DNA from: a phage
Length of the DNA stretch: 64,000 nt
Strand: one strand, 5' to 3'
Sequence record: PZ445430.1
Shown piece after piece: positions 1-64,000 of the stretch (positions are counted from its first letter, which is position 1; every line of letters begins with the position of its first letter). The notes under the pieces were generated by a model. It did no database searches. It saw only the letters and a program-made list of their open reading frames with translations, and was not told where the DNA came from. The position numbers and the translations under genes were made by a program.

Positions 1-2226
1 TTCACGTACAATGGCAACCACGGAGTCGTGAACCAACATGACGATCTTCATCTCTTTTCCTAGACCCAGGGACAGGATTTCTTCATCAGCATCAATAGCA
101 CCTAACAGGAGACTGTCAGAAGATGCAGACTGAATGATTGCGTTAAATCCAGAACGGATTTCTTCACCCTGAACACCACGATCTTCAGAATGGATATTGT
201 GCAGACGACGCTTACGACCAAAGTGACTGTAGATGAATCCAAAGTTCTTGATCTGATCGTGGCACTTATCAATCCAACGCTTAAGCTGAGGGAATTGACC
301 GAAGTAAGTTTCGATATAGTCCTTCGCATCTGCAACGGTACATTCAACAAACGGTTCGCCTGTCTTAGCGGCCTGTTCCAGAAGAGCTTCATTAACAGAA
401 TGAGCAACTTTAGCTGGGCCAGAACCATACAAAATACCGAAGGTAATTGCCTTAGCAGCCTGACGCAGAGCTGGGAACAGCTTCTTAACATCACGTGGCT
501 CACAGGTCAGTTTAAATACCATGTGTGCAATGTTAGAGTGGAAGTCAGGGTATTTATCCGGCTCATTCTTCATGTTGATAAATACTTGTTGCATGTTTCT
601 GTCACCAGACAGTACAGCAGCGTAATAAACTTCCGCAGTTGTTAAGTCCCATGCGATTACACGGTATCTAGGAGGAGCTACTACACAACCCTTGATAATA
701 GATTCATCACGTGGTAACTGTTGCAGGTTCAGCTTACCAGAAGAACTCAGACGACCAGAAGTAGTCATGTGTTCATGGAAACCAGTACGAATGCAACCAT
801 CTGCATCAATGCTCAGAAGAATCTTCTCAACATAAGTAGAGATCAGCTTAGTTAGCTTACGAATCTCTAGCAGAGTCTTAGCAATTGGATGCTGAGTAGC
901 CAGTTCGTTCAGAGCTTCTGCGTTTGTAGAATCTGCACCTGTATCTGTCAGCTTACCAGTTGGAGTCAGACCAACATAATCAAACAGAAGAACACGAAGT
1001 TGCTTAACAGAGTTCGGGTTAAATGCTTCGTTCTGATCTTTCTCTAGCTGAACGACTTCTGGATAAGTATACAGCTTTTCACGAGCCTTGTTCAGGTTGT
1101 GAGTTAACTGATACTGAGCTTCTTTCAAGCGATCAACAGAAATTGGTACACCACGATCTTCAACACGTTGCAGGAATACGCAACCAGGCATCAGAACATC
1201 ATAGTATAGACTGCGAAGTTTTTCATTCTTCTCAATTTTCGGTAAGAAGAAGTTATGCAGACGCAGAGTAGCATCGGTATCTTTTGCAGCATAAGGCCAC
1301 ATAATATCAAATGGAATCAGATCATAGCTGAAATCTTCTTTCTTGATTTTATGTGCTTTGCAATAATCATCCTTGAACTTATCCAGTTCAAAGTCGTAAT
1401 CGCCCATGTCAGTATACTTCATAGCCAGAGATTTCAAGCCGTGAGTACCACGACGTTCATCGAGAACATAGTGTTGTAACATGGTATCATGAAGTCTACG
1501 CTCTTTATGTGCTTTCTCGAAGGAAAGTCCTAGATGATAGGAGTAAAAGTGCATATCAAACTTCAAGTTATGAAAAACGATCTGATGATTCTTGCTATCC
1601 AGAATTTTCTGGAGATAATGTACAGCTACTTCGGTGATACTGTCAGAGTCAATATAGACACCCTGATACTCTTGGTGAGACATAGAAACACCAAGCAGAT
1701 AACCATCACGAGCATACAGAGCCGAGGTTTCGGAGTCGAATGCGATAGGCCCGATAACCATGTTATACACCATCTTGATGTATTCTTCAGCTTCATCTGG
1801 ATCAGTAATAGGACGATAGTCACCGGCTTTTGCAATCTTCTCGCGACCATTAATAATGTCGTGAATACTTTCTACAGTTGCTTCAAAGACCGGTTTCATT
1901 TCAGGCTTAAAGTGTAGCTGAGCTGGACTGATACTTGCAATCCAGTTGGCGTAGCCACCATGCTCTACACGTTTACCAGTATAATCACCGATACCTTTCT
2001 TACCTGCGAAATACAGGAAAGGTTCAGCACCAACTAGTACCACAAAATCGTAATCGTTCGGATCGAACGGGTTATCTGGAGTTCCGATTGTAATATGCTT
2101 TTTCAGCAGACGACCAGATAACTTCTCGTTACACATATGGAATACATCAACTTCCTCACCATAGAGCTGGAAGTGTTTATCATAACGAGTGTTATTTAGA
2201 GCTTTATCAACTACTGCAATTTTCAA
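1..2226 (-). CDS. DNA polymerase, family A (3'-5' exonuclease plus polymerase domains); C-terminus lies beyond the window edge
   Basis: Minus-strand frame open from 2226 to position 1; translation contains exo motif DSETSALY and pol motifs KAITFGILYG and LVHDSVV; TTG start 6 nt after AAAGGAGA. Confidence 0.85.
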   Translation of the reverse strand, partial: MKIAVVDKALNNTRYDKHFQLYGEEVDVFHMCNEKLSGRLLKKHITIGTPDNPFDPNDYDFVVLVGAEPFLYFAGKKGIGDYTGKRVEHGGYANWIASISPAQLHFKPEMKPVFEATVESIHDIINGREKIAKAGDYRPITDPDEAEEYIKMVYNMVIGPIAFDSETSALYARDGYLLGVSMSHQEYQGVYIDSDSITEVAVHYLQKILDSKNHQIVFHNLKFDMHFYSYHLGLSFEKAHKERRLHDTMLQHYVLDERRGTHGLKSLAMKYTDMGDYDFELDKFKDDYCKAHKIKKEDFSYDLIPFDIMWPYAAKDTDATLRLHNFFLPKIEKNEKLRSLYYDVLMPGCVFLQRVEDRGVPISVDRLKEAQYQLTHNLNKAREKLYTYPEVVQLEKDQNEAFNPNSVKQLRVLLFDYVGLTPTGKLTDTGADSTNAEALNELATQHPIAKTLLEIRKLTKLISTYVEKILLSIDADGCIRTGFHEHMTTSGRLSSSGKLNLQQLPRDESIIKGCVVAPPRYRVIAWDLTTAEVYYAAVLSGDRNMQQVFINMKNEPDKYPDFHSNIAHMVFKLTCEPRDVKKLFPALRQAAKAITFGILYGSGPAKVAHSVNEALLEQAAKTGEPFVECTVADAKDYIETYFGQFPQLKRWIDKCHDQIKNFGFIYSHFGRKRRLHNIHSEDRGVQGEEIRSGFNAIIQSASSDSLLLGAIDADEEILSLGLGKEMKIVMLVHDSVVAIVRE

Positions 2227-2288
2227 ATTTAGTCTCCTTTTGGTAAGTAAGTATAACTTCAGTGTTTCTTCTCTAACTTACCAATATA

Positions 2289-3179
2289 TTATACCAAATC
2301 TTTGAGCGATTCGGCAACTAAAATTTCAATACGTTGAGCCAACATATCGATCTCTTCTTTATTTAAATCACCTGGGTCTTTACCTTCTGGAAGAAGGAAG
2401 TTACCAATTACAGGTGTTAAACGTGTTTTTGTACGAATTAGCTTCGCCAATGCTTGCGCAGCTTTATTACCAGAGGCATCATTATCTAATAGGATAACTA
2501 CTACTCTTACTCCAGCAATAATGTAAGGACTGAACTTATCGGCAATGTTATCAGATGTAAACTGATGTGTACCAAAGCAGCAAGAAGCATAATCCACACC
2601 GTTATCTTCTAGATTTAACATATCAAAGATACCTTCAACTAGAATAAGAACTGGTGTATTATATCGTACAGGGAAAATCGGTGGTGAAACTTGTTTTGGT
2701 TTTACTAAGTATTTAGGAGGGGCAGAACTGTTTATAGAACGTCCCAAGAATAGGATATTGCGTCCAACAGCATCTGTTATTGGGAATACAATTCTGCCTT
2801 CCCAGTCTGCTTGATGTTGGAAAGCAAAATATTTCTTCAAGGTCTTAGAACTGATACCTCGGAAATCACCTTCGAAAAGGTAAGCAGATTCAGGAATTGC
2901 AAGATTCGTAGATCCATTCCTAATCTCTGAAATCTTTTTACGTACTTGTGACAATCTTGGTGACTGTCTGTACTGAGTCTCATTAAAATAATGGTAAATG
3001 CTCGGTATTCCTCTACCAAAGCCACAGCTCAAGCAATGCATAATACCTGATTCAGGGTCAATACGCAAGCTTGGGTGTTTATCATCATGATCTGGATTGA
3101 GACAACAGATGAGGATATCCCCACCTGTGTCTTTGTATTCAATGCCTTTCAGATCAAGTAGTTCTGTTATTCTACTCAT
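2289..3179 (-). CDS. DNA primase (DnaG-like, zinc finger plus Toprim)
   Basis: 296 aa; Cys/His zinc-finger region CCLNPDHDDKHPSL...HCLSCG; Toprim-like LVEGIFDMLNL and LLDNDASGNKAA; sits between helicase and polymerase. Confidence 0.75.
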   Translation of the reverse strand: MSRITELLDLKGIEYKDTGGDILICCLNPDHDDKHPSLRIDPESGIMHCLSCGFGRGIPSIYHYFNETQYRQSPRLSQVRKKISEIRNGSTNLAIPESAYLFEGDFRGISSKTLKKYFAFQHQADWEGRIVFPITDAVGRNILFLGRSINSSAPPKYLVKPKQVSPPIFPVRYNTPVLILVEGIFDMLNLEDNGVDYASCCFGTHQFTSDNIADKFSPYIIAGVRVVVILLDNDASGNKAAQALAKLIRTKTRLTPVIGNFLLPEGKDPGDLNKEEIDMLAQRIEILVAESLKDLV

Positions 3180-4648
3180 ATATCGCTGGCCTGTTCACCT
3201 GTTGAATTTTCAGCTTTGTCTTTCTTAGCACGTTTAGGTTGAGCTGGTTTATCCTTTTCAATAGGAATAACGAACTCAGCTTCCATTTGCGCAATATCTT
3301 CCATTGCTAGGTTGGTAGTGTTATCCATTCGTAGAGTTTCCCAGTTCATCTTAGGCATAAACTTCACACTATCAGAGGAACGAGTCTTAACGAAATCAAA
3401 CATAATAGCACCTTGACCATTATCAGCTTTTGCAGCGTTAAGATTAGCAGCCATATCTGCGGAATCAAGAATCCCTTTAGACATACGCGTTCTACCATCT
3501 TGGTCAATCTGGTAAGGGGCAACACCAGCCACGTTATGTTTCTGGCAGATAGATTTGAAAGATGAACTAACAACCATCTGTTCTTTCCAGTCATACATGT
3601 CAATGGTCTTTGAATCTGGAAGTCTTGTTTGGTTAATATAGTCTAGAAGAGCTACAGTAACCTTATCACCATATTTAGCAACTAGTTTATTTAATTCTAC
3701 GTCAACCGTCGTAATAGACAGTTCAGGATCGTAAACGATGATCATAGGAGTGTGAAGCTCATAGCCTTCAAGGAGTTTACTTTCCATATCATAGAAGTCA
3801 CTCATTTTAGCCATAGTGTATTGCTTAACGAAGTTATCGAAAAGCTCTTCACCGCCATTAAACATCCTAGCCCTAGTTCTGGCTAATCTCAACAGAGCAG
3901 CACCTTCAAGAGTGTTATTACGCATTGCTAATGCAGATACTCCAGCCAACATAGCCAGATTACGTCTAAACACTTCGTGCTCTTTCATCTCAATTGAGAA
4001 ATATGGAGCAATGTCTCCATTCAAATATTGCTGAACCTGTATGTTTGAACAGATAATGGATTTACCAGTACCACGCCAACCACCAAGCAGTAACGTTTCT
4101 GTGCGAGCTAAACCAATTTGAGCGTCGAACTCATTACAAATACCAAGAGCGATCAAGTTCAGTTTGGTATCTTCTTCTCTCTGGAAAATACGCATTGTGT
4201 CTGCGTTGAATACCTTTCCAGTATTCGTTACTTTCTCTTCTAATTTTAAGTGAAGGGAGGCAACTCGGTTGAGAATTTCTCCCTGATCCAGCATTGTTAA
4301 ATCTTGAAGCACGTCTGTTTCTAGAAGTTTCAGGAATAGATCCTGTGTATATTCGGCTTCTAGGACTTCAAGCGCCTGTTCCATGCTCACTTCTGGAATT
4401 TGAGTGTTAGCTAAGACGACAAGAGCTTGAGAAAGGCGGGCGTTCCTATTGGCCTCAAGCATCAGTGCGTCAATGGACGGCATTGCGTTATATTTCTTAT
4501 AATAATTCTGGACGGCTTGGTAAATTGAGGAGAAAGCGTCATTAAAATGATCTTTATGCAGTTTTGAGAATGTTTCCAATGCTATTTGCTTCTGTTCAGA
4601 AGCGAGAAGCATCTTCAACACTACAGCTCGCACGTTAAACAAGGTCAT
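3176..4648 (-). CDS. replicative DNA helicase (DnaB-like)
   Basis: Walker A-like GGWRGTGKS; start moved to ATG at 4648 behind AAAGGAGA RBS (the listed 507 aa ORF has an unlikely N-terminal extension). Confidence 0.65.
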   Translation of the reverse strand: MTLFNVRAVVLKMLLASEQKQIALETFSKLHKDHFNDAFSSIYQAVQNYYKKYNAMPSIDALMLEANRNARLSQALVVLANTQIPEVSMEQALEVLEAEYTQDLFLKLLETDVLQDLTMLDQGEILNRVASLHLKLEEKVTNTGKVFNADTMRIFQREEDTKLNLIALGICNEFDAQIGLARTETLLLGGWRGTGKSIICSNIQVQQYLNGDIAPYFSIEMKEHEVFRRNLAMLAGVSALAMRNNTLEGAALLRLARTRARMFNGGEELFDNFVKQYTMAKMSDFYDMESKLLEGYELHTPMIIVYDPELSITTVDVELNKLVAKYGDKVTVALLDYINQTRLPDSKTIDMYDWKEQMVVSSSFKSICQKHNVAGVAPYQIDQDGRTRMSKGILDSADMAANLNAAKADNGQGAIMFDFVKTRSSDSVKFMPKMNWETLRMDNTTNLAMEDIAQMEAEFVIPIEKDKPAQPKRAKKDKAENSTGEQASDI

Positions 4649-4730
4649 TCTCCTTTGCACGCTTTCGTGCCTTCTAAATGCAAAAAGGGGAAGGAGCATA
4701 GCCCCCTCCCCTTAGGTTTAATTTACCAGA

Positions 4731-5498
4731 TTATTCAGCAGCCGCAGCTTTTGCATCCAGTTTAGCACGCTTAGCAGCACCATCATAGTCCTTAGCAACC
4801 AGACCACGACGAGACAGCATAGATTTAACACCGCGCTCAGACTTACCAGTTTTCTCAGCGATCTCAGCAACAGCCATGTTAGCCAGATCCAGACCTTCTA
4901 ACAGATCTTCACGGGTTTTAGCACTTGAAGTTTCCTGTACCGGCATAGCAGCGATACGACCTTCGCGAAGCAGGCTCAGAGCTTTACCACGGATCTGCTT
5001 AATATTGCGACCGAAGTGAGCAGCGATAGCTTCAATAGTAGCACCAGCAACAACCTGATTAACGAAATCAGTTTCTTCATCAGGAGTGAAGGAACGAACA
5101 GCGGCAGCTTTTTCAGTTGGCTTAACAGAAGCAGTCATTTCTAGACTCAGGATCTTACCCTGTACCTGCTTAGCACCGAACTGACCACCAGCTACAGCAG
5201 CAGCGATTTCAGCGTAAGTATACTGACCAGCATGAGCGTTCAGGAAATCAACCAGTTCAGCTTCCTGCTCAGGAGTCCACGGGGATTTCTGTACTTCGTT
5301 TGCTTTCTGTACTTCGAAACCTTCTTTACGCAGCTTAGAGCCAACAGAGCGAGCGGTAACGTCTTTACCGGTCTCGGTAGCCAGTTCAGCAGCGATAGCA
5401 GCTACTTGTTCTTGAGAGATTACAGTAACACCCAGAGCAGTGGCTTTTGCTTTCAGAGACTCGGTTACACCTTCTACGTTCCAGTTCAGTTTAGACAT
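4731..5498 (-). CDS. hypothetical protein, Ala/Lys-rich, possible DNA-binding replication factor
   Basis: 255 aa ORF with GGAGA RBS; low-complexity Ala-rich composition; location inside replication module. Confidence 0.5.
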   Translation of the reverse strand: MSKLNWNVEGVTESLKAKATALGVTVISQEQVAAIAAELATETGKDVTARSVGSKLRKEGFEVQKANEVQKSPWTPEQEAELVDFLNAHAGQYTYAEIAAAVAGGQFGAKQVQGKILSLEMTASVKPTEKAAAVRSFTPDEETDFVNQVVAGATIEAIAAHFGRNIKQIRGKALSLLREGRIAAMPVQETSSAKTREDLLEGLDLANMAVAEIAEKTGKSERGVKSMLSRRGLVAKDYDGAAKRAKLDAKAAAAE

Positions 5499-6273
5499 TA
5501 TTATTTTTCTCCAATAGTTCTTTAATCGACAGGATTTCTATCCCATTCGTTTCGGCTTTCTTATAAGATGAGGAAGAACGTTTTGATTCATCCTCACAGA
5601 TTAGGTATTTGACGTCTTTGGTAACGGACTTCTTAACCGTATATCCTAGACTCTCTAAATAGTTTGTTGCATCCGTTCGATTTGCAAAATCTTGCAAAGA
5701 TCCGGTAATACAGACCGTGATTCCATTTGGCTGAGCAACTAAATCATCTGTAATGATGATATCAGCTTTAGCACCTCGAATACCAGTTGAGAATTTCCAC
5801 GGTAATTCAATAACATCCTTGCCTTGCGGGGAATTTAGCCAGGTTTTGTAATTTTCTCCAGCCTTGCCGTCAGCCTTCACATCGTGGAAGCTAGTGCAAT
5901 TTTGGGACAGTTTCTTTGCTGCAACCTCTCCAATAAGAGGAATTCCTAAAGAACCGAGAACTGAACCAAAGTCAATGTCTCCGCGAACCTTAGTATTTAA
6001 CTCGCTAATCAACTTAGCGGCAACCTTGCTACCCACAGCTCCGACCAAATCTTCTTCGGTCAGGTAAAACAGTTCTGAGATTTTAGTCAGCTCCAGCTTC
6101 TCAATAGTTTTCGGGCCAAAGCCCTTTAACTTCATTTTTGTGCAGAAGTTCTCGATTAACTTACTTGATTGCGCTGGACAGTTGGACTTATTCCTACAGA
6201 ATAATTGCCCGTTGACAAGATCTAGCTTAGAACCACAAGAGGGACATTGTGTTGGAATTTCGATTTTCATCAA
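5491..6273 (-). CDS. ligB: NAD-dependent DNA ligase, C-terminal subunit (zinc finger, HhH, BRCT-like)
   Basis: 260 aa; Cys4 cluster CPSCGSKL...CRNKSNCP typical of the LigA zinc finger; GFGPKTIEKL helix-hairpin-helix; AAGGAAG RBS. Confidence 0.7.
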   Translation of the reverse strand: MMKIEIPTQCPSCGSKLDLVNGQLFCRNKSNCPAQSSKLIENFCTKMKLKGFGPKTIEKLELTKISELFYLTEEDLVGAVGSKVAAKLISELNTKVRGDIDFGSVLGSLGIPLIGEVAAKKLSQNCTSFHDVKADGKAGENYKTWLNSPQGKDVIELPWKFSTGIRGAKADIIITDDLVAQPNGITVCITGSLQDFANRTDATNYLESLGYTVKKSVTKDVKYLICEDESKRSSSSYKKAETNGIEILSIKELLEKNNNV

Positions 6274-6300
6274 ATTTCTTCCTTATCAATTTATATAAAT

Positions 6301-6329
6301 ATTATAGCAAGTATTTAAGCATTTAGCAA
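6301..6329 (-). promoter_or_regulatory. sigma70-type promoter inside the ligA-ligB spacer, drives ligB
   Basis: Minus strand reads TTGCTA, 17 bp, TATAAT. Confidence 0.55.
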
Positions 6330-6472
6330 CTACAATTTTAACTAACTTTGCTTACCCTCGCCATAACTTTCTATCCCTCAACTGAATGATAATAGTATAT
6401 ACCTAAGCGGCGAAAATGTCAATAACCACTTTATAATTCCGACATGGTAAACGGGTAGCAAAGGGTTACGAA

Positions 6473-7444
6473 TTAGTCGTATACTCGCTCTACTATACAA
6501 GGGATTACACCACCAGCACGAATCACTCGAATCTGGCTACCGATCTCTAAATCGAGAGCGTTAATATAGTCAACGTTATTAAGAGTTGCTTTAACGATTG
6601 TGGCATCATCAATAATCACCGGTTCGAAATAACCAACTGGAGTTACTTTACCAGAAGCCCCAACTTGCCATTCAACTTTAACAAGAGTGGTAATTTCGCC
6701 TTCTTCATCCTCTTTAATAGCAAATGCACCACGAGGAAATTTATTAGTCCAACCTTCACGGAAGAATTTATTGTTGTCATTAATACGAACAACTTTACCG
6801 TCCGTCGGAATCCATTTAAAGAAGGAACGAACATTAACAACTGTCAAGAAGTTCTCATTCTCTAGCCAAAGCATATCTTTTAAATAGGCTTCTGTAATAC
6901 CGACTGTTTCCGCTGAACACTGGATACCATATGCAACGAAGATTAAACCACCTTCACCAATACGTTGGATGAAATCATCGCTGTCTTTCAGGTTAATAGC
7001 ACCCGAAGCGTAGTTACGTTTGTTCTCTACTTCTTTAGTAATTAGAACTTCACCAGTGATTTGAGTTGGTACTTTTTGGGAAATAGTTTTGGGGATGTTC
7101 AGCATTTTAACATTATGCGTTACATCATTCCCTAGAATACCGTTACCACGAGTTAACGCTTGAACAAACTCACCATTAATATATAATAGAGAAATCGCAC
7201 AACCATCTAACTTATCAGTTTCAACCTGACCAAGTGGGTTGAATGGAGCTTTATCACCACGATCGTAATAGACTTTCTGCAAAGAATACATACGATACAA
7301 ATGAGGGATATCACCTTTCGGTCCGATTTCTTCCTCTAGTGGGAATCTTTTAATCAGACGATCATATTCTTCGTCAGAGATTAAAGACATACCTTGATAA
7401 TATGCTTCTTGACAGCGTTTAATAAATTCTTTTACATTAGTCAT
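6473..7444 (-). CDS. ligA: NAD-dependent DNA ligase, N-terminal adenylation/OB subunit
   Basis: 323 aa; KxDG adenylation motif in VETDKLDGCAISLLY; N-terminal YYxxxxxLISDEEYD typical of the NAD-binding Ia domain. Confidence 0.75.
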   Translation of the reverse strand: MTNVKEFIKRCQEAYYQGMSLISDEEYDRLIKRFPLEEEIGPKGDIPHLYRMYSLQKVYYDRGDKAPFNPLGQVETDKLDGCAISLLYINGEFVQALTRGNGILGNDVTHNVKMLNIPKTISQKVPTQITGEVLITKEVENKRNYASGAINLKDSDDFIQRIGEGGLIFVAYGIQCSAETVGITEAYLKDMLWLENENFLTVVNVRSFFKWIPTDGKVVRINDNNKFFREGWTNKFPRGAFAIKEDEEGEITTLVKVEWQVGASGKVTPVGYFEPVIIDDATIVKATLNNVDYINALDLEIGSQIRVIRAGGVIPCIVERVYD

Positions 7445-7531
7445 TTATTTATATCTCTCATCAATTTATATAAATATTGTATAACAAAACTGAGTCGAAA
7501 GCAAGTACATTTATAAAGAAAAAGCCAAGAA

Positions 7532-7840
7532 CTAGGCATTCTTGGCTTTGAGTTCTTCAGCTCGTTTCTGTACTTCATGCAATACCTCGGATTCACTGAG
7601 GATTTGCGTAAAAGCGTAAAATAGCTGTGATGTAGTTTCTAGGGTATAAGGAAAAGAGAAGCCGGATTTCGTTGGAAACCACTCTCCAGTAATATCTTGG
7701 AGCCAGTAACGAATTCCCATGTATAGATTCCCACGAAATTCAGATACGGTTAGTCTTACTTGTTCCCCCTCCTTCTCCCAAAGCATGATGGACTGGTCGT
7801 CAACGTGTCCTTCATAGTTTTGATTTACCTGATCGCTCAT
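7532..7840 (-). CDS. hypothetical protein
   Basis: 102 aa ORF in minus-strand gene array; no recognisable motif. Confidence 0.45.
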   Translation of the reverse strand: MSDQVNQNYEGHVDDQSIMLWEKEGEQVRLTVSEFRGNLYMGIRYWLQDITGEWFPTKSGFSFPYTLETTSQLFYAFTQILSESEVLHEVQKRAEELKAKNA

Positions 7841-7890
7841 TTACATATCCCAAATACACAAAAAGCCCCATATAGGGGCTAATTGGTTTC

Positions 7891-8187
7891 TTATCGGCCT
7901 ACTGGAGAAGCACGATCTAACTCTGACTGGAGGCTCGTCACACGGCGAACTTTCGCAACAGGAATAAAACGGAAGCTATCATTAGTACGAGAGAAAACGA
8001 GGATTTCATCTTCTTTCGGCTTACGGATGCGCTCACGTTTAATACGCTCAGCCAGGTATTTATCCTGAGCTGGATCAAATTCCATCGTACCCTGAAGGTA
8101 CGTGGTTCCTTTCTGACGAAGTTTTTCGTAATGAAGATAAAACTCACCAAATTTTTCGCATTGAGCAATAATTTCAGCTTTGTTCAT
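7891..8187 (-). CDS. hypothetical protein
   Basis: 98 aa ORF; no recognisable motif. Confidence 0.45.
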   Translation of the reverse strand: MNKAEIIAQCEKFGEFYLHYEKLRQKGTTYLQGTMEFDPAQDKYLAERIKRERIRKPKEDEILVFSRTNDSFRFIPVAKVRRVTSLQSELDRASPVGR

Positions 8188-8223
8188 AACTGTATTCCTT
8201 GTATTGGTGGATTTATCTAAGAT

Positions 8224-8634
8224 TTACTTAGTGATAGCTCGGATAGCTTCTGCCAGATGAGCAGCTGCTTTACCGGTCAGCTTGTCGATGATTGCGTCGT
8301 CCAGGAAGTCCGGTGCTAAGCCAGCATCAGAGAATGCAGAGCGAAGATCGGAGTGAGCCTGAGCTTTGGAAGTACGAGAACCACCAGAAGCTTTTTCTCC
8401 AGTAGATGCGCTTGATTTAGAAGTAGAGCCAGCAGCTTTCTTGATATACAGACCTGCTTTGGTCAGCTTCATACGGAAGCCGTTCGGAGTTACACCATTT
8501 TCCTGAGCAATTTCGCTAACAATTTCCATGCTAACGCCCGGACGCTCATCTTCTGGGAATTGCTCCATACGAGCAACGTAGTCGGAAGACATTTTTTCGA
8601 ACAGTTCATCAGTCCACTGAGTTGGAGTAGTCAT
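8224..8634 (-). CDS. hypothetical protein
   Basis: 136 aa ORF downstream of minus-strand promoter 8693-8721; Ser/Ala-rich middle. Confidence 0.5.
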   Translation of the reverse strand: MTTPTQWTDELFEKMSSDYVARMEQFPEDERPGVSMEIVSEIAQENGVTPNGFRMKLTKAGLYIKKAAGSTSKSSASTGEKASGGSRTSKAQAHSDLRSAFSDAGLAPDFLDDAIIDKLTGKAAAHLAEAIRAITK

Positions 8635-8692
8635 ATTTTTCGATTTCCTTAATTAAGGATTAAACAGAATAGTTCTTTCAAACTATGAGAAT

Positions 8693-8721
8693 ATTATATC
8701 AAGAATTACAGGATTAAGCAA
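8693..8721 (-). promoter_or_regulatory. sigma70-type promoter (minus strand)
   Basis: Minus strand reads TTGCTT, 17 bp, TATAAT, upstream of the gene at 8224-8634. Confidence 0.55.
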
Positions 8722-8741
8722 CTGAAATTTTTCAGTAACTG

Positions 8742-8996
8742 CTACACATCTAGTTCAACGATCTCCCAATCGTTGGCCAGAGCTTCGTCTAGAGTTAGCT
8801 CAGTGGTTTTCCACGATGCATCGTCTAGCGTGAGTTTAGTACGCCCATCTTTAGACCACCACCAAGTAAATTCTATGATGTCATTATTATCAACATCTAC
8901 TTTGATAATAGTGGTAGAATAGGCATTATTTTCCCAGCTATCTCGCTGGAGATATTTTACGTCTCCAGCTTTTAACAGATCAGTTAGTTTACTCAC
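8742..8996 (-). CDS. hypothetical protein
   Basis: 84 aa ORF overlapping upstream gene stop by 8 nt (coupled). Confidence 0.45.
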   Translation of the reverse strand: MSKLTDLLKAGDVKYLQRDSWENNAYSTTIIKVDVDNNDIIEFTWWWSKDGRTKLTLDDASWKTTELTLDEALANDWEIVELDV

Positions 8997-9693
8997 GGCG
9001 TTTTCCTTTCTCTTTATCGAGTTTCAAGGCAGCTTTAACAGCTTCATTAACCAATGTGATAACTTCTTCACGGCTCCACTTAAAGCCTAGAGCCTTAACA
9101 TCAACTCCCAGCTTTTCCAGATGTTTAACAGAAGCTAATTCGTAGTGCATATAATGAACGTTCTGTTGCTTACCTTCTGATAACAGCCAAACACGATAGC
9201 AACCAACTGGATTAGTCATTGCTTTCTTGATTTCACCAATACACTGATAGCCAGGAACCCAAACAAGTTCACCAACTTCAAATTCTTCTGCCATTGCATC
9301 ATCAGGAATCAGTGGTGGATTCAATGGATCGACAATATCATTTAAACGAAGCAGAGCACCGTAACGTTCCAGAACAGATTTAATCATCGCTACAGAACGA
9401 TAGTTACGATCTGCGATTTCTTCAAAAGAATCACCAGATAAATACTGTTCAATTACGTTTGCAAGCTCAACACCCTCAATCAGTGTTCCGCGCTTCTTCT
9501 TTTTCATTTCCGCAACCTGAACCTGACGATCTCTCCATTCTTCGATCATTCGTTCCATAGTTGGGTTAGAAGAAACACCGAGCATTTCACATGCTGCTTT
9601 CTTAGTACCACCATTCTCCAGATGTTCGATAACCTTTTTAAAGGTTTCATCAGGGATTTCATGGATAAGTTTCTTTCTACGAGAACCAGCCAT
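8989..9693 (-). CDS. hypothetical protein, possible HTH DNA-binding
   Basis: 234 aa; GAGAGGAG RBS; segment GTKKAACEMLGVSSNPTMERMI resembles a helix-turn-helix. Confidence 0.5.
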   Translation of the reverse strand: MAGSRRKKLIHEIPDETFKKVIEHLENGGTKKAACEMLGVSSNPTMERMIEEWRDRQVQVAEMKKKKRGTLIEGVELANVIEQYLSGDSFEEIADRNYRSVAMIKSVLERYGALLRLNDIVDPLNPPLIPDDAMAEEFEVGELVWVPGYQCIGEIKKAMTNPVGCYRVWLLSEGKQQNVHYMHYELASVKHLEKLGVDVKALGFKWSREEVITLVNEAVKAALKLDKEKGKRRE

Positions 9694-9724
9694 ATTTAAA
9701 CTCCTCTCTCAAATTTATGAATCT

Positions 9725-9753
9725 ATTATACAGAAAATTTTTGCAAGATGCAA
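9725..9753 (-). promoter_or_regulatory. sigma70-type promoter (minus strand)
   Basis: Minus strand reads TTGCAT, 17 bp, TATAAT, then leader CATAAATTTGAGAGAGGAG before the ATG. Confidence 0.5.
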
Positions 9754-9759
9754 ATAAAT

Positions 9760-10332
9760 TTATAAAGAAGCTGCTTTCAGCTTGTTATACCTATAAAGAA
9801 TGGCCGGGGCGCTTTTAAATCCAAGCACTCTAGCAGTTTTTCTCCAAGAATTGGTTTTCTGATACGTAGATTCTATTAACTCTAAGGTTAGAGTATCGCC
9901 GGAGGGAATAACCACATTATATTTAAACATAGCCCTGCACCTATAAGATGCAGCCGCTTTAGTTATGCCCATACTTTCTAATTTCTTAATTTCTGCTAGG
10001 AAATCTGGATGTTCTCTCCAATTTTTATTATGAAATTTTATTGCATTAGCTTTGTAGGTTAATACCTGCAAGTTAACTAATCTAGGATCTAACTTATCAT
10101 CATTTATATGGTCTACTACCAATTCTGATTCTAATCCAGGAAGTAGCCCAAAACAATAAGCTACTAACCTATGCACCCTCACATTTATAGGAGAGCCATC
10201 CTTCATTAAATTAACTTGTAAGTACCCCGCAGTATTTTGACCCGGAGCAAGAAATTTGTTGGAGAGAAAAGAATACACCTCTCCATTTTCATTCACTGCA
10301 TAGTCAGGAAATTCGGGAATTCTTATAAACAT
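9760..10332 (-). CDS. HNH homing endonuclease
   Basis: 190 aa; HNH core HRLVAYCFG...VVDHINDDKLDPRLVNLQVLTYKANA; free-standing between replication genes. Confidence 0.7.
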   Translation of the reverse strand: MFIRIPEFPDYAVNENGEVYSFLSNKFLAPGQNTAGYLQVNLMKDGSPINVRVHRLVAYCFGLLPGLESELVVDHINDDKLDPRLVNLQVLTYKANAIKFHNKNWREHPDFLAEIKKLESMGITKAAASYRCRAMFKYNVVIPSGDTLTLELIESTYQKTNSWRKTARVLGFKSAPAILYRYNKLKAASL

Positions 10333-10564
10333 TATTGTTCCTTGAGCAAAGAAGCAAGTTCAGCATAGACTTTATCTAGCTCAAAGCCAATGCGAAGGGA
10401 CACACGAGTCTTCCGTTGTTTAAGTAACCATATGGAGACATTAGGGATGCCAGCGAGACGTGGTGGTACCACTCTACATAGTTTCTCCGCAGTATCGTAA
10501 ACAGAAGTTTTACGTTCTTTTACGGGAAACTTCCTTGTTTCCCACTTTTTATTCTTCACTGTCA
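10332..10564 (-). CDS. small hypothetical protein
   Basis: About 77 aa from an internal ATG; abuts the HNH gene; overlaps the stop of the large ATPase gene. Confidence 0.3.
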
Positions 10565-13338
10565 TTTCTAGCCCCCAATTCAGCAAGAGCTTCCTCATGC
10601 ATCTGACGTTCTTCATCTGTCATAAACTTAACTGGAATCGGCATACATTCGATCTTACAGTAAGTTCTGTACCAGTCCACAATCTTTTCCGTATCCAGAT
10701 CTTTACCAATACCCATCATGCCAAGATACATACGAGCATATTTTGGGTTAGCACTCTGACCTGTCTTAAGGAAGAAATCCTTCTTCTTATTCTTAAGAGC
10801 TTCAATAAAAGGTTTGATTGTTACGTTTGAACACTTCTTAATATCCTCCCAGAACATATCGTGCATCTTATGGAAGAATGCAGCTCTATCGTTTGGTTTA
10901 TCCTTGATATATTGTTCAACGTGTTCCACTGTTACATCTTTAATAGAATCCAGATGATAATAGCGAACCAGAAGTAACTTGGCTTCATATGCATCTGCAT
11001 GACGTGGTGCGCAGTATTCAGGAGTTGAGTGCAAAATAGCTTTGATTCGCTCTTCTGTATACTCTTTGCCTGCACCTTCGATAGTTCCCCAGCTTTCACT
11101 GAAAATATCAATAGTTGCACCTTGATCGAGAAGATAATACCGCAAAGTACTGGTATAGTTTCTAGATTCCAGCTCACGACGACGTGCGTACAGTTGTTGG
11201 GCTAACTCAATCCAACCTTCGTCAATATTATATTGCTCGGAACCCGCAGAAAATCCACTCGTAGATTTATCAATAAAATAATAAATGTTCTGAGCACCAC
11301 GGTCGCGCCTGATTGCTTGAAAACGCATGTTTGGCGCTTGGTTTGAGGTTCTAGTAATTACGAATACATTATCAAAATAGTTAAAGTCAACACCACTCGT
11401 TACAGATGGACTACATAATAAACAATCAATCTGTTGATCAATTAGCTCATTAGTTGTATAATCCAGAATACGTCGGATATCTACATCAGACGTAGAGTTT
11501 GAGTGAATTTCTTTAACTAACGCACCAGTATTACGACGTAACGCCATTCCCTTTTCATTCAGTTCATCTGGTCCACAGTCAGATACTAGGATTGACTTCT
11601 CACCCATCTCTAGAGATGTTTGAAGTGCAACCCAAATACTGGATTCATCAGGGAATTCATAAGCATGAGCTTTCGCCAGCATTTTACGGTGGTGATTATA
11701 AAATGCGACTGGTTTATCAAAATCAATCAAAGAACCATAGGCTTCAATCGTTTCTGCACTGATATCCCCATCAGATAAGATCACCGTTTTTGCAGTAATA
11801 AGAATATCACGAAGAACCTGAATACATTCACGACGGTTTTTAACAACCGGAGCGAATAACAGATCATTCATTACTGCGTCACATTCATCAATAAAGATCG
11901 TATCAATCTGACCCACAAAGCTCTTGAACTTATGTATAGAGTGAATAGTTGAAGACATACGATCAATAGCACCACGTTTGAAGTTCAGCATATCAACTGA
12001 CTTATCATACTGGCCAGCACCGAATTTCTTCGCATTAGAAGATACAAGTGCCCTAGTATTTGTGATTGCAATAAAGTTTCCTGGAAGAACACCTGCATCT
12101 AGCCACTTAGTTACTGCGGTAGTTTTACCCGTACCAAGACTTGCCTTAACAAATGTTAAATGTCCTTTTGGTGGTACAATGTTAATTTTCAGGTATGGAA
12201 CTTCTGGTGGAGAATCTGTGTCTAGACGTTTTAATGGTACACCTTTTAAGTTTGGTGGAATCTCACGTTTGGAGTTATTTACAAAGGCTTTGAGAGCCTG
12301 CTTACGACCGTTATTAAAGTAATCTTGAATATTACGACTATTATCTTTAGTCGCAATATACTCAGATAAAGCTGGTTTAATCTCACGTTCTAACCACGTA
12401 AAGTCAACACCATCTTCTAACGCTCTGTGATAAAGTTTTGGGATAATACGCAGGTACACTCCATCCTCAGCTTCTTCTAGTTCGCTGATGGTTTCTTCCA
12501 CTTTATCAGATGCAGCCTTCTTGCCTTTAATTTGGTCAAGTAAGGAGTAGAATTCTTCTTTAAACTCACCTCTAGTTGTTTCAAAGTCAACTAGGTTATT
12601 GGGTAGATTCACTTTCGAACCCTTAACATACACAAGACGTGGTTTATTCTCCGCTTTAAACGGATCGACTATACCATCATCAAATAAGGGGTCTGCAAAA
12701 TAGTGAAGCTGAACAGAAGAATAATAAGCTAAGTCAGCAATATCAAAACCATACTTTTGCTTACTACTGTCATTGATAGATGTAAATAAGAACTTTAACT
12801 GACCTTGCGTTACCTTGACATTAGATTCTAGCATTAAGTGCATTCGGATACCTGGTTTTAGGCCAGCCGAAGACGATGCATGAGCAATAAACCCTGCATC
12901 AAGAGGAAACATATCCTCACTAATACTATTCAACATCTTAATAATATGACGTGCCATGCCAACAAGATTAAACTTGTCATAGCCACCAGTATCTACAATA
13001 CCATCCACGTCCATAGCGATAATATGACTAGGATTGGATACGTTAAAGTTTCCTCTGGTACGACGCACATTATCTTTTGGAGCTAAACATTTACCACGAA
13101 TAGCTACAATATGCGGGTCTTTGGTAAGACGACGCATGATAGGTAACATTTCAGCAAGGTTTTGCGGGTCAAGTTCTTCAAGTACATCAAATTTGAAGGG
13201 CATGGAAGCTGGTTTACCTTCTGGATGCTCTTTAGAGAATCGCTTTGCAAAGGTGTAGTCTTCCACTTTGATCTCTTTCCAGATGCCAGTGGCTTTATCT
13301 CTGGAAAATCCTGCGTGACCTTGTAGGATTGAGAACAC
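10549..13338 (-). CDS. large replication-associated P-loop ATPase (primase/helicase or origin-binding type)
   Basis: Walker A SLGTGKTT and Walker B-like IFIDECDAV; probable GTG start at 13338, 7 nt after AGGAG; the listed 970 aa N-terminus looks non-coding. Confidence 0.55.
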   Translation of the reverse strand: MFSILQGHAGFSRDKATGIWKEIKVEDYTFAKRFSKEHPEGKPASMPFKFDVLEELDPQNLAEMLPIMRRLTKDPHIVAIRGKCLAPKDNVRRTRGNFNVSNPSHIIAMDVDGIVDTGGYDKFNLVGMARHIIKMLNSISEDMFPLDAGFIAHASSSAGLKPGIRMHLMLESNVKVTQGQLKFLFTSINDSSKQKYGFDIADLAYYSSVQLHYFADPLFDDGIVDPFKAENKPRLVYVKGSKVNLPNNLVDFETTRGEFKEEFYSLLDQIKGKKAASDKVEETISELEEAEDGVYLRIIPKLYHRALEDGVDFTWLEREIKPALSEYIATKDNSRNIQDYFNNGRKQALKAFVNNSKREIPPNLKGVPLKRLDTDSPPEVPYLKINIVPPKGHLTFVKASLGTGKTTAVTKWLDAGVLPGNFIAITNTRALVSSNAKKFGAGQYDKSVDMLNFKRGAIDRMSSTIHSIHKFKSFVGQIDTIFIDECDAVMNDLLFAPVVKNRRECIQVLRDILITAKTVILSDGDISAETIEAYGSLIDFDKPVAFYNHHRKMLAKAHAYEFPDESSIWVALQTSLEMGEKSILVSDCGPDELNEKGMALRRNTGALVKEIHSNSTSDVDIRRILDYTTNELIDQQIDCLLCSPSVTSGVDFNYFDNVFVITRTSNQAPNMRFQAIRRDRGAQNIYYFIDKSTSGFSAGSEQYNIDEGWIELAQQLYARRRELESRNYTSTLRYYLLDQGATIDIFSESWGTIEGAGKEYTEERIKAILHSTPEYCAPRHADAYEAKLLLVRYYHLDSIKDVTVEHVEQYIKDKPNDRAAFFHKMHDMFWEDIKKCSNVTIKPFIEALKNKKKDFFLKTGQSANPKYARMYLGMMGIGKDLDTEKIVDWYRTYCKIECMPIPVKFMTDEERQMHEEALAELGARNDSEE

Positions 13339-13834
13339 AACAATACTCCTATGTTGGTTATTCGGATATCTTTCTTTAGGACTATTCAAAAGAATAGAAC
13401 AACTATTACTACCATTTACACAAACATTAATCATCATCAAGCAGTATGAATAAGTTATCATACCTCAGTGCTGCGCTCTCTTAACTCTTATCCAGATCAG
13501 AATCTAGGTCATTGGCCGCTAAGCCGATTCTGATTGCCCTCACTATCCTATTGGTAGGTGGCTACTGGACGTGTCACCATTCGCTGCTCTTTTCGTTCGC
13601 ACCCCCATATAAAGCTCTGCCTATATAACGAGCTAAATATGCACGGTTTGGATTTACCTTTCCGAATTCAGGGTACGCAGATCACTTAATTGATAATTAA
13701 CTAACGCAGTATAAACACTAGTAATAGTTAAAACAACCCTTAATGGGGCAGCCTAACTGTTCCGTATTGCGGATTGTAAACAAGAAAAATTAGCAAAATC
13801 AATTTTTACTAATGTCTCTCAATTCAATATAAAT

Positions 13835-13863
13835 ATTATATCAAGATTTTGAGCATCCTGCAA
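13835..13863 (-). promoter_or_regulatory. sigma70-type promoter (minus strand) heading a 490 bp ORF-free region
   Basis: Minus strand reads TTGCAG, 17 bp, TATAAT. Confidence 0.5.
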
Positions 13864-13954
13864 GTAAAATTTTTCCGAAGGTGCTATCAGTGTCCTTGAG
13901 CACAGAGAAAACCGAGTCATTTTGACTCGGTAATCAGGATTGAGCTAATGAAAA

Positions 13955-14350
13955 TCAATCATCATTTAGGCCTGGGACATAGATTCCAATGCGATTTAAT
14001 TGACCTTTAGCTTCTTCGAGAATATCTTCGGTGTACTCCCAAATATCATCTTCTACTTGCAAAAGATAAGGGGATTCACCAGTTTCGGGGTCACGTGTAA
14101 TGGCTAAGCCACGTGGATGGAATATAGAGAAGTTGAGGGCAACAATCAAGCCCATGCTGGACAATTCATTCCAGTCAGCTTCCCAACCATCATCTTCATC
14201 TTCGTCCACAAAGACACCTACACTAGGGTCTGTTACAGAAGTAAACGGAAATGTTACACTAACCTTGTCAACCCCCAACCAACGTGCAAGGAGCCCTTCA
14301 GCACGCTCTACCAAATTAGGATCTATCTGACGCCAAAATACTTGTTCCAT
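13955..14350 (-). CDS. hypothetical protein, paralog A of a tandem pair
   Basis: 131 aa; shares W-x-EL-x-x-MGL-x-x-ALN and a GY-x-x-PGL C-terminus with the adjacent ORF. Confidence 0.5.
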   Translation of the reverse strand: MEQVFWRQIDPNLVERAEGLLARWLGVDKVSVTFPFTSVTDPSVGVFVDEDEDDGWEADWNELSSMGLIVALNFSIFHPRGLAITRDPETGESPYLLQVEDDIWEYTEDILEEAKGQLNRIGIYVPGLNDD

Positions 14351-14359
14351 TCTGCCTCC

Positions 14360-14788
14360 TTAAGCAGTTAAACCTGGGATCATATACCCGAAACGACGAA
14401 GTTTCTGAATCCCCTCATTTACTTCTTCGGGCGAATATGACCAGCCCTCACGTTCATTTACCTGGAAAGCAGGAGCTTCACCAGTGCGATAGTTTACAAT
14501 AAGACGGTGATTTGCAGGCATAAACAGCTTATGGTTCAAGGCAAAAACCAGACCCATTTCATCTAGTTCTTTCCAGTCTACAATTTCTTCTACTCTCTCA
14601 CCTAAATCCACGCTAACTCCAATACATGGAGCTTCCTCTAGTGGGCCTTTAAAGGATAGGAAGATATCGTTATTATCACACCAAATCTTAAGCAGATTGA
14701 TGGTTTCATTATACATACCATTAGGGAGAGAACGCCAGAAGTTGAGGAGCATAGGGTTTACCTCTTTCATGAAAAGATTATCGAACAT
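14360..14788 (-). CDS. hypothetical protein, paralog B of a tandem pair
   Basis: 142 aa; same conserved blocks as 13955-14350. Confidence 0.5.
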   Translation of the reverse strand: MFDNLFMKEVNPMLLNFWRSLPNGMYNETINLLKIWCDNNDIFLSFKGPLEEAPCIGVSVDLGERVEEIVDWKELDEMGLVFALNHKLFMPANHRLIVNYRTGEAPAFQVNEREGWSYSPEEVNEGIQKLRRFGYMIPGLTA

Positions 14789-14790
14789 AT

Positions 14791-15330
14791 TTACACCTTA
14801 AGTTTCTGAAGAGCCTTACACATTTCAAGATCTGGACTAAACTCCAGCATATAGCTGATAGCATTTAAATCTTGAAGGTTTATTCCAGTCCTGCCATTTA
14901 CAATAACAGTAGGGAATTGGTACATCATAGCACCAGCATCATCTAGGACACACCAATGCTTGAGCTTATATTTTTCGACGAAACGTAAAACAGAATTACC
15001 CCGAGATAAACCACCTCCAGTAAAATCTGTTGTACCAAGGAAACGATCGATCAAACCGAGCCCGGTCATAATCTGAACGTTCTCCATCTCATTTCGTACA
15101 GAAAACCATGAAGATACCCCAACAATCATTATTGGGGATGGCTTAAGAAAGTTCTGAAAAGCCTGGAGTAATGGCTTGTAAACCCAATCACCACCAAAGA
15201 ATAGCTTCTCACTATCTGGAGCATGATGGTGAGAGATGCTCGAATTGAGCACCCCATCAATATCCAGGAAAATCACAGGAGTATTACTTATTTCCACCAG
15301 TAGCATCCCACGTCCAGACTTTAACTTCAT
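14791..15330 (-). CDS. HAD-superfamily hydrolase/phosphatase-like protein
   Basis: 179 aa; HAD motif I-like VIFLDIDGVLN near the N-terminus. Confidence 0.5.
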   Translation of the reverse strand: MKLKSGRGMLLVEISNTPVIFLDIDGVLNSSISHHHAPDSEKLFFGGDWVYKPLLQAFQNFLKPSPIMIVGVSSWFSVRNEMENVQIMTGLGLIDRFLGTTDFTGGGLSRGNSVLRFVEKYKLKHWCVLDDAGAMMYQFPTVIVNGRTGINLQDLNAISYMLEFSPDLEMCKALQKLKV

Positions 15331-15468
15331 CAGTAAAAGGAACTGGAACCTTCAATTCACCTTTACCCCACATAACAGATAGGAACAGAGAATAAATGGT
15401 AATCATACCGATTAGGTTGACAAACCATACTAGACCTTTCCAGATACCCTTAAAAATCTTCTTCACCA
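15284..15468 (-). CDS. small membrane protein
   Basis: 61 aa from the ATG behind a strong AAGGAGGG RBS; hydrophobic segment GLVWFVNLIGMITIYSLFLSV. Confidence 0.4.
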
Positions 15469-15632
15469 TATTCTCCCTCCTTAATAAGGAACTCTTTCCA
15501 TTCTGCTGTATCCTCATAGATAACGCAGAAATCATCACTCTTCCATGAGAAGTCATCAGTAGCAAATTCGAAACGGTAGCACCAACTACCATCTGGCCAT
15601 ACTAAAAGATCACACATGCTTTTCTGGGACAT
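15450..15632 (-). CDS. small acidic hypothetical protein
   Basis: 60 aa from the ATG behind a GGAGGG RBS; acidic C-terminus EGEYGEEDF. Confidence 0.4.
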   Translation of the reverse strand: MSQKSMCDLLVWPDGSWCYRFEFATDDFSWKSDDFCVIYEDTAEWKEFLIKEGEYGEEDF

Positions 15633-16461
15633 AAATATTTCCCTCCATAAAAGCTTCAACTTGATCAATAAAGTGTTTATTACCAAAAACTTCGGCAGCT
15701 CCAGCACGCCATACAGTAACACCACGTTTCTCATACTCAAGCTGTTCGTCATAACGAACTTGTGGGTTAACAACCATCATCTTAGTTCCACGACATACAG
15801 CAGGAAATAATTCCCAGTTGAAGTTGATAACTTGGTTACTACAACCCACCACAATAACCATGTCATTGCTAGTAAGAGTATCAAACAGGTTGATTTGACC
15901 CATGTACCACGGAGCTGTCTCACCAAAGAACACCACGTTTGGTTTTACCCATTCGTAATCTTCAGGGGCAATCGCAGTATACCCAACATCTTCGATGATT
16001 TGATTGCGACCCTGATGATAGATCACCTCTTTCAAGTACCCGTGAGCGTGAATGATTTCATCACGAGGGATACCAGCACGTTCCAGAAGGTCATCAACGT
16101 TAGTAGTGAAGTTCTTCACGCTACCCGCATCATAACGCTGGAACCATTCTGCAATTCGCAGATGGGCAATGTTAGGCTCAACAGTCTGTAGTTCCTGACG
16201 ACGCATGTTGTAGAACTCATGAGTCTTGAGATACAGATCGTTACCATCTTCATCAATGCCAGGGAAACGAGCGCTGAAGTAGTTAGGATCATCTTCACCA
16301 CAGAAGCGACGGAAGCCAGCTTCAAAGTTAGGCAAGCTACATACTTCCTCTAGATCGTACTCATCCCACAAAGATTTTCCACTAGCAGTATCAGTACGGA
16401 AAGCACGAACACCACTATCTACACTCAAACCTGCACCACTAACAACAATTAGTCTACGCAT
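15610..16461 (-). CDS. SIR2-family (sirtuin-like) NAD-dependent protein
   Basis: 283 aa; sirtuin NAD-binding motif VVSGAGLSVDSGVRAFR; catalytic-type HG in IIHAHGY; VVFFGE block; no canonical CxxC-CxxC zinc module. Confidence 0.7.
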   Translation of the reverse strand: MRRLIVVSGAGLSVDSGVRAFRTDTASGKSLWDEYDLEEVCSLPNFEAGFRRFCGEDDPNYFSARFPGIDEDGNDLYLKTHEFYNMRRQELQTVEPNIAHLRIAEWFQRYDAGSVKNFTTNVDDLLERAGIPRDEIIHAHGYLKEVIYHQGRNQIIEDVGYTAIAPEDYEWVKPNVVFFGETAPWYMGQINLFDTLTSNDMVIVVGCSNQVINFNWELFPAVCRGTKMMVVNPQVRYDEQLEYEKRGVTVWRAGAAEVFGNKHFIDQVEAFMEGNIYVPEKHV

Positions 16462-16655
16462 TATACGATTCCTTGCTTGAATCCTTCGATGATATTTTGG
16501 AGCAGAATTGCTTCTTCTGGGCGAACCTTCTCTTGCTTAATAAGCATATCCAAACCAGCAATACAGGTAGCTACTCCAGCATTATACCCAGCATTCCACT
16601 GCTCCATAAGCATATTTTCTAAATTACTTTTTAGATTCTGATTCAAGAAGTCCAT
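16461..16655 (-). CDS. small hypothetical protein
   Basis: About 65 aa from an internal Met of the listed 92 aa ORF. Confidence 0.3.
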   Translation of the reverse strand: MDFLNQNLKSNLENMLMEQWNAGYNAGVATCIAGLDMLIKQEKVRPEEAILLQNIIEGFKQGIV

Positions 16656-16827
16656 AAAGTTTTTCCTCCAATTCCATAATACGATTTTCGTAAGAAGCAC
16701 GCAGCTTCTCGATGGACAAAGCACGAACTGTAACTTCATCTGAATTGATCGCTAGCTGAGCTAGATCTTCTGTTTCCATACGTCCGTTGTAAATTAAGCG
16801 ATATTTAAGATGTTTTACGTTTTTCAT
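16624..16827 (-). CDS. small hypothetical protein
   Basis: 67 aa; coiled-coil-like C-terminus. Confidence 0.35.
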   Translation of the reverse strand: MKNVKHLKYRLIYNGRMETEDLAQLAINSDEVTVRALSIEKLRASYENRIMELEEKLYGLLESESKK

Positions 16828-16836
16828 TCTTGTTCC

Positions 16837-17118
16837 TTAGTTCTGTACTGTAAATTCATTCTTATCACAGTGAGCATAATAATACCCATACATACGATAA
16901 ATTTTCACAGCCTTAGTAGACCCCTTCGATTCTTCATAATCAATCCAGAGCCACTTGTCTTTACCTACATAATGTACCCGAAACTTCTTAACTTTCTTAT
17001 CATTCCATGTTGCAACAACACGACGATAATCAAATCCACCCAACCAATCTAGAGCCTTACGTTCTTCACTAGGCTCTCCAAGATAGGAAACATCTACTTT
17101 CGGAAGCAATTCGCTCAT
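16837..17118 (-). CDS. hypothetical protein
   Basis: 93 aa; GAGAGGAGAAAG RBS; minus-strand promoter 17147-17175 upstream. Confidence 0.5.
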   Translation of the reverse strand: MSELLPKVDVSYLGEPSEERKALDWLGGFDYRRVVATWNDKKVKKFRVHYVGKDKWLWIDYEESKGSTKAVKIYRMYGYYYAHCDKNEFTVQN

Positions 17119-17146
17119 AGCTTTCTCCTCTCAAATTTATAAATCA

Positions 17147-17175
17147 ATTATACATAAGTTTTAGCTCGAAAGCAA
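17147..17175 (-). promoter_or_regulatory. sigma70-type promoter (minus strand)
   Basis: Minus strand reads TTGCTT, 17 bp, TATAAT, then TTGATTTATAAATTTGAGAGGAG leader. Confidence 0.55.
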
Positions 17176-17216
17176 ATAAAATAAAAGCCAGGTCGACTAG
17201 CAACCTGGCTGATTCA

Positions 17217-19091
17217 TTATTTAGCGCGAATGTCCTGATGTTTCACTCGACCCATAACCTCATGTTGTTTACCTGGGTTAAATGGACGAGCACCTGGATT
17301 TCCGAGATATCCACAAACTCGACGAGTTACCTCAAGAGTCTCAGGATCATGGTTGCCACAAATTGGGCATTTGAAACCATCCTCAGAAGCTATAGTTTCA
17401 CCCAAGAACCCACATTCCCCACAAGAGTCTACTGGAGTATTAATACCAAAGTAATGAACTTTACTTGCGGCATAGTTAATAACCCATTCCAGTGCATCTG
17501 GGAATCGTTTCATATCCGGCAATTCCACATAGGAAATGCATCCACCAGAAGCAATTGGAGTAAAGTTAGACTCATAATCGAACTTCACGTTTGGAGCAAC
17601 CTTACGTTCTACATCAAGGTGATGGGAATTAGTGTAATATCCTTTAGCCAGAATATCTTCATGCTCTGGAAAATACTCACGGTCTAGGCGACAGAAGCGA
17701 TCACATAGAGATTCAGATGGTGTAGCATATAGACTATACCCTAATTGAGTCTCTTCCTTCTTCTGATCAGCACGATCACGCATGTATTGTAGCACACGTT
17801 GAACGAACTTGACACAAGACTCAGACATTGTATCTACATCTTTACCAAACATGAACTGCAACATTTCGTGGCAGCCTATATATCCTAGAGATACAGAAGC
17901 ACGCTTGTAGAAATGATCAAACACATACTCATCTGGCCCCAGACGTAATCCAAAGGCTCCTGACATATAGAGGATGGGCGCAGCTTTAGCTTGGATGTAT
18001 TTTAAGCGATCAACCCTCCACTCCAATGCTTTTAACGCGGTATCCACACGCAGCTCAAGTAGATCGAAGAATAGATCAATATTTCCTTCCGCTTCGATAG
18101 CGATTCGAGGAAGGTTTACGGAAACAACGCCTAAGTTGTTACGACCAGAAGTTTCACCATCTTCCGCAGCAGCCAGGAATGAACGACAGCCCATAGAGAC
18201 TTTGTAGTCTCCCGTAACTTCTACAACCTTATCATAACTGATGTAGTCAGGATACATACGTTCAGCAGTACATTTCATAGCTAACTTCTTGATATCATAG
18301 TTAACATCACCAGGTTTCATGTTTACGCCATCACGCAAAACAAATACCAGTTTAGGGAAGATAGCTGTACGTTTATTGATACCCAAACCATCCATACGCA
18401 CTTCTAGGATTGCTTTCTGTACAAGACGTGCTTCCCAAGAAGTTCCTAGACCAAACCCAAAGGTAATAAACGGACTTTGACCATTAGAGTTGAACATCGT
18501 ATTGATTTCATACTCCAGGCCCTGACAGGCATCGTAAACTTCTTTCTCAGTCATTTCCGTAGCCATTACAGATGCTTTAGCTTCATCCTTAGTCCAACGC
18601 TTTGCAAACGCATGATTCTTATCATAAGACTTACGAACATAAGGAGCCAATACTTCATCTAATCGGTCTACAGAAGTACCCCCATATTGATGTGAACTAA
18701 CCTGAGTGATAATCTGAGCTGTGATAGCAGCCGCAGTAGTAATAGAGTTTGGTGTACTGATTTCAGCATTACCAACCTTCATACCATTCTTCAACATATC
18801 TTCCAAAGCAACCAGGCAACAGTTAGTCATACCTAACGCAGCGTAATCAGCATCATGGAAGTGAATATCACCAATCATGTGAGCATTTCGAATCTGGATT
18901 GGCATTTCTTCCAGAATCAGATATTTACTCAATTCCCCTGCAAGCATATCCCTTTGTGTAGGGAAACGTTCTGAGGGCTTATTGGCATTATTAAACAGCA
19001 GCTCTTCATCTGCTGAACCTTCGATAATTTCTTTGCAGTTTCGAATCAAGGACTGCATTCCTTTATACTTTAGTTCTTCATTGTGATTCAT
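17217..19091 (-). CDS. nrdD: anaerobic ribonucleoside-triphosphate reductase (class III)
   Basis: 624 aa; C-terminal zinc ribbon CGECG...CPICG followed by glycyl-radical motif RVCGYLG. Confidence 0.85.
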   Translation of the reverse strand: MNHNEELKYKGMQSLIRNCKEIIEGSADEELLFNNANKPSERFPTQRDMLAGELSKYLILEEMPIQIRNAHMIGDIHFHDADYAALGMTNCCLVALEDMLKNGMKVGNAEISTPNSITTAAAITAQIITQVSSHQYGGTSVDRLDEVLAPYVRKSYDKNHAFAKRWTKDEAKASVMATEMTEKEVYDACQGLEYEINTMFNSNGQSPFITFGFGLGTSWEARLVQKAILEVRMDGLGINKRTAIFPKLVFVLRDGVNMKPGDVNYDIKKLAMKCTAERMYPDYISYDKVVEVTGDYKVSMGCRSFLAAAEDGETSGRNNLGVVSVNLPRIAIEAEGNIDLFFDLLELRVDTALKALEWRVDRLKYIQAKAAPILYMSGAFGLRLGPDEYVFDHFYKRASVSLGYIGCHEMLQFMFGKDVDTMSESCVKFVQRVLQYMRDRADQKKEETQLGYSLYATPSESLCDRFCRLDREYFPEHEDILAKGYYTNSHHLDVERKVAPNVKFDYESNFTPIASGGCISYVELPDMKRFPDALEWVINYAASKVHYFGINTPVDSCGECGFLGETIASEDGFKCPICGNHDPETLEVTRRVCGYLGNPGARPFNPGKQHEVMGRVKHQDIRAK

Positions 19092-19130
19092 TATACCCTC
19101 CTTCTCTAACTAAGACTACTATTATAACTC

Positions 19131-19160
19131 ATTCGAAGGCGGATGTCAACAATATTTTAC
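19131..19160 (-). promoter_or_regulatory. sigma70-type promoter for nrdD (minus strand)
   Basis: Minus strand reads TTGACA, 18 bp, TATAAT, about 40 nt upstream of the nrdD start. Confidence 0.55.
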
Positions 19161-19341
19161 TATAAAGTTCTGTAACATGATCTGAGTCAAAAAATTTTAT
19201 TTGCCAACCTCTACTAAAAATAGTATAATCACGCACCCGTGCACGCGATATAAAATGATTATCTAGTACCATACATCTCCCAATAAAAGCAAGCAAATTT
19301 TTTATTTAAATGCAATATCATAGGCTTATTTAAAATTGTAG

Positions 19342-19370
19342 TTGCTTTCTCCCGTATATATTGGTATAAT
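19342..19370 (+). promoter_or_regulatory. sigma70-type promoter for phoH
   Basis: TTGCTT, 17 bp, TATAAT. Confidence 0.6.
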
Positions 19371-19443
19371 ATATTTGTAAGTTGATAAACAAGATCTTTT
19401 TGTTGATCCTCTGTTAGCGAAGTACACTATAGGAGTGTTATTT

Positions 19444-20196
19444 ATGGGAAAAGCACGTCAAAAAAGAGAGAACCGCAATGGTTCAAGAAAGCGTGGCAAC
19501 AAGTACGAGAGTAACGTAATTCAAGCAGATTTCTCTGGTGATTACGCCAATCCAGTTGCTAAACCCCTAGTTGGTAAAAACCGTGAGCAAAAATCATATA
19601 TCAATATGATCAAGAACAACACAGTGACTGTGGGTATTGGTGAACCAGGTACTGGTAAAACCTTTATTCCATCCGTTCTTGCAGCTCAGGAACTCGTAGA
19701 CATTCACTCAGATATTGAGCAAGTGATCCTCGTGCGTCCGAACGAACCTCTAGGTAAATCTCTTGGTATGCTCCCAGGTGATCTGGCAGAAAAGCTAGAG
19801 CCTTGGTTGGAACCAATAGCCGATGGCATGAAATGGGCAATCGGTGATCACGCCTACAAAGGATATGTCGAACGTCAGAAAATTAAATTCCTGGCTATCG
19901 AACATGCCCGTGGCCGAACTTTCAACAACTCCTATGTAATTGTCGATGAAGCTCAGAATATCTCCGTTGAAGCAATGATCTGTCTCCTGACTCGTGTAGG
20001 ACAAGATTGTCGTTTAATTATCTGTGGGGATATAGCGCAGAAAGACATCAAGGGTGATTCAGGTCTAGCACTTCTTATGGAAGTCTATGAGAAGTATGAA
20101 AACTCTCCTTTCTCTATGATCGAACTGATCGACAACGTTCGCTCACCAGAGTCTAAAGCATTCTACGATATCTTTAAGGATATGGGGAAGGTGTAA
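19444..20196 (+). CDS. phoH: PhoH-like ATPase
   Basis: Walker A GIGEPGTGKTF; Walker B-like VIVDEAQN; ATG at 19444 is 8 nt after AGGAG. Confidence 0.8.
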   Translation: MGKARQKRENRNGSRKRGNKYESNVIQADFSGDYANPVAKPLVGKNREQKSYINMIKNNTVTVGIGEPGTGKTFIPSVLAAQELVDIHSDIEQVILVRPNEPLGKSLGMLPGDLAEKLEPWLEPIADGMKWAIGDHAYKGYVERQKIKFLAIEHARGRTFNNSYVIVDEAQNISVEAMICLLTRVGQDCRLIICGDIAQKDIKGDSGLALLMEVYEKYENSPFSMIELIDNVRSPESKAFYDIFKDMGKV

Positions 20197-20197
20197 T

Positions 20198-20440
20198 ATG
20201 GGAAACGTCGTACATCTGCACCGCAAAACTAAGATCCACCGTACTTCATTGAGTGCTGCTAATATGATTACACGTAAGGAAGGGGAAGAAAGTCCTAAGA
20301 CTACCCTAGCGTGGAAAATTGTAGCCTCTAATCCAAATCGGCCATTCAACTATAATGAACTGAGTACTTCTATAGACATTCTTATGGCTAAGGAAATACG
20401 ACAGAAACTAACTGATATGACCGATAAACTTAAATGGTAA
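20198..20440 (+). CDS. small hypothetical protein
   Basis: 80 aa, coupled to the phoH stop. Confidence 0.4.
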   Translation: MGNVVHLHRKTKIHRTSLSAANMITRKEGEESPKTTLAWKIVASNPNRPFNYNELSTSIDILMAKEIRQKLTDMTDKLKW

Positions 20441-20447
20441 GACAGAC

Positions 20448-20481
20448 GAGCCTGGGTATGAAAATATCCGGGCTCTTTTTA
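20448..20481 (+). terminator. putative intrinsic terminator
   Basis: Hairpin GAGCCTGG...CCGGGCTC followed by TTTTTA. Confidence 0.45.
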
Positions 20482-20496
20482 TCTGTAAAATTGTAC

Positions 20497-20525
20497 TTGC
20501 AAAATGACCCAAAACAAAGTAGAAT
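20497..20525 (+). promoter_or_regulatory. sigma70-type promoter for nrdA
   Basis: TTGCAA, 17 bp, TAGAAT. Confidence 0.5.
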
Positions 20526-20562
20526 ATCTTCTAAATCCTGATAACTACAAAAAGGAAAGCCA

Positions 20563-22894
20563 AATGAGCCATCGTATCGAAAAAGTAATTAAACGTGACG
20601 GTACTGTTCAGGACTTTGCTCCTGAAAAACTCAATGATTGGGCTGCATGGGCATGTAAAGATACTGACGTAAGTTGGTCTGCCGTAGTTATGGCTGCCCT
20701 GAAAAATCTACCCAAAGGTGTTGTAGACTCCGATACACTCCAAGATGTGTTAATTAAAGCCGCTGAAGGTCTTATCAAAGACAACCCAGCATATGATACT
20801 GTAGCAAAGGAATTACGTCTTGCGCAGATGCGTAAACGCCTATATGATTCCTTTGAACCTCCTTCTCTGCGTTTCTTCCACGATCATATGGTTCGTATTG
20901 GCGCCTGGGAAGACATGAGTGCATGGATTAGCGATGATCATTTTGATGCTCTGAATCAAGTTATTGATCATGATCGCGATCGTTTATTCACCAGTGGTGG
21001 ACTGAAACAGTTCTTCGACAAGTATTCCCGTCGTAATATTGCAACTGGTGAAATTTATGAAACCCCGCAGTTTGCCTACATGGGTATGGCAATGGCGATG
21101 TTATCTCAACCTAACTGGACAATCCTAGATGCAATCGACCTCTACAATGCAATGTCGCTCCACAAAATCAACGTTCCTACGCCGCCACTGGTTGGCCTGC
21201 GCTCTAGTGACCGTGGATTTGCTAGTTGCTGTCTCGTGGATTCCACTGACACGCTGGATTCAATCGACACAGCCGAGCACATCGTCTTCAAAATGGTCGC
21301 AGCCAGAGCGGGAATCGGGTATCATCTTGAAAGCCGATCAATTGCTGATCCGGTGCGAAATGGGGCATTCCCGCATTCCGGAAAACTGCCATATTATCGA
21401 CACATTGACCGATCAGTAAAAGCTAACACTCAGCAAACCCGTGGTGGTTCTGCTACTGTGTCTTACCCATACTTCGATCCTGAAATCATTCAATTGATGC
21501 AAGTTAAGCAGCAACGTGCTACAGACGAGAATAAAATCGATAAGATGGATTACTCTCTGAGCTTTAACAACCTCCTGCTAAAACGTTACCTGAAAAACGA
21601 AGATATTACGCTAATGTCCTACTTCTACGCACCAGAAGTTCATGAAGCGTTTTATGGCGAAGATGAGGCTAAGTTTGAAGAAATCTACGTGGCAGCGGAG
21701 AAACGTGTGGCATCTCTTACAAAGATCGACCACGAAGGAAAAACAATTCCAGCAGCTCCTAGAATCTCTGCAAAAGAAATCCTAGATACTTGGTTACGTA
21801 TCCGTATGGAAACAGGGCGTATGTATGCTCATCACATTGGTGAATCTAACCGTCATGGTAACTTCCTTGACCCGATTCGTATGACCAACCTTTGTGTTGA
21901 AATTACTCAGCCAACCCGTCCATTCCATCACATTACGGAGCTGTATAAGACCCAAGATCAGTTAGACGATATGCGTCCAGAAGATATTGGTGAAGTATCT
22001 CTGTGTAACTTAGGTGGTGTTGTACTAGGTCGTATGGAATCTCTGGCTGAATGGGAGAAAACTTGCTACATTCTTCTGAAATTCGTTGATACAATCATCG
22101 AGATTCAGGATTACCCATTCCCAACTATGGAGTACACGGCTAAGAAACGTCGTAACGTTGGTATTGGTCTGATGAACGCAGCAGGTGCAATGGCAGCAGA
22201 AGGTTTGGCTTACGAAGGTGTTGAAGCCCGTAACTGGATTCACCGTGAAGCTGAAAAGCTGTCCTACTTCCTACATAAAGCCTCTGTACGTCTGGCTAAA
22301 GAACAAGGTGCATGTGACTGGTTTAATCGTACTAAACCATCCAAAGGAACTCTGGTAATCGACACGTACAAGAAAACTGTTGATGAACTGGTAACTGTAG
22401 GTCTAGAAATGGATTGGGAATCTCTGCGTGCAGATATTCTGAAATATGGTATGCGCAACTCTGTTCTGACTGCTCAGATGCCGGGTGAAAGTTCCTCTGT
22501 ACTGCTAGGTGTTACTAACTCTATCGAGCCGCCTCGTAAGATTGTATCTATCAAGGGTAGTGCAGTTAATAAAGTAATTGCAATTGCTCCAGGTGCAACC
22601 GATTGGGATACATTAATGAGTTATAAACTAGCTTATGATGTAGATCGTATCGAGTGGATAAAATGGGTAGCAACCATGCAGAAATTCTTCAGTCAGTCTA
22701 TCAGTACGAATATGTACTATGACTACACCAAGTTTGAGAATGAAATCATTCCTGGTCCAGTAGTAGTTCGTGATTTCATGACTGCTGTTAAGTACGGCTG
22801 GAAAACTTGGTACTACGCTAACTTCAACACTGAAAATGGTGGTGGAGCTGGTGAAGAAGCAGCAGGTTGTGCATCAGGTGGTTGTAACCTGTAA
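20563..22894 (+). CDS. nrdA: ribonucleoside-diphosphate reductase alpha subunit (class Ia)
   Basis: N-terminal ATP-cone HRIEKVIKRDGTVQDF; long catalytic domain; start at 20563 downstream of promoter 20497-20525 (the listed 20504 ATG lies inside the promoter). Confidence 0.85.
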
Positions 22895-22902
22895 TAAAAA
22901 CA

Positions 22903-22929
22903 AGGAGATCTTCGGGTCTCCTTTTTCTT
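22903..22929 (+). terminator. intrinsic terminator after nrdA
   Basis: AGGAGA-TCTTCGGG-TCTCCT hairpin then TTTTTCTTT. Confidence 0.6.
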
Positions 22930-22940
22930 TGAAATTTTAC

Positions 22941-22969
22941 TTGCTAATCGCTACCAGATTTGCTATAAT
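22941..22969 (+). promoter_or_regulatory. sigma70-type promoter for nrdB
   Basis: TTGCTA, 17 bp, TATAAT; follows the nrdA terminator. Confidence 0.6.
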
Positions 22970-23010
22970 ATTCCTGAAATAGTGAGAAATAGTGAGAAAG
23001 AGGAAAATCA

Positions 23011-24156
23011 ATGACTACTTTACTAAACCTGAATTGGGATCATACTAACGCTGACCTTTTCCTGGGCGATTCTCTTGGTATCGCAGATTACGTTCGTGTA
23101 GCACATCCTGAACTTGAGCGTCTAGCACTTTTGCAACGTTCTCAATTTTGGACTGAAACTGAAATCAGTCTGGAAGCCGATAAGAAACAATGGCCAAACC
23201 TCCCGCGTGATATTCAGGAAATTACTCTCCTGAACTTAGCATGGCAGACCCAAACAGATTCTTTCATTAGCCGTGCTCCTGAAGCAGCTATTATGCCGCT
23301 TGTAAGCCGTCCTGAATTGGAGGGTATGCTCAAGCAGTGGAGCTACTTCGAAGATCTGCACAGCCGTGCATATAGTAACATTATTCGTAACGTTCTGACT
23401 GATCCAGCAGAATTTATTGATTCTGTAACTAAAAACCAAGAAGCATTTGCACGTATCGCAGATTCTGTTGAACTGTTTGATGAATTGTATCTGTTAGGCC
23501 AGTATTTCCTTGCAGTACGTGATCATCGTGGTGATAATACTTATCCAGAAACTGAGTTCCCTGAAGTTAAACGTGAAACTCAGGCTAAACTGTTAGACGC
23601 TTACTTTGCAATCTATGGTCTGGAAGCAATGCAGTTCTACGCATCCTTTGCATGTACCTTTGCTCTAGCAGAGAACGATATTCTGCAAGGTATTGCTAAG
23701 AACCTGCAATTAATCGCTAAAGATGAAGCTCTACATACTCAAATGTCTAAAGCTATCATCCAGATTATGTTCCAGCAGTTTGATAAAGATCTGGTAGATG
23801 AAGCATTAGCTAAAGCACCAGCACAACTCCTAAAAACTCTGAAAACTGAGATTGAATGGGGCCACTTTATCTTTAAAGGCCGCAGTCTGATTGGTTTGAA
23901 CGCAGAATTGCTTGAAGAATACCTTTACTTTGTAGGACGTAACGCATTTATGCACATTGGTGTAGAATGGCCAAGCCACTTACCTGTAATTACTAAGAAC
24001 CCTATTCCGTGGATTATGAACTGGTTGGATACTACATCTTTACAACCTGCTCCACAAGAGATTCAGATTGGTGCAGCGTACCGTGTAGGTCAAGTAACTG
24101 AAACCTCTGCTGATACTCTGAAAGATCTTGGCAACGAATTTGAGGATATGTTCTAA
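23011..24156 (+). CDS. nrdB: ribonucleoside-diphosphate reductase beta subunit
   Basis: 381 aa immediately after nrdA with its own promoter; size and helical, ferritin-like character fit the small subunit. Confidence 0.8.
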   Translation: MTTLLNLNWDHTNADLFLGDSLGIADYVRVAHPELERLALLQRSQFWTETEISLEADKKQWPNLPRDIQEITLLNLAWQTQTDSFISRAPEAAIMPLVSRPELEGMLKQWSYFEDLHSRAYSNIIRNVLTDPAEFIDSVTKNQEAFARIADSVELFDELYLLGQYFLAVRDHRGDNTYPETEFPEVKRETQAKLLDAYFAIYGLEAMQFYASFACTFALAENDILQGIAKNLQLIAKDEALHTQMSKAIIQIMFQQFDKDLVDEALAKAPAQLLKTLKTEIEWGHFIFKGRSLIGLNAELLEEYLYFVGRNAFMHIGVEWPSHLPVITKNPIPWIMNWLDTTSLQPAPQEIQIGAAYRVGQVTETSADTLKDLGNEFEDMF

Positions 24157-24686
24157 TGATAGCAGCAATCTATGCAACTGGGCCGAATGGGGAGTTCGGC
24201 CTCAATGGTAAGCTCCCCTGGGGTTCTTTCAAAGAAGAACTAGATATCTTCTATGCTACATTGGATTCTCTGGCACCTGACAATATTATTGTAGGAGCAG
24301 GAACTTGGTTAGCATTCCCTGAGACTCTGCAAAAAAGAATACTAGGAGATTCTGACCTATTTATTTATGCAAATAGACCACTACCGAACTCTATAAGATC
24401 AGCTACACGCATAAGCAACATTGGATACCGTCTGCCTGATTTTCTCAAGGAAGAGGTAACTGTAGTATTAGGGGGAGCAACTCTGCTTCTTGAAATGTAT
24501 GTCAAAAATCATCTAGATATGGCGTATATCTCTACTATTACTTCAGCCACACCATTATCTGCTGATGTACATCTGCATCATCATATTACTTTAACTAATT
24601 CAATGGCAACTAGAATGGACTATGTGGCAGGACAGAATGCAGATAAAACGCTTTCATTCTTACAAGAATTGGTGATATTTAAATGA
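24156..24686 (+). CDS. dihydrofolate reductase-like protein
   Basis: 176 aa; N-terminus [21 protein letters not shown] matches the DHFR pattern; ATGA overlap with the nrdB stop. Confidence 0.65.
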
Positions 24687-25537
24687 AGCAATATATTGAA
24701 ACTGGAAAACGTATTCTTGAAGAGGGTGTATGGGTAACGAATCCTAGAACAGGGGTTCGTTGCCTAACCATTATTGATGCAGACTTTACCTTTAACGTAG
24801 GAGCAGGAGAACTGCCGCTAGTAACTACTCGTAAAGCATTTGCTAAACAAGCAATAATGGAAATGATCGGATATCTCCGTGGGTACGACTCAGCAGCACA
24901 ATTCCGCGCTATTGGTGTTAATACATGGAATGCTAATGCAAATGAAAATATTGCCTGGCTAGGTAATCCATTCCGTAAAGGCGAGGATGATATGGGACGA
25001 GTCTATGGTGTTCAAGGACGTCATTGGACTAATTCTGATGGTATGGTATTTGATCAGTTAGCCAAAGTCTATCATAATTTGAAAAGAGGGATTGACGATC
25101 GTGGAGAAATTTTAACTTTTTGGAACCCTGGGGAATTTCGTAGAGGATGCCTACGTCCGTGTATGCATACCCATCAATTCTCTATTTTAGGTGATACACT
25201 ATACCTAAACTCTTTCCAGAGGTCTAATGATTTCTTGCTGGGCCAAGTATTTAATATGGTGCAATGCTATGCACTTCTAGCTATTATGGCACAGATTACA
25301 GGTCTTAAGCCAGGTATTGCTCGTCAAAAGATTATTAATCTTCATATCTATGAAGATCAGTATAATGTTCTGATGGAGCACAAGCAATTCGATCGTGAAC
25401 CTTTTGCACCTCCTACTTTAGAAATCAATCCAAATATTAGAACTTTGGATGATGTATTAACGTGGGTAAGTAAGGATGATTTTACTGTTCGTGGCTATGA
25501 ACACCATCCTGCTATTGCATATCCATTTACGGTGTAA
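24683..25537 (+). CDS. thyA: thymidylate synthase
   Basis: 284 aa; catalytic-Cys region [10 protein letters not shown] resembles ThyA; overlaps the DHFR stop. Confidence 0.8.
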
Positions 25538-25540
25538 CAT

Positions 25541-25894
25541 ATGTTAATTATACTATTATTTGTCATATTCTTTCTAAAACATTTTATGGCCGATTATACA
25601 CTCCAAACTCCATATATGCTAAGAAAGACGAATAAAATAGGGTGGAAACTTCCATTATTAACCCATTCGCTAGTACATGCTGGATTAACATTTGCAATTC
25701 TAATCCTATTCACATCACCAGGAATGTCTATAGCTTTAGCTATTATGGAATTAATTCTACACTTTATTATAGATTATTGGAAAGCACAACGCTGTAAATA
25801 CGCTATAAGCGATGCTAAGTTTTGGATAGCTTTAGGATTTGATCAGTTACTGCATTATCTGACATACGCCCTAATAATCTTGATTATAATCTAA
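25541..25894 (+). CDS. hypothetical integral membrane protein
   Basis: 117 aa with three to four hydrophobic helices. Confidence 0.5.
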   Translation: MLIILLFVIFFLKHFMADYTLQTPYMLRKTNKIGWKLPLLTHSLVHAGLTFAILILFTSPGMSIALAIMELILHFIIDYWKAQRCKYAISDAKFWIALGFDQLLHYLTYALIILIII

Positions 25895-25898
25895 TTCA

Positions 25899-25925
25899 AA
25901 TAGCCCTTCGGGGCTATTATATTTA
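25899..25925 (+). terminator. intrinsic terminator
   Basis: ATAGCCC-TTCG-GGGCTAT hairpin then T-rich tail. Confidence 0.55.
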
Positions 25926-25933
25926 AATTTCAT

Positions 25934-25962
25934 TTGCTTACTGAGTGAAATTCAAATATAAT
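25934..25962 (+). promoter_or_regulatory. sigma70-type promoter
   Basis: TTGCTT, 17 bp, TATAAT. Confidence 0.6.
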
Positions 25963-25992
25963 ATACTTCTAGTTTGACAGAAGGATTTAATA

Positions 25993-26571
25993 ATGACAGC
26001 CATAGTAGCATTTAAATATAAAGATAAAGTATACTTAGCTGGTGATCGTATGGGTTCTAATGGCTATACGAAACTGCTGGTTAAAAATCCGAAAGTATTC
26101 AAAATCTCTGATGATTTGTACTTCGGATACACTAGTTCCTTCTACATGGGACAATTACTAGAGCATAGCTTTACTGTACCACCACGTTTAGCAGATATTT
26201 CCGATGATAAATATTTATATACGGAAATAGTACCTAAATTACGTGATATGTTTAACCAGAAAGATTTTGGCGAAAAGAAAAATGAAAAATATGCTGAACC
26301 TAATCTGGGACAATTTATTATGCTCTACAAAGGAAGAATCTTTATTTTCCAATCTAATGCTTCTATTCTAGAAGTTGAATATGCCGGTGTAGGCTGTGGA
26401 GGAGAAGATGTACTTTCCAGTATTCGTACAGGTTTAGCTATTGCGGATTGTCGAGCCACAGATTTAGATGTAGATGATATATTTGAAATCATTGATCTGG
26501 CTTTTACGCATTGTGCAGATTATATGTGTGGTGTATCTTCTCAACATGATGTATTAGTAATTGGAGAATAA
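25993..26571 (+). CDS. Ntn-hydrolase, HslV/proteasome beta-like protein
   Basis: 192 aa; N-terminal MTAIVAF...VYLAGDRMGSNG parallels HslV TTIV...AGDGQ with Thr2 as candidate nucleophile. Confidence 0.45.
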   Translation: MTAIVAFKYKDKVYLAGDRMGSNGYTKLLVKNPKVFKISDDLYFGYTSSFYMGQLLEHSFTVPPRLADISDDKYLYTEIVPKLRDMFNQKDFGEKKNEKYAEPNLGQFIMLYKGRIFIFQSNASILEVEYAGVGCGGEDVLSSIRTGLAIADCRATDLDVDDIFEIIDLAFTHCADYMCGVSSQHDVLVIGE

Positions 26572-26573
26572 AT

Positions 26574-26843
26574 ATGTCTATTCTTTTATCTGCTTTAGAA
26601 GCAAAACAAAATACTATTGCTAGCATTAAAAAGGAAGTAATTGACCTAGAATCACTTATTGCCATAGAGATTGACAAAGCTATCAAAGATAAAGAATTTA
26701 ACTGTCACATCCAGGGATTAACTGAATACTCAGAAAACGCTAGAAATAGCGTCATGCAAAAACTTAGCAAACTAGGTTATGTTGTAGAAGCTAAGTATGA
26801 ACAGCGTGAAGGTTTTTGGCTTGAAATTGATTGGAGCAAATAA
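26574..26843 (+). CDS. hypothetical protein
   Basis: 89 aa. Confidence 0.45.
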   Translation: MSILLSALEAKQNTIASIKKEVIDLESLIAIEIDKAIKDKEFNCHIQGLTEYSENARNSVMQKLSKLGYVVEAKYEQREGFWLEIDWSK

Positions 26844-27319
26844 TGTCGGTTTTCCACATATATACAGATGGTGCATGTAAAGGCAATCCTGGTTTAGGTG
26901 CGTGGGGATTCGTTGTCTATAATGATAATGATGATCGTATTGGCTCTAAATCTGGCTTCAGCCCTAAAACTACTAATAACGAAATGGAACTTACTGCAAT
27001 TGTAGAAGTTCTTCGTTGGTCTACTAAGAAAGATAATCGTCCAGTAATTATCTACACTGATTCTGCTTACTGCAAAAATGGTATGGAAAGCTGGATGTGG
27101 TCTTGGCAGAAGAAAGGCTGGAAGAAGGGAGATGGTGAAACTCCTCTTAATCTAGAACTCTGGCAAGAAGCATTTAAACTAACTCAACAGTATATTAACT
27201 TCCATGATACCAATCCAACCTTTGTTAAGGTTAAAGGTCACTCAGGTATTCGTGGTAATGAAGAAGTTGATGCTCTATGCAATACTGTAATTACTGAGCA
27301 AGAACTTGCTGAGATGTAA
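26843..27319 (+). CDS. rnhA: ribonuclease H
   Basis: RNase HI motifs HIYTDGACKGNPG, ELTAIVE, IIYTDSAY, VKGHSGIRGNEEVD. Confidence 0.8.
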   Translation: MSVFHIYTDGACKGNPGLGAWGFVVYNDNDDRIGSKSGFSPKTTNNEMELTAIVEVLRWSTKKDNRPVIIYTDSAYCKNGMESWMWSWQKKGWKKGDGETPLNLELWQEAFKLTQQYINFHDTNPTFVKVKGHSGIRGNEEVDALCNTVITEQELAEM

Positions 27320-27339
27320 TAAATAATTTAAAAATTCAC

Positions 27340-27368
27340 TTGCTTAAAGCCCTCGAATTTAGTATAAT
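27340..27368 (+). promoter_or_regulatory. sigma70-type promoter
   Basis: TTGCTT, 17 bp, TATAAT; flanked by inverted repeat AAAGCCCTC / GAGGGCTTT. Confidence 0.6.
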
Positions 27369-27395
27369 ATTCGTATTGAAAGTGAGGAGGGCTTT

Positions 27396-27674
27396 ATGCG
27401 AATTTACAACTCAAATTCATTAGGATTTAAACCTTTGAGAAAACGCGCACAATCTCCGCGTCAGATCAGAAAGGCAAATATTGGTGAGCCAGAAACTAGG
27501 CTTCCACCACCTCCGGAGCAGCGTCTAGTTTATCTAGATGAAGAATTAGCCGAAAGGGAACGCAAAGCTCAAGAAGAAATTGAGCGTAAGAAACTGTGTA
27601 CTGCTCCTGCATATAACAAGGGTGGTTATCAGTACGTTTCCAGTGAGGAACAAGCTAAGATGATCGGCAGATAA
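27396..27674 (+). CDS. hypothetical protein
   Basis: 92 aa after promoter 27340-27368 and GAGGAGGG RBS. Confidence 0.5.
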   Translation: MRIYNSNSLGFKPLRKRAQSPRQIRKANIGEPETRLPPPPEQRLVYLDEELAERERKAQEEIERKKLCTAPAYNKGGYQYVSSEEQAKMIGR

Positions 27675-27690
27675 TTTTTAAAAAATTCAT

Positions 27691-27719
27691 TTGCTAAACG
27701 CTTCAAAATTTCGTATAAT
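27691..27719 (+). promoter_or_regulatory. sigma70-type promoter
   Basis: TTGCTA, 17 bp, TATAAT with upstream A-tract. Confidence 0.6.
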
Positions 27720-27757
27720 ATATCTCATAAATTGATCAACAAAAAGGAAAACAAATA

Positions 27758-28273
27758 ATGGCTAAGCAGAAAAACGCAAAAACTCAGGCAGCTCCGGCAG
27801 TTAAAACTTTCGCTCAGACCGAAGCCAATCGTAAGGCTCGTCTGGAACGTCATCTGCGTAAGCATCCTACTGATGCTCAGGCTCAGACTGCCCTGAAGTC
27901 TGCGGCTCCGGTTCGCCAGAAGCCGAAGGCCAAGAACTCTACTCGCGCAACTGCTAAGCAGGTTGTGTTCATCAAGGGTGAAGGTCATAAGTCTGTACCG
28001 GTAACTCTGAGCTTTAACGGCGGTGCTGAGATGTTCGCCCGCAACGGTATGGCTCTGAAAGACTACGAAAAAGCAGTCAATCAGAAGCGTAAGCCAATGG
28101 CTGACGTAATGCGTGAATCCCGTGGACAGTTTGGCTCCGTTAAACCGAATATTTTCGGTGTAGAGTATAGCCGTGACAACGTTCGCGCTCTGTGCTACGG
28201 TATCGGTATTAAGTTTACTGGTGCTTCTGATCGTAAATCCGCTAAACCTACTCGTAAGCGTAAAGCGAAGTAA
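27758..28273 (+). CDS. hypothetical basic protein
   Basis: 171 aa, Lys/Arg/Ala-rich, GC-rich codon usage; after promoter 27691-27719. Confidence 0.55.
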   Translation: MAKQKNAKTQAAPAVKTFAQTEANRKARLERHLRKHPTDAQAQTALKSAAPVRQKPKAKNSTRATAKQVVFIKGEGHKSVPVTLSFNGGAEMFARNGMALKDYEKAVNQKRKPMADVMRESRGQFGSVKPNIFGVEYSRDNVRALCYGIGIKFTGASDRKSAKPTRKRKAK

Positions 28274-28279
28274 TGATTG

Positions 28280-28305
28280 ATGGGGCGAAAGCCCCATATA
28301 CTAAC
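28280..28305 (+). terminator. hairpin, possible terminator
   Basis: ATGGGGC-GAAA-GCCCCAT (GNRA loop); weak U-tract. Confidence 0.4.
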
Positions 28306-28334
28306 TCTTTCTCTGACTAATTAAGGATATTTTT

Positions 28335-28550
28335 ATGTTCTCTAAGAAACCACGTTCCGTTACTGAAATCGTTGCTTCCTTTACCACTATTACTGATGAA
28401 CTTCAAGCTCGTATTGAAGCTGACCAGAAAACTGCTGCTGATATTCAGAAACAGCAGGAAGAACTCGCTCTGAAACTGGCTGAAACCAATAAGAGTGAAA
28501 AATCTGCTCAAACTATTAAGGAAAATATCCTTAAACTGCTGGGCAAGTAA
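28335..28550 (+). CDS. small hypothetical protein
   Basis: 71 aa, coiled-coil-like. Confidence 0.45.
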   Translation: MFSKKPRSVTEIVASFTTITDELQARIEADQKTAADIQKQQEELALKLAETNKSEKSAQTIKENILKLLGK

Positions 28551-28558
28551 TTTAAATC

Positions 28559-28584
28559 AGGGGGCGAAAGCCCCTCTTATTTGG
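28559..28584 (+). terminator. hairpin, possible terminator
   Basis: GGGGGC-GAAA-GCCCCT then CTTATTTGG. Confidence 0.45.
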
Positions 28585-28591
28585 AGAAACT

Positions 28592-28804
28592 ATGCGTAAC
28601 TTCGTTGCAAAGAATGATTTTAACCGTGCTAGCACTCACAAGTCTGCTAGAGACTACACTCGTCTTTCTAAACATGAGCTTCTAGAAGAAATCATGGAAG
28701 AAAACTGGGATGTTAGTGAAAATGGAACAGACCTGTTTGAAGAAGAGGAAGTTCCTCTGAAAGACCCCAAACAGTGGGAGTCTATTAAAGAGACAGCTCT
28801 TTAA
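28592..28804 (+). CDS. small hypothetical acidic protein
   Basis: 70 aa. Confidence 0.45.
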   Translation: MRNFVAKNDFNRASTHKSARDYTRLSKHELLEEIMEENWDVSENGTDLFEEEEVPLKDPKQWESIKETAL

Positions 28805-28834
28805 TAGTTTTCTACAACAATAAAGGACATAATT

Positions 28835-29536
28835 ATGAAATTCAAGCCCTTTGGTATGCTGGACATTGAATCTCTAGGTACTCCAGGAAATTGCGGTACT
28901 ACTCATATTGCAATGCCTTCTTTCGCTTTTGTAGCGATGCACGGAATTGATAAAGATCCTGATCTGGTATTCGTTACTCTAGACGTTCAAGATCAGCTTA
29001 ATGCGGGTGCTAAGGTAACTGCCTCTACTATTGCATTCTGGATGGATCAAGCTAAAAACAGTCCATCTGCGCTCCATATTATGGAGGCTCTAAATGGTCG
29101 TAATCCTAAGCTGATTGCCTTCCGTGATGGTAAGCATCACTGCACTAATGACGTAGGCTCTAATTATGCTGCCTTCTCTATGGCTCAGAACATTATGGAA
29201 TTGTCTCTAGGAGATAATGCTCTGTATTACGGCAATGGCCCAGAGTTTGATATGACAATCTACTCTGCAAATACGTTCCATGCCGGAACCCATGAAGAAA
29301 TAGTTCCGTGGAAATTCTGGAACTTAGGTAACGTTCGATCTTTCCGTAATCAGTGGATGCAAGCTGGTTATAGCTATAAAGATCTAGAAGCCGAAGGTGC
29401 TAGCTGGGCAAAAGCTAAAATGGAAAAGATGGACACCATTCGTTATGGAATCTATCCTGTGAAGCATGATCCAGCATTCGATGCTTTAGTTGAAAGTTAT
29501 TGTGTAGCCGTCATGATCGAAAAAATCAAAATTTGA
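28835..29536 (+). CDS. putative DEDDh-type 3'-5' exonuclease
   Basis: 233 aa; Exo I-like MLDIESLGT and C-terminal H-x4-D (VKHDPAFD). Confidence 0.45.
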   Translation: MKFKPFGMLDIESLGTPGNCGTTHIAMPSFAFVAMHGIDKDPDLVFVTLDVQDQLNAGAKVTASTIAFWMDQAKNSPSALHIMEALNGRNPKLIAFRDGKHHCTNDVGSNYAAFSMAQNIMELSLGDNALYYGNGPEFDMTIYSANTFHAGTHEEIVPWKFWNLGNVRSFRNQWMQAGYSYKDLEAEGASWAKAKMEKMDTIRYGIYPVKHDPAFDALVESYCVAVMIEKIKI

Positions 29537-29537
29537 T

Positions 29538-29566
29538 TTGCTTTCAGCTCCAAAATTCTGTATAAT
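29538..29566 (+). promoter_or_regulatory. sigma70-type promoter
   Basis: TTGCTT, 17 bp, TATAAT. Confidence 0.6.
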
Positions 29567-29606
29567 ATATTCATAAATTTGAGAGAACAACAAAAGGAAA
29601 ATAATT

Positions 29607-29789
29607 ATGCCAGTATCTAAAAACGTCCGTAAAAATGGTAAAGTAGCAAAACGTAACCTGGGTCTGCGTCGTATGGCTGAGTGTCAGTCCGGCATCCAGA
29701 AAATCTTTAATGTACTGAATCGCGCCAACCCGAATATTGATAACAGTTCTGATACTGTTCTGCGCACTCTGCTGGCAATCGGTCTGTAA
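29607..29789 (+). CDS. small basic hypothetical protein
   Basis: 60 aa after promoter 29538-29566. Confidence 0.45.
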   Translation: MPVSKNVRKNGKVAKRNLGLRRMAECQSGIQKIFNVLNRANPNIDNSSDTVLRTLLAIGL

Positions 29790-29843
29790 TAGGCCGTTTT
29801 TAAAACAAATTCAAATCTCAAACTTCATATAAGGAAGCAAATA

Positions 29844-30482
29844 ATGACTACTCGTATCTCTAAAACTCGTGCTCTGGCAACTATCAAGTCTCTGGAAGCT
29901 AAAATCCGTAAAGCTACTGAACAACAGCTTTTGATCGCTGTTGGTGAAGGTAAGGACAAGAACCAAGTTGTCGTTGGCGCTGCAATCGAAGTAGATGCTC
30001 TGTCTACTCGTATTAAGACTGATTTCCAGTCTCTGCTGGATATGATGTCCCAGCGTGATCAGCTGAAAGCTGCGCTGATCAAGAGCAATGCTGAAACTGT
30101 TGTAGAGATCGGTTCTCGCTCTATGACTGTTGCGGAAGCAATCGAAGCTAAGCGTTCTATGGAACTCAAAGCTCAGTTGCTGGCTAACATGCGTAAGCAG
30201 TTCCATGCTGCTACTGTTAAGTTTAACACTCAGAAGGCTCAGTTTGACGCCAAGTATGAGCGTCTGCAGGATACCATGGCTACCCGCGACAAGAAGACTT
30301 CCGAGGATGAAGTTAAGATGCAGCTTAACCTGCTGGAACTCAAGAACACTCCGTTCCTGATCGATCCGCTGGAGCTAGAAAAGCTGATCAAGCAACACGA
30401 CGAAGAATACCAGGACTTTGCAACTAACGTTGACTTTGTTCTGTCTGAGTCCAACGCCTCTACTTTCATCGAAGTAGAGTAA
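29844..30482 (+). CDS. hypothetical coiled-coil protein
   Basis: 212 aa, GC-rich codon usage. Confidence 0.5.
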   Translation: MTTRISKTRALATIKSLEAKIRKATEQQLLIAVGEGKDKNQVVVGAAIEVDALSTRIKTDFQSLLDMMSQRDQLKAALIKSNAETVVEIGSRSMTVAEAIEAKRSMELKAQLLANMRKQFHAATVKFNTQKAQFDAKYERLQDTMATRDKKTSEDEVKMQLNLLELKNTPFLIDPLELEKLIKQHDEEYQDFATNVDFVLSESNASTFIEVE

Positions 30483-30862
30483 TAATTTAAAAGACTAGTA
30501 AATCGGTAGACGAAAGCCCAAGCATCTTACCTCGCAGCAGCGGTTGAAATACGAGGTTAAATAAGACCGCTGACCATACTATAAAGTATAATCTATTGGA
30601 GATTATGTTTATTACACCAGCCTCTTAAGCTGAACTGTAAAAACGGTCGTTGGTAGTACCAACACAACTTCAAAGATCAACGCTCAAGTATGAAAGCTGA
30701 AAAGTTAAAAGAACTCAAACTTCTAACCTTCTAAAGCTAAAAGATGCAAAGTATTCGTTGATGATTCAAACCCTAGATCAAAGGTACATGGCTCATAAGA
30801 TATGGCCTGTGGCGCCTCTAGGCTGTTTATCGGTTCACTAGTCTCTCAATTTAAAAATGTAT

Positions 30863-30891
30863 TTGCTAATTAGTTTAGTTTTCTATATAAT
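30863..30891 (+). promoter_or_regulatory. sigma70-type promoter
   Basis: TTGCTA, 17 bp, TATAAT. Confidence 0.55.
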
Positions 30892-30921
30892 ATATTTTTA
30901 AATTGATGAGACGAGGCTATT

Positions 30922-31239
30922 ATGATTTTTCATATTCTGATTGATGATGTTCGTGACCTGCATGGGATGGATATTATCATTCGAACCCCCGAAGCCGCTA
31001 TTGAGTTTCTGAATACAACCGATACCACCGGACATTTCGTTTATATGGATAATGATCTGGCTGTAGATGGTATGGAAGGTTATCAAATTCTTCGTTTACT
31101 CCTAGAATTTGGACAGAGACCCAAGAAAGTGGTACTAGTAACCTCGAACCCTGTAGCTAAGCAGAACATGCGTAATGATTTGCTTGACGAAGGGTATCAA
31201 GAAAGCCCTAATCGTATTGAGTACGATTGGCCGGAGTAA
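30922..31239 (+). CDS. hypothetical protein
   Basis: 105 aa after promoter 30863-30891. Confidence 0.5.
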   Translation: MIFHILIDDVRDLHGMDIIIRTPEAAIEFLNTTDTTGHFVYMDNDLAVDGMEGYQILRLLLEFGQRPKKVVLVTSNPVAKQNMRNDLLDEGYQESPNRIEYDWPE

Positions 31240-31244
31240 ATAAA

Positions 31245-31694
31245 ATGAAGGCAGCTTTGCTTCTAATAGCTGCCCTAACCTATAGCTTCAATAGTCATGC
31301 TACCTACGACTCAAAGCAGATTGATTGCATTGCAAAAAATATCTACTTCGAAGCACGAGGTGAGGGCACAAAGGGAATGATTGCAGTTGCACAGGTTACT
31401 AAAAACCGTGTAAACTCCGGTAAATTCCCTGATTCTTACTGTAAAGTAGTATATCAGTCTAACCAATTCAGCTGGACAGCTAAAAAACCTAGGGTTGATA
31501 AAACAGATGAGACTTGGCAAGTTGCTAAGAACTTAGCTAGAGTGATATACTACGTTGATTTACCACAAGATCCAACACAGGGGGCGTTATACTTCCATAG
31601 TGGTAAAGATAAACCGTACTGGACAAAGAAGTTTAAGAAAACAACGAAGATTCAAGGCCATACGTTCTACAAGCCTGTGGTTAAGAAAACTTAA
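31245..31694 (+). CDS. secreted cell-wall hydrolase, SleB-like domain
   Basis: Signal peptide MKAALLLIAALTYSFNSHA; blocks NIYFEARGE, VAQVTKNR, CKVVYQSNQFSW; ATG at 31245 is 8 nt after GGAG. Confidence 0.55.
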   Translation: MKAALLLIAALTYSFNSHATYDSKQIDCIAKNIYFEARGEGTKGMIAVAQVTKNRVNSGKFPDSYCKVVYQSNQFSWTAKKPRVDKTDETWQVAKNLARVIYYVDLPQDPTQGALYFHSGKDKPYWTKKFKKTTKIQGHTFYKPVVKKT

Positions 31695-31702
31695 AAATTC
31701 GA

Positions 31703-31731
31703 TTGCTTAAAGACTTAAATTTCTGTATAAT
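31703..31731 (+). promoter_or_regulatory. sigma70-type promoter
   Basis: TTGCTT, 17 bp, TATAAT. Confidence 0.6.
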
Positions 31732-31762
31732 ACTTTCATAAATTAATGAGAGGAAGCGAAAT

Positions 31763-31933
31763 ATGAAATCAGTTGTAATTATTGGTGTTAATACCCGTGG
31801 TATCCGTACTACGAAAACAGTTAAAACTACTAACGTTGCTGAAATTACTACAAACCCTAAGAAGTTTGATTTCGCCAAAGTCTCGGCAGTTATGACAGAA
31901 CAATCTTTTAACCAAGTACTGGGAATTAAATAA
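31763..31933 (+). CDS. small hypothetical protein (56 aa)
   Basis: ATG after promoter 31703-31731 and GAGAGGAAG RBS; below the ORF-track cutoff. Confidence 0.35.
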   Translation: MKSVVIIGVNTRGIRTTKTVKTTNVAEITTNPKKFDFAKVSAVMTEQSFNQVLGIK

Positions 31934-32376
31934 TGGAAGAAAATATTCTAAATGTTTTGCGTAGGGCTTTGCAGGAATCTAAGATTGATGGCTCTGATAA
32001 AGAGGTAGCTAAAAGCTACCAGACCATAATCGAAGATCTTCAGCGTGTTGATAAAGACTTCATTACTTCTGAACAGTTTGTGTCTTATCTCAAAGCTCAG
32101 CTGAAAAGCATTAATCAGACGAAAGCTAAACTTCATGGTCAAGACCTTGATAATTATAGCTTGCAGTCTGCTCAGTATGAATATATACTGAACAAATGGC
32201 TACAACAGTATCTGCCGCCTCAGCTTTCTGATTCTGAGATTCGCAAATACTTTGCAGAATTAGTTACGTTGAACCCTGGGATTACGAAGAGTATGCTGAT
32301 GAAAGCGATTAAGGAAGAATTCCCTGGTCGTTATGACGGTGGCATCGCTGCTCAGGTTGCTGGCGAATTTAACTAA
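31933..32376 (+). CDS. GatB/YqeY-domain protein
   Basis: 147 aa; QYLPPQLSDSEI and C-terminal GRYDGGIAAQV match the YqeY family pattern. Confidence 0.5.
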   Translation: MEENILNVLRRALQESKIDGSDKEVAKSYQTIIEDLQRVDKDFITSEQFVSYLKAQLKSINQTKAKLHGQDLDNYSLQSAQYEYILNKWLQQYLPPQLSDSEIRKYFAELVTLNPGITKSMLMKAIKEEFPGRYDGGIAAQVAGEFN

Positions 32377-32384
32377 AAATTGAT

Positions 32385-32413
32385 TTGCTAAACGCTTCAA
32401 AATTCTGTATAAT
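32385..32413 (+). promoter_or_regulatory. sigma70-type promoter heading the ORF-free 850 nt region
   Basis: TTGCTA, 17 bp, TATAAT, then the usual CATAAATTAGAGAACAG leader but no start codon. Confidence 0.6.
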
Positions 32414-32419
32414 AGATTC

Positions 32420-33272
32420 ATAAATTAGAGAACAGCGAGCCGATTACGCTGAGTGAGTTTAGTGATTCCTACTAGGATAGCTACTCCACTGAATAGAGTC
32501 GGTGAGTTGGAGACTAGTAAGTACTCTGAGAGAGGCTACGAGCTAACGCTTATTGCTATTGATAGGGAACTGAAAATCTGCGGAAAACTCGGGAGCTGTC
32601 CCGAAATCTCGTAAACTCTTCTCTAGTTTATGTTAGTGGGGTGTCGAACTGACTTATGTGATAACACTGCCGTCCTAGTATAAACGGTAATATCAAACCG
32701 TAACTGGTGGAAGATGCAGGTTCGAATCCTGCGGTCGGAAAGAATCAGATAACTCGGGCTTATACCGGATAAGCATTCGCTGCTGTAGTACATACTATGA
32801 CGGTTCAGGAGGTACGCCTCCTGATCAGTATTAGGTTAGAATCGAAACAGCTAAACCACGAGGAAACCTGACGGCCTCAACCAAACTCGGAACTCGGGAT
32901 CACTGCCTAGTGTGTACCCCGTTTAACCTGAGACTAGGCATCCAGCTTCGCATCGAAAATCGGAGGTGCGATTCTAACAGACCGCGTGAATATGAGAGTG
33001 GGAAACGCTGACATGAGAGATGTCACTAATGGTGCCCAATAGTACAGGTAATTCGCGATAATTCCTGTTGAGCGGCAGCAGTAGGCTGGGAGTCATGACC
33101 TAAGCCTAACCGAGTTCTTCACATACGGAGAACATAACCACAAAGTCACCCTGACTTAAACTGGAAGATATTGTCTGACGGAAGGGCTGCAGAGCTTAAT
33201 CTGAGGGGGCTGACCCTACCTACCGTCGGGTATCTTTAAGAGCTTTTATAAGAGTTCTTAAAAATACCTAAA
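32420..33272 (+). ncRNA. candidate large structured non-coding RNA (about 850 nt, promoter-driven, ORF-free)
   Basis: Promoter 32385-32413; no ORF of 60 aa or more on either strand; GC-richer than flanks; many local hairpins (e.g. GGAGGTACGCCTCC, CGGGAGCTGTCCCG); ends at tRNA-Arg. Confidence 0.35.
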
Positions 33273-33347
33273 CGGGGTGTAGTCTAAGGGATAGGCAGGA
33301 GTCTTCTAAATTCCTTTATGCAGGTTCGAATCCTGTCACCTCGGCCA
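33273..33347 (+). tRNA. tRNA-Arg (anticodon TCT)
   Basis: Cloverleaf by hand: acceptor CGGGGTG/CACCTCG, anticodon loop CTTCTAA, T-arm GCAGG-TTCGAAT-CCTGT, encoded CCA. Confidence 0.75.
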
Positions 33348-33373
33348 ATTTTATTAACTGCTAGGAAAATAAA

Positions 33374-33574
33374 GTGAAAACACGATATATAGTAAAAGTA
33401 GTAGGTGAACATTCACAAGTAAATACCACCGATGTTACAGCGCTAGCATTTGAAGTAGTCTCCGGTATAGTCATATTTCATAACGGAGATATCAAAGCTC
33501 CTGAATTTGCTGTGGATGCTAGCCTGTTTATTTCTGCAACTAAAGTAACTGTAGTAGCTAACTCTTCTAAATAA
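33374..33574 (+). CDS. small hypothetical protein
   Basis: 66 aa, GTG start after AGGA. Confidence 0.35.
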   Translation: MKTRYIVKVVGEHSQVNTTDVTALAFEVVSGIVIFHNGDIKAPEFAVDASLFISATKVTVVANSSK

Positions 33575-33585
33575 TAAGGAAATAT

Positions 33586-34530
33586 ATGTTTACTAAAAAC
33601 ACTAAAGAACTGACTTCCGATCAAAAAGTAATTCGTACTATTAAACGTTGGGGCGTTGGTGCTGTAGTTGGTCTTGGCGCTCTTATTCTGGCTCTCAATT
33701 CCTATACAGTTGTTCAGGACGGTACGGTTAAAACTCAGACTTTCCTGGGTAAAGTTAGTCCTAATCCTGTATTGCCGGGGTTCCATATTGTCAACCCATT
33801 CGCCTCTTTTGATACTTTTAGTACGAAAGATATTTCTATGAAACTGGATAAACTTCAGGTTCCTAGCCAGGATAAGTTTAAGTCCACTGTTGACATTACC
33901 GTTATGTTGCAGTTTGATGGTGCTAAAGCTCCTATGAACCGTGTTAACGCAGGTACTCAGGATCAAGCTCTGAACAAGTACGTTGAAGAGAAGATGCTAT
34001 CTACTATTCGTGAGTTTGGTAAGTCTGTACCAAAAGCACAAGATCTGTTCGACGCTAAGATTCAGGCTCAACTGCAAACTGCTATTCAGCAAGAAGTAGA
34101 AGAGTACGCGCGTCCTTATGGTTACACGGTTAAGCAAGTATTCCTTCAGGATATTACTCTGCCACCTGTAATCATGGAACAGGTACAAAACACAAAAGTT
34201 CGTGAAGAACAAGTTAACGCCGCTAAAGCTGAATTGGCTCGTGTTGAACAAGAAGCACAGCAGAAAGTTAAGCAAGCTGAAGCTGATCGTTCTGCTCGTG
34301 AAAACATGGCAGTAGCTAACGAACGTGACGCAGATGCTAAACTGTACGCAGCTAAGAAAGAAGCTGAAGCTAACGCCGCGCTGCAACGTACCATTACTCC
34401 TGAAATGATTCGTTGGAAGCAGCTGGAAGTTGAAATGCTTCGTGCTGAAAAATACCAAGGTGGTGTACCGCAGACTATTGTTGGTACTGGCTACGATGGT
34501 CAAATGATCATGGATATGCGTAACAAGTAA
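33586..34530 (+). CDS. SPFH/band-7 (HflC/prohibitin-like) membrane protein
   Basis: 314 aa; N-terminal TM helix WGVGAVVGLGALILALN; long Ala/Glu/Gln-rich coiled coil typical of SPFH proteins. Confidence 0.6.
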   Translation: MFTKNTKELTSDQKVIRTIKRWGVGAVVGLGALILALNSYTVVQDGTVKTQTFLGKVSPNPVLPGFHIVNPFASFDTFSTKDISMKLDKLQVPSQDKFKSTVDITVMLQFDGAKAPMNRVNAGTQDQALNKYVEEKMLSTIREFGKSVPKAQDLFDAKIQAQLQTAIQQEVEEYARPYGYTVKQVFLQDITLPPVIMEQVQNTKVREEQVNAAKAELARVEQEAQQKVKQAEADRSARENMAVANERDADAKLYAAKKEAEANAALQRTITPEMIRWKQLEVEMLRAEKYQGGVPQTIVGTGYDGQMIMDMRNK

Positions 34531-34553
34531 TAGTTACACGTAATCTTCGAACC

Positions 34554-34592
34554 AAGCCCGCGTTTCCTCCGAGAGCGCGGGCTTTTCTGTAT
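34554..34592 (+). terminator. intrinsic terminator after the SPFH gene
   Basis: AAGCCCGCG...CGCGGGCTT hairpin then TTCTGTATTT. Confidence 0.65.
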
Positions 34593-34742
34593 TTAAGGCA
34601 AAAGAAAAGCCCATAAGTTATTCAACTAAGGTCTTTAGTATTTAATTCTTTAATTCTTTAGAATCATATACTATTATTGTAGCAACAACGTGCTACCACT
34701 AAATGCCTTGAGATTTTTCCACTAAAAAGTTTAAAAATTCGA

Positions 34743-34771
34743 TTGCTTGAACGCTAAATTCTCTGTATAAT
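34743..34771 (+). promoter_or_regulatory. sigma70-type promoter for nadR-pnuC
   Basis: TTGCTT, 17 bp, TATAAT. Confidence 0.6.
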
Positions 34772-34801
34772 ATATTTATAAATTTGAGAGAGGAATCAAA
34801 T

Positions 34802-35857
34802 ATGATTAAGACTGGTCTAGTAATTGGTAAGTTCGCGCCATTAACGCGTGGTCATATTAACCTAATAAACACAGCAGCAACTATGTGTGAACGAGTTATT
34901 GTTGTAGTTAGTCATGATAATCGTTGGCTGGATAAGCAGAACACACGTGATCAGGAAGTATTACAGTTAAAGAATCGACTTCGTTGGTTAGAACAAACTT
35001 ACGCGGATATTGAGCACATTTCGGTAGAGTACATTATTGAAGATGATATTCCTGAATATCCGAATGGTTGGCCGGAATATGCTAGAATCCTTAATGAAAA
35101 TTACGGACATTTGCCTGAGATCACCGTTTTCTCTAGCGAACTAGACTATGATGCAGAATATAAGAAATATCTGCCGAAGTTTGGTCATTATATTGTAGAT
35201 TCTGATCGGACTCGTGTTCCAATCTCAGCTACAATGATTCGTAATGATCTTATGAAGTATTGGGAGTTTCTTCCTAGCGTAGTTCGTAAAGATTACGTGC
35301 GTAAGGTTGTAATCATTGGGACTGAAAGCTCGGGAAAGACTACTTTAACAAAATACCTTGCGAAGCTATACAACACTTCGTGGGTAGAAGAATATGGCCG
35401 AACGTATTGTGAAGTTGATCTAGTTGGTAACGAAAATCTACTTACCAGTGAAGATTACAGTAAAATTGCGTTCAGACACAAAGAGCTAGAGTTTGAGGCA
35501 GAACGTACTGCAAATAAGATCATGTTTGTAGACACAAATGCTTTTATTACTGAGTTCTACCACAGACTTTATGAACATCGTAAGAATCCTGTGGTTACAG
35601 CAATTGCAAAAGAAGAACATTACGATTTAGTAATTGTTCTAGCGCCTACTGTTAAGTGGGTAGATGATGGTTTACGTATTAACTCCGATCGTTCAATTAC
35701 TTCTGAACTGTTCGAGCAGATGAAGAAAGAATTTCCAAATCAGTTCCCTGAAGGGCGTACTGTTTACATCGACTCCCCGGACTACAAAGTTCGTATGGAC
35801 GAAGCAGTAAACGCAGTAGACTGGCTGATTCATCACTTTAACGTTGGAGAGTTTTAA
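34802..35857 (+). CDS. nadR: NadR-like bifunctional NMN adenylyltransferase / ribosylnicotinamide kinase
   Basis: Nucleotidyltransferase motif GKFAPLTRGH at the N-terminus; second-domain P-loop GTESSGKTTL; start at 34802 after promoter 34743-34771. Confidence 0.65.
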   Translation: MIKTGLVIGKFAPLTRGHINLINTAATMCERVIVVVSHDNRWLDKQNTRDQEVLQLKNRLRWLEQTYADIEHISVEYIIEDDIPEYPNGWPEYARILNENYGHLPEITVFSSELDYDAEYKKYLPKFGHYIVDSDRTRVPISATMIRNDLMKYWEFLPSVVRKDYVRKVVIIGTESSGKTTLTKYLAKLYNTSWVEEYGRTYCEVDLVGNENLLTSEDYSKIAFRHKELEFEAERTANKIMFVDTNAFITEFYHRLYEHRKNPVVTAIAKEEHYDLVIVLAPTVKWVDDGLRINSDRSITSELFEQMKKEFPNQFPEGRTVYIDSPDYKVRMDEAVNAVDWLIHHFNVGEF

Positions 35858-35858
35858 T

Positions 35859-36536
35859 ATGACTAACTATCTTGTAAATGACTTTAAAAACTGGAAACCT
35901 TTGGAATATCTGTGGCTGTTTATAGCAGTCGCCTTTATTAGTTTAGCAAACTATAATGGTACAGCTCTAGATTGGGCTACTGCAATAACCAATGTGGTTT
36001 GTGTTATTCTGGTTGCAAAAGGACGTGTTTCCAACTATATTTGGGGCTTAGTGGGTGTTCTTACATATGGTATTACAGCTTTAAACGCAGATCTTTATGG
36101 TAACGCTGCACTAAACCTGCTATACTACGTTCCTATGCAGTTTTATGGAATGTACTTATGGCATAAAAATAAGCCAAGTAATCTGCCAGATGTTCCAACT
36201 AAGTTTCTGACTAAAGCCCAAGCTCTGCTGACTCTAGGGATTCTAGCAGTAGCCACGTTAGGGTATGGTAGTTTCTTAGCTACTACAGCTGATCCATTCC
36301 CAATGCTCGATGCATTTACTGCGGTTGGTAGTGTGATCGCTATGTGGCTTATGGTTAAGCAGTATGCCGAGCAGTGGCTGATCTGGATTGCTATTAACAT
36401 TGGTACTGTGTACATTTGGCTTGTAACTGCTCAATCTACAGGTGCATCTTATGCAATCCTAGCAATGTGGCTAGTATTCTTAGGTAACTCTATTATGGGA
36501 GCCTATAAAGGATACTTTGTACGCGTTAACAAATAA
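35859..36536 (+). CDS. pnuC: PnuC-like nicotinamide riboside transporter
   Basis: About 225 aa polytopic membrane protein, Trp/Tyr-rich helices, directly coupled to the nadR stop. Confidence 0.6.
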   Translation: MTNYLVNDFKNWKPLEYLWLFIAVAFISLANYNGTALDWATAITNVVCVILVAKGRVSNYIWGLVGVLTYGITALNADLYGNAALNLLYYVPMQFYGMYLWHKNKPSNLPDVPTKFLTKAQALLTLGILAVATLGYGSFLATTADPFPMLDAFTAVGSVIAMWLMVKQYAEQWLIWIAINIGTVYIWLVTAQSTGASYAILAMWLVFLGNSIMGAYKGYFVRVNK

Positions 36537-36543
36537 AGTAGTT

Positions 36544-36570
36544 ATAGCCCTCGCTTAGAGGGCTATTATA
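36544..36570 (+). terminator. hairpin after pnuC
   Basis: ATAGCCCTC-GCTTA-GAGGGCTAT. Confidence 0.45.
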
Positions 36571-36583
36571 CAGAAATTTTCAC

Positions 36584-36612
36584 TTGCTTAATATAGAAAA
36601 TTTCTGTATAAT
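36584..36612 (+). promoter_or_regulatory. sigma70-type promoter
   Basis: TTGCTT, 17 bp, TATAAT. Confidence 0.6.
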
Positions 36613-36642
36613 ATATTTATAAATTCGAGAGAGGAATCAAAC

Positions 36643-36939
36643 ATGAAACGCATTGTACTTGCATTGACTCTAGTATCTACTTCTGTATTTGCTGCTCCGC
36701 AACAGGAACTTTGTCAAGTTCAGGTTTGTAATAAGCTAGAACGATTTACTCTAAACATTTGGTCCCATATTAAAGATAATATGGGTGAACAGTGTTTTGA
36801 TATTGTTCTGCCAAAAGAACAGGCTATTCCTGGTGCTGTTCTTAGCTCAGAATCACGTTGGTGGCAGGGTTCTTCTATCAATCCAACTAAGAAGTCAGTG
36901 ACACGTATCAAACAAGTATATCAGTGCAAGGTTCAGTAA
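36643..36939 (+). CDS. small secreted hypothetical protein
   Basis: Signal peptide MKRIVLALTLVSTSVFAAP; four Cys. Confidence 0.5.
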   Translation: MKRIVLALTLVSTSVFAAPQQELCQVQVCNKLERFTLNIWSHIKDNMGEQCFDIVLPKEQAIPGAVLSSESRWWQGSSINPTKKSVTRIKQVYQCKVQ

Positions 36940-36947
36940 AATTTCAC

Positions 36948-36976
36948 TTGCTTAATGTCGAAATTTTCTGTATAAT
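36948..36976 (+). promoter_or_regulatory. sigma70-type promoter driving a tRNA transcript
   Basis: TTGCTT, 17 bp, TATAAT; tRNA-Ser begins about 15 nt after the -10. Confidence 0.6.
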
Positions 36977-36990
36977 ATATTCATAAATTC

Positions 36991-37084
36991 GGAAGATTAA
37001 CCCTAATGGTAAGGGAGCTGTTTGCTAAACAGCCAGTAGCTGTGGAGACACGGTGTGCCAGTTCGAATCTGGCATCTTCCTCCA
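36991..37084 (+). tRNA. tRNA-Ser (anticodon GCT), class II
   Basis: Acceptor GGAAGAT/ATCTTCC, anticodon stem GCTGT/ACAGC with loop TTGCTAA, long variable arm, T-loop TTCGAAT, CCA; starts about 8 nt after promoter 36948-36976. Confidence 0.7.
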
Positions 37085-37089
37085 GATTT

Positions 37090-37167
37090 GGTTCTCAAGC
37101 TCATTTGGTATGAGCCGTCGCCTCATAAGCGAAAGGTAGGTAGGTTCGAATCCTCCGGGAGCCACCA
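37090..37167 (+). tRNA. tRNA with CAT anticodon (Met/fMet or Ile2)
   Basis: Acceptor GGTTCTC/GGGAGCC, anticodon loop CTCATAA, T-loop TTCGAAT, CCA. Confidence 0.6.
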
Positions 37168-37184
37168 ATTAATTAGGAGACTAT

Positions 37185-37370
37185 ATGTCACGCTTTCGAG
37201 AAATTGCTCAAGAGCTAGAAGAATGTATGTGTACTGAATGTTGGGGTTCTGGCACTCAAAATGATGCTGAACCTGGGGACATTTTCTATAACGAATGGGA
37301 ATGTCCTACCTGTAAAGGTTCTGGCATTAACCCTAATTATGCAATTTCTTTTGATATTGAGCGAGGCTAA
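37185..37370 (+). CDS. small zinc-ribbon-like protein
   Basis: 61 aa; CxxC pairs CTECWGSG and CPTCKGSG. Confidence 0.5.
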   Translation: MSRFREIAQELEECMCTECWGSGTQNDAEPGDIFYNEWECPTCKGSGINPNYAISFDIERG

Positions 37371-37371
37371 A

Positions 37372-37710
37372 ATGGATATTTTTACAACTCCGGCAGTCAA
37401 CCTTTTAGGTGTAGGTCTGTTCCAAGCTACCATCTATCGTATTGATGATACCACAGATGTAGTAACGTTCATTGTACCAGAGTTCTTCCTAGAAAAGTTC
37501 TTTGAAGAGTTTGAGCAGTTTCGTGAAGAACACAATGCTCATTCCGATATGGAAGATCTAGCAGCTATGTTCCCTGCGGTTTACGGCTATATCTTTGAAG
37601 GTAATGGCCTAGATCTTAATAAATCTGAACTCGTTGAACTTAACTGGGGCATCAATTTTGAAGTTGGCTCTCCATTCCCTCGATATTTCCAGGGTTTAGA
37701 GATTCGCTAA
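37372..37710 (+). CDS. hypothetical protein
   Basis: 112 aa from the ATG overlapping the upstream stop. Confidence 0.45.
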   Translation: MDIFTTPAVNLLGVGLFQATIYRIDDTTDVVTFIVPEFFLEKFFEEFEQFREEHNAHSDMEDLAAMFPAVYGYIFEGNGLDLNKSELVELNWGINFEVGSPFPRYFQGLEIR

Positions 37711-37718
37711 GATTACAT

Positions 37719-37795
37719 GGGGGTGTAATCGAATTGGCATAGGTACTGGACTTAAAATTCAGGTTTTGTGGGTTCGAATCCCACCACCCCTACCA
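37719..37795 (+). tRNA. tRNA, anticodon loop CTTAAAA (TAA, Leu-type codon UUA) with class I architecture
   Basis: Acceptor GGGGGTG/CACCCCT, T-arm GTGGG-TTCGAAT-CCCAC, discriminator A, CCA; short variable loop is unusual for Leu. Confidence 0.5.
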
Positions 37796-37810
37796 AATTA
37801 AGGAAATAAA

Positions 37811-37954
37811 ATGAAAGCTATTAAGAAAGCACTGCGTAAATTTATGTACTGTCGTTTTCATAGCATCAAGGCTTCAACTAATGGTACGACTTACGATCGC
37901 TATGATCCTAAGTTTGGCTTACACTCTAAACAACTGGAGAAAACAAATGGCTAA
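37811..37954 (+). CDS. small hypothetical protein (47 aa)
   Basis: ATG after TAAGGA RBS; overlaps the next ORF. Confidence 0.25.
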   Translation: MKAIKKALRKFMYCRFHSIKASTNGTTYDRYDPKFGLHSKQLEKTNG

Positions 37955-38153
37955 TCCTGAAATTACGGCACAACGCTTTATGCTGAAAGGAATTATTGCT
38001 GAAGCAGGCATGACAGAAGAAGTTGCAGATTTTCAAAAGCAATTCCTCAATATTCTCACTCAAGCCAAAGAGCTAGGAGAGAAAGAACATGGCGCGGCTA
38101 TTATGGCAATCACATTGGTTGGGCTTGATCTGGCTGAAGAATCAGGAGTTTAA
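37948..38153 (+). CDS. small hypothetical protein
   Basis: 68 aa from the ATG after GGAGAAAA. Confidence 0.4.
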
Positions 38154-38183
38154 CTCCTCCAAGCAGAAATTTTAAAAATGTAC

Positions 38184-38213
38184 TTGCTTTTTACTTAAGA
38201 TTTCTGCTATAAT
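38184..38213 (+). promoter_or_regulatory. sigma70-type promoter
   Basis: TTGCTT, 18 bp, TATAAT. Confidence 0.5.
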
Positions 38214-38242
38214 AGTTATATAAGTTGATGAGAGGAATCAGA

Positions 38243-38515
38243 ATGTTAAAACGTTTTGCAGCAACTGGTATTGAAAGCTCAGTATGTAAATCCTGGGGTG
38301 GTTGGGAAGGTGAGATCGAGTGGCTTTATTTCTACAATGTAGAACTTCTTCCAGAGATCAAAGCTCAATGTATTGAGGCTGGTATGGCTCCTGATGCTAC
38401 GGCTGATGTTGAAATCAGCATGAATAAGCTAGAGGGTCGAGTAGTCACTGTTACTGATGAAGGTGAAGAGGTATTCGAACTTCCATTCACTTTGAAAGTC
38501 ACTCCTGGCTTCTAG
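38243..38515 (+). CDS. hypothetical protein
   Basis: 90 aa after promoter 38184-38213 and GAGAGGAATCAG RBS. Confidence 0.5.
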   Translation: MLKRFAATGIESSVCKSWGGWEGEIEWLYFYNVELLPEIKAQCIEAGMAPDATADVEISMNKLEGRVVTVTDEGEEVFELPFTLKVTPGF

Positions 38516-38553
38516 TAACTGATACAGCACTGAGCAAGTTCTTTAAAATCTTA

Positions 38554-38583
38554 CTTGCTCAGTCCTTCAAAACTTGATATAAT
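38554..38583 (+). promoter_or_regulatory. sigma70-type promoter ahead of the Tyr-Glu-Trp-Phe tRNA block
   Basis: TTGCTC, 18 bp, TATAAT; the -35 sits in inverted repeat CTGAGCAAG / CTTGCTCAG. Confidence 0.45.
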
Positions 38584-38708
38584 AGTTATCTAATTTGGAA
38601 AACATATCTGAATGAGAAGTAACTAAGCGAGTTGCTTTTAGGGGTAAAGTCAGGATAGCCTGAAATATTCCACCTTGAGTTTAACCGACTTACTTTTCAT
38701 TCAAATAT

Positions 38709-38789
38709 GGGGGATTGGCTCAGTGGCGACGGCGCCTGGCTGTAGACCGGGTATATCACGCGGAGGTTCGAGTCCTCCATCTCCCACCA
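38709..38789 (+). tRNA. tRNA-Tyr (anticodon GTA)
   Basis: Acceptor GGGGGAT/ATCTCCC, anticodon stem CCTGG/CCGGG loop CTGTAGA, 10-nt variable region, T-loop TTCGAGT, CCA. Confidence 0.65.
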
Positions 38790-38797
38790 AAATTAAT

Positions 38798-38872
38798 GCA
38801 CCTATCGTCTAATGGTTAGGACATCAGGATTTCAATCTGAGAATCGGAGTTCAATTCTCCGTGGGTGTGCCA
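38798..38872 (+). tRNA. tRNA-Glu (anticodon TTC)
   Basis: Acceptor GCACCTA/TGGGTGT, D-arm GTCT-AATGGTTA-GGAC, anticodon loop ATTTCAA, T-loop TTCAATT, CCA. Confidence 0.7.
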
Positions 38873-38881
38873 ATTAATAAT

Positions 38882-38952
38882 TGGGGTACGCATAGGTTGC
38901 TAGTGGGCCTCCAAAACCCATGAAAAGGTTTCGAATACCTTTACCCCTGCCA
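38882..38952 (+). tRNA. tRNA-Trp (anticodon CCA)
   Basis: Anticodon loop CTCCAAA; T-arm AAGGT-TTCGAAT-ACCTT; 1:72 is an unpaired T:T; CCA. Confidence 0.6.
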
Positions 38953-38958
38953 ATATTT

Positions 38959-39033
38959 GCACCTTTAGCTGAGATGGATTAGCGCTTGCCTGAAGAGCTT
39001 GAGAGGTTCGTTCAATTCGAACAGGGTGCACCA
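38959..39033 (+). tRNA. tRNA-Phe (anticodon GAA), anticodon stem imperfect
   Basis: Acceptor GCACCTT/AGGGTGC, D-arm GCTG...TAGC, loop CTGAAGA at positions 32-38, T-arm GTTCG-TTCAATT-CGAAC, CCA; two T:T mismatches in the anticodon stem. Confidence 0.5.
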
Positions 39034-39050
39034 ATTTGAAGGAGATGCTG

Positions 39051-39323
39051 ATGCATCCTGAAAACTTCTTTATATACTGTACTAGTCTTTTGCTTAAACG
39101 CCGGATTAATAAAGTATATCACTACAGAGCTAGTCAACAGCCTTATGTTTATGATTCTAGTGGAGATCATATTCCACTTGAGCAACTAGGGACTGATTAT
39201 ATGGTTTTGAAGCACTTTAATGAGGCGAAGATCTCTAGCGTTCATAACCGACAAAACTCTAAAACGTGGTGGCATAAGAAGCGTAAGAAAGGCATCAAAT
39301 TTCTTAAAAATGTAGTTGCTTAA
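39051..39323 (+). CDS. hypothetical protein
   Basis: About 90 aa from the ATG after GGAG. Confidence 0.4.
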   Translation: MHPENFFIYCTSLLLKRRINKVYHYRASQQPYVYDSSGDHIPLEQLGTDYMVLKHFNEAKISSVHNRQNSKTWWHKKRKKGIKFLKNVVA

Positions 39324-39344
39324 ATCCTTAAAGTTCTGTATAAT
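39316..39344 (+). promoter_or_regulatory. sigma70-type promoter
   Basis: TTGCTT, 17 bp, TATAAT. Confidence 0.6.
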
Positions 39345-39372
39345 TATTACATAAATTGAACTGGAGAACTAG

Positions 39373-39561
39373 ATGAAAGCACCTAAACCGAAATTAGTTA
39401 AGTTCGACTGCTGTGATACTGAAATCTTATTTACTAAGTTTGGTGAATTTAAGATGTGTGAATGTGGAACATGTGGTTACGATCATGGTGATGGATATTA
39501 TTGCAGAACCCTAGGGCCTTCTGAACTAATCCACTTCTCATGGCCGGAAAGTAAAGAATAA
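39373..39561 (+). CDS. small zinc-ribbon-like protein
   Basis: 62 aa; Cys pairs CCDT...CECGTCG...YCR; promoter 39316-39344. Confidence 0.5.
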   Translation: MKAPKPKLVKFDCCDTEILFTKFGEFKMCECGTCGYDHGDGYYCRTLGPSELIHFSWPESKE

Positions 39562-39563
39562 TA

Positions 39564-39639
39564 CGACCGTTGGCTGAATGGCTTAGGCGGAGGCCTGCAA
39601 AACCTCCTTATGTGAGTTCGAATCTCATGCGGTCGTCCA
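39564..39639 (+). tRNA. tRNA-Cys (anticodon GCA)
   Basis: Acceptor CGACCGT/GCGGTCG, anticodon loop CTGCAAA, T-arm GTGAG-TTCGAAT-CTCAT, discriminator T, CCA. Confidence 0.65.
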
Positions 39640-39781
39640 ATTTGCTGAAAGAATTGTTAAATCAATTCAGGCACGCGTAGGAACACTGCCTCAGTAATTG
39701 AAAGATGAGGCACGGTTTGGAGAGGTATGCCGCTACACGCTACGGTGCTAACTCCGTCTAGGTGAAAATCCTAGTCAGCAA

Positions 39782-39867
39782 TATAAATTTAGGGTCGTTG
39801 GCTGAACGGTTTAAGCGCCGGACTGTTAATCCGTATCCGCAAGGATAAAGTAGGTTCAACTCCTACA
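39782..39867 (+). tRNA. tRNA-Asn-like (anticodon GTT) with an extended variable arm
   Basis: Anticodon arm CGGA-CTGTTAA-TCCG; 15-nt variable region forming hairpin ATCC-GCAA-GGAT; T-arm GTAGG-TTCAACT-CCTAC; CCA. Confidence 0.5.
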
Positions 39868-39904
39868 CGGCCCGCCAATTTCACTAACAACTGAGGAAAT
39901 AGAT

Positions 39905-40090
39905 ATGACAACTCGTGCAATTGCTCTACTAGAAGCTGATCGTGATAATCTGATTAATAATATTAAGGTTCGTGGTAATATTATTAAGGCTCTGAAAGCT
40001 GAACTTCTTGAAGAACTTCAAGGTCAAGTAGAGCGTCGTGAAGCTCTAAAAGAGGTTGAGGAAGCTATCGAAAAACTCAAAACTGAGTAA
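39905..40090 (+). CDS. small hypothetical coiled-coil protein
   Basis: 61 aa. Confidence 0.4.
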   Translation: MTTRAIALLEADRDNLINNIKVRGNIIKALKAELLEELQGQVERREALKEVEEAIEKLKTE

Positions 40091-40099
40091 ACAAATTAT

Positions 40100-40176
40100 G
40101 CGATCGGGGCTGGCTTGGTAATGGTACTCCCCTGTCACGGGAGAGAATGTGGGTTCGAATCCCATCGGTCGCGCCA
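40100..40176 (+). tRNA. tRNA-Asp (anticodon GTC)
   Basis: Acceptor GCGATCG/CGGTCGC, anticodon stem CTCCC/GGGAG loop CTGTCAC, T-arm GTGGG-TTCGAAT-CCCAT, discriminator G, CCA. Confidence 0.7.
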
Positions 40177-40252
40177 ATTTTTGCAGGACGCTGGTATAGA
40201 TAACCACCGCGTGGGAAGTGTCTATATTTAGAGCACTGCAAAACATAATAAT

Positions 40253-40328
40253 ACATCCATAGCTCAATGGTTAGAGCTACCGCCTCTTAAGCGGAGGGTT
40301 CTAGGTTCAAGTCCTAGTGGGTGTACCA
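40253..40328 (+). tRNA. tRNA-Lys (anticodon CTT)
   Basis: Acceptor ACATCCA/TGGGTGT, D-arm GCTC-AATGGTTA-GAGC, anticodon loop CTCTTAA, T-arm CTAGG-TTCAAGT-CCTAG, CCA. Confidence 0.65.
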
Positions 40329-40541
40329 AACATCAGAGCAGCGTGATGTACTGCAAAGACCCAAAGTCCGGGGTGGACTTCTTGATTCAAAGGAGCAGGC
40401 ATTAATTATCATTCTAGCGTGGTGGAGAGGGGACACCAGCTTGCCGAGGGTAGAAGCTCGTTCGATTCGAGTGAAAGAATGGTTCTCGTAAATCCGCACA
40501 AGTGATAGCAGGTTCAAGTCCTGCCTAGATTGACTTATTAT

Positions 40542-40615
40542 GCGTTCGTAGTTAAAAGGTATAATTTTTGGTTGCCAACCAGAAGTTGAGGGTTCGATTC
40601 CCTCCGACCGCACCA
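40542..40615 (+). tRNA. tRNA-Gly (anticodon GCC)
   Basis: Acceptor GCGTTCG/CGACCGC (one mismatch), anticodon stem TTTGG/CCAGA loop TTGCCAA, T-arm GAGGG-TTCGATT-CCCTC, CCA. Confidence 0.6.
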
Positions 40616-40863
40616 AATTTAGGTTTCTGCTTCCTAGAGAACTGACTCCTAGATAAACAAGGCGATGAGTTTCCGGCCGGTTCTAGTCGCTGAAAATCCT
40701 CCCGACCAGGTAGGTGTAAGTAAACGAAAGTTTACTTATTAAGTAAGTCCGACACATCGGCGGGTGTGTTCTAGTACTTAAAGAAGGTCTCGCAAACTTT
40801 CTCGCTAGCATGAGTTCATAGCTCGGTGACTTACCTAATAAGTAAATTTATTAAAAAATGTAG

Positions 40864-40892
40864 TTGCTATTTAGCTTAATTCTCTGTATAAT
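40864..40892 (+). promoter_or_regulatory. sigma70-type promoter driving tRNA-Pro and the adjacent CAT tRNA
   Basis: TTGCTA, 17 bp, TATAAT. Confidence 0.6.
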
Positions 40893-40924
40893 ATATTTTA
40901 TAAAGTGAGTTAACAAAGAATATT

Positions 40925-41002
40925 CTCCGTGTAGCTCAGTTTGGCCAGAGCGTTTCGTTTGGGGCGATAGGGTCGGGGGTTCAAATCCTCCCACGGAGAC
41001 CA
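40925..41002 (+). tRNA. tRNA-Pro (anticodon TGG)
   Basis: Acceptor CTCCGTG/CACGGAG, D-arm GCTC...GAGC, anticodon loop TTTGGGG, T-loop TTCAAAT, CCA; about 30 nt after promoter 40864-40892. Confidence 0.7.
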
Positions 41003-41008
41003 AACAAT

Positions 41009-41086
41009 TGCGGGTTAGATCTCTGGTAGAGATCGCTAGTCTCATAAGCTAGAAAGAGGTAGGTTCGATTCCTACACCCGCTTCCA
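41009..41086 (+). tRNA. tRNA with CAT anticodon (Met/fMet or Ile2)
   Basis: D-arm GATC-TCTGGTAGA-GATC, anticodon stem CTAGT/GCTAG loop CTCATAA, T-arm GTAGG-TTCGATT-CCTAC, CCA; unpaired T1:T72. Confidence 0.65.
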
Positions 41087-41106
41087 ATTTAATAGAAGGA
41101 TTTCGA

Positions 41107-41271
41107 AATGAAATTATTTCGTTTAAAAGTAAGTGATCTACGTTCTAGCAAAGATCGTAAGAAGTATCCACTAGCTCACTATGGTAAAGATGAAAACGAA
41201 GTGATGGCGGAATTTGGTATTAATCATCCTTACTTGAAAGTCTACTCTATTAAAGAAGTATACATGTATTA
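41107..41271 (+). CDS. small hypothetical protein (54 aa)
   Basis: ATG after AAGGA RBS; between two tRNAs; below the ORF-track cutoff. Confidence 0.3.
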
Positions 41272-41274
41272 AAT

Positions 41275-41352
41275 TGACCGTTAACTCAACTGGATAAGAG
41301 TACCGAGCTTTTACCTCGTAGGTTCTGGGTTCGAATCCCAGACGGTCAACCA
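41275..41352 (+). tRNA. tRNA-Lys (anticodon TTT)
   Basis: Acceptor TGACCGT/ACGGTCA, anticodon loop CTTTTAC, T-arm CTGGG-TTCGAAT-CCCAG, CCA. Confidence 0.7.
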
Positions 41353-41369
41353 ATTTAAAGGAATTTGTT

Positions 41370-41687
41370 ATGAATATTAACAAAGTTCTAGAAACAATAT
41401 CAGAAATGTCTGGTAGAGCTGGAAAACGCTTTACTGAACTATGCATTAAAAATCAAAAAGTACCAGAACATCAATGTCATTATTGTCGAGACTGTGAACA
41501 ATACCATGAAATGTGTATGGTTGAAGATTGGGTCTGGGATCAGATAAGAAAAGAGCAACCCAAAGATATTGTTCTATGTTTTACTTGTATGGAACGACGT
41601 TTAGGACGTAAAATTACGCTCAAAGATCTTAAACATGTTCCCTGTAACGCTCCTTACTTCATTGGCTTTAGAATGGAGAGATTTTAA
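41370..41687 (+). CDS. Cys-rich hypothetical protein
   Basis: 105 aa; motifs CHYCRDCEQYHEMC and CFTC. Confidence 0.5.
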   Translation: MNINKVLETISEMSGRAGKRFTELCIKNQKVPEHQCHYCRDCEQYHEMCMVEDWVWDQIRKEQPKDIVLCFTCMERRLGRKITLKDLKHVPCNAPYFIGFRMERF

Positions 41688-41820
41688 TGACTATCTGGTT
41701 TTATTTAATGAAGCAGAAAATAAGAGATTCCTATGTATTCTCTGCTGACTTTACAATAGGTATGTTTATAGCAGGTTTCTGTGAATTTGTAGTTGAAGCC
41801 TACATCATAGGAAGTCTTTT

Positions 41821-41894
41821 GCTCGGTTAGTTTAATGGGAGAACCCCGTCTTTACACGGCGGTTGCGATAGTTCGATTCTATCACCGAGTACCA
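41821..41894 (+). tRNA. tRNA-Val (anticodon TAC)
   Basis: Acceptor GCTCGGT/ACCGAGT, D-arm GTTT-AATGGGA-GAAC, anticodon stem CCGTC/GGCGG loop TTTACAC, T-arm GATAG-TTCGATT-CTATC, CCA. Confidence 0.7.
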
Positions 41895-41919
41895 ATTAAC
41901 TCAAAATAAGGAATTGCAA

Positions 41920-42273
41920 ATGCAATTATCAAGCAAGGTTCAAGGCTATTTCGGGCATGTAACAATGGAGTTCGCTATCTCTAAAGGTTGGGACTTCGAA
42001 CAAGATCTAGCTGAATTCTACAAAGATATTGATCTGAATGTACCGTACATAGGACTCTCTACTGGTCAAGAGATCACAGAAGGCGATGTGTTCAAGGCAA
42101 GTCAAGGTGAGGTAACACCTAGTTTTGCCGAGTTCTGGTTAGGAATTACTCTGAAAGATGATGCACCGGATGGTGGTGTGGTTATGCAGAGTATGCACTC
42201 TGGAAGCTCTGATTACCTTTTCGTTAGTGACGTTAAGGAAATACAAGAAATCTGCAAAAATGTACTTGCTTGA
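41920..42273 (+). CDS. hypothetical protein
   Basis: About 117 aa from the ATG after AAGGA. Confidence 0.45.
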   Translation: MQLSSKVQGYFGHVTMEFAISKGWDFEQDLAEFYKDIDLNVPYIGLSTGQEITEGDVFKASQGEVTPSFAEFWLGITLKDDAPDGGVVMQSMHSGSSDYLFVSDVKEIQEICKNVLA

Positions 42274-42294
42274 TGCTTAATTTCTTGTTATAAT
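42266..42294 (+). promoter_or_regulatory. sigma70-type promoter heading a 260 nt leader and the tRNA-Ala pair
   Basis: TTGCTT, 17 bp, TATAAT; leader begins with hairpin GATGAGGAGAAATCCTCATC. Confidence 0.55.
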
Positions 42295-42557
42295 ATTTAT
42301 ATAAATCGATGAGGAGAAATCCTCATCAAAGTTCACTAAGGTATTAGCTCGACCTAGGACTGGCTGCCAACAAGCACAGTTGCAATTAGACCCCTAATGG
42401 CGGGGGGATACTTTGCAATAAGTTCTAGATTAGTCCACTAGATTCAGCGGCAACTGAATAGTGTATCGGGTTTGTGAAGAGCGGTTATCCTCTACTGGCT
42501 AATGTCTGAGGGTAATACGCACACCGAGCTAATAGCCTTAGTAAACTTAAAGATTTT

Positions 42558-42631
42558 GGGGATATAGTTTAATGGTAGAACATCTGCCTTGCACGCAGAA
42601 GACGAGGGTTCAACTCCCTCTTTCTCCACCA
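42558..42631 (+). tRNA. tRNA-Ala (anticodon TGC)
   Basis: G3:U70 wobble in acceptor GGGGATA/TTTCTCC; anticodon stem TCTGC/GCAGA loop CTTGCAC; T-arm GAGGG-TTCAACT-CCCTC; CCA. Confidence 0.65.
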
Positions 42632-42636
42632 AATTC

Positions 42637-42712
42637 GGGGTCATAGGTTATTTGGTTAAACTTACTGCCTTGCAAGCAGTGGAACTCAGTTCAATTCTGA
42701 GTGACTCCACCA
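42637..42712 (+). tRNA. second tRNA-Ala-like gene (anticodon TGC)
   Basis: G3:U70 in acceptor GGGGTCA/TGACTCC; anticodon stem ACTGC/GCAGT loop CTTGCAA; T-arm CTCAG-TTCAATT-CTGAG; CCA. Confidence 0.55.
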
Positions 42713-42731
42713 AACAAATTAAGGAAATAAT

Positions 42732-42950
42732 ATGGTATTCTTAGTAGCCTCTGTAGTTCTTGCAGCTTTAGCACTAGCTATCTATTTTAGAACTGTTAAA
42801 GATTTAGCTAAAGAAAAGAAAACTTTCTTTACTGATTATTCTTGGGGCGCTCCATATACTGTCCGCTTTATCAGCTTAGAAGCTATGCTGATAATGGTAT
42901 TCAGTGGCGTAGGTTCCATTGTTGCGGGATTATTATTTATTTCTAACTAA
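42732..42950 (+). CDS. small membrane protein
   Basis: 72 aa with two hydrophobic segments. Confidence 0.45.
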   Translation: MVFLVASVVLAALALAIYFRTVKDLAKEKKTFFTDYSWGAPYTVRFISLEAMLIMVFSGVGSIVAGLLFISN

Positions 42951-42957
42951 ATAAAAT

Positions 42958-43038
42958 GGGGATGTGGCGAAATTGGCAGACGCGCTAGATTTAGGTTCTA
43001 GTCTCCGGGTGTGGGTTCGAGTCCCTCCATCCCTACCA
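42958..43038 (+). tRNA. tRNA-Leu (anticodon TAG)
   Basis: Acceptor GGGGATG/CATCCCT, anticodon stem CTAGA/TCTAG loop TTTAGGT, extended variable region, T-loop TTCGAGT, discriminator A, CCA. Confidence 0.6.
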
Positions 43039-43054
43039 AACATTGGATTAACTC

Positions 43055-43267
43055 ATGATGAAAACTCCTATAACTGATATCTGGTTAGCTGTTAATACGT
43101 TAACTAAAGAGTATGTGTTTATAGAGTATGGTCAGAGGTATGACCAAAAGATGTATAATCTCATACTTCCAGTATCCGCTAATGAAGTTTATGATTTAAT
43201 CCTGAGATCTACGGAAGAGCAAATCGACTTGGTGACGAAAACCACTTGGAAAGTGGCTGACTTGTGA
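43055..43267 (+). CDS. doubtful small ORF overlapping tRNA-Ser
   Basis: 70 aa ORF whose last 55 nt overlap the tRNA at 43213-43305. Confidence 0.2.
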   Translation: MMKTPITDIWLAVNTLTKEYVFIEYGQRYDQKMYNLILPVSANEVYDLILRSTEEQIDLVTKTTWKVADL

Positions 43268-43305
43268 AAGCAGGCTTGAGAGTTCGAATCTCTCTTCTTC
43301 CGCCA
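43213..43305 (+). tRNA. tRNA-Ser (anticodon GGA), class II
   Basis: Acceptor GGAAGAG/TTCTTCC, anticodon loop TTGGAAA, long variable arm, T-arm GAGAG-TTCGAAT-CTCTC, discriminator G, CCA. Confidence 0.6.
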
Positions 43306-43319
43306 AACAAAATTTATAG

Positions 43320-43414
43320 GGTAGGTCAATCCAACGGCTGGCGCTGGACTCCGACTTGAAATCGGTTGATCGTAGTGATACGGTGTAAGGGTTCGATCCC
43401 CTTACCTACCCCCA
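43320..43414 (+). tRNA. tRNA-Ser (anticodon TGA), class II
   Basis: Acceptor GGTAGGT/ACCTACC, anticodon stem CCGA/TCGG loop CTTGAAA, long variable arm, T-arm AAGGG-TTCGATC-CCCTT, CCA. Confidence 0.6.
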
Positions 43415-43729
43415 AATCTTGAAGTATGCCGGAATCGGTAGACGGGGCTTCCTAAAGGGCGTAAGAGGAACATCCACTCCTCATAAGATACCCGAAAACG
43501 AGGCTGAGATAAATGGTCTATCTCGTGAAGGTTCAAGTCCTTCTGCTTCTTGATATTCAATGGCTCAAAGAGTAACGGTGCACCTTTCTAGAGAATTTTC
43601 TGGGCGAGAATCCAGAAGTAATCAACTAGTTGTTAGTGTGATGAGTTTCGGAGAGCCGCCACAATTGAAGTCTTTAGAATGGGTATCGCCCTTTAGCCCC
43701 TCCGAAAGGGATAACTAGAGATTTCAATT

Positions 43730-43806
43730 GTGGCTATATCATAATTGGTTAATGATCCTGATTGTGAATCAGGCCTATGTGGATTCGAATTCCACTAGCC
43801 ACCCCA
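43730..43806 (+). tRNA. tRNA-His (anticodon GTG)
   Basis: Acceptor GTGGCTA/TAGCCAC, D-arm TCAT-AATTGGTTA-ATGA, anticodon stem CCTGA/TCAGG loop TTGTGAA, T-arm GTGGA-TTCGAAT-TCCAC, discriminator C, CCA. Confidence 0.7.
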
Positions 43807-43812
43807 AATATT

Positions 43813-43887
43813 GCGTCCTTATTTCAATGGAAAGAATGTAAAGCTACGAACTTTACGATCGGGGTTCGATTCCCTGAGGATGCACCA
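43813..43887 (+). tRNA. tRNA-Arg (anticodon ACG)
   Basis: Acceptor GCGTCCT/AGGATGC, anticodon stem TAAAG/CTTTA loop CTACGAA, T-arm CGGGG-TTCGATT-CCCTG, CCA. Confidence 0.7.
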
Positions 43888-43911
43888 ATTAACTTATATA
43901 GGAAATAAAAT

Positions 43912-44112
43912 ATGGCTGATTTCTGCAAAGAATGCTCTATCGATATGTGGGGCAAAGATACTGGTGATCTTTCTGGTCTGATTACAGAAGCCGAAGTTAA
44001 AGAAGGCTATGGTGCTGTTGTAATCTGTGAAGGTTGTGGTATTATTCGTGTTGATCATAATGGTAAACGTCTAGAAGAACCAGATCCAATTGCCACGGTT
44101 CCTGTAGAATAA
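43912..44112 (+). CDS. small zinc-ribbon-like protein
   Basis: 66 aa; Cys pairs CKEC and CEGCG. Confidence 0.45.
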   Translation: MADFCKECSIDMWGKDTGDLSGLITEAEVKEGYGAVVICEGCGIIRVDHNGKRLEEPDPIATVPVE

Positions 44113-44119
44113 AAATTAT

Positions 44120-44195
44120 TGGGATGTAGATCAATTGGCAGATCGTCGGCCTCTGACTCCGAAGGTTCCACGTTCGATCCGTGGCATCCCAGCCA
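44120..44195 (+). tRNA. tRNA-Gln (anticodon CTG)
   Basis: Acceptor TGGGATG/CATCCCA (U1:A72), D-arm GATC...GATC, anticodon loop CTCTGAC, T-arm CCACG-TTCGATC-CGTGG, discriminator G, CCA. Confidence 0.7.
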
Positions 44196-44201
44196 AATAC
44201 T

Positions 44202-44277
44202 TGGAGAGTAGTGTAACGGTTAGCACAACGGCCTTTGACTCCGTTAATGGTAGGTTCGATTCCTCCTTCTCCAGCCA
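44202..44277 (+). tRNA. tRNA-Gln (anticodon TTG)
   Basis: Acceptor TGGAGAG/TTCTCCA, anticodon stem ACGGC/TCCGT loop CTTTGAC, T-loop TTCGATT, discriminator G, CCA. Confidence 0.7.
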
Positions 44278-44283
44278 ATTTAT

Positions 44284-44358
44284 GCGTGATTAGTTCAGTG
44301 GCTAGAATAACTGGCTTCCAACCAGTAGACACGAGTTCGACTCTCGTATCCCGCACCA
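44284..44358 (+). tRNA. tRNA-Gly (anticodon TCC)
   Basis: Anticodon stem ACTGG/CCAGT loop CTTCCAA; T-arm ACGAG-TTCGACT-CTCGT; acceptor GCGTGAT/ATCCCGC; CCA. Confidence 0.65.
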
Positions 44359-44373
44359 ATTTAAGGAAACGTT

Positions 44374-44580
44374 ATGGACGTTTTTGAGTTTCGTAATAAA
44401 AACCCTAATAGGCGAGTTTTAATTATTGGTGAAACATACCGAGCTTATGAGCAGGAAGACGGTTCGGTTTTATTAAATGATGAAAAGCAAGGCTATAGCT
44501 TTCATCCGGAAGAAACATATGAAGAATTTCGTACTAAGTTTCTTTTACCAGACTGGCTAGCAATAGCTGAGCAAAGATAA
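44374..44580 (+). CDS. small hypothetical protein
   Basis: 68 aa. Confidence 0.45.
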   Translation: MDVFEFRNKNPNRRVLIIGETYRAYEQEDGSVLLNDEKQGYSFHPEETYEEFRTKFLLPDWLAIAEQR

Positions 44581-44755
44581 CCCGAAGATGGCTGATAATC
44601 TAAAGGTAGATAAACGAATGAAGCACGTTGAGGTTGAGTTGGGTGAAGAACGTTTAAAACTCTCCTTCGAATTCTTACAACAGTTGGCTATGACAGTAAT
44701 GTCTGATAAGTCTCCTGTATTTGAAAAAGAAATTCCGTTGAAATAACGGGTTTAT

Positions 44756-44830
44756 TGCTCCTAAAGCATTGCTGGCGATGCAGTTGCCTTGTAAGCATCT
44801 GAACCGGGTTCGATTCCTGGTGGGAGCACC
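44756..44830 (+). tRNA. tRNA-Thr (anticodon TGT)
   Basis: Acceptor GCTCCTA/TGGGAGC, D-arm GCAT...ATGC, anticodon loop CTTGTAA, T-arm CCGGG-TTCGATT-CCTGG, CCA. Confidence 0.7.
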
Positions 44831-44844
44831 AAATTTAAAAATTC

Positions 44845-44874
44845 ATTTGCCTTCTCTCTTATTTCTTGTTATAA
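44845..44874 (+). promoter_or_regulatory. sigma70-type promoter
   Basis: TTGCCT, 18 bp, TATAAT. Confidence 0.5.
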
Positions 44875-44905
44875 TATTTATATAAATTAATGAGAGGGAA
44901 ACCAA

Positions 44906-45199
44906 ATGAAACGTTATCTTTCTGTCGTGTTCCAAACGGGTGGTCAACGCTACACTTACGAATTTCCTGAGTCTTGGAAAATAAAAGAAGGTGATCAAGT
45001 TGTTGTGCTAACACCTCGTGAAGGCTTCAAAGTAGTAACGGTTAAACAAGTATTTCCAAAAGATCACGAACCATCTAAGTCTATTCAGTACAAGATGATT
45101 CACGGTCTGGTACGAAAAGTACCTAGAACAGAAGTCGAAGTAGATAAAACTGGTGAAGCTAAATACCAGTATACCTCTTACTTAGACGAGTTGTTATAA
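44906..45199 (+). CDS. hypothetical protein
   Basis: 97 aa after promoter 44845-44874 and GAGAGGGAAACC RBS. Confidence 0.5.
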   Translation: MKRYLSVVFQTGGQRYTYEFPESWKIKEGDQVVVLTPREGFKVVTVKQVFPKDHEPSKSIQYKMIHGLVRKVPRTEVEVDKTGEAKYQYTSYLDELL

Positions 45200-45405
45200 T
45201 GAGAATTACTTTCACAGAAAAGATTATGGGCAATGGTGTTATGATCATTACCGCATGGGATGGTAATCAGTGGTGTAGTGTTTCAGGTATTAAGCCTGAA
45301 GAACAAACACTAGAAAATATCTCAAAGATTAAGCGAAGAATGGCAGAACGTGCACGACTTCCAGGTGCGCCTAGAAATGGTAAACGTTCTGCAATTAAAT
45401 GTTAA
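45199..45405 (+). CDS. small hypothetical protein
   Basis: 68 aa, ATGA-coupled to the upstream gene. Confidence 0.45.
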   Translation: MRITFTEKIMGNGVMIITAWDGNQWCSVSGIKPEEQTLENISKIKRRMAERARLPGAPRNGKRSAIKC

Positions 45406-45406
45406 T

Positions 45407-45483
45407 GCTTCGGTAGCTTAGCGATCTAAAGCACTCGGCTGATAACCGAGAGATCGGGGGTTTAAATCCCTCCCGGAGTACCA
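45407..45483 (+). tRNA. tRNA-Ile (anticodon GAT)
   Basis: Acceptor GCTTCGG/CCGGAGT, D-arm GCTT...AAGC, anticodon stem CTCGG/CCGAG loop CTGATAA, T-arm GGGGG-TTTAAAT-CCCTC, CCA. Confidence 0.7.
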
Positions 45484-45578
45484 AATTTAGGAAGTAAGAC
45501 TATGCGTCCAGGAAAGTTTAAAAAAGCTAATTGGTCTAAAGAGTATAAAGAATACTTACTTAGTCTAGTAAAACATAA

Positions 45579-45654
45579 TAGTTAGTTGGCAGAGAGGTTA
45601 TGCACCTCCTTCATACGGAGCGACTACAGTGGTTCAAATCCACTACTAACTACC
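45579..45654 (+). tRNA. tRNA with CAT anticodon (third Met/Ile2-type gene)
   Basis: Acceptor AGTTAGT/ACTAACT, anticodon loop TTCATAC, T-arm AGTGG-TTCAAAT-CCACT, CCA. Confidence 0.6.
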
Positions 45655-45838
45655 AAAGATAAGATCAGGCCTTTGTGCCAGATCTCTGTGTTTATTAAAC
45701 TGAATGGGACTATCAATCCACAAGCCGGACTACGAGCGATTATCGGGTATTCACTTAATAAACAGCCTGCCTCCCAGTTTTTATCTTGCTTCTGGGTTAA
45801 CAAAAAGCTGAGCCAAATTCTAACATCATGGAGATCTA

Positions 45839-46207
45839 ATGAAAGCGTACCAAAACCTTAAATCCGGCGTAATTAACCTTGTTCATGACAATCAGATCAT
45901 TCAATTATACTCTAAAGATGGTGAACTTAAACAAAAAGTTCTAGTTGAAGATCTAGAAGGTATCACACCTCACTTTGATACTGAAGCCTTTCGCATCGTA
46001 GATGTTGAAGTAGTTCCTCAGGTCGAGGGCGGTCAGCACCTAAATGTCAATGTGTTAAGTCGTGATCAGCTTTTGGATGCACAGAAACATCCTGAAAAAT
46101 ACCCTCAGTTGACCATTCGTGTCTCTGGCTATGCTGTTCGATTTAATGCACTGACGCGTGAACAACAGAACGACGTTATTAGTCGTACATTTACTCAGGC
46201 GATATAA
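45839..46207 (+). CDS. grcA: autonomous glycyl-radical cofactor (GrcA/YfiD-like)
   Basis: 122 aa; C-terminal [11 protein letters not shown]...[20 protein letters not shown] carries the glycyl-radical motif RVSGY and closely matches enterobacterial GrcA as recalled. Confidence 0.75.
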
Positions 46208-46288
46208 TGGGGTTTGGATACGATTTCTCCCAGCTACGCAAGGTAGTCGAGCAAACTCCATTTATCTCCCAAGTTTTAGGAGAAATGT

Positions 46289-46582
46289 GTGGATCGAGCA
46301 TTAAGACGCCATCACCGGCAACGTGTGAAAAACAATCGCAAAAAGTATTGGACAGTCTTCCCACATGAAGAAAGTCCTAAGCGGTTAGGCATTATCACTA
46401 CCACTCCTTGCATCTGTTCTTGTTGGATGTGTGGGAATCCTCGCAAATACTATAAGAATAGTAAAGCAGGTATGAAAATCTCGGAGATTAAAAAGATGGA
46501 ATCGACTGAACTGATTATCGGATATGGCGAAGGTATTTCAAATGATGAATTTGATGGCTTCGTAGGTTTCGGTGAAGGTTAA
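46289..46582 (+). CDS. hypothetical basic, Cys-containing protein
   Basis: 97 aa; GTG start 8 nt after AGGAG; terminator follows. Confidence 0.45.
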   Translation: MDRALRRHHRQRVKNNRKKYWTVFPHEESPKRLGIITTTPCICSCWMCGNPRKYYKNSKAGMKISEIKKMESTELIIGYGEGISNDEFDGFVGFGEG

Positions 46583-46591
46583 TTAATAATA

Positions 46592-46630
46592 AACCCCAGC
46601 TATTGAATAAGTAGTCTGGGGTTTTCTTGT
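46592..46630 (+). terminator. intrinsic terminator
   Basis: AAACCCCAG...CTGGGGTTT hairpin then TCTTG. Confidence 0.6.
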
Positions 46631-46646
46631 ATATAGGATTTTCGAA

Positions 46647-46832
46647 ATGAAAATTTTTAAAGTAAACTATAGCGGCCTGTGGTTAGGTGGTACAGCTATT
46701 GTTGTTGCGGAAACTGCGGAAGAAGCAATCGAACTGGCTAGAAACCATAGAAGTTCTATAGAATTCGAGAATGTGACAGTAGAAGAACTCCCTAGCAGTG
46801 GGGTAGTATACAACGACAACGGAGATTACTGA
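46647..46832 (+). CDS. small hypothetical protein
   Basis: 61 aa. Confidence 0.45.
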   Translation: MKIFKVNYSGLWLGGTAIVVAETAEEAIELARNHRSSIEFENVTVEELPSSGVVYNDNGDY

Positions 46833-46890
46833 TGTTATATTTTGAAGTTCGCCCACATTAAGTTAATTTAAAAGACTTAATGGAGGTAAT

Positions 46891-47286
46891 ATGAGCCGTA
46901 CATATCGTAAACAATCTGGAAATCGTCACTGGCGTGATTCACATCGTTCTACTTATAACTTTCATAGCAATAATATCCGTATTCCGTATATCTACACGGA
47001 TAGGGATGGTAAACAGTGGAAGTATTATCAAGTTCGATCCAATGAAGCATGGGCTAAAACTTGGGATGAAATTGAGAAGGAGATTCAGGAAAATATCATC
47101 CGTAACGAGAAGAAAGATGGGCACTGGTGGGATTCTGTTAGTAGGAACGTTAAGTGGCATTCTAACAAAATGGTTCGTCAGGGAAACCGTCGTGAACTTC
47201 ATCATGTGATGAAAGATCCAGAAAATTACGACTATAATCGCGATCATGATCTGCGTAAGCGTGGATTATGGTGGTGCTACGACTAA
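46891..47286 (+). CDS. hypothetical Trp/His/Arg-rich protein
   Basis: 131 aa. Confidence 0.5.
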   Translation: MSRTYRKQSGNRHWRDSHRSTYNFHSNNIRIPYIYTDRDGKQWKYYQVRSNEAWAKTWDEIEKEIQENIIRNEKKDGHWWDSVSRNVKWHSNKMVRQGNRRELHHVMKDPENYDYNRDHDLRKRGLWWCYD

Positions 47287-47303
47287 TTTCGTAAATAATT
47301 CAT

Positions 47304-47332
47304 TTGCTAAAACCCTCTTTTCTTGATATAAT
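47304..47332 (+). promoter_or_regulatory. sigma70-type promoter
   Basis: TTGCTA, 17 bp, TATAAT; flanked by inverted repeat AACCCTCT / AGAGGGCTT. Confidence 0.6.
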
Positions 47333-47362
47333 ATTTATATAAATTGATGAGAGGGCTTTGAA

Positions 47363-47644
47363 ATGAAAACTCGCTTAGACTGCGCTGTCCATGTTCTTGA
47401 GCATGATGTTGTTGGGACTTGTATGTCCTATCATGAAGCAGGCAGAATGATTGTTAAACGTATTGCTGATGTTTGTAGTTTGAAAATCACAGAAGATGAA
47501 GCAGACGAACTGCTTGGACAGGCAATAGAGAAAACAGAAATTTTCTTGTGCGATTCTTGTTCTTGGTGGTGTGAAGCTCACGAACATTCTTTCAATGATT
47601 ATGATGTATGCCGTGACTGTAAGGAGGATGATGAAGATGAGTAA
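47363..47644 (+). CDS. hypothetical Cys-rich acidic protein
   Basis: 93 aa; CDSCSWWCEAHEH...CRDC; promoter 47304-47332. Confidence 0.5.
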   Translation: MKTRLDCAVHVLEHDVVGTCMSYHEAGRMIVKRIADVCSLKITEDEADELLGQAIEKTEIFLCDSCSWWCEAHEHSFNDYDVCRDCKEDDEDE

Positions 47645-47852
47645 TTTCTGTTCTCCTTTCGTTACCTTTAGAACTTCTAATTATAAGGACTGTTCTATAA
47701 ATATAACTACAGTGGCATTAATAATTAGTGAAGGCCCTAATAGGTGTAAAGTGTATGTGACTGGAGACTCTATCGGTGTAACTATAGATACTAGTCGAGA
47801 AGGCGTACTACAGGCTATCACGAATAAACTAAGAGAGTTGCATTATGCGTAA
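47638..47852 (+). CDS. small hypothetical protein
   Basis: About 71 aa from the ATG overlapping the upstream stop. Confidence 0.4.
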
Positions 47853-48144
47853 ACTTATTATTGCTCTAGTAATTTCAGCAGTTAGTTTCGGTTCTCTGGC
47901 ATCCACCAAAGTTTCTATGAAAAATGGTAATATTAAAGTTCAGCAGAACGGTATTACCACCGAATATGGTAAAGTGCGTGATATTAAAGAACGTAATGGC
48001 AAAGTAGAGATCTATACTAATAAAAACTTCTCTACTCCGGCTGTTACTGTTAGCAAACGTGGTGAAATCACTACTCAACGTTCTAACAATTCCGATTCGT
48101 TTACTTGTCGTTATGATTGCGACTTTGAAGGTGAAGATGACTAA
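47845..48144 (+). CDS. small secreted protein
   Basis: 99 aa; signal peptide MRKLIIALVISAVSFGSLAS. Confidence 0.5.
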   Translation: MRKLIIALVISAVSFGSLASTKVSMKNGNIKVQQNGITTEYGKVRDIKERNGKVEIYTNKNFSTPAVTVSKRGEITTQRSNNSDSFTCRYDCDFEGEDD

Positions 48145-48556
48145 TTTAGATCCTAGAATTAAACTTGCGATTGAAGAAATCCAAGATCAAATCGATGAGG
48201 ACTTCACTGTTTGGTCAAGATTTGGTAATGGTGAGGGTTGTCAGCTTTATAGTATGAAAATGGGTATCTCGATTGAACTTAGTATCAATCCCGAGGGCAA
48301 CGTAGAAGCCCAACCCACGTTCAGTGTTCCAGGTTTCTCTGGATTTGTTATGGGCATGAAATTATGTTTGCCAAACAAACATCTTTACCGTGTTATCTGT
48401 CAGCTAGAAACGATTAAACATTTCTTACCTGAAGGTAACATTAACGATTACTATCATGAGGTTGTAGCAGCCCACATGATGAAGGAACGCAAACGTCGGA
48501 GAGAAGAACGTGAAAGAGCTAAATCTCAACAGTCTAGTTCAGATTCCAGCAACTGA
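48137..48556 (+). CDS. hypothetical protein
   Basis: About 139 aa from the ATG overlapping the upstream stop. Confidence 0.45.
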   Translation: MTNLDPRIKLAIEEIQDQIDEDFTVWSRFGNGEGCQLYSMKMGISIELSINPEGNVEAQPTFSVPGFSGFVMGMKLCLPNKHLYRVICQLETIKHFLPEGNINDYYHEVVAAHMMKERKRRREERERAKSQQSSSDSSN

Positions 48557-48803
48557 TGCTGTACTAGAGTATCTTAGAAATGATCACACTAAATTCTGGA
48601 CTGATTATAGCTACGAGCATAAATCAGATTTAGCTACTGATTTTGCAAATAAACGAATAGCTGAGTATACAGATCCTAGAGTTAAGAATGATATGATTAC
48701 TTTACCACTTTGGGATGTGATGGAAAAGTTTGGCAAAGACTTATGCACAGGTTGTGTACCATTGTTTGTTACTATTTTAGTTGACGAAAAGGATCTTAAA
48801 TGA
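48510..48803 (+). CDS. hypothetical protein
   Basis: 97 aa; start uncertain (overlaps the upstream gene by 46 nt). Confidence 0.4.
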   Translation: MKELNLNSLVQIPATDAVLEYLRNDHTKFWTDYSYEHKSDLATDFANKRIAEYTDPRVKNDMITLPLWDVMEKFGKDLCTGCVPLFVTILVDEKDLK

Positions 48804-49084
48804 TTATCTCTCCATTTGCTTTGTGGTTTGTTATTGGTGCAGTTGTCGCGATTTACAGTCTGATTGATGATCTGTATATCTCTAAAAATAAAGATGTTAT
48901 TCTTTATGTTATAAACAAGTATCGTCCACCAGAATTAGCAGAATTTGACGATGAAAAGATGTTCAAATTCATTATGTCAGGTATGCTTATTATGGACACC
49001 TTGTTCGGACCAGTAGCCACTTATTTCTTCTTCCGTAAGACTCGTAAGATGAAAAAGTTCCGTGCTGAAATGCAGAACAAGTAA
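48800..49084 (+). CDS. small membrane protein
   Basis: 94 aa, two hydrophobic helices. Confidence 0.45.
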   Translation: MIISPFALWFVIGAVVAIYSLIDDLYISKNKDVILYVINKYRPPELAEFDDEKMFKFIMSGMLIMDTLFGPVATYFFFRKTRKMKKFRAEMQNK

Positions 49085-49200
49085 AGAACTAGCGTAGGAC
49101 CGAGTTGCGTCACCTGCAACTGTTACGGATAAGGGAGTCGTGCCCCTTAGTGCGGTAAGTGGTGAGTTGGTCGCTGACCTCAACTTTAACTGGAGATATC

Positions 49201-49542
49201 ATGAGCTTTATTTTATTCATTGTAGCAGCATGGTTTATTATTGGTTTAGGCTATGCTATTGCAGTTATTCGTCATCTGGATGAATATTCTGCTGAATGGT
49301 TTATTAAGTACCTACGTTTAGACGATCAAGAATACGAGTTCGACAGTGCTGAGGAAAGACAGGCTGTCCAGTCAATGACCCCCAGAGAATGCTTGCTTTA
49401 CATGCGTGTAATTGGTTTCTTTGGACTGTTGGTAGCAGGACCGCTAGGTCTTACTATTGCGCCCTATAAAGAAGTTATTGACGACATTAAACTATGGAGA
49501 ACCGCTGGATCGCTACGTCGTGCTAGAGAATTAAGTAAATAA
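49201..49542 (+). CDS. membrane protein
   Basis: About 113 aa from the ATG after GGAG; terminator follows. Confidence 0.45.
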   Translation: MSFILFIVAAWFIIGLGYAIAVIRHLDEYSAEWFIKYLRLDDQEYEFDSAEERQAVQSMTPRECLLYMRVIGFFGLLVAGPLGLTIAPYKEVIDDIKLWRTAGSLRRARELSK

Positions 49543-49583
49543 GAGTGATGATAATCACCTCCTAGCAAGAATAATAATGACAA

Positions 49584-49620
49584 AGCCCAGCCTGCAATTT
49601 TGCGACTGGGCTATTTTTGT
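49584..49620 (+). terminator. intrinsic terminator
   Basis: AGCCCAG...CTGGGCT hairpin then ATTTTTGT. Confidence 0.6.
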
Positions 49621-49633
49621 AATAAAATTTCAG

Positions 49634-49662
49634 TTGCTCAGATGCCACAAGTATTGTATAAT
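49634..49662 (+). promoter_or_regulatory. sigma70-type promoter
   Basis: TTGCTC, 17 bp, TATAAT. Confidence 0.55.
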
Positions 49663-49693
49663 ATGTTTATAGATTGAGGCAAAAGGATAATTT

Positions 49694-50392
49694 ATGAGAA
49701 TCATTTCAAAGTTCAATGATGTATACGATTTGCAGAATAGTTTATTTGATCCAGATCGTGTCTGGGAGCGTAAAACTGAAGAGCTGCTGGTAAAAGTAAC
49801 TGACGATGTAGAAAAGAATATCGTTCATAATCGTCAAGTGTTTCGTGAAGGTTCCTTATCCTTCCGTGGTGACTTCGAATACTCAGTAAATCCACTGTTT
49901 ATTGCAGGTGAAGTTTATTGGTTACATGAGCTGTCCTGCTGGCATCCAGCATTCAGTTTCAAAACGTTCAATATCGATGCTGTGTTCGATAAAATGGAAG
50001 AAATGGGATTACATGCCCGTTCTTATTTACTAGACAAGAATCGTGGTGATGTTCGTGAAACTATGCGAGATATGTTGGTTGAAGCAAAACCTAAAGCAGA
50101 ACGTATCTTATCTGAACTGCGTGTACCAATTGCGTATGTGAAAGGTATTAAGAAGAACGATAACGATGATGTTCGTAACTTCGTAATTCAGACCAACATT
50201 CGTTTCCACCAGTCGGGTATTCCGTGGCAGGAAATTGAAAGTAACTTATACCGTTTACACCAAGTTCTCGAACAGTATATTTTCGGTGTACTAGGAACTG
50301 GTGAGCCTGATATGATTACCGTATCAGATAAAGACAGGTTAGCAGCACATGGATTTGATACAAAAACTTCTTTCAGGAATATGGCAAGGTAA
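49694..50392 (+). CDS. hypothetical protein
   Basis: 232 aa after promoter 49634-49662. Confidence 0.5.
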   Translation: MRIISKFNDVYDLQNSLFDPDRVWERKTEELLVKVTDDVEKNIVHNRQVFREGSLSFRGDFEYSVNPLFIAGEVYWLHELSCWHPAFSFKTFNIDAVFDKMEEMGLHARSYLLDKNRGDVRETMRDMLVEAKPKAERILSELRVPIAYVKGIKKNDNDDVRNFVIQTNIRFHQSGIPWQEIESNLYRLHQVLEQYIFGVLGTGEPDMITVSDKDRLAAHGFDTKTSFRNMAR

Positions 50393-50798
50393 GTGGTATA
50401 TACTGGGAGCTGGTCTTGCGATAGGTATCGGATTCGGTGCTTATCACTTAGTAAATAAGGTTGAAACTCTAGCTGGGGATCTTGCAGTTGCGACTAAAAA
50501 GATATCCACTCTAGAGACTTCCCTTAATAAGGTGAAAACTGAAAGTGAACTTCGGGAGACTCGAATGAATCAGTATTTCACAATGAATAATATTTCGCAA
50601 GCAGATCTAGACAAAAAGATTAAGCAGTTAGATAAAGCTCTTAGTCGTCAAGATGTTATCGCTGCAAAGCCTGGATTGGTAACATTAATTGCTAAAAAGC
50701 AGAATAAAGAGTTCGAGGAAAGATTAGCGTGTTTAACTGGAAACTTGGAGTACTGCTCGCAGCCGCAATCACAATCACAGGCTGTGCAGAAGAAATAA
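50349..50798 (+). CDS. membrane-anchored coiled-coil protein (i-spanin-like architecture)
   Basis: 149 aa; N-terminal TM WYILGAGLAIGIGFGAY then coiled coil. Confidence 0.35.
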   Translation: MDLIQKLLSGIWQGKWYILGAGLAIGIGFGAYHLVNKVETLAGDLAVATKKISTLETSLNKVKTESELRETRMNQYFTMNNISQADLDKKIKQLDKALSRQDVIAAKPGLVTLIAKKQNKEFEERLACLTGNLEYCSQPQSQSQAVQKK

Positions 50799-51082
50799 AA
50801 CCAGAGCCATCCCATGAGTTAAAGCAAGCTCATGTCGATTGGCCTAAAGGACTTCAGCCTTGTAGTTTTGATTTCAAATTCGAAAAGAAATTAGCTACAA
50901 ATGGTGAAGATGGCGTAGTAGTTGTTGTACCTTACAAAGATTGGAATGCAAAAGCAAAATGCGAGGAAGCAGTTTACTCTTACATTTCACGACTGACCGG
51001 TATGGTTTGCTTCTATCGTCAGGATTTACAAGAAAAACGTTGCTTAGTTTATTATCCACCCATTACAAATAGGAAAGATTAA
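50729..51082 (+). CDS. putative lipoprotein (o-spanin-like arrangement)
   Basis: 117 aa; lipobox LAAAITITGC; GTG start overlapping the 3' end of the upstream gene in another frame. Confidence 0.35.
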   Translation: MFNWKLGVLLAAAITITGCAEEIKPEPSHELKQAHVDWPKGLQPCSFDFKFEKKLATNGEDGVVVVVPYKDWNAKAKCEEAVYSYISRLTGMVCFYRQDLQEKRCLVYYPPITNRKD

Positions 51083-51834
51083 TGTCAGTATTAGTCGGTT
51101 TACATGGTGAGGCTGGTGCGGGAAAAGATACTGTTGCAAAATTAATGATTGACTGGTGTAACGACACGTTCCCAACGTGTTTATCCCGTCGGTACAGTTT
51201 TGCTAAACCCGTTTACGAACTTGCATCCGTAATCCTCGGGGTAACTCCAGAGTTTCTGGGAGAGCGCAGGGGAAAAGAGATTGACCAATGGTTTACGGTC
51301 ACACAATCTCAATTGGAGCGAGCTAGAGACGTATGGTTTAAGTATGGTATCGATAAGTTTGAGGACTTCTCGTACGTTTGGCCGATTTTTGAAGGAAAAT
51401 ACCTTGATCCTCAGCAATTGATTGGGCAAGCTGATGATGCGCTATATAGCGTGTTTATCTCCCCAAGAAAAATGCTTCAGCTTGTAGGTACTGAGTTAGG
51501 AAGGCAGCTGGTGCATGAACGCATTTGGCTCATAATTCTGGAGCAATCCATCGATAAAGACGATCCAGACGTCGCAATCGTTACCGATGTGCGTTTCCCC
51601 AATGAGGGAGAGCTAATCATGGAAACCAATACTCTAGATATGGATTCCATGCTTATTAAGGTTGAATCTGGTATTACTAATAAGTATCGCATCGAGACAG
51701 ATCACCCGTCTGAAAGCGGTATTCCTGAAAAATACATTTCTCATAAATTTGAGAATACCTTCAACGGACTTGATGCACTTCGTACCGATGTGTACCACTT
51801 CTGTGACTTAGAGCTAGAACCACTAGTTGGATAA
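51082..51834 (+). CDS. deoxynucleoside monophosphate kinase
   Basis: 250 aa; P-loop GLHGEAGAGKDT resembles phage dNMP kinase. Confidence 0.6.
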   Translation: MSVLVGLHGEAGAGKDTVAKLMIDWCNDTFPTCLSRRYSFAKPVYELASVILGVTPEFLGERRGKEIDQWFTVTQSQLERARDVWFKYGIDKFEDFSYVWPIFEGKYLDPQQLIGQADDALYSVFISPRKMLQLVGTELGRQLVHERIWLIILEQSIDKDDPDVAIVTDVRFPNEGELIMETNTLDMDSMLIKVESGITNKYRIETDHPSESGIPEKYISHKFENTFNGLDALRTDVYHFCDLELEPLVG

Positions 51835-51846
51835 TTAAGGATCACT

Positions 51847-52446
51847 ATGACTAATAAGAAAGAAGAAAAGACTAACCTGTTTCACACTGTTCACCAATCT
51901 AACGAATATACCTTTTTCTTTGATGAAGAATTAGGTTCACCAGATGAGTATCGTGACCTATCTATGATACTGATGCAGGCTGGTGAAGAAGATGAAATTA
52001 ATCTGATGATTAATGGGCCAGGTGGTTACGTTGATACTGCTGCCCAGCTATCTAACTTAATCGCTAACTGTCGTGGAACGGTTATTGGACACCTGCTCGG
52101 TCCTAGTGCTTCTGCTTATTGCACAATCTTCCTGTCTTGCCACGGTTGGGTTGTACATCCACATGCTACGCTTATGGGACATACGTTCTCTGGCGGATTC
52201 TGTGAGAAAGGTCAAGAAATCAAGAAAGCCTATGAATCCTACAACCAGTTTGTAGAAGATATGATGCTAGATATTTACTTTCCGTTCTTCTCTGTCGACG
52301 AAATCGAGGACATGGTAAAAGAGAATAAGAATATCTATCTTAACAGCAAAGAAATCAATAAGCGTATTAAAATTTTGGCGAATTATCGCAAAGAGCAATA
52401 TAGTAAAGCTCAAGCCCCACATCCAGAAGAACATGGAGAAGTGTAA
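51847..52446 (+). CDS. ClpP-like (S14) serine peptidase-like protein
   Basis: 199 aa; INGPGGYVDTA resembles the ClpP INSPGG motif; Ser/His candidates present. Confidence 0.5.
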   Translation: MTNKKEEKTNLFHTVHQSNEYTFFFDEELGSPDEYRDLSMILMQAGEEDEINLMINGPGGYVDTAAQLSNLIANCRGTVIGHLLGPSASAYCTIFLSCHGWVVHPHATLMGHTFSGGFCEKGQEIKKAYESYNQFVEDMMLDIYFPFFSVDEIEDMVKENKNIYLNSKEINKRIKILANYRKEQYSKAQAPHPEEHGEV

Positions 52447-52454
52447 GTAGTTTT

Positions 52455-52487
52455 AAGCCAGAGTTTAACGACTCTGGCTTTTCTTTT
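52455..52487 (+). terminator. intrinsic terminator
   Basis: AAGCCAGAGT-TTAACG-ACTCTGGCTT then TTCTTTTG. Confidence 0.65.
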
Positions 52488-52549
52488 GCCTAAAATTCTT
52501 CTTGACAACGACAAAAAATTGTGCTCCAGAAGTGATCTTAAAAAACACA

Positions 52550-52578
52550 TTGTAATTTTACTCTAGAATTAGTATAAT
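52550..52578 (+). promoter_or_regulatory. sigma70-type promoter for the holin-endolysin pair
   Basis: TTGTAA, 17 bp, TATAAT. Confidence 0.45.
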
Positions 52579-52602
52579 GGTAGTGGTTAGAGGAGGTTAC
52601 AA

Positions 52603-53259
52603 GTGGAAAAGTTTATACAACTATTAACGATACTGCTACAAGAAGCGAAAGATCCAGCTTCACTACTAAAACGTCTGCTAACTATCTTAGTTGCTGTCAT
52701 TATTTTCTTGTTTGTAAGTAACACTAGCGAGGTGATGTCATTTTTAAAGACTTTCTCCACGTCTTCGGTTTTACAGGATGTTCAAACCCAAAGGATAGAT
52801 AACTTTCCTAATGTAGCACGAGAAAAAAGTATGGTTCTTTTCTCCCAGACTGGTGCGGATGCCGTTTTTGTAGTAAAGTATAAACCAGATGCTATAAATG
52901 ATTATTCAAACATTATTGCATGGGAAAGCAATGCGCAATTGGATAGGGCTGACTTGGCCGATAAAGCAGTAAATAAGACGTCTGAACTTTATAGACGTCA
53001 CCTGGAAGGCTTTAACTACGCTGCGGATTTAAGTGTAAAAGTAAATAAATATACAGGGTCAAATATACCAGCATTTAAGAACATTACTTTTAATTACGTC
53101 TACACTTGTCCATATTTCAACCTAAATAATATCTATGCTGGATACATAGGTATTGCATGGAAGGATAAACCCGTAGATACAGCTGATTCGGAACAATTTA
53201 ATGAGTACTTAGCAAAGCTCTGTTCCCCACAACGGAGATCATTAGGTAGATCTATATGA
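52603..53259 (+). CDS. putative holin / membrane lysis protein
   Basis: 218 aa; GTG start after GAGGAGG; N-terminal TM LLTILVAVIIFLFV; immediately upstream of and overlapping the endolysin gene. Confidence 0.45.
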   Translation: MEKFIQLLTILLQEAKDPASLLKRLLTILVAVIIFLFVSNTSEVMSFLKTFSTSSVLQDVQTQRIDNFPNVAREKSMVLFSQTGADAVFVVKYKPDAINDYSNIIAWESNAQLDRADLADKAVNKTSELYRRHLEGFNYAADLSVKVNKYTGSNIPAFKNITFNYVYTCPYFNLNNIYAGYIGIAWKDKPVDTADSEQFNEYLAKLCSPQRRSLGRSI

Positions 53260-53669
53260 GTTTTAAATTTGGTAAAAATAGCGAAAAACAATTAGCAACT
53301 GTTAAGCCCGAGCTACAAAAGGTAGCTCGTAGGGCTTTAGAACTATCCCCATACGATTTCACAATCGTACAAGGTATTCGTACAGTAGCACAAAGTGCCC
53401 AAAATATTGCTAATGGTACTTCATTCTTGAAAGACCCTAGCAAAAGTAAGCATGTAACTGGAGACGCTATAGATTTTGCACCATATATTAATGGTAAGAT
53501 TGACTGGAAAGATCTGGAAGCATTTTGGGCTGTTAAGAAGGCTTTTGAACAAGCCGGTAAGGAACTTGGTATCAAACTTCGTTTTGGTGCCGACTGGAAT
53601 AGTTCTGGTGATTATCATGATGAGATCGATCGTGGTACTTACGACGGTGGTCACGTAGAATTAGTCTGA
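53256..53669 (+). CDS. lys: endolysin, L-alanyl-D-glutamate peptidase (zinc peptidase M15-like)
   Basis: 137 aa; zinc-ligand motifs HVTGDAIDF and DGGHVE. Confidence 0.75.
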   Translation: MSFKFGKNSEKQLATVKPELQKVARRALELSPYDFTIVQGIRTVAQSAQNIANGTSFLKDPSKSKHVTGDAIDFAPYINGKIDWKDLEAFWAVKKAFEQAGKELGIKLRFGADWNSSGDYHDEIDRGTYDGGHVELV

Positions 53670-53678
53670 TAATAAATC

Positions 53679-53704
53679 AAGGCGGGGTAACTCCCGCCTT
53701 TTAA
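53679..53704 (+). terminator. intrinsic terminator after the endolysin gene
   Basis: GGCGGG-GTAACT-CCCGCC then TTTTAAAG. Confidence 0.6.
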
Positions 53705-53744
53705 AGCAAAGGGGGCTTTAAAAACTTAATGATAGGAGAAAGCC

Positions 53745-54161
53745 ATGTTTGCAGAACTATTCACCATGATGTTACTAGGAATATGGAAGATAAGCCTAGT
53801 AGTTTTCATTTTAATGATAATTCTTACGGTTGTCGCACTAGTTACACAAAATGACACATTAAAGAAAGTCGTTCATGGGCTAGAGTATATAATTATGGGC
53901 ACATTCGGCGTTTGCAAATGCAACTGCCAGAGAAATACGAAATATTGTTGGCTTTGGATGGAGTTAGAAAACTGCATAACAGTAGCCCTAGCTGTCTCAT
54001 TCGGTATGATTCTTATGGCCCTTACTCTAGCATTGATACCACTGATGTTAGCTGGGGGAGTCACGGCTTATTTCACCCTTTTCTCCCCTATACTTATGTA
54101 TTCAATATATCCAATAACAATGTACCTAGTTAGGAAGAGATTCCCACATCAAGCACATTAA
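53745..54161 (+). CDS. integral membrane protein
   Basis: 138 aa, about four TM helices, Cys cluster CKCNCQ. Confidence 0.45.
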   Translation: MFAELFTMMLLGIWKISLVVFILMIILTVVALVTQNDTLKKVVHGLEYIIMGTFGVCKCNCQRNTKYCWLWMELENCITVALAVSFGMILMALTLALIPLMLAGGVTAYFTLFSPILMYSIYPITMYLVRKRFPHQAH

Positions 54162-54174
54162 TATAAAAAAGTAG

Positions 54175-54203
54175 TTGACTTTCCGCTGAAATTTTTATAT
54201 AAT
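54175..54203 (+). promoter_or_regulatory. sigma70-type promoter
   Basis: TTGACT, 17 bp, TATAAT. Confidence 0.6.
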
Positions 54204-54236
54204 ATTTGTATAAATTGAATCAGAGGAGTTTCACAA

Positions 54237-54647
54237 ATGTCAGATCGTTACTACACTCAGATGGCTAACCATTACAATATGGCTCCGTATGAATTGAACA
54301 TCGCATTACGTGACCTCGATTCACCAGAGCGTGCAAAACTTGAGAAAAAGGCGGGAATTCGTATGTCTAGCAAGGGCAAGAAACTTACTCGTATTGACTT
54401 AAATACCATGCTAATGGAAGAGCTTGGCGTGAATATTGAAGGTCAGAAGTTGCCTCTCAATGTTCTTGAAACGATGCTGGATAAAGTCAAAAAGAAAACC
54501 TATAAGAAAGTACAAGTACCGGAAGGCAGGCTAAAAGCCCCTTATCAGGCTGCTGTATCTGAGTGCTTAGGTGCTACCTTAGATCTTAGCACTGCAACTG
54601 TTAAAGTTATGAAGGCATTTTTGGAGGCCATTAATAAACATGAGTAA
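54237..54647 (+). CDS. hypothetical protein
   Basis: 136 aa after promoter 54175-54203. Confidence 0.5.
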   Translation: MSDRYYTQMANHYNMAPYELNIALRDLDSPERAKLEKKAGIRMSSKGKKLTRIDLNTMLMEELGVNIEGQKLPLNVLETMLDKVKKKTYKKVQVPEGRLKAPYQAAVSECLGATLDLSTATVKVMKAFLEAINKHE

Positions 54648-54930
54648 ATTAGTATATCTGTTAAAGGGATCTACCTGCAATCCGTGCAAAATGTTCGAGC
54701 CTGTATTTGATAAAGTAGTACAGGACTACAGTCTAGAAGTTCATAAAGAGACTGATAACACAGAACTTATGCAGAAATTTGGCGTTCGTCAGGTTCCTGT
54801 AGTAGTTCTAGCAGATCGTCTCCCAAATGGTCGTGTGGAAGCCAACCACATTCTGATTGGTCGTCAGCTTCGTAAAGAAACTATGCACGATGCAATCAAA
54901 AACTTCCTGGAAGATAACCCAGAAGATTAA
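54640..54930 (+). CDS. thioredoxin/glutaredoxin-like protein
   Basis: 96 aa; redox motif CNPC near the N-terminus. Confidence 0.55.
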   Translation: MSKLVYLLKGSTCNPCKMFEPVFDKVVQDYSLEVHKETDNTELMQKFGVRQVPVVVLADRLPNGRVEANHILIGRQLRKETMHDAIKNFLEDNPED

Positions 54931-54937
54931 TAAATCC

Positions 54938-54970
54938 AACCCAGATCTTAGCTGATCTGGGTTTTTTATT
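54938..54970 (+). terminator. intrinsic terminator
   Basis: AACCCAGATC...GATCTGGGTT then TTTTATT. Confidence 0.65.
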
Positions 54971-54972
54971 AC

Positions 54973-55001
54973 TTGCTTTCTGCTAAAAATTTTGATATAA
55001 T
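54973..55001 (+). promoter_or_regulatory. sigma70-type promoter for the Ser/Thr phosphatase gene
   Basis: TTGCTT, 17 bp, TATAAT. Confidence 0.6.
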
Positions 55002-55031
55002 ATTTATATAAATTTGAGAGAGGAATAACAA

Positions 55032-55892
55032 ATGGCTAAATTTAACCTGCACGAAATGTTAGTAGTACCAGACGATGTTAACCTGTTCTTCGTAGGAGAT
55101 ATTCACGGCTGTAATGATATGCTGGAAGATGCTCTTAAACTAGCAGGATATAAAGAAAAGCGGGATTATGTTGTCTGTGTTGGCGACCTAATTGACCGTG
55201 GCCCGCAGAACCTACAGGTTCTAGCTAAGTTCCTGTATAATCCACGCTACCGTAGCGTTCGTGGCAACCACGACCAATTTATGATTGGTGGTGATTACGC
55301 CAACTGGATGTACAACGGTGGCATGTGGGCTATGAATGAGCTAGATACTGATACCATTAAGGCTATTGGTGCAGATATGGCTAAAAAGATGCCAGTATTT
55401 ATGACTGTCCTGCATCGTGGTAAGAAATATGGTGTTGTTCATGGCGGAGTACCATTCCAGTATAAAGAAAATGGTAATGAAGTAAAAACACCAAACTGGG
55501 ATGATATTATTGATCGCATCGCTGCTAGCGAAAATGATCCTCATGATCATCCAGCTTACTATATCGAGCCATATCTATGGGATCGTGATGTAATCCAGGA
55601 AATTAGTTTCCACTTGTCTAAGCAAGGTGCTGAGCATCCATATTTCCAGCGTTATGCAGGGTTTAAGGATGAATTAGTTGTAGAAGTGCCGCCAGTTGGG
55701 AGTGTGGATTTCGTATTCCACGGTCATACTGGTGTTCCTTACCCAATTCTATATAAGAACCGTGTTTATCTTGATACTGGCGGTGTTTTCAACGGGCAGT
55801 TGACGGTTGCGCAAGTTAATGATGAAGCTGGTAAAATCATGACATTTACCACAGATAAAAATGATAGCTGTGGTGTACAGAGGATTCTATAA
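55032..55892 (+). CDS. Ser/Thr protein phosphatase (PPP-family metallophosphoesterase)
   Basis: Signature motifs GDIHGC, GDLIDRGPQ, GNHD in canonical order. Confidence 0.8.
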   Translation: MAKFNLHEMLVVPDDVNLFFVGDIHGCNDMLEDALKLAGYKEKRDYVVCVGDLIDRGPQNLQVLAKFLYNPRYRSVRGNHDQFMIGGDYANWMYNGGMWAMNELDTDTIKAIGADMAKKMPVFMTVLHRGKKYGVVHGGVPFQYKENGNEVKTPNWDDIIDRIAASENDPHDHPAYYIEPYLWDRDVIQEISFHLSKQGAEHPYFQRYAGFKDELVVEVPPVGSVDFVFHGHTGVPYPILYKNRVYLDTGGVFNGQLTVAQVNDEAGKIMTFTTDKNDSCGVQRIL

Positions 55893-56260
55893 TGGAACGT
55901 GAAGAACGCTATGTTGTAATTAAGCTGAGCGACATTGAAGAAGGTTTAAAACTAGGGCATATCAGCCCTAGTACTGTTACCGCATTAGAGCATATCGTAA
56001 CTACAGTATGGTTTAGTCGAGCACAACGTGGTAAAGAAGATCTCAAAACTGTCGTGGTAGAACAAGATTGGCCGGAATACGAAGAAGTCTGGCGAATGAT
56101 AGAGAATCGTGTAGCCTTTGAACAGGCTCGTCAGGAGCAATTAGATAAAGGCTACGCCGATGCAAAGGAACATCATGAAATTCATGACGAGATATTCAAA
56201 CTTCGTGGTATTAGTAGTTACTGTCAAGGCTGGAATAAATATGCGGAGGAAGTTCTGTAA
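55892..56260 (+). CDS. hypothetical protein
   Basis: 122 aa, coupled to the upstream stop. Confidence 0.5.
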   Translation: MEREERYVVIKLSDIEEGLKLGHISPSTVTALEHIVTTVWFSRAQRGKEDLKTVVVEQDWPEYEEVWRMIENRVAFEQARQEQLDKGYADAKEHHEIHDEIFKLRGISSYCQGWNKYAEEVL

Positions 56261-56466
56261 TGAAGAGATTACTTCTATTATCAGTGCTAATACTAGCTGG
56301 ATGTGATTCCTATGAGAATAATATGAGATTTACTGCAGAAGATACAAAACACTTATGTGATGTAGCGGGAGGTGAGCTAGATTATTCCAGCATTCAAATT
56401 GGACTCACAAAAGGTATATTCTACGATAGCTATACTATTACCTCTACTTGTGTAAGGAATAAATAA
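56260..56466 (+). CDS. small lipoprotein
   Basis: 68 aa; lipobox LILAGC. Confidence 0.45.
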   Translation: MKRLLLLSVLILAGCDSYENNMRFTAEDTKHLCDVAGGELDYSSIQIGLTKGIFYDSYTITSTCVRNK

Positions 56467-56573
56467 TGAAAAAGACACGCCAAGAAATTGATGCCGAAGT
56501 TCTTTTTGGCATTGCAGTTTGTGTGGAGCTAGCTTTACTGCTAGCCTTACCATTTATTCTATAAGGATTAAAC

Positions 56574-57164
56574 ATGAAAGTTAAATTCTGGTCGGAGTTG
56601 CACTTAGACCACCCCGGAATTCTTCGCTTCCGTCCGTGGTTTAAGAATATGAAAGAGCATGACGAATATATTCTGGATACTTTGTCCAAGCACATTGGCA
56701 AGCGTACTAAGCTTGTCCTGCTAGGAGATACTGCTGTTGGCCGAGAGGGTCTGGCAAAATTAAAATCGGTTATCCATAATGTGCCTAACCAGTTAATCAT
56801 GGGCAACCACGATGCTGAACGTCAGGGTATTCGCATTCGTGATCTAGTAGACGTTTATGATGATATTCAGGCTCTAGGTAAGCAAACAGGTGGTGGCAAG
56901 AAGTTCTGGCTGTCCCACTGTCCTTTACACCCAGAGGAACTTCGTGGTAAACTGAACATCCACGGACATGTGCACACCAATTCGGTGCGTGACCCACGTT
57001 ATATCAACGTCTCTTTTGAGATGAGCAAGGCTCCTATTCCTCTAGAGGATATTGTGTCTGGCAAGTTCACAAGCTACGATAAAGTAGTTAACTGCACTAC
57101 AGGTGAAGTACTCCAAATTGGTGAAGATGTGGCAGCAGTATTAAGGGGAGATATCAATGTTTGA
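56574..57164 (+). CDS. calcineurin-like metallophosphoesterase
   Basis: 196 aa; LGDTAVG, GNHD and HGHVH motifs. Confidence 0.6.
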   Translation: MKVKFWSELHLDHPGILRFRPWFKNMKEHDEYILDTLSKHIGKRTKLVLLGDTAVGREGLAKLKSVIHNVPNQLIMGNHDAERQGIRIRDLVDVYDDIQALGKQTGGGKKFWLSHCPLHPEELRGKLNIHGHVHTNSVRDPRYINVSFEMSKAPIPLEDIVSGKFTSYDKVVNCTTGEVLQIGEDVAAVLRGDINV

Positions 57165-57266
57165 TTTTGATGGAATGACTCGTGATATAATTGTAGCAGC
57201 AGCAATAATTATCACTATTTCTTTCCTACTTGGCGTAGGAGTAGGTATTTTATTATAAAAATTCAG

Positions 57267-57295
57267 TTGCTAAAATGCTTAGTTTTCTGTATAAT
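57267..57295 (+). promoter_or_regulatory. sigma70-type promoter
   Basis: TTGCTA, 17 bp, TATAAT. Confidence 0.6.
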
Positions 57296-57325
57296 TACTT
57301 TATAAATTGATGAGAAGGAATCAAA

Positions 57326-57757
57326 ATGCAAAAGATTGATAAAGCACTTTTAATCGCAACAGCAGATAAGTTTGAGCAAGTTAAAGCTACTTTTAAGGCA
57401 GTCTTTCAGTCTTATGTTCAAGACAAATCGAACCCGATTTCTGAGCGTTTGATGATGTGGGAATGTTTTGCTTGCAATGCTCTGCTAATTTCCGATTATA
57501 AAGGAGAAGTATCTGAGGAATTGCATGAGATCTTTATTAATGAGGATACTCCACGCTATCAGTTAGTGAACTTCCAAGATCTAGCTGAGCAAGTTATTCC
57601 TGATGATCTTTGGGACAAGTATTACGGCGATCCTGAAGAAGATGGTATGGAACCTGAGAAGTGCATCGAACTGATCTGTAAAGATCACCCTGAAATTGCT
57701 GAGAAATTTGAGCTAGTATTTGCTTCTGAGTTCTCAGGTTTCGTTAACGATTGGTAA
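57326..57757 (+). CDS. hypothetical protein
   Basis: 143 aa after promoter 57267-57295. Confidence 0.5.
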   Translation: MQKIDKALLIATADKFEQVKATFKAVFQSYVQDKSNPISERLMMWECFACNALLISDYKGEVSEELHEIFINEDTPRYQLVNFQDLAEQVIPDDLWDKYYGDPEEDGMEPEKCIELICKDHPEIAEKFELVFASEFSGFVNDW

Positions 57758-57774
57758 GTAATTAAAAAATTCAG

Positions 57775-57802
57775 TTGCTTTTAGCTTTAAAATTCTGTAT
57801 AA
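57775..57802 (+). promoter_or_regulatory. sigma70-type promoter
   Basis: TTGCTT, 16 bp, TATAAT. Confidence 0.55.
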
Positions 57803-57835
57803 TAAGTTCATAAATTAATGAGAGAGGAAATTCTA

Positions 57836-58087
57836 ATGGAAAACATGACTAAAACTGAAATGGCTAACGTTCTGGCAATTCTCCTCGATATGCAGGGTTT
57901 TGAAGGTCAGCTCATGAAGATGTCTATTCCGGCAATGAAAAAGATGTATGATTCTCTGAACAAAAATGCTATGGCATTCAACCTCGCTAAACAGGAAGCA
58001 CGTTTTGCGAAAGAGCATCAGGCAACTGCGGAACGTCGTGCAGCATCTTTTGAGCGTGAAGTTAAGCAACTGAAAGGTAAGAAATAA
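57836..58087 (+). CDS. small hypothetical protein
   Basis: About 83 aa from the ATG after GAGAGAGGAA; promoter 57775-57802. Confidence 0.45.
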   Translation: MENMTKTEMANVLAILLDMQGFEGQLMKMSIPAMKKMYDSLNKNAMAFNLAKQEARFAKEHQATAERRAASFEREVKQLKGKK

Positions 58088-58494
58088 TGACTAATGGAAA
58101 ATTCTTACTTGTACTATGGCTGAATGCCCTAGTCTCTCTAGCTATCACACTCGGTGTTACCGATTTCATGCTTAACCAGCGTGATAAAGTAGAAGTTAAG
58201 GAAGCCCCAACCCCGCATAAGGATAAATGGGAAGAGGCAAAGAAAGCAGCCATGGAAATGGAGCAGAGACACCGTCAACAAGGTGAATATGCTGATGAAC
58301 AATTCTCCAGATTTACAGGGGTTACAGTAATAGATGTTTTAAGATCTGGTGACACAAATCAAGCAAAAATTATGGTAGAAGAAGGGAAGATTTTTTGCCA
58401 AAATAAAGGTAGTGTCTTATTTAAGATCAAATTTTATGGAAATGTAGAAGAAGTACCGCCATCCATGTGGTGTGCTAATGGAGTATTTAAATGA
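58087..58494 (+). CDS. membrane-anchored hypothetical protein
   Basis: 135 aa; N-terminal TM. Confidence 0.45.
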   Translation: MTNGKFLLVLWLNALVSLAITLGVTDFMLNQRDKVEVKEAPTPHKDKWEEAKKAAMEMEQRHRQQGEYADEQFSRFTGVTVIDVLRSGDTNQAKIMVEEGKIFCQNKGSVLFKIKFYGNVEEVPPSMWCANGVFK

Positions 58495-58772
58495 TTACAG
58501 AAATTTTAATTGGATTGCTGGTTCTCACGACTTTGGCAGCAATTGGCGGAATCATTGGCATTCTTAATGCTAATAAAAATATGGAAGCAATGAAGGCCAC
58601 CAACAATGCACTATGGGAAAAGTATATAGCTGCTGAGAAAGATATTGAGGACACGCAAAGACGTTCAGATCTTCTTAAAGAAAAGCTAAAGAATGTTGAA
58701 GCTCTTGTTGGTAACACTAAACTTCCTATCAAAGTCCTGCGCGCTCAGGTAATCACGGAGATTAAGAAATGA
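58491..58772 (+). CDS. small membrane protein
   Basis: 93 aa; N-terminal TM then coiled coil. Confidence 0.45.
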   Translation: MITEILIGLLVLTTLAAIGGIIGILNANKNMEAMKATNNALWEKYIAAEKDIEDTQRRSDLLKEKLKNVEALVGNTKLPIKVLRAQVITEIKK

Positions 58773-59014
58773 TGTTAATTATCTTAGCTTTTTATTTGGT
58801 TATTGTTGGTGTTTTGGTTACTAAGTATCATACCTGGACTCCGAAGAACGTTGGTAAAGTAGCACTATTTGTTCTGCCAGTTCCTGTTATCATCGTTGCT
58901 ATGTTGTTCACAATGTTGGCTGGTAAAGTGACAAAAACTGACGTTAAACGCATTGTAGACGAACTACAACAATCTTCTGACATGATCGAGGATATCCTGA
59001 AAGATGAAGCTTAA
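58769..59014 (+). CDS. small membrane protein
   Basis: 81 aa; two TM helices. Confidence 0.45.
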   Translation: MMLIILAFYLVIVGVLVTKYHTWTPKNVGKVALFVLPVPVIIVAMLFTMLAGKVTKTDVKRIVDELQQSSDMIEDILKDEA

Positions 59015-59336
59015 TTTTAGTGAATTAACCCTGCTAGATGAGTTTCTAGGTTTTGTTACTGAGCGTGGGTTTATTAACGTAGATCCTCAGACACTAGAAG
59101 TCCTGCGATCTATCCAGAATAAAACTAAAACAGATCTGGAAGACTTATGGCGACCGCTTTCTGAGCTAACTCCTCTTAACATGAAAGTGATTGTTAAAAA
59201 TATTGAAACTGGTGAAGAACGTGAAATGGTTCGTAAAGAACTGGCTAATAGTTATTCTCCAGAGTCCTTAGTGATGCATCATGACGATGAACCAGAAACA
59301 CTTTGGACAGCCCATTACGTTTGGCGTCTACCTTGA
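59004..59336 (+). CDS. hypothetical protein
   Basis: 110 aa. Confidence 0.45.
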   Translation: MKLNFSELTLLDEFLGFVTERGFINVDPQTLEVLRSIQNKTKTDLEDLWRPLSELTPLNMKVIVKNIETGEEREMVRKELANSYSPESLVMHHDDEPETLWTAHYVWRLP

Positions 59337-59436
59337 TTGATTTAACAACTGTTACGGCAATCCTAATCTTCGGTTTAGTGGTTGCCGTTTTCATAATCGT
59401 TGAGCAGGCCAAAGTAATACGGAGACTTAAAAATAG

Positions 59437-59637
59437 ATGATTAATTTTTATAACCCTAATTTGCAGAAAGCAACGTGGGATTACTTTATAATTCTACCCG
59501 CTTTTATGTTAAGTTGTGCAATCATTAACATTATGTATCAAGAAGCGGGCTGGACAGTTCAAGATTTCCACGTTTCACAAGTTCTTCCTTTCATGTATGA
59601 AGGCGTTATCGCAGCAATAAATGGAGTTCGTAAATGA
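59437..59637 (+). CDS. small hypothetical protein
   Basis: 66 aa. Confidence 0.4.
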   Translation: MINFYNPNLQKATWDYFIILPAFMLSCAIINIMYQEAGWTVQDFHVSQVLPFMYEGVIAAINGVRK

Positions 59638-60101
59638 CAGCACTGCAAAGATTACAGAATTACTGGTTTGATGGCCAATTTAATGATTTATTCATCCAGT
59701 TGTTTGTCGAAACGAACGGACGCTTTAACTACCGCTTCTTTAATACTTTCCATGAGACGAAGTTCTCACATACAGAAATTAATGCAGCTATCCAAGATCT
59801 CACCGGTTCTAAGGTAATTCCTTATCGTGATGTAGATTTTGCACCTGACTGTTTTGGTTTTGAATTGTTTAAGAAAGCGTATAAATTCGGTAAGTTCGAA
59901 GATGCACGACATTGGGTTCACGACTTCTGGTATAACACCGATATCGTTCCTAGCCGTGTACTGATCCTCAACTGGATTGCAAAACAACATCCACCTAAAG
60001 CACAATCCTCCTTCTTACCAACAGATACAGGAAACCTTTATTATGACATCAAAGAAAAATCCAGTACTCGAACAGATGAAGCTGTTGGAGAAGCAGATTG
60101 A
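59634..60101 (+). CDS. hypothetical protein
   Basis: 155 aa. Confidence 0.45.
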   Translation: MTALQRLQNYWFDGQFNDLFIQLFVETNGRFNYRFFNTFHETKFSHTEINAAIQDLTGSKVIPYRDVDFAPDCFGFELFKKAYKFGKFEDARHWVHDFWYNTDIVPSRVLILNWIAKQHPPKAQSSFLPTDTGNLYYDIKEKSSTRTDEAVGEAD

Positions 60102-60426
60102 GAAAGGAGAGGTGGACAGTCAAGATATCGTCCAACACGTCTTTGATACTACAGTGGAATGCGCTAATCCGCTGGTGGCAGGAGAAACCTCCGATATACT
60201 AGGGCTGTTAATGGCTGTTGGTCAGCTAATTGAGATTACCCAAGAAGAGCTGGATAATGATGAAGAAGTAACTGTTCATGATGTTCTCGGTGCTCTAGAT
60301 CTGATTGTTAATGCTTATGCTTTTAAACGTCGCCACTCAATTGATGAATATCTAGTTTCTCGTGAGATTACTGAATCTCTTCTAGAAACCGCTGATATGG
60401 CCTTAAACGGCAAGAAACTTCACTAA
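60043..60426 (+). CDS. hypothetical acidic protein
   Basis: About 127 aa from an internal ATG of the listed ORF; start uncertain. Confidence 0.35.
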   Translation: MTSKKNPVLEQMKLLEKQIEKGEVDSQDIVQHVFDTTVECANPLVAGETSDILGLLMAVGQLIEITQEELDNDEEVTVHDVLGALDLIVNAYAFKRRHSIDEYLVSREITESLLETADMALNGKKLH

Positions 60427-60436
60427 GGAAATAATT

Positions 60437-60859
60437 ATGCAATTTAACGTTATATCTGCTTTTCCAGGGTGTGGTAAGACTTACTTTACTAAGTGTTTTC
60501 CACGTGTACTAGACTCAGATTCTTCTAAGTTCCCGAAGGATAACTTTCCAGCGAACTATATTGAGCACATTTCACAAGCTATAGAAGAAGGTAAACTGAT
60601 CTTAGTTTCTAGCCATAAAGAAGTACGGGATGCCCTTCATGCTGCTGGAATAGATTTTATTCTGCTTTATCCAGAACGAGAGCTAAAAGAAGAATATTTA
60701 GCTAGGTATAAAGAAAGAGGAAGTCCTGATAGCTTTATCTCTTTACTTGATAGTAAATGGGATGAATGGATAACCTCCTGTGAATGTGACCCTGCGATCT
60801 CTATTCCTATGGAATCAGGTGAATTTATAACGGATTTAGTGAGCATTGATGCTACCTAA
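60437..60859 (+). CDS. P-loop NTPase-like protein
   Basis: 140 aa; Walker A-like AFPGCGKTYF. Confidence 0.5.
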   Translation: MQFNVISAFPGCGKTYFTKCFPRVLDSDSSKFPKDNFPANYIEHISQAIEEGKLILVSSHKEVRDALHAAGIDFILLYPERELKEEYLARYKERGSPDSFISLLDSKWDEWITSCECDPAISIPMESGEFITDLVSIDAT

Positions 60860-60866
60860 TTTCTAG

Positions 60867-60897
60867 AGGCCAGGACTTAATTGTTCTGGCCTTTCGT
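60867..60897 (+). terminator. putative intrinsic terminator
   Basis: GGCCAG...CTGGCC hairpin then TTTCGTG. Confidence 0.45.
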
Positions 60898-60914
60898 GTA
60901 TCAAGGAAATTCAA

Positions 60915-61118
60915 ATGCAAGTATATGTTCTTACTAGAGATATAAATGAGTACAATCAAGAGGGAATGTACTTCGTAAAGGTATTCGCTGAAAAGCCTAA
61001 TAAACAACAATTATTAGCTGCTGGAGTACCAGAAGATCAGGCTAACTATCTATTACAAGATAAAGAATATACGGAGTATGCTTACGAATGCTTCTATCTT
61101 AACTGTGAGACTATTTAG
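60915..61118 (+). CDS. small hypothetical protein
   Basis: 67 aa. Confidence 0.4.
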   Translation: MQVYVLTRDINEYNQEGMYFVKVFAEKPNKQQLLAAGVPEDQANYLLQDKEYTEYAYECFYLNCETI

Positions 61119-61119
61119 C

Positions 61120-61638
61120 ATGAGAGATAAAATAAACGAATTACTCTATGAGGAAGCACTACAATTCCCTATAAATAGATTCACTAAATCAGATGGATCT
61201 ATTAATAGAACTAAACTCAAACAACTTCATCCAGACTTCCAGCAAGATGCACTTAATCTAATCTTTATTAGAAGAGCTGTTGAAGCACATGGTAAGTTCT
61301 TTGGGTATGAAAGAGTTAAGTATAGAACGATGCAACAGCAAGTTGAGATCTATTGTCCAGATCATGATGGTTACTTCTTGCAAACTGCACGCTCTCACTT
61401 AGAAGGTCATGGTTGCCGACTATGTGCTCATAAAGTTGTGACACGCTTAACAGACTATGGAGTGTACACCGTACCGGCACCTTTCCACAAATTTGTAGTT
61501 GACGGCGAGCACATAATTTGGTATAATAAAGATCAAAAGTTAAAACAGGAGTTAAAGAAAGATGGAGTACGTAGTCTGGTCAAACCCATTAGCTCTACTC
61601 TCCCACAAACTGTTCAAGACGACGTGGGGGAGACATGA
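61120..61638 (+). CDS. hypothetical protein with Cys/His cluster
   Basis: About 172 aa; CPDHDGYF...HGCRLCAH suggests a metal-binding or nuclease-like fold. Confidence 0.4.
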   Translation: MRDKINELLYEEALQFPINRFTKSDGSINRTKLKQLHPDFQQDALNLIFIRRAVEAHGKFFGYERVKYRTMQQQVEIYCPDHDGYFLQTARSHLEGHGCRLCAHKVVTRLTDYGVYTVPAPFHKFVVDGEHIIWYNKDQKLKQELKKDGVRSLVKPISSTLPQTVQDDVGET

Positions 61639-61849
61639 GATAACTGTTAATGAGAGTCCACTTAATCATCAACATCCTTTAGTCCCGACTCTCTACAAGA
61701 TTATTATAAATGATACAGAATATTTACTAGATGATTTTGGTAAAGAGTTTGTACAAAAAGCCATAGACAACAATAACATTTCTATGGGCGAATTAATTAA
61801 TAGAGCATCTAACTTTGATAAGAGTTGGATGTTAATTTGGAGTAACTAA
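61562..61849 (+). CDS. hypothetical protein, start uncertain
   Basis: 95 aa ORF overlapping the upstream gene by 77 nt. Confidence 0.3.
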   Translation: MEYVVWSNPLALLSHKLFKTTWGRHEITVNESPLNHQHPLVPTLYKIIINDTEYLLDDFGKEFVQKAIDNNNISMGELINRASNFDKSWMLIWSN

Positions 61850-62082
61850 TGGAATATGTATTAATTATCTTAGCAATTGCATTAGTATTTGCTATTAACA
61901 CTGCTGTGCATAAGACTCGTGAAGCCAATCAGGTTATTGACGATAACGTGAAGTTGCGTAGCAAAGTTACTAATCTCAAACAACAGCGTGAAGCTCTGAA
62001 GTTATTCGTGGCTCAAGGTAGCCTAGAGCATGCACCGGAAGACTTCATTGTTTATCTTAAACGTTACATGGGAATCAAATAA
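61849..62082 (+). CDS. small membrane protein
   Basis: 77 aa; N-terminal TM. Confidence 0.4.
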   Translation: MEYVLIILAIALVFAINTAVHKTREANQVIDDNVKLRSKVTNLKQQREALKLFVAQGSLEHAPEDFIVYLKRYMGIK

Positions 62083-62267
62083 TGGAAACATTACTTCTTA
62101 TATTACTGGGCGGTTCACTCTTAACTATTCTAGGCTTGATACTGATTTGCAGTCGTCTTAATACTAAGAATCTAGAGTTAAACTGTGAGAACGAGATTCT
62201 TAACAGAGAAATTAAACAACACAATATCGCAGCTCGTAAGCTGTTAGATAAACTGGAGAATAAATAA
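62082..62267 (+). CDS. small membrane protein
   Basis: 61 aa; N-terminal TM. Confidence 0.4.
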   Translation: METLLLILLGGSLLTILGLILICSRLNTKNLELNCENEILNREIKQHNIAARKLLDKLENK

Positions 62268-62878
62268 TGTTTACACAACAAACCATTAAAGTAGTAGCAG
62301 ATCATGAACTCGACACATGGGATTACAGCTTTAAAGATCTGACTGCTACAGTACAGTTTAAATCTATGCAACTGTCGTTTTTGCACACTGATCTTCAAGG
62401 TTGCAAGGAATTTCAGGCTAAGCTTATGAATGCTCGTGCTATCTTTGGCACGGCTCGTATCCCGGCTGATAATCTGATTAATGCACTAATCGATGCTGGA
62501 TACAAACTCGTGAAGACTGAGGTGAATCGCCCTAGTACTCCAGTGACTATTCGGGATCCGTGGCAGTCGGGGCCAATCGCAATGCTGAATAATTCTGATA
62601 AAAGATTAATGTCGGATATGCACAATGTTCCTTGTGGTGGCGTGGTAAGCAATACGCAAGCATATAAGTTTGGGGAAGCATCTAGCGTAGACGAGTGGAA
62701 TAAAGCTGGCGTTGCAATGATGGGCTTTGCAAAAGATCGCGGAGCACAAGAAGACTCCGGAGTTTCTAGGAACTCATATACTATTCGTTTGAGCAATCCT
62801 AGCAAAGAAGGTGAGCTTGAAGAAATGTTAACGAAAGTATTCGAAGCTATTGATGCAGATAAGGCTAGAGGTCGTTAA
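62267..62878 (+). CDS. hypothetical protein
   Basis: 203 aa. Confidence 0.5.
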   Translation: MFTQQTIKVVADHELDTWDYSFKDLTATVQFKSMQLSFLHTDLQGCKEFQAKLMNARAIFGTARIPADNLINALIDAGYKLVKTEVNRPSTPVTIRDPWQSGPIAMLNNSDKRLMSDMHNVPCGGVVSNTQAYKFGEASSVDEWNKAGVAMMGFAKDRGAQEDSGVSRNSYTIRLSNPSKEGELEEMLTKVFEAIDADKARGR

Positions 62879-63186
62879 TGGATATAATTACTCAGTTTAC
62901 TGTAGGCCGCTGTAAGGTGGCCACACTCAATAAACATACAGTCGGAGTTAGTACATTATCTGAAAACGAATATGAACAAAAAGAAGATATGCAGTATATT
63001 CTCTTCATTGGTTCAGATGATATGAAGTTACTTAAAGACCTAGTATTTAAGTTACCTCCAAATATAAAAATAACACCTAGAAATATATCTCACTTATCTG
63101 AGCAGCTAGGGTTTACGTGGATTAAGTTAGATCCTTCAGTGAAATCAGTAACAAAAACTAAACCAAAACCGGATGATTATATATGA
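62878..63186 (+). CDS. hypothetical protein
   Basis: 102 aa. Confidence 0.45.
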   Translation: MDIITQFTVGRCKVATLNKHTVGVSTLSENEYEQKEDMQYILFIGSDDMKLLKDLVFKLPPNIKITPRNISHLSEQLGFTWIKLDPSVKSVTKTKPKPDDYI

Positions 63187-63908
63187 GTATAAAAAAGAAT
63201 TTAGCAGAGATTATTAAGTTAGCTAGAGCTTGTAATGGAAAGAATGTTTCCGAACTTAATGAGTTAGAAGCTCATGCAGTAGCATTTTGTGCAGAGTTTT
63301 ATCCAGCATATATTAATGCTAGTGGGCAACCTAAATATAATAAAGATGCAGAAGAAGTTACTCTAGCACCTTCTTATATTAGTTTACGTCGTCTGATTCA
63401 AACTGTTGATCCTACTATTAAAGGATTTTCAGCAGATTCATTCCACGTCTTTGCAGATAAAGAACTCCCGCATTTTAAAGAAGGAAATGCAAAGTCATGT
63501 TTAGAATGTTATCCTAATATTCTGATGATTCCTCAAAAGCAATGTAAATACGATCATCTCCCTAGACTTACAAAGAAAGTAGAACCACCATATTCTTCTC
63601 TATCTGAATTAAAGCTAGGAATCGTATCTACACTTGCGCAGGTTCATCTAAGTATAGTTGACGAATCAACATCATCTAACCATATTCTAGATGCTGCTCA
63701 CTTTGAAATCTTACGTGATCCTGAACAAGCTAGAAAAGTTGCAAGATCTGTTAAGTTTGATATCGAAACAATTCTTGACACTAAACAAGAAACTAGATCT
63801 AGGGGAAGTGTAGATTATTCTGCGCTAAATTCCGAGTCATCTTACCTAGCAACATTCCTTTTCATGGCATCGAAGGGAGTCATACTCAAAGTCAATCACG
63901 ATCTATAA
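63183..63908 (+). CDS. hypothetical protein
   Basis: 241 aa. Confidence 0.5.
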   Translation: MSIKKNLAEIIKLARACNGKNVSELNELEAHAVAFCAEFYPAYINASGQPKYNKDAEEVTLAPSYISLRRLIQTVDPTIKGFSADSFHVFADKELPHFKEGNAKSCLECYPNILMIPQKQCKYDHLPRLTKKVEPPYSSLSELKLGIVSTLAQVHLSIVDESTSSNHILDAAHFEILRDPEQARKVARSVKFDIETILDTKQETRSRGSVDYSALNSESSYLATFLFMASKGVILKVNHDL

Positions 63909-63925
63909 ACGTTAGCAAAATCTTC

Positions 63926-63954
63926 TTGACATTATTTGAGCTGCATGTTATAAT
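63926..63954 (+). promoter_or_regulatory. consensus sigma70 promoter at the window end
   Basis: TTGACA, 17 bp, TATAAT. Confidence 0.6.
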
Positions 63955-64000
63955 AATCTCATAGATTAAAAACATCAACTTGTTTTTACCTCTAGGCCGT

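What the first reader, a model, noticed from the sequence alone, without database searches (positions are those of the whole stretch)
5491..7444. NAD-dependent DNA ligase encoded as two separate genes with an internal promoter
The adenylation/OB half (6473-7444) and the zinc-finger/HhH/BRCT half (5491-6273) are separate ORFs divided by 200 bp of AT-rich non-coding DNA that contains its own minus-strand promoter. Bacterial LigA is a single polypeptide, so this looks like a genuinely split enzyme, possibly the scar of an ancient insertion.
Basis: partly seen in the sequence, partly recalled or inferred. Interest (0 to 1): 0.45.

Follow-up and report, generated by a model that had tools for sequence, protein, structure and literature searches.

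The report
Known split DNA ligase of T5-like phages
The window is a T5-like phage whose NAD-dependent DNA ligase really is encoded as two adjacent genes with promoters between them, but this has been described since the T5 genome paper of 2005 and is routinely annotated, so it is not new.

Summary
The window is 100% identical to Escherichia phage SuperGirl (Bas29), a T5-like phage. ligA (6473-7444, minus strand) encodes domain Ia, the adenylation domain and the OB fold. ligB (5491-6270, minus strand) encodes the zinc finger, HhH and BRCT domains; its start is ATG 6270, not TTG 6273. The 202-nt, 32% GC spacer has 5-7 stop codons in every frame and no intron-like RNA. It carries two tandem sigma-70 promoters, which the T5 record labels P-K28b and P-K28a. 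The break maps between E. coli LigA residues D398 and T399, in the OB/zinc-finger linker, and no sequence is missing. Both halves are under strong purifying selection (dN/dS 0.04 and 0.08).

None of this is new. [quoted passage not shown]

Two small additions. Every split relative examined breaks at the same position, and the short spacers examined each carry a promoter or are annotated with one. Two environmental T5-like contigs carry an unsplit ~560-aa ligase at the syntenic locus, which suggests the gene split in place. No homing endonuclease, intron or intein was detected.

The parts
7521..7549 (-). Terminator-like hairpin followed by a T-run, upstream of the ligA promoter; ends the preceding transcription unit
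   Evidence: 12-pair stem, T-rich tail. This is a pattern match only.
7476..7504 (-). ligA promoter: TTGCTT, 17 nt, TACAAT, followed by the conserved leader ATATTTATATAAATTGAT (7477..7460)
   Evidence: Sequence read. The T5 record annotates a promoter at the homologous position. It is below the generic scan's threshold because the first hexamer matches only 3 of 6.
6473..7444 (-). [quoted passage not shown] Contains domain Ia (AYY...SDEEYD), a nucleotidyltransferase domain with motif I K78-L-D-G, and the OB fold
   Evidence: It is 96% identical to T5 ligA, with dN/dS 0.043 against T5.
6271..6472 (-). Non-coding spacer, 202 nt, 32% GC, with stop codons in all three frames and no significant RNA structure
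   Evidence: stops, GC; 97.5% identical to T5; no Rfam match in the spacer; folding z-score -0.74
6394..6422 (-). Promoter equivalent to T5 P-K28b: TTGACA, 17 nt, TATACT (11 of 12)
   Evidence: annotated in T5 and phage S114; hexamers conserved in Klebsiella and Pectobacterium phages
6301..6329 (-). Promoter equivalent to T5 P-K28a: TTGCTA, 17 nt, TATAAT with an extended TG (10 of 12), followed by the conserved leader at 6302..6285
6278..6284 (-). Shine-Dalgarno sequence AAGGAAG, 7 nt upstream of the ligB ATG
   Evidence: sequence read
5491..6270 (-). ligB: NAD-dependent DNA ligase subunit B (259 aa). Contains a zinc finger (C9, C12, C25, C31), the HhH region and a BRCT domain. Its last 8 nt overlap the start of the D5 gene (4731-5498)
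   Evidence: It is 96.5% identical to T5 ligB, with dN/dS 0.076.

Best explanation
This is the two-subunit NAD+-dependent DNA ligase (LigA/LigB) typical of T5-like phages (Demerecviridae).

Shown here: the ancestral single-chain LigA is broken in the short linker between the OB fold and the zinc finger. Subunit A keeps everything needed for step 1, reaction with NAD+ to form the Lys-AMP intermediate: domain Ia, the nucleotidyltransferase domain with the KxDG lysine, and the OB fold. Subunit B keeps the DNA-clamping and accessory modules: zinc finger, HhH and BRCT.

Inferred: the two proteins associate non-covalently on nicked DNA and rebuild the LigA clamp, so that nick adenylylation and sealing can proceed.

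The gap between the genes is a transcription-unit boundary. It carries two tandem strong early promoters plus a good ribosome-binding site. These drive ligB and, by inference, the translationally overlapping D5 gene, which in turn is followed by the DnaB-like helicase gene. ligA has its own promoter, and no terminator was detected between it and ligB. By inference, B is therefore made from more transcripts than A.

Evolutionary inference: a compact unsplit phage LigA of about 560 aa was broken in place, by acquiring a stop codon, a promoter and a start codon within the linker. The gap later became a site where small genes come and go in some lineages.
For: Identity: the window is 100% identical to phage SuperGirl, and 459 phage records match at the DNA level, most of them annotating subunits A and B.

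Domain content and break point: Pfam hits. The fused A+B sequence aligns to E. coli LigA 2owo residues 284-666 in one stretch, with A D323 opposite D398 and B M1 opposite T399. K78 aligns with the catalytic K115.

Not an artefact: 5-7 stops per frame in the spacer, and dN/dS of 0.043 and 0.076. The break column is the same, to within about three residues, in nine cultured lineages and in eight environmental T5-like contigs.

Complex formation: PDB 9hu3/9i5i contains both chains of the Providencia phage PR1/PSTCR5 homologue (E=7e-105 and 1e-79).

A-type fragment alone can adenylate: a LigN truncation comprising Ia, adenylation and OB domains formed enzyme-AMP as efficiently as the full-length enzyme. 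That experiment was explicitly motivated by the split T5 ligase (PMC1684257).

Promoters. The spacer is 97.5% identical to T5 while synonymous sites in the flanking genes differ by 21-39%. Six environmental short spacers (60-100 nt) each hold one near-consensus promoter.

Unsplit orthologues: P0073 (568 aa) and P0036 (557 aa) lie between homologues of D2, D3 and the PC4-like gene on one side and D5 (with DnaB in L037) on the other.
Against: No biochemical data for this phage or for T5 itself were found in the searchable literature. I could not read the paper behind 9hu3, so heterodimer stoichiometry, whether DNA is bound and whether the complex is active are all inferred. The promoter assignments rest on sequence and on GenBank annotation, and I could not retrieve the primary promoter papers. 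The direction of evolution rests on outgroup logic and on an unbootstrapped NJ tree in which two unsplit forms nest among split ones.
Confidence: 0.9

Rival explanations
1. Sequencing or assembly frameshift, or a decaying pseudogene: the real gene is one ORF.
For: None beyond the general rule that bacterial LigA is a single chain.
Against: The spacer has 5-7 stops in each frame, and ligB is in a different frame from ligA. The same layout occurs in more than 400 independently sequenced genomes. dN/dS is 0.04 and 0.08. No LigA residues are missing at the junction. A relative was solved as two chains.
Confidence: 0.01
2. The two halves are rejoined into one polypeptide or one mRNA, by a self-splicing intron, a split intein or translational bypass across the spacer.
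For: Phage genes are sometimes interrupted by group I introns, inteins or, as in T4 gene 60, a bypassed segment (from general knowledge).
Against: There is no Rfam match in the spacer at E<=1. Spacer folding is unremarkable (z=-0.74). No intein sequence is present, since A ends at the OB fold and B starts 8 residues before the first zinc-finger cysteine (C9), with no extra residues. ligB has its own promoters, Shine-Dalgarno sequence and ATG. In relatives the spacer ranges from about 60 nt to about 1 kb and can contain unrelated genes. The PDB entry has separate chains A and B.
Confidence: 0.02
3. The halves have partly independent jobs. Subunit B (zinc finger, HhH, BRCT), expressed from its own strong promoters with D5, would act mainly as a DNA-binding or recruiting factor on its own. 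Subunit A would be a low-activity or differently targeted adenylyltransferase, so ligation by an A-B complex would not be the whole story.
For: B has two dedicated promoters and a better ribosome-binding site than A, and is translationally coupled to the replication and late-transcription factor D5. In some Vibrio phages A and B are separated by about 1 kb containing other genes.
Against: A and B co-occur and stay adjacent in every T5-like genome examined. They were solved together. Unsplit orthologues show the domains function as one enzyme in close relatives.
Confidence: 0.07
4. Opposite evolutionary direction: the split state is ancestral for the compact phage clade, and the ~560-aa unsplit forms are secondary re-fusions produced by deleting a short spacer.
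For: In the NJ tree two unsplit forms (P0036, P0043) nest among split forms. Some spacers are only about 60 nt, so one small deletion could fuse the genes.
Against: All outgroups (bacterial LigA, jumbo-phage and Acinetobacter-phage ligases) are unsplit. Most compact unsplit forms are basal in the tree. The tree has no support values.
Confidence: 0.2

Closest known systems
Bacteriophage T5 ligA/ligB (T5.116/T5.117; AAS77162/AAS77163; AAU05253/AAU05254), the split NAD+-dependent DNA ligase reported with the T5 genome (Wang et al. 2005, Virology 332:45, as cited in PMC1684257)
   Same: Orthologous genes, 96% and 96.5% amino-acid identity. Same break point and same 202-nt spacer (97.5% identical) with promoters P-K28b and P-K28a. 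Same neighbours, D5 and D6/DnaB.
   Different: Nothing of substance. SuperGirl belongs to Epseptimavirus rather than Tequintavirus.
PDB 9hu3 / 9i5i: 'DNA ligase (NAD(+))' chain A plus 'DNA ligase subunit B' chain B, identical to Providencia phage vB_PreS_PR1 / PSTCR5 (Priunavirus, Demerecviridae)
   Same: Same two-subunit architecture. HMMER E-values are 7e-105 (A) and 1e-79 (B), and the break is in the same alignment column.
   Different: The sequences have diverged substantially; a Pectobacterium phage at a similar position in the tree shares 61% (A) and 58% (B) identity with this window. The PR1 spacer is annotated with a terminator and one promoter. I could not find or read the associated publication.
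Single-chain bacterial LigA (E. coli LigA, PDB 2owo)
   Same: Same six modules in the same order: Ia, NTase (KxDG), OB, four-Cys zinc finger, HhH, BRCT. The alignment is continuous across the junction.
   Different: E. coli LigA is one 671-aa polypeptide. The phage enzyme is more compact (582 aa in total) and is cut between the residues equivalent to D398 and T399.
Homing-endonuclease-generated 'genes in pieces', such as the Aeromonas phage Aeh1 nrdA split by mobE (Friedrich et al. 2007, recalled from memory)
   Same: An essential phage enzyme encoded as two adjacent genes whose products reassemble.
   Different: Here no endonuclease gene or remnant lies in the gap. The gap holds promoters. 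An HNH endonuclease does exist about 3.3 kb away, at 9760-10332, but it is not associated with the ligase.

Membership tests
NAD+-dependent DNA ligase (LigA) family | Nucleotidyltransferase domain with the motif I lysine (KxDG) | tested here: met
   K78-L-D-G aligns with E. coli K115-L-D-G. Pfam DNA_ligase_aden E=1.8e-23. Invariant in all relatives examined.
NAD+-dependent DNA ligase (LigA) family | N-terminal domain Ia, which confers NAD+ specificity (the Y22/H23/D32/Y35/D36 region of E. coli LigA, from knowledge of Sriskanda & Shuman 2002) | tested here: met
   The N-terminal 'QEAYYQG..ISDEEYDRL' aligns with the Ia region of unsplit phage ligases and with Thermus LigA 'ISDAEYDRL'. This is sequence-level evidence only; cofactor use was not assayed.
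NAD+-dependent DNA ligase (LigA) family | OB fold following the NTase domain | tested here: met
   Pfam DNA_ligase_OB E=1.2e-21, residues 252-321 of A.
NAD+-dependent DNA ligase (LigA) family | Four-cysteine zinc finger, HhH domain and BRCT domain C-terminal to the OB fold | tested here: met
   C9, C12, C25 and C31 of B align with the E. coli zinc-finger region. The HhH region aligns with 2owo, although the Pfam HHH_2 match is below its cut-off (21.6 against 27 bits). BRCT is above its cut-off (35.6 against 21.3 bits).
NAD+-dependent DNA ligase (LigA) family | All modules on one polypeptide, the canonical cellular form | tested here: not met
   There are two ORFs separated by 202 nt with stops in all frames. 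This is the defining difference of the T5-type variant.
T5-type two-subunit ligase (LigA/LigB of Demerecviridae) | Subunit A is Ia+NTase+OB and subunit B is Zn+HhH+BRCT; adjacent same-strand genes upstream of D5 and the DnaB-like helicase | tested here: met
T5-type two-subunit ligase (LigA/LigB of Demerecviridae) | Orthology to T5 ligA and ligB | tested here: met
   96.0% and 96.5% amino-acid identity over the full length.
T5-type two-subunit ligase (LigA/LigB of Demerecviridae) | The A and B proteins form an active complex | not testable with these tools
   Only indirect evidence: both chains of a relative are present in PDB 9hu3/9i5i.
Intron- or intein-interrupted gene | A structured self-splicing RNA, or in-frame intein blocks, between the two halves | tested here: not met
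   No Rfam match in the spacer. Folding z-score is -0.74. The spacer is non-coding with stops in all frames.
Homing-endonuclease-split gene ('genes in pieces') | An endonuclease gene, or a remnant of one, in the gap | tested here: not met
   No ORF of 40 codons or more lies within the spacer on the coding strand. The intervening ORFs of Vibrio relatives have no HNH, GIY-YIG or LAGLIDADG hits and leave no tblastn trace in this window's spacer.

The most novel reading that the evidence does not exclude
The break may not be a neutral scar. It may have been fixed because it places a strong promoter at the start of a ligB-D5-helicase transcription unit. That would uncouple the amount and timing of the DNA-binding subunit B from the catalytic subunit A, and possibly give B a second, ligase-independent role at T5's nicks or replisome. 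Split and unsplit orthologues coexist at the same locus in environmental T5-like phages, which would be a natural experiment for testing why a phage benefits from breaking an essential enzyme in two.
Probability: 0.15. Interest if true: 0.4.

Novelty: already known. Interest (0 to 1): 0.12.

Why it matters
The finding itself matters little. The split T5 ligase has been in the literature and in GenBank since 2005, and a homologous heterodimer has been solved. Two minor points might interest phage or ligase specialists. First, a promoter was found or is annotated in every short spacer examined, across cultured and environmental T5-like phages. Second, unsplit ~560-aa orthologues survive at the syntenic locus, which lets the fission event be dated and tested experimentally, for example with fused against split constructs.

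Tried and rejected
1. Frameshift or pseudogene: rejected on stops in all frames, conservation and dN/dS.

2. Intron, intein or bypass: rejected.

3. Spacer as a degraded remnant of the genes that sit between A and B in Vibrio phages: tblastn of those ORFs against the window gave only chance-level hits, none in the spacer. Those ORFs have no mobile-element domains. The 73-aa JSF12 ORF annotated 'DNA ligase' has no detectable ligase similarity.

4. The 8-codon mini-ORF in the spacer (6363..6337) as a real gene: not conserved in the Klebsiella or Pectobacterium phages, so probably not a gene.

5. AlphaFold2 single-sequence model of ligB: mean pLDDT 33.8, unusable. No fold search was run on it.

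6. Literature searches for the 9hu3/9i5i paper, for 'split/heterodimeric DNA ligase' and for the P-K28 promoter names returned nothing relevant beyond PMC1684257 and PMC3632103.

7. A viral-contig scan with P0036 found nothing.

8. The generic promoter scan over the region is not enriched relative to shuffles, so it is not used as statistical evidence.
Full report
**What the window is.** Region 5300-7700 is 100% identical to Escherichia phage SuperGirl (Bas29, MZ501105; Epseptimavirus, Demerecviridae). It matches 459 phage records by megablast, 429 of them over at least 80% of its length. [quoted passage not shown] The gene order around it is that of T5: D2, D3, small genes, ligA, ligB, D5, D6/DnaB, primase.

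**Checking the observation.** The ORF listing gives 6473-7444(-) at 323 aa and 5491-6273(-) at 260 aa from a TTG.
- The next codon of the second ORF is ATG (6270), preceded by AAGGAAG. This is the start used in the T5 and SuperGirl records, so ligB is 5491-6270, 259 aa.
- Pfam puts the adenylation domain (E=1.8e-23) and OB domain (E=1.2e-21) in A. It puts BRCT (E=1.1e-8) and a sub-threshold HhH match in B.
- The spacer 6271-6472 is 202 nt and 32% GC, against 38% and 41% in the two genes. It has 5-7 stop codons in each frame, and ligB lies in a different frame from ligA.

**Where the break lies.** I joined A and B artificially and searched the PDB. The fusion aligns to E. coli LigA (2owo) as one stretch, query 214-576 against residues 284-666.
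- A D323 lies opposite D398 and B M1 opposite T399, ten residues before the first zinc-finger cysteine.
- K78 of A lies opposite the catalytic K115.
- By the published 2OWO domain limits (from my own knowledge: OB 317-404, Zn 405-432), the cut is in the OB/zinc-finger linker and no residues are missing.
- In a MAFFT alignment of nine split lineages and two unsplit phage ligases, the break falls in the same place to within about three residues. The lineages are Escherichia, T5, Klebsiella, Pectobacterium, Providencia, Proteus and three Vibrio phages. Motif I and the domain Ia signature are conserved throughout.

**Both halves are functional genes.** Against T5, dN/dS is 0.043 for ligA (pS 0.39) and 0.076 for ligB (pS 0.21).

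**What is in the spacer.** The consensus scan finds TTGACA-17-TATACT (6422..6394, 11 of 12) and TTGCTA-17-TATAAT (6329..6301, 10 of 12, with an extended TG) on the coding strand. It finds no terminator inside the spacer.
- The T5 record annotates exactly these as 'promoter P-K 28b' and 'P-K 28a', and phage S114 does the same. From memory, those names come from the Bujard laboratory's functional selection of T5 promoters in the 1980s. I could not retrieve that paper.
- The hexamers and the initially transcribed sequences are conserved in Klebsiella (Sugarlandvirus) and Pectobacterium (Hongcheonvirus) phages, while the DNA around them diverges.
- The second promoter belongs to a cassette present seven times in the window, where 0.01 copies are expected by chance. 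The cassette is an A-rich tract, TTGCTx, 17 nt, TATAAT, then ATTTATATAAATTGATGAGAGG, a Shine-Dalgarno sequence and ATG. One copy is the ligA promoter itself.
- The spacer is 97.5% identical to T5, and the last ~155 nt are identical. Synonymous sites in the flanking genes differ by 21-39%, so the spacer is under constraint.
- Rfam finds nothing in the spacer at E<=1, and its predicted folding is ordinary (z=-0.74). There is no intron signature, and there is no coding capacity for an intein.

**Already known.**
- The T5 genome record (AY543070) names ligA (T5.116) and ligB (T5.117).
[quoted passage not shown] 2005. It also shows that a LigN truncation with just the Ia, adenylation and OB domains forms enzyme-adenylate as efficiently as the full-length enzyme.
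- The PDB holds 9hu3 and 9i5i, with chain A 'DNA ligase (NAD(+))' and chain B 'DNA ligase subunit B'. They match this window's halves at E=7e-105 and 1e-79. The B chain is 100% identical to Providencia phages PR1 and PSTCR5.
- I found no paper for those PDB entries in the library.

**How it most likely works.**
- Shown: the domain split, the promoters as conserved sequence features, purifying selection, and co-occurrence of the two genes.
- Inferred from established LigA mechanism and the LigN truncation: A reacts with NAD+ to form Lys78-AMP. B supplies the zinc-finger and HhH DNA clamp and the BRCT module. The two associate on nicked DNA to complete AMP transfer and sealing.
- Inferred from the sequence layout: ligA has its own promoter (7504..7476). 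No terminator was detected before ligB. ligB has two further promoters and a stronger ribosome-binding site, and its stop codon overlaps the D5 start. So the gap marks the start of a ligB-D5 transcription unit, which the DnaB-like helicase gene follows, and B is probably made in excess of A.

**Testing the 'ancient insertion' idea.** What lies between A and B varies among relatives.
- About 190-200 nt of non-coding DNA in the T5-like, Klebsiella, Pectobacterium and Providencia phages.
- A small ORF in Proteus PM135.
- One or two genes in Vibrio phages: a DprA-like gene plus unrelated small ORFs. These have no mobile-element domains and leave no trace in this spacer.
- IMG/VR contigs with the T5 gene order are all split at the same point. 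Their spacers are either 60-100 nt holding a single near-consensus promoter directly after the ligA stop, or 0.7-1 kb of inserted DNA.

A search of 1.84 billion representative proteins with the A half returned 129 hits at E<=1e-30.
- Fifty-eight of the 150 listed hits fit the A-only pattern: they cover nearly all of A and stop within 20 aa of where A ends. Most of these are 304-339 aa at 38-64% identity.
- At 36-46% identity there are also 555-586-aa proteins that read straight through the junction with the same compact six-module layout.
- Two of these (P0073 and P0036) lie on contigs between homologues of D2, D3 and the PC4-like gene on one side and D5 on the other, with DnaB as well in L037. 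That is the orthologous locus.
- An NJ tree without support values puts the compact unsplit forms mostly at the base of the clade that contains all the split forms, but two nest inside it.

The simplest reading is a fission in place, of a compact phage LigA, that created a promoter-bearing intergenic gap. The gap was later used as a landing site for small genes. The number of fission or re-fusion events remains open. I found no evidence for a homing endonuclease, intron or intein as the cause.

**Verdict.** Novelty: already known. Interest is low. The conserved promoter in the gap and the unsplit syntenic orthologues are modest additions.

Noticed in passing
window 6285-6302(-), 7460-7477(-), 38212-38229(+), 42293-42310(+), 44874-44891(+), 47331-47348(+), 54202-54219(+): Seven copies of a promoter-plus-leader cassette, where 0.01 are expected by chance. 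The cassette is an A-rich tract, TTGCTx, 17 nt, TATAAT, then ATTTATATAAATTGATGAGAGG, a Shine-Dalgarno sequence and ATG. In six of the seven copies an ATG follows within about 20 nt; at 42293 none is visible within the 45 nt shown. It looks like the phage's standard strong early-promoter module, including a conserved initially transcribed region.
   Followed up: partly
window 6271-6472: The non-coding ligA-ligB spacer is 97.5% identical to T5, and all 5 differences lie in the first ~50 nt. Synonymous sites in the flanking genes differ by 39% (ligA) and 21% (ligB). About 155 nt of non-coding DNA is therefore more constrained than the coding wobble positions.
   Followed up: partly
window 6337-6363(-) and 7442-7462(-): Two mini-ORFs in promoter leaders. 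An 8-codon MARVSKVS follows a GAGGGA Shine-Dalgarno-like sequence downstream of P-K28b, and is not conserved in the Klebsiella or Pectobacterium phages. A 6-codon MRDINK has a stop codon that overlaps the ligA ATG, and is annotated as CDS bas29_0039 in the SuperGirl record. ligA itself lacks a well-placed Shine-Dalgarno sequence, so coupling to the mini-ORF is conceivable.
   Followed up: partly
window 9760-10332(-): An HNH homing endonuclease (Pfam HNH_3 E=1.4e-7, plus NUMOD4) sits just upstream of the D2 helicase-like gene. The T5 record has only a promoter at the corresponding place. Mobile endonucleases are therefore active in this replication-gene cluster, but not at the ligase junction.
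   Followed up: partly
window 7532-7840(-): The 102-aa protein immediately upstream of ligA is a PC4/p15-like domain protein (Pfam PC4 E=1.5e-8, above the cut-off); PC4 is known as a single-stranded-DNA-binding fold. It is annotated only as hypothetical in the phage records, and is conserved next to the ligase in all environmental T5-like contigs examined.
   Followed up: partly
L006 3456-4288, L009 3469-4361, L008 3470-4461, L007 3457-3917; L005 1950-2513: In Vibrio Demerecviridae one or two genes lie between ligA and ligB. One is a DprA-like gene (about 190 aa, truncated to 75 aa in PVo5); the others are lineage-specific small ORFs. In Pectobacterium phage DU_PP_V the DprA-like gene is instead immediately upstream of ligA. 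The 73-aa JSF12 ORF annotated 'DNA ligase' has no detectable ligase similarity.
   Followed up: partly
L036 2151-3857 and L037 6001-7674: Environmental T5-like contigs (Logan SRR12825405; JGI 3300051786) carry an unsplit, compact LigA (568 and 557 aa) at the position where cultured T5-like phages have ligA plus ligB, flanked by homologues of D2, D3, the PC4-like gene and D5, plus DnaB in L037.
   Followed up: yes
window 4731-5498(-): The D5 protein is annotated in T5 as a DNA-binding factor needed for replication and late transcription. It gives several weak helix-turn-helix hits, including Sigma70_r4_2 at E=9.6e-6, essentially at that family's cut-off. Its start codon overlaps the end of ligB.
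   Followed up: no

What the first reader, a model, noticed from the sequence alone, without database searches (positions are those of the whole stretch)
13462..13950. 490 bp ORF-free region behind a minus-strand promoter, ahead of the large replication ATPase
A TTGCAG/TATAAT promoter on the minus strand (13863-13835) is followed by about 360 nt without a coding frame before the first plausible RBS and GTG start of the large ATPase gene. The region contains partially palindromic segments (CAGATCAGAATC / GATTCTGATTG). It may be a long regulatory leader, a small RNA gene or a replication-origin-like element.
Basis: seen in the sequence. Interest (0 to 1): 0.5.

Follow-up and report, generated by a model that had tools for sequence, protein, structure and literature searches.

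The report
Large structured RNA before T5 helicase
The "empty" 616-base gap ahead of the phage T5-type D2 replication helicase gene encodes a large, intricately folded RNA made from a strong early promoter; it is conserved by shape rather than by sequence across six genera of T5-like phages, matches no catalogued RNA family, and its function is unknown.

Summary
The window is a T5-like phage, 100% identical here to Escherichia phage SuperGirl. The promoter sits at 13863-13835 and also has a TGn extended -10. The ORF-free gap is 13339-13954. The palindrome is a real helix.

The large gene is the T5 D2 UL9-like helicase. It starts at GTG 13338; ATG 13461 is not conserved.

The gap encodes a structured RNA of about 450 nt: a 5' hairpin, an invariant 5' element, a stalk of roughly 45 bp, and a multi-helix core with an invariant CUUAGCGG loop.

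- **Covariation, first alignment:** 29 of 152 pairs change on both sides, against 1-6 in slid controls.
- **Covariation, second alignment:** 61 of 157 pairs, against 19-29.
- **Strand:** G·U pairs show that the transcript-sense strand folds.
- **Distribution:** Tequintavirus, Epseptimavirus, Sugarlandvirus, Pectobacterium My1 and DU_PP_V, Proteus and Providencia phages.
- **Known families:** no Rfam match, and I found no description in the literature.

No terminator separates the RNA from D2, and the core type co-segregates with a D2 variant. The most likely reading is an RNA-level module tied to D2: a regulatory or processed leader, possibly excised at the stalk. Origin signatures (GC-skew switch, iterons, DnaA boxes) are absent. 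The function is inferred, not shown.

The parts
13901..13931 (-). Intrinsic terminator of the upstream DUF7415 gene: a 9-bp hairpin at 13931-13911 followed by a T-run. It marks the upstream limit of the unit.
   Evidence: It is annotated as a terminator at the same place in Bf23 and Lindwurm.
13835..13863 (-). Early sigma-70 promoter: -35 TTGCAG at 13863-13858, 17-nt spacer, TG at 13843-13842, -10 TATAAT at 13840-13835. The start site is predicted near A13828 and has not been mapped.
   Evidence: One search gives the sequence. One search shows family membership (24 matches against 3.1 expected). One search shows conservation across five genera. PMC7472727 reports the ATATT discriminator.
13782..13820 (-). 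P1, the 5'-terminal hairpin of the transcript (GAGAGAC...UUUUCUU).
   Evidence: helix 1. A hairpin at the same place with a different sequence occurs in the Klebsiella, Pectobacterium, Proteus and Providencia phages. In mar003J3, similarity to the window resumes at GAGAGAC after a foreign promoter.
13732..13777 (-). Conserved 5' element (helix 2). It contains the nearly invariant ACGGAACAGUUAGGCUGCCCCAU at 13765-13743.
   Evidence: The motif ACGGAACAGTNNGGCTGC occurs in 31 contigs of 2.9 million viral contigs; 30 of them are 95-122 kb, the size of T5-like genomes, and several are the contigs already fetched with the D2 query.
13675..13730 (-). 5' strand of the long closing stalk: H3 at 13730-13711, H4 at 13707-13690, H5/P5 at 13686-13675.
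   Evidence: repeat I1; helices 3-5, with 8 pairs changed on both sides.
13477..13674 (-). Multi-helix core: P6 (13674-13670 with 13605-13601); a GUUA-loop hairpin; H12-H14; and the H15 stem (13534-13526 with 13504-13496). It encloses the mini-hairpin H16 and the invariant CUUAGCGG at 13523-13516.
   Evidence: helices 6-16. One search confirms the arms are complementary in 8-10 lineages. One search shows CUUAGCGG in all lineages that carry the RNA.
13400..13476 (-). 3' strand of the stalk (H5 at 13476-13467, H4 at 13440-13424, H3 at 13419-13400), with the side hairpin H17 (13464-13458 with 13449-13443). The non-conserved ATG 13461 lies inside H17.
13382..13397 (-). H18, a trailing hairpin (CUAUUC/GAAUAG) just after the stalk, followed by the conserved UCCUAAAGAAA. 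There is no U-tract, so it is not a terminator.
   Evidence: Compensatory variants occur in the Klebsiella phage (CUAUC/GAUAG) and in DU_PP_V (CUUUCC/GGAAAG).
13336..13353 (-). Small hairpin at the translation start of D2. AGGAG (13350-13346) spans its 5' arm and loop, and the GUG start (13338-13336) lies in its 3' arm.
   Evidence: (helix 19, changes on one side only).
10549..13338 (-). D2 helicase gene (929 aa): an SF2, HSV UL9-like 'replication origin binding protein' and the gene downstream of the RNA. Residues about 361-420 vary together with the RNA core type.
   Evidence: PMC3632103 describes the same domain coordinates. Searches show the co-variation.

Best explanation
The interval is the template of a previously uncatalogued, large structured RNA. 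The structured part is about 450 nt (13828 to about 13382) and the leader about 490 nt.

Proposed sequence of events, with each step marked as shown or inferred:
- Host RNA polymerase starts at a T5 early-class promoter. The promoter is shown; the exact start site is inferred.
- The transcript folds into a 5' hairpin, an invariant 5' element, a closing stalk of roughly 45 bp, and a multi-helix core whose loops carry invariant motifs (CUUAGCGG, GAGAAGUG). The fold is shown by covariation.
- With no terminator in between, transcription continues into the D2 helicase gene. The absence of a terminator is shown.
- I infer that the element works as RNA, together with or upon D2. The core would be a binding platform for a protein, possibly D2 itself, that sets how much D2 is made from its weak GUG start. 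The rRNA-like stalk would be a likely RNase III site, cutting out the core and leaving a D2 mRNA headed by hairpin H18.

Whether the excised core also acts in trans cannot be decided here.
For: Fold, shown by covariation:
- The single sequence folds with z = -4.08.
- A MAFFT alignment of 15 close relatives, not fitted to structure, gives 152 pairs. 98.1% of cells are paired, against 36-51% when the 3' partners are slid. 29 pairs change on both sides, against 1-6 slid and 5.9 +/- 1.8 shuffled; 0 of 500 shuffles reach the observed value.
- An independent second clade gives 157 pairs, 88.7% paired against 36-48%, and 61 compensatory pairs against 19-29.
- Eight helices were checked by script and are complementary, with different sequences, at equivalent positions in 8-10 lineages.

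Strand:
- 21 of the 152 pairs are G·U.
- There are 384 G·U cells against 54 A·C cells.
- The sense strand folds at -119 kcal/mol and the antisense at -90.

Transcription:
- The promoter belongs to the phage's early family and is conserved.
- When a homing-endonuclease cassette replaces the upstream region, a different promoter is supplied and the RNA is intact from its first hairpin.

Link to D2:
- The RNA sits directly upstream of D2, in the same orientation, in six genera.
- No terminator lies between them.
- The core occurs as two types, A and B. They co-segregate perfectly with a D2 variant at residues 361-420 (14 A/A, 11 B/B, no recombinants). The core is the peak of a divergent block that ends at about D2 residue 570, while the 100 nt just upstream is 100% identical.

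Stalk: 27-76 long-range enclosing pairs are predicted in every lineage.

Not coding: there is no conserved ORF or start codon.
Against: - No expression, processing or binding data exist. The start site, RNase III cleavage and D2 binding are all inferences.
- A core of about 330 nt with 15 or more helices is far larger than known protein operators. It looks more like a free-standing ncRNA or ribozyme.
- Proteus phages carry a second perfect 12/12 promoter 42 nt before D2, downstream of the RNA. D2 can therefore be made without the leader, which weakens a purely cis-regulatory role.
- No clear alternative pairing that would hide or expose the ribosome-binding site was found.
- The A/B co-segregation involves only two types inside one contiguous block. 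It may reflect a single recombination tract rather than co-adaptation.
Confidence: 0.5

Rival explanations
1. Free-standing stable ncRNA. The core is cut from the early transcript at the stalk and acts in trans, as a ribonucleoprotein scaffold, a ribozyme, or a decoy against a host factor or defence system. Its position before D2 would then simply reflect operon packing in a compact phage genome.
For: - Its size and complexity are like those of large bacterial and phage ncRNAs (19 helices).
- It has an rRNA-like closing stalk in all lineages.
- It keeps a strong promoter of its own even after the upstream region is replaced.
- Proteus phages have a separate consensus promoter for D2.
- Sequence turns over quickly while the shape is kept. 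The A and B cores are only 33-60% identical while the 100 nt just upstream is 100% identical, as expected for a molecule in an arms race.
- It is a single copy in the window.
Against: - No terminator or other defined 3' end.
- The strict linkage to D2 and the co-divergence with D2's N-terminal half are not required by this model.
- No similarity to any known trans-acting RNA.
Confidence: 0.27
2. Replication-origin module. The region is the cognate origin of the adjacent initiator-like D2 helicase. The promoter transcript would act as a structured pre-primer or R-loop former, in the manner of ColE1 RNA II or the T4 oriF/oriG origins. Alternatively, the unwound transcript-sense DNA strand would fold into hairpins that D2 recognises, as HSV UL9 recognises the oriS* hairpin (from my own knowledge).
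For: - D2 is UL9-like and has been proposed as a replication initiator (PMC3632103).
- Initiator genes commonly lie next to their origins, and the RNA core and D2 diverge as one block.
- A long non-coding gap precedes the D2 homologue throughout the family.
- The locus is at 49% of the T5 genome (L018). As I recall it, the 1976 electron-microscopy study placed a primary origin near the centre; that paper could not be read.
Against: - No GC-skew sign change at the locus.
- No direct repeats or iterons.
- No DnaA-box enrichment.
- The region is not AT-rich relative to its flanks.
- No antisense promoter inside it.
- Fifteen or more covarying helices with invariant loops go beyond what known origins need.
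Confidence: 0.15
3. Metabolite- or ion-sensing riboswitch-like leader that tunes D2 synthesis to the state of the infected cell.
For: The element sits in a 5' UTR. It has a closing helix around a conserved multi-helix core with invariant unpaired nucleotides. A small hairpin holds the ribosome-binding site and the start codon.
Against: - No match to any riboswitch class in Rfam.
- It is two to three times larger than typical aptamers.
- The core sequence is replaced almost entirely between close relatives (types A and B), which is unlike ligand pockets.
- No terminator or convincing anti-SD switch was found.
Confidence: 0.05
4. It is protein-coding after all: either a missed small gene, or an N-terminal extension of D2 starting at ATG 13461.
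For: ATG 13461 is in frame in this genome. Some depositors annotated it, or a 33-aa ORF, as coding (Sw2).
Against: - The ATG is ACG in a 98%-identical relative, and the frame is closed in the T5 group and beyond.
- The 33-aa ORF overlaps the terminator and the promoter.
- The 50-60-aa ORF of type B cores starts at a TTG without a ribosome-binding site and stops after 21 codons in type A, as read from the sequences.
- Substitutions follow base pairing, not codons.
Confidence: 0.02

Closest known systems
Large structured ncRNAs of unknown function linked to phages (GOLLD, ROOL)
   Same: They are hundreds of nucleotides long with many covarying helices. They are carried by phages or prophages that also carry tRNA genes. 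Sequence conservation is largely confined to loops and junctions. Their functions were not deducible from sequence.
   Different: No sequence or structure match: the Rfam models score nothing here. This RNA is smaller, sits immediately 5' of a specific gene (D2) with no terminator, and is known only from T5-like phages of enterobacteria.
Autoregulatory mRNA leaders of phage replication proteins (T4 gene 32 pseudoknot, T4 gene 43 operator) and ribosomal-protein leaders
   Same: Each is a structured 5' UTR of a nucleic-acid-binding protein gene. The model is that the protein binds its own leader to limit translation. Here the RNA core co-varies with a segment of the downstream protein.
   Different: Those operators are 20-150 nt with one to three helices. 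This element has about 19 helices. Binding by D2 is untested. Proteus phages can bypass the leader from a second promoter.
RNase III processing stalks that flank 16S and 23S rRNA, and the T7 early mRNA processing hairpins
   Same: A long, imperfect, AU-rich duplex is formed by sequences flanking a structured RNA, and a hairpin is left at the new 5' end of the downstream message.
   Different: Cleavage is not shown. The stalk carries bulges whose effect on RNase III is unknown.
ColE1 RNA II pre-primer and the T4 oriF/oriG R-loop origins
   Same: A strong promoter drives a non-coding transcript of several hundred nucleotides next to replication functions. The folding of RNA II matters for its function.
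   Different: There is no antisense RNA I-type promoter, no AT-rich unwinding element and no skew switch. Published strand-bias data argue against a dominant internal origin in T5.
Bacterial RNase P RNA and 5S rRNA (motif resemblance only)
   Same: Short motifs recall RNase P CR-V (GGCUUAUCGG against GGCUUAGCGG). Others recall 5S rRNA (CAGAAGUGAAAC, CCGUAGCGCC, GGGAACUGCCA) and occur in the same order. The size is close to that of RNase P RNA, and the phage carries 27 tRNA genes.
   Different: The reference motifs were recalled from memory, not computed. The Rfam covariance models for RNase P and 5S find nothing even at E <= 10. The GGCUUAGCGG motif lies in a local hairpin loop rather than in a P4-type long-range helix, and the proposed P4-like pairing is not kept in type A cores.

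Membership tests
Any Rfam 15 family (4227 covariance models, including RNase P, 5S, tmRNA, 6S, riboswitches, group I/II introns, self-cleaving ribozymes, GOLLD, ROOL, HEARO, OLE, raiA) | A score at or near the family's gathering threshold with its covariance model | tested here: not met
   The window at gathering thresholds gives only tRNAs. The interval at E <= 10 gives one 12-bit hit to ARRPOF, whose threshold is 127 bits, and the hit lies on the promoter. Ten homologous loci at E <= 5 give nothing in the RNA region.
tRNA / tmRNA | Cloverleaf or tRNA-like domain detected by ARAGORN | tested here: not met
   All 27 tRNA genes lie at 33.2-45.7 kb on the + strand. None is in 13300-14000.
Structured non-coding RNA (generic) | Base pairs maintained by compensatory substitutions beyond what relatedness explains | tested here: met
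   29 pairs against 1-6 (slid) and 5.9 +/- 1.8 (shuffled) in A3. 61 against 19-29 in A5. Both alignments were made by sequence alone.
Structured non-coding RNA (generic) | Strand-specific folding, with G·U pairs on the transcribed sense | tested here: met
   21 G·U pairs of 152. 384 G·U against 54 A·C cells. Minimum free energy -119 (sense) against -90 kcal/mol (antisense).
Structured non-coding RNA (generic) | Evidence that it is transcribed | not testable with these tools
   There is only promoter evidence. No RNA-seq data are available here.
cis-regulatory 5' leader / riboswitch | Located in the 5' UTR of the regulated gene, on the same transcript | tested here: met
   A promoter lies upstream and there is no terminator before D2 in the window, the Proteus phage or the Providencia phage.
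cis-regulatory 5' leader / riboswitch | Expression platform: a terminator, or alternative pairing that hides or exposes the ribosome-binding site | tested here: inconclusive
   A small hairpin contains AGGAG and the GUG start (helix 19), but no conserved mutually exclusive pairing was identified. The second D2 promoter in Proteus phages bypasses the leader.
Replication origin (iteron, DnaA-box or DUE type) | Clustered direct repeats or DnaA boxes, and an AT-rich unwinding element | tested here: not met
   Only short two-copy repeats. DnaA-box-like sites number 74 against 79.7 expected in the window, with two one-mismatch sites in the interval. GC is 0.39-0.42, the same as the flanks.
Replication origin (any) | Switch of GC skew, or initiation activity at the site | tested here: not met
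   The skew stays negative from 1 to 19.5 kb, and the cumulative minimum is at about 19-20 kb, not at 13.4-13.9 kb. Initiation activity itself cannot be tested here. Published T5 strand-bias data point to replication from one end.
ColE1 RNA II-type primer | Antisense regulator (RNA I) promoter within the pre-primer region | tested here: not met
   No + strand promoter-like site lies between 13400 and 13830.
RNase III processing stalk | A long duplex (about 20 bp or more) formed by sequences flanking the RNA | tested here: met
   H3 + H4 + H5 give about 45 pairs. 27-76 enclosing long-range pairs are predicted in all ten lineages.
RNase III processing stalk | Cleavage by RNase III | not testable with these tools
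   It needs Northern blots or 5'/3' end mapping in rnc+ and rnc- hosts.
Protein-coding gene | An open frame and start codon conserved among relatives | tested here: not met

The most novel reading that the evidence does not exclude
The RNA is a new class of functional RNA that is a working partner of the D2 UL9-like helicase. It would act as an RNA cofactor or specificity module for replication initiation, or as a catalytic or defence-evading RNA. Its core and the D2 segment at residues 361-420 would form a matched pair that is exchanged between phages as a cassette at the conserved stalk. A counterpart may exist in Vibrio T5-like phages, which would make it a hallmark of the whole family Demerecviridae.
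Probability: 0.2. Interest if true: 0.85.

Novelty: new member of a known kind. Interest (0 to 1): 0.66.

Why it matters
T5 has been a model phage for more than 60 years, and its relatives are widely used in phage therapy and defence-system research. Yet this 616-nt gap is left blank, or mis-annotated with small ORFs or a wrong D2 start, in hundreds of deposited genomes (538 records match it).

A covariation-supported RNA of about 450 nt, with no relative in Rfam, sitting in front of the putative replication initiator gives several things:
- a new large-RNA class open to structural and functional study;
- a concrete candidate for the unknown control of T5 early replication functions;
- a correction to annotation (D2 starts at GTG 13338);
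- a natural system of two interchangeable core types, co-segregating with a helicase variant, that makes an RNA-protein specificity hypothesis directly testable by swapping cores.

If it turns out to be only an elaborate mRNA leader, it would still be one of the largest structured leaders known in a phage.

Tried and rejected
- **Small ORF or upstream ATG.** Rejected by comparative frames.
- **Known RNA families.** Three Rfam scans were negative, including permissive scans of ten homologous loci. ARAGORN found nothing in the interval.
- **RNase P-like or 5S-like RNA.** I noticed motif resemblances from memory. I rejected them because the covariance models are silent, the topology differs, and the candidate P4-like pairing is not kept in type A cores.
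- **Origin signatures.** GC skew, repeats and DnaA boxes were all negative. The 1976 T5 origin paper could not be read.
- **Paralogues in the window.** None found by nhmmer.
- **Wider distribution by sequence profile.** nhmmer profiles from A3 and A5 do not even reach the Proteus and Providencia copies.
- **Covariance model.** Model R1, built on domain I from type B, My1 and DU_PP_V seeds, was too narrow. It recovered its seed lineages and only weakly the true phiR2-01 site (13.9 bits, E = 0.07); the other hits were noise. A full-length model exceeds the tool's size limit. MAFFT cannot align the helices across all lineages, so family-wide helices were checked by script on hand-picked arms.
- **Collection scans.** AGAAGTG-N50-75-CTTAGCGG gave mostly chance hits. 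ACGGAACAGTNNGGCTGC in bacterial genomes gave more than 120 hits, consistent with the roughly 280 expected by chance (my own estimate), and they were not followed up.
- **Literature.** Eight full-text searches found no description of this RNA. One possibly relevant 2026 preprint on ncRNA mining could not be opened.
- **D2 N-terminal domain.** It has no Pfam, PHROG-function or PDB relative beyond the UL9-like ATPase core.

Full report
**What the window is.** The 701 bases around the finding are 100% identical to Escherichia phage SuperGirl (Bas29; Demerecviridae, Epseptimavirus). 538 phage records match them. The window also holds 27 tRNA genes.

The large gene downstream of the finding is annotated as 'replication origin binding protein' or 'DNA primase'. 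It has the Herpes_ori_bp ATPase core at residues 391-533. This matches the T5 D2 bipolar SF2 helicase characterised by Wong et al. (PMC3632103).

**Checking the observation.**
- **Promoter.** The generic scanner skips the site because its -35 matches only 3 of 6 positions. It belongs to the phage's own early-promoter family: TATAATAT-N12-GAGAG occurs 24 times against 3.1 expected. It carries the ATATT discriminator described for T5 early promoters (PMC7472727). The promoter is conserved from E. coli phages to Proteus phages.
- **Terminator.** A clean terminator of the upstream gene sits at 13931-13911.
- **True start of D2.** It is GTG 13338, after AGGAG. The N-terminus MFSIL is kept down to 37% identity. 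ATG 13461 is ACG in a 98%-identical phage, and the upstream frame is closed in the T5 group and beyond.
- **Size of the gap.** The non-coding gap is therefore 13339-13954 (616 nt) and the leader is about 490 nt.
- **Conservation of the gap.** An ORF-poor gap of about 600-830 nt precedes the D2 homologue in most of the family.

**What it is.** The transcript-sense strand folds far better than shuffled sequence (z = -4.08).

A MAFFT alignment of 15 close relatives (window, T5, BF23, phiR2-01 and others) was made without reference to structure. It gives an RNAalifold consensus of 152 pairs in 19 helices.
- 98.1% of cells are paired, against 36-51% when the 3' partners are slid by 1-3 columns.
- 29 pairs change on both sides, against 1-6 (slid) and 5.9 +/- 1.8 (shuffled); 0 of 500 shuffles reach the observed value.

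A second alignment, of a divergent clade, gives the same architecture. It covers the 'type B' Tequintavirus/Epseptimavirus phages, Pectobacterium phages DU_PP_V and My1, and Klebsiella Sugarlandvirus. It has 157 pairs, 88.7% paired against 36-48%, and 61 compensatory pairs against 19-29.

Across lineages that MAFFT cannot align, eight helices were verified by script. They are complementary, with different sequences, at equivalent positions. Two examples:
- **Stem around the invariant loop:** UCAGAAUC/GAUUCUGA (window), AUUGAGG/CCUCAAU (phiR2-01), CAAAUC/GAUUUG (type B), CCACAC/GUGUGG (Klebsiella), AUACGGG/CUCGUAU (My1), CCACG/CGUGG (Proteus).
- **Long-range helix P5:** CUGCGU/GCGCAG, CUGUGU/GCACAG, CCAUAU/GUAUGG, CUACAU/GUGUAG, CUAGAA/UUCUAG.

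G·U pairs are frequent: 21 of 152 pairs, and 384 G·U against 54 A·C cells. The sense strand is about 30 kcal/mol more stable than its complement. The folding strand is therefore the transcript sense.

**Anatomy on the window's minus strand.**
- Predicted start at about 13828.
- P1 hairpin at 13820-13782.
- A nearly invariant 5' element at 13777-13732.
- A stalk of roughly 45 bp: 13730-13675 paired with 13476-13400, interrupted by the side hairpin H17.
- A core at 13674-13477 with an invariant CUUAGCGG at 13523-13516.
- A trailing hairpin at 13397-13382.
- A small hairpin holding AGGAG and the GUG start at 13353-13336.

**Distribution.** The RNA is present in Tequintavirus, Epseptimavirus, Sugarlandvirus, the Pectobacterium phages My1 and DU_PP_V, a Proteus Novosibvirus and Providencia phage PR1.
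- A 16-base motif from the 5' element hits 31 of 2.9 million viral contigs; 30 of these are 95-122 kb, the size of T5-like genomes, and several are the contigs already fetched with the D2 query.
- Its hits in bacterial genomes are at chance level.
- In Vibrio T5-like phages the equivalent gap also shows signs of conserved structure (alifold z = -4.6 against column shuffles; a coding control gives -2.0), with covarying stems visible by eye. I could not establish homology.
- No Rfam family matches the window or ten homologous loci, and eight literature searches found no description.

**How it most likely works.**

Shown:
- a conserved early promoter;
- a conserved fold;
- no terminator before D2;
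- a single copy in the window.

Also shown:
- In mar003J3 a homing-endonuclease cassette replaced the upstream region and brought another promoter, while the RNA is intact from its first hairpin.
- Closely related phages carry one of two core types, which are only 33-60% identical to each other, although the 100 nt just upstream (promoter, P1 and 5' element) is 100% identical between T5 and a type B phage. The divergent block starts at the base of the stalk and runs to about D2 residue 570.
- Core type co-segregates with a D2 variant at residues 361-420 in all 25 genomes examined.

Inferred: the RNA acts together with or upon D2, as a protein-binding leader that sets D2 synthesis. The rRNA-like stalk may be an RNase III site that releases the core and leaves an H18-capped D2 mRNA.

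Against a purely cis role:
- the size of the core;
- the second, perfect promoter just before D2 in Proteus phages.

A free-standing trans-acting RNA is therefore the main rival.

**The origin idea.** It is attractive because D2 is UL9-like and initiator genes usually adjoin their origins. Every signature I could compute is nevertheless absent: no skew switch, no iterons, no DnaA-box enrichment, no AT-rich element and no antisense promoter. Recombitron strand bias indicates that T5 replicates mainly from one end (PMC10055335). A transcript-primed or ssDNA-hairpin origin is not excluded.

**Verdict.** The element is a real, conserved, uncatalogued structured RNA. Its function is unknown; my preferred mechanism is an inference at roughly even odds. 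Confidence that it is a functional structured RNA is about 0.9.

Noticed in passing
window 32669-45655 (+): A cluster of 27 tRNA genes (28 Rfam tRNA hits) that covers most amino acids, with three tRNA-Met and duplicated Ala, Gln, Lys, Leu, Arg and Gly. This is typical of T5-like phages.
   Followed up: no
window, 24 sites, e.g. 9706-9730(-), 29561-29585(+), 34766-34790(+), 36607-36631(+), 54996-55020(+): A family of early promoters shares TATAATAT-N12-GAGAG, that is the -10, the discriminator and a conserved initially transcribed ATAAATTTGAGAG. There are 24 matches against 3.1 expected. As I recall the sequence, the one at 9706-9730 resembles the classical T5 PN25 promoter.
   Followed up: partly
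L191 (Escherichia phage vB_Eco_mar003J3) 346-1000, equivalent to window ~13840-13940: A homing-endonuclease gene (orf111, 150 aa) with its own flanks is inserted between the upstream gene and the RNA. It replaces the terminator and the usual promoter with a different TATAAT promoter. The same alternative promoter-proximal sequence (TTCCCATAAATGAGAG) is seen in L041 and, in part, L027.
   Followed up: partly
L005 (phiR2-01) ~950-1050; also L040, L023, L030: An insertion of about 100 nt, with a hairpin of its own, sits right after P1 and duplicates the UUUUUCUU junction. It occurs in phages with type A and with type B cores, as a small mobile or recombining insert would.
   Followed up: no
window 12079-12258 (D2 codons ~361-420) and loci L010-L043: A hypervariable D2 segment just before the Walker A motif exists in two forms (…DSPPEVPYLKINIVPPKGH… and …NSLETDNFLKLNTVPPEGY…). 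The forms track the RNA core type without exception in 25 genomes.
   Followed up: partly
L007 (Proteus phage 2) 705-733 and 1435-1464: Two perfect 12/12 sigma-70 consensus promoters. One lies before the RNA and one 42 nt before D2, with about 300 nt of extra non-coding sequence between the RNA and the second promoter.
   Followed up: partly
L008, L049-L051, L056, L064 (Vibrio T5-like phages), ~700-830 nt upstream of the D2 homologue: The equivalent gap is also non-coding, relatively GC-rich (0.45-0.50) and shows signs of conserved structure (alifold z = -4.6 against column shuffles). A conserved promoter-proximal module and stems that appear to covary are visible by eye. Homology to the enterobacterial RNA is not established.
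   Followed up: partly
window 13955-14350(-) and 14360-14788(-): Two tandem paralogous genes encode DUF7415 proteins (131 and 142 aa), each with two DUF7415 repeats, immediately upstream of the RNA.
   Followed up: no
window 9760-10332(-) and 15610-16461(-): A putative homing endonuclease gene lies two genes downstream of D2, and a Sir2-like protein gene lies upstream, according to the SuperGirl annotation.
   Followed up: no
window ~19000-20500: The cumulative GC skew reaches its minimum here, where the skew changes sign; I assumed but did not check that gene orientation switches here. This is the only skew turning point in the first 34 kb.
   Followed up: no
GenBank records Sw2 (NC_048062), GEC_vB_N7, PNJ1902 and others: Annotation is inconsistent. 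Some records start D2 at the non-conserved upstream ATG. Some-60-aa 'hypothetical proteins' inside the RNA region. One Klebsiella phage record labels a neighbouring match 'U3 small nucleolar RNA-associated protein'.
   Followed up: partly
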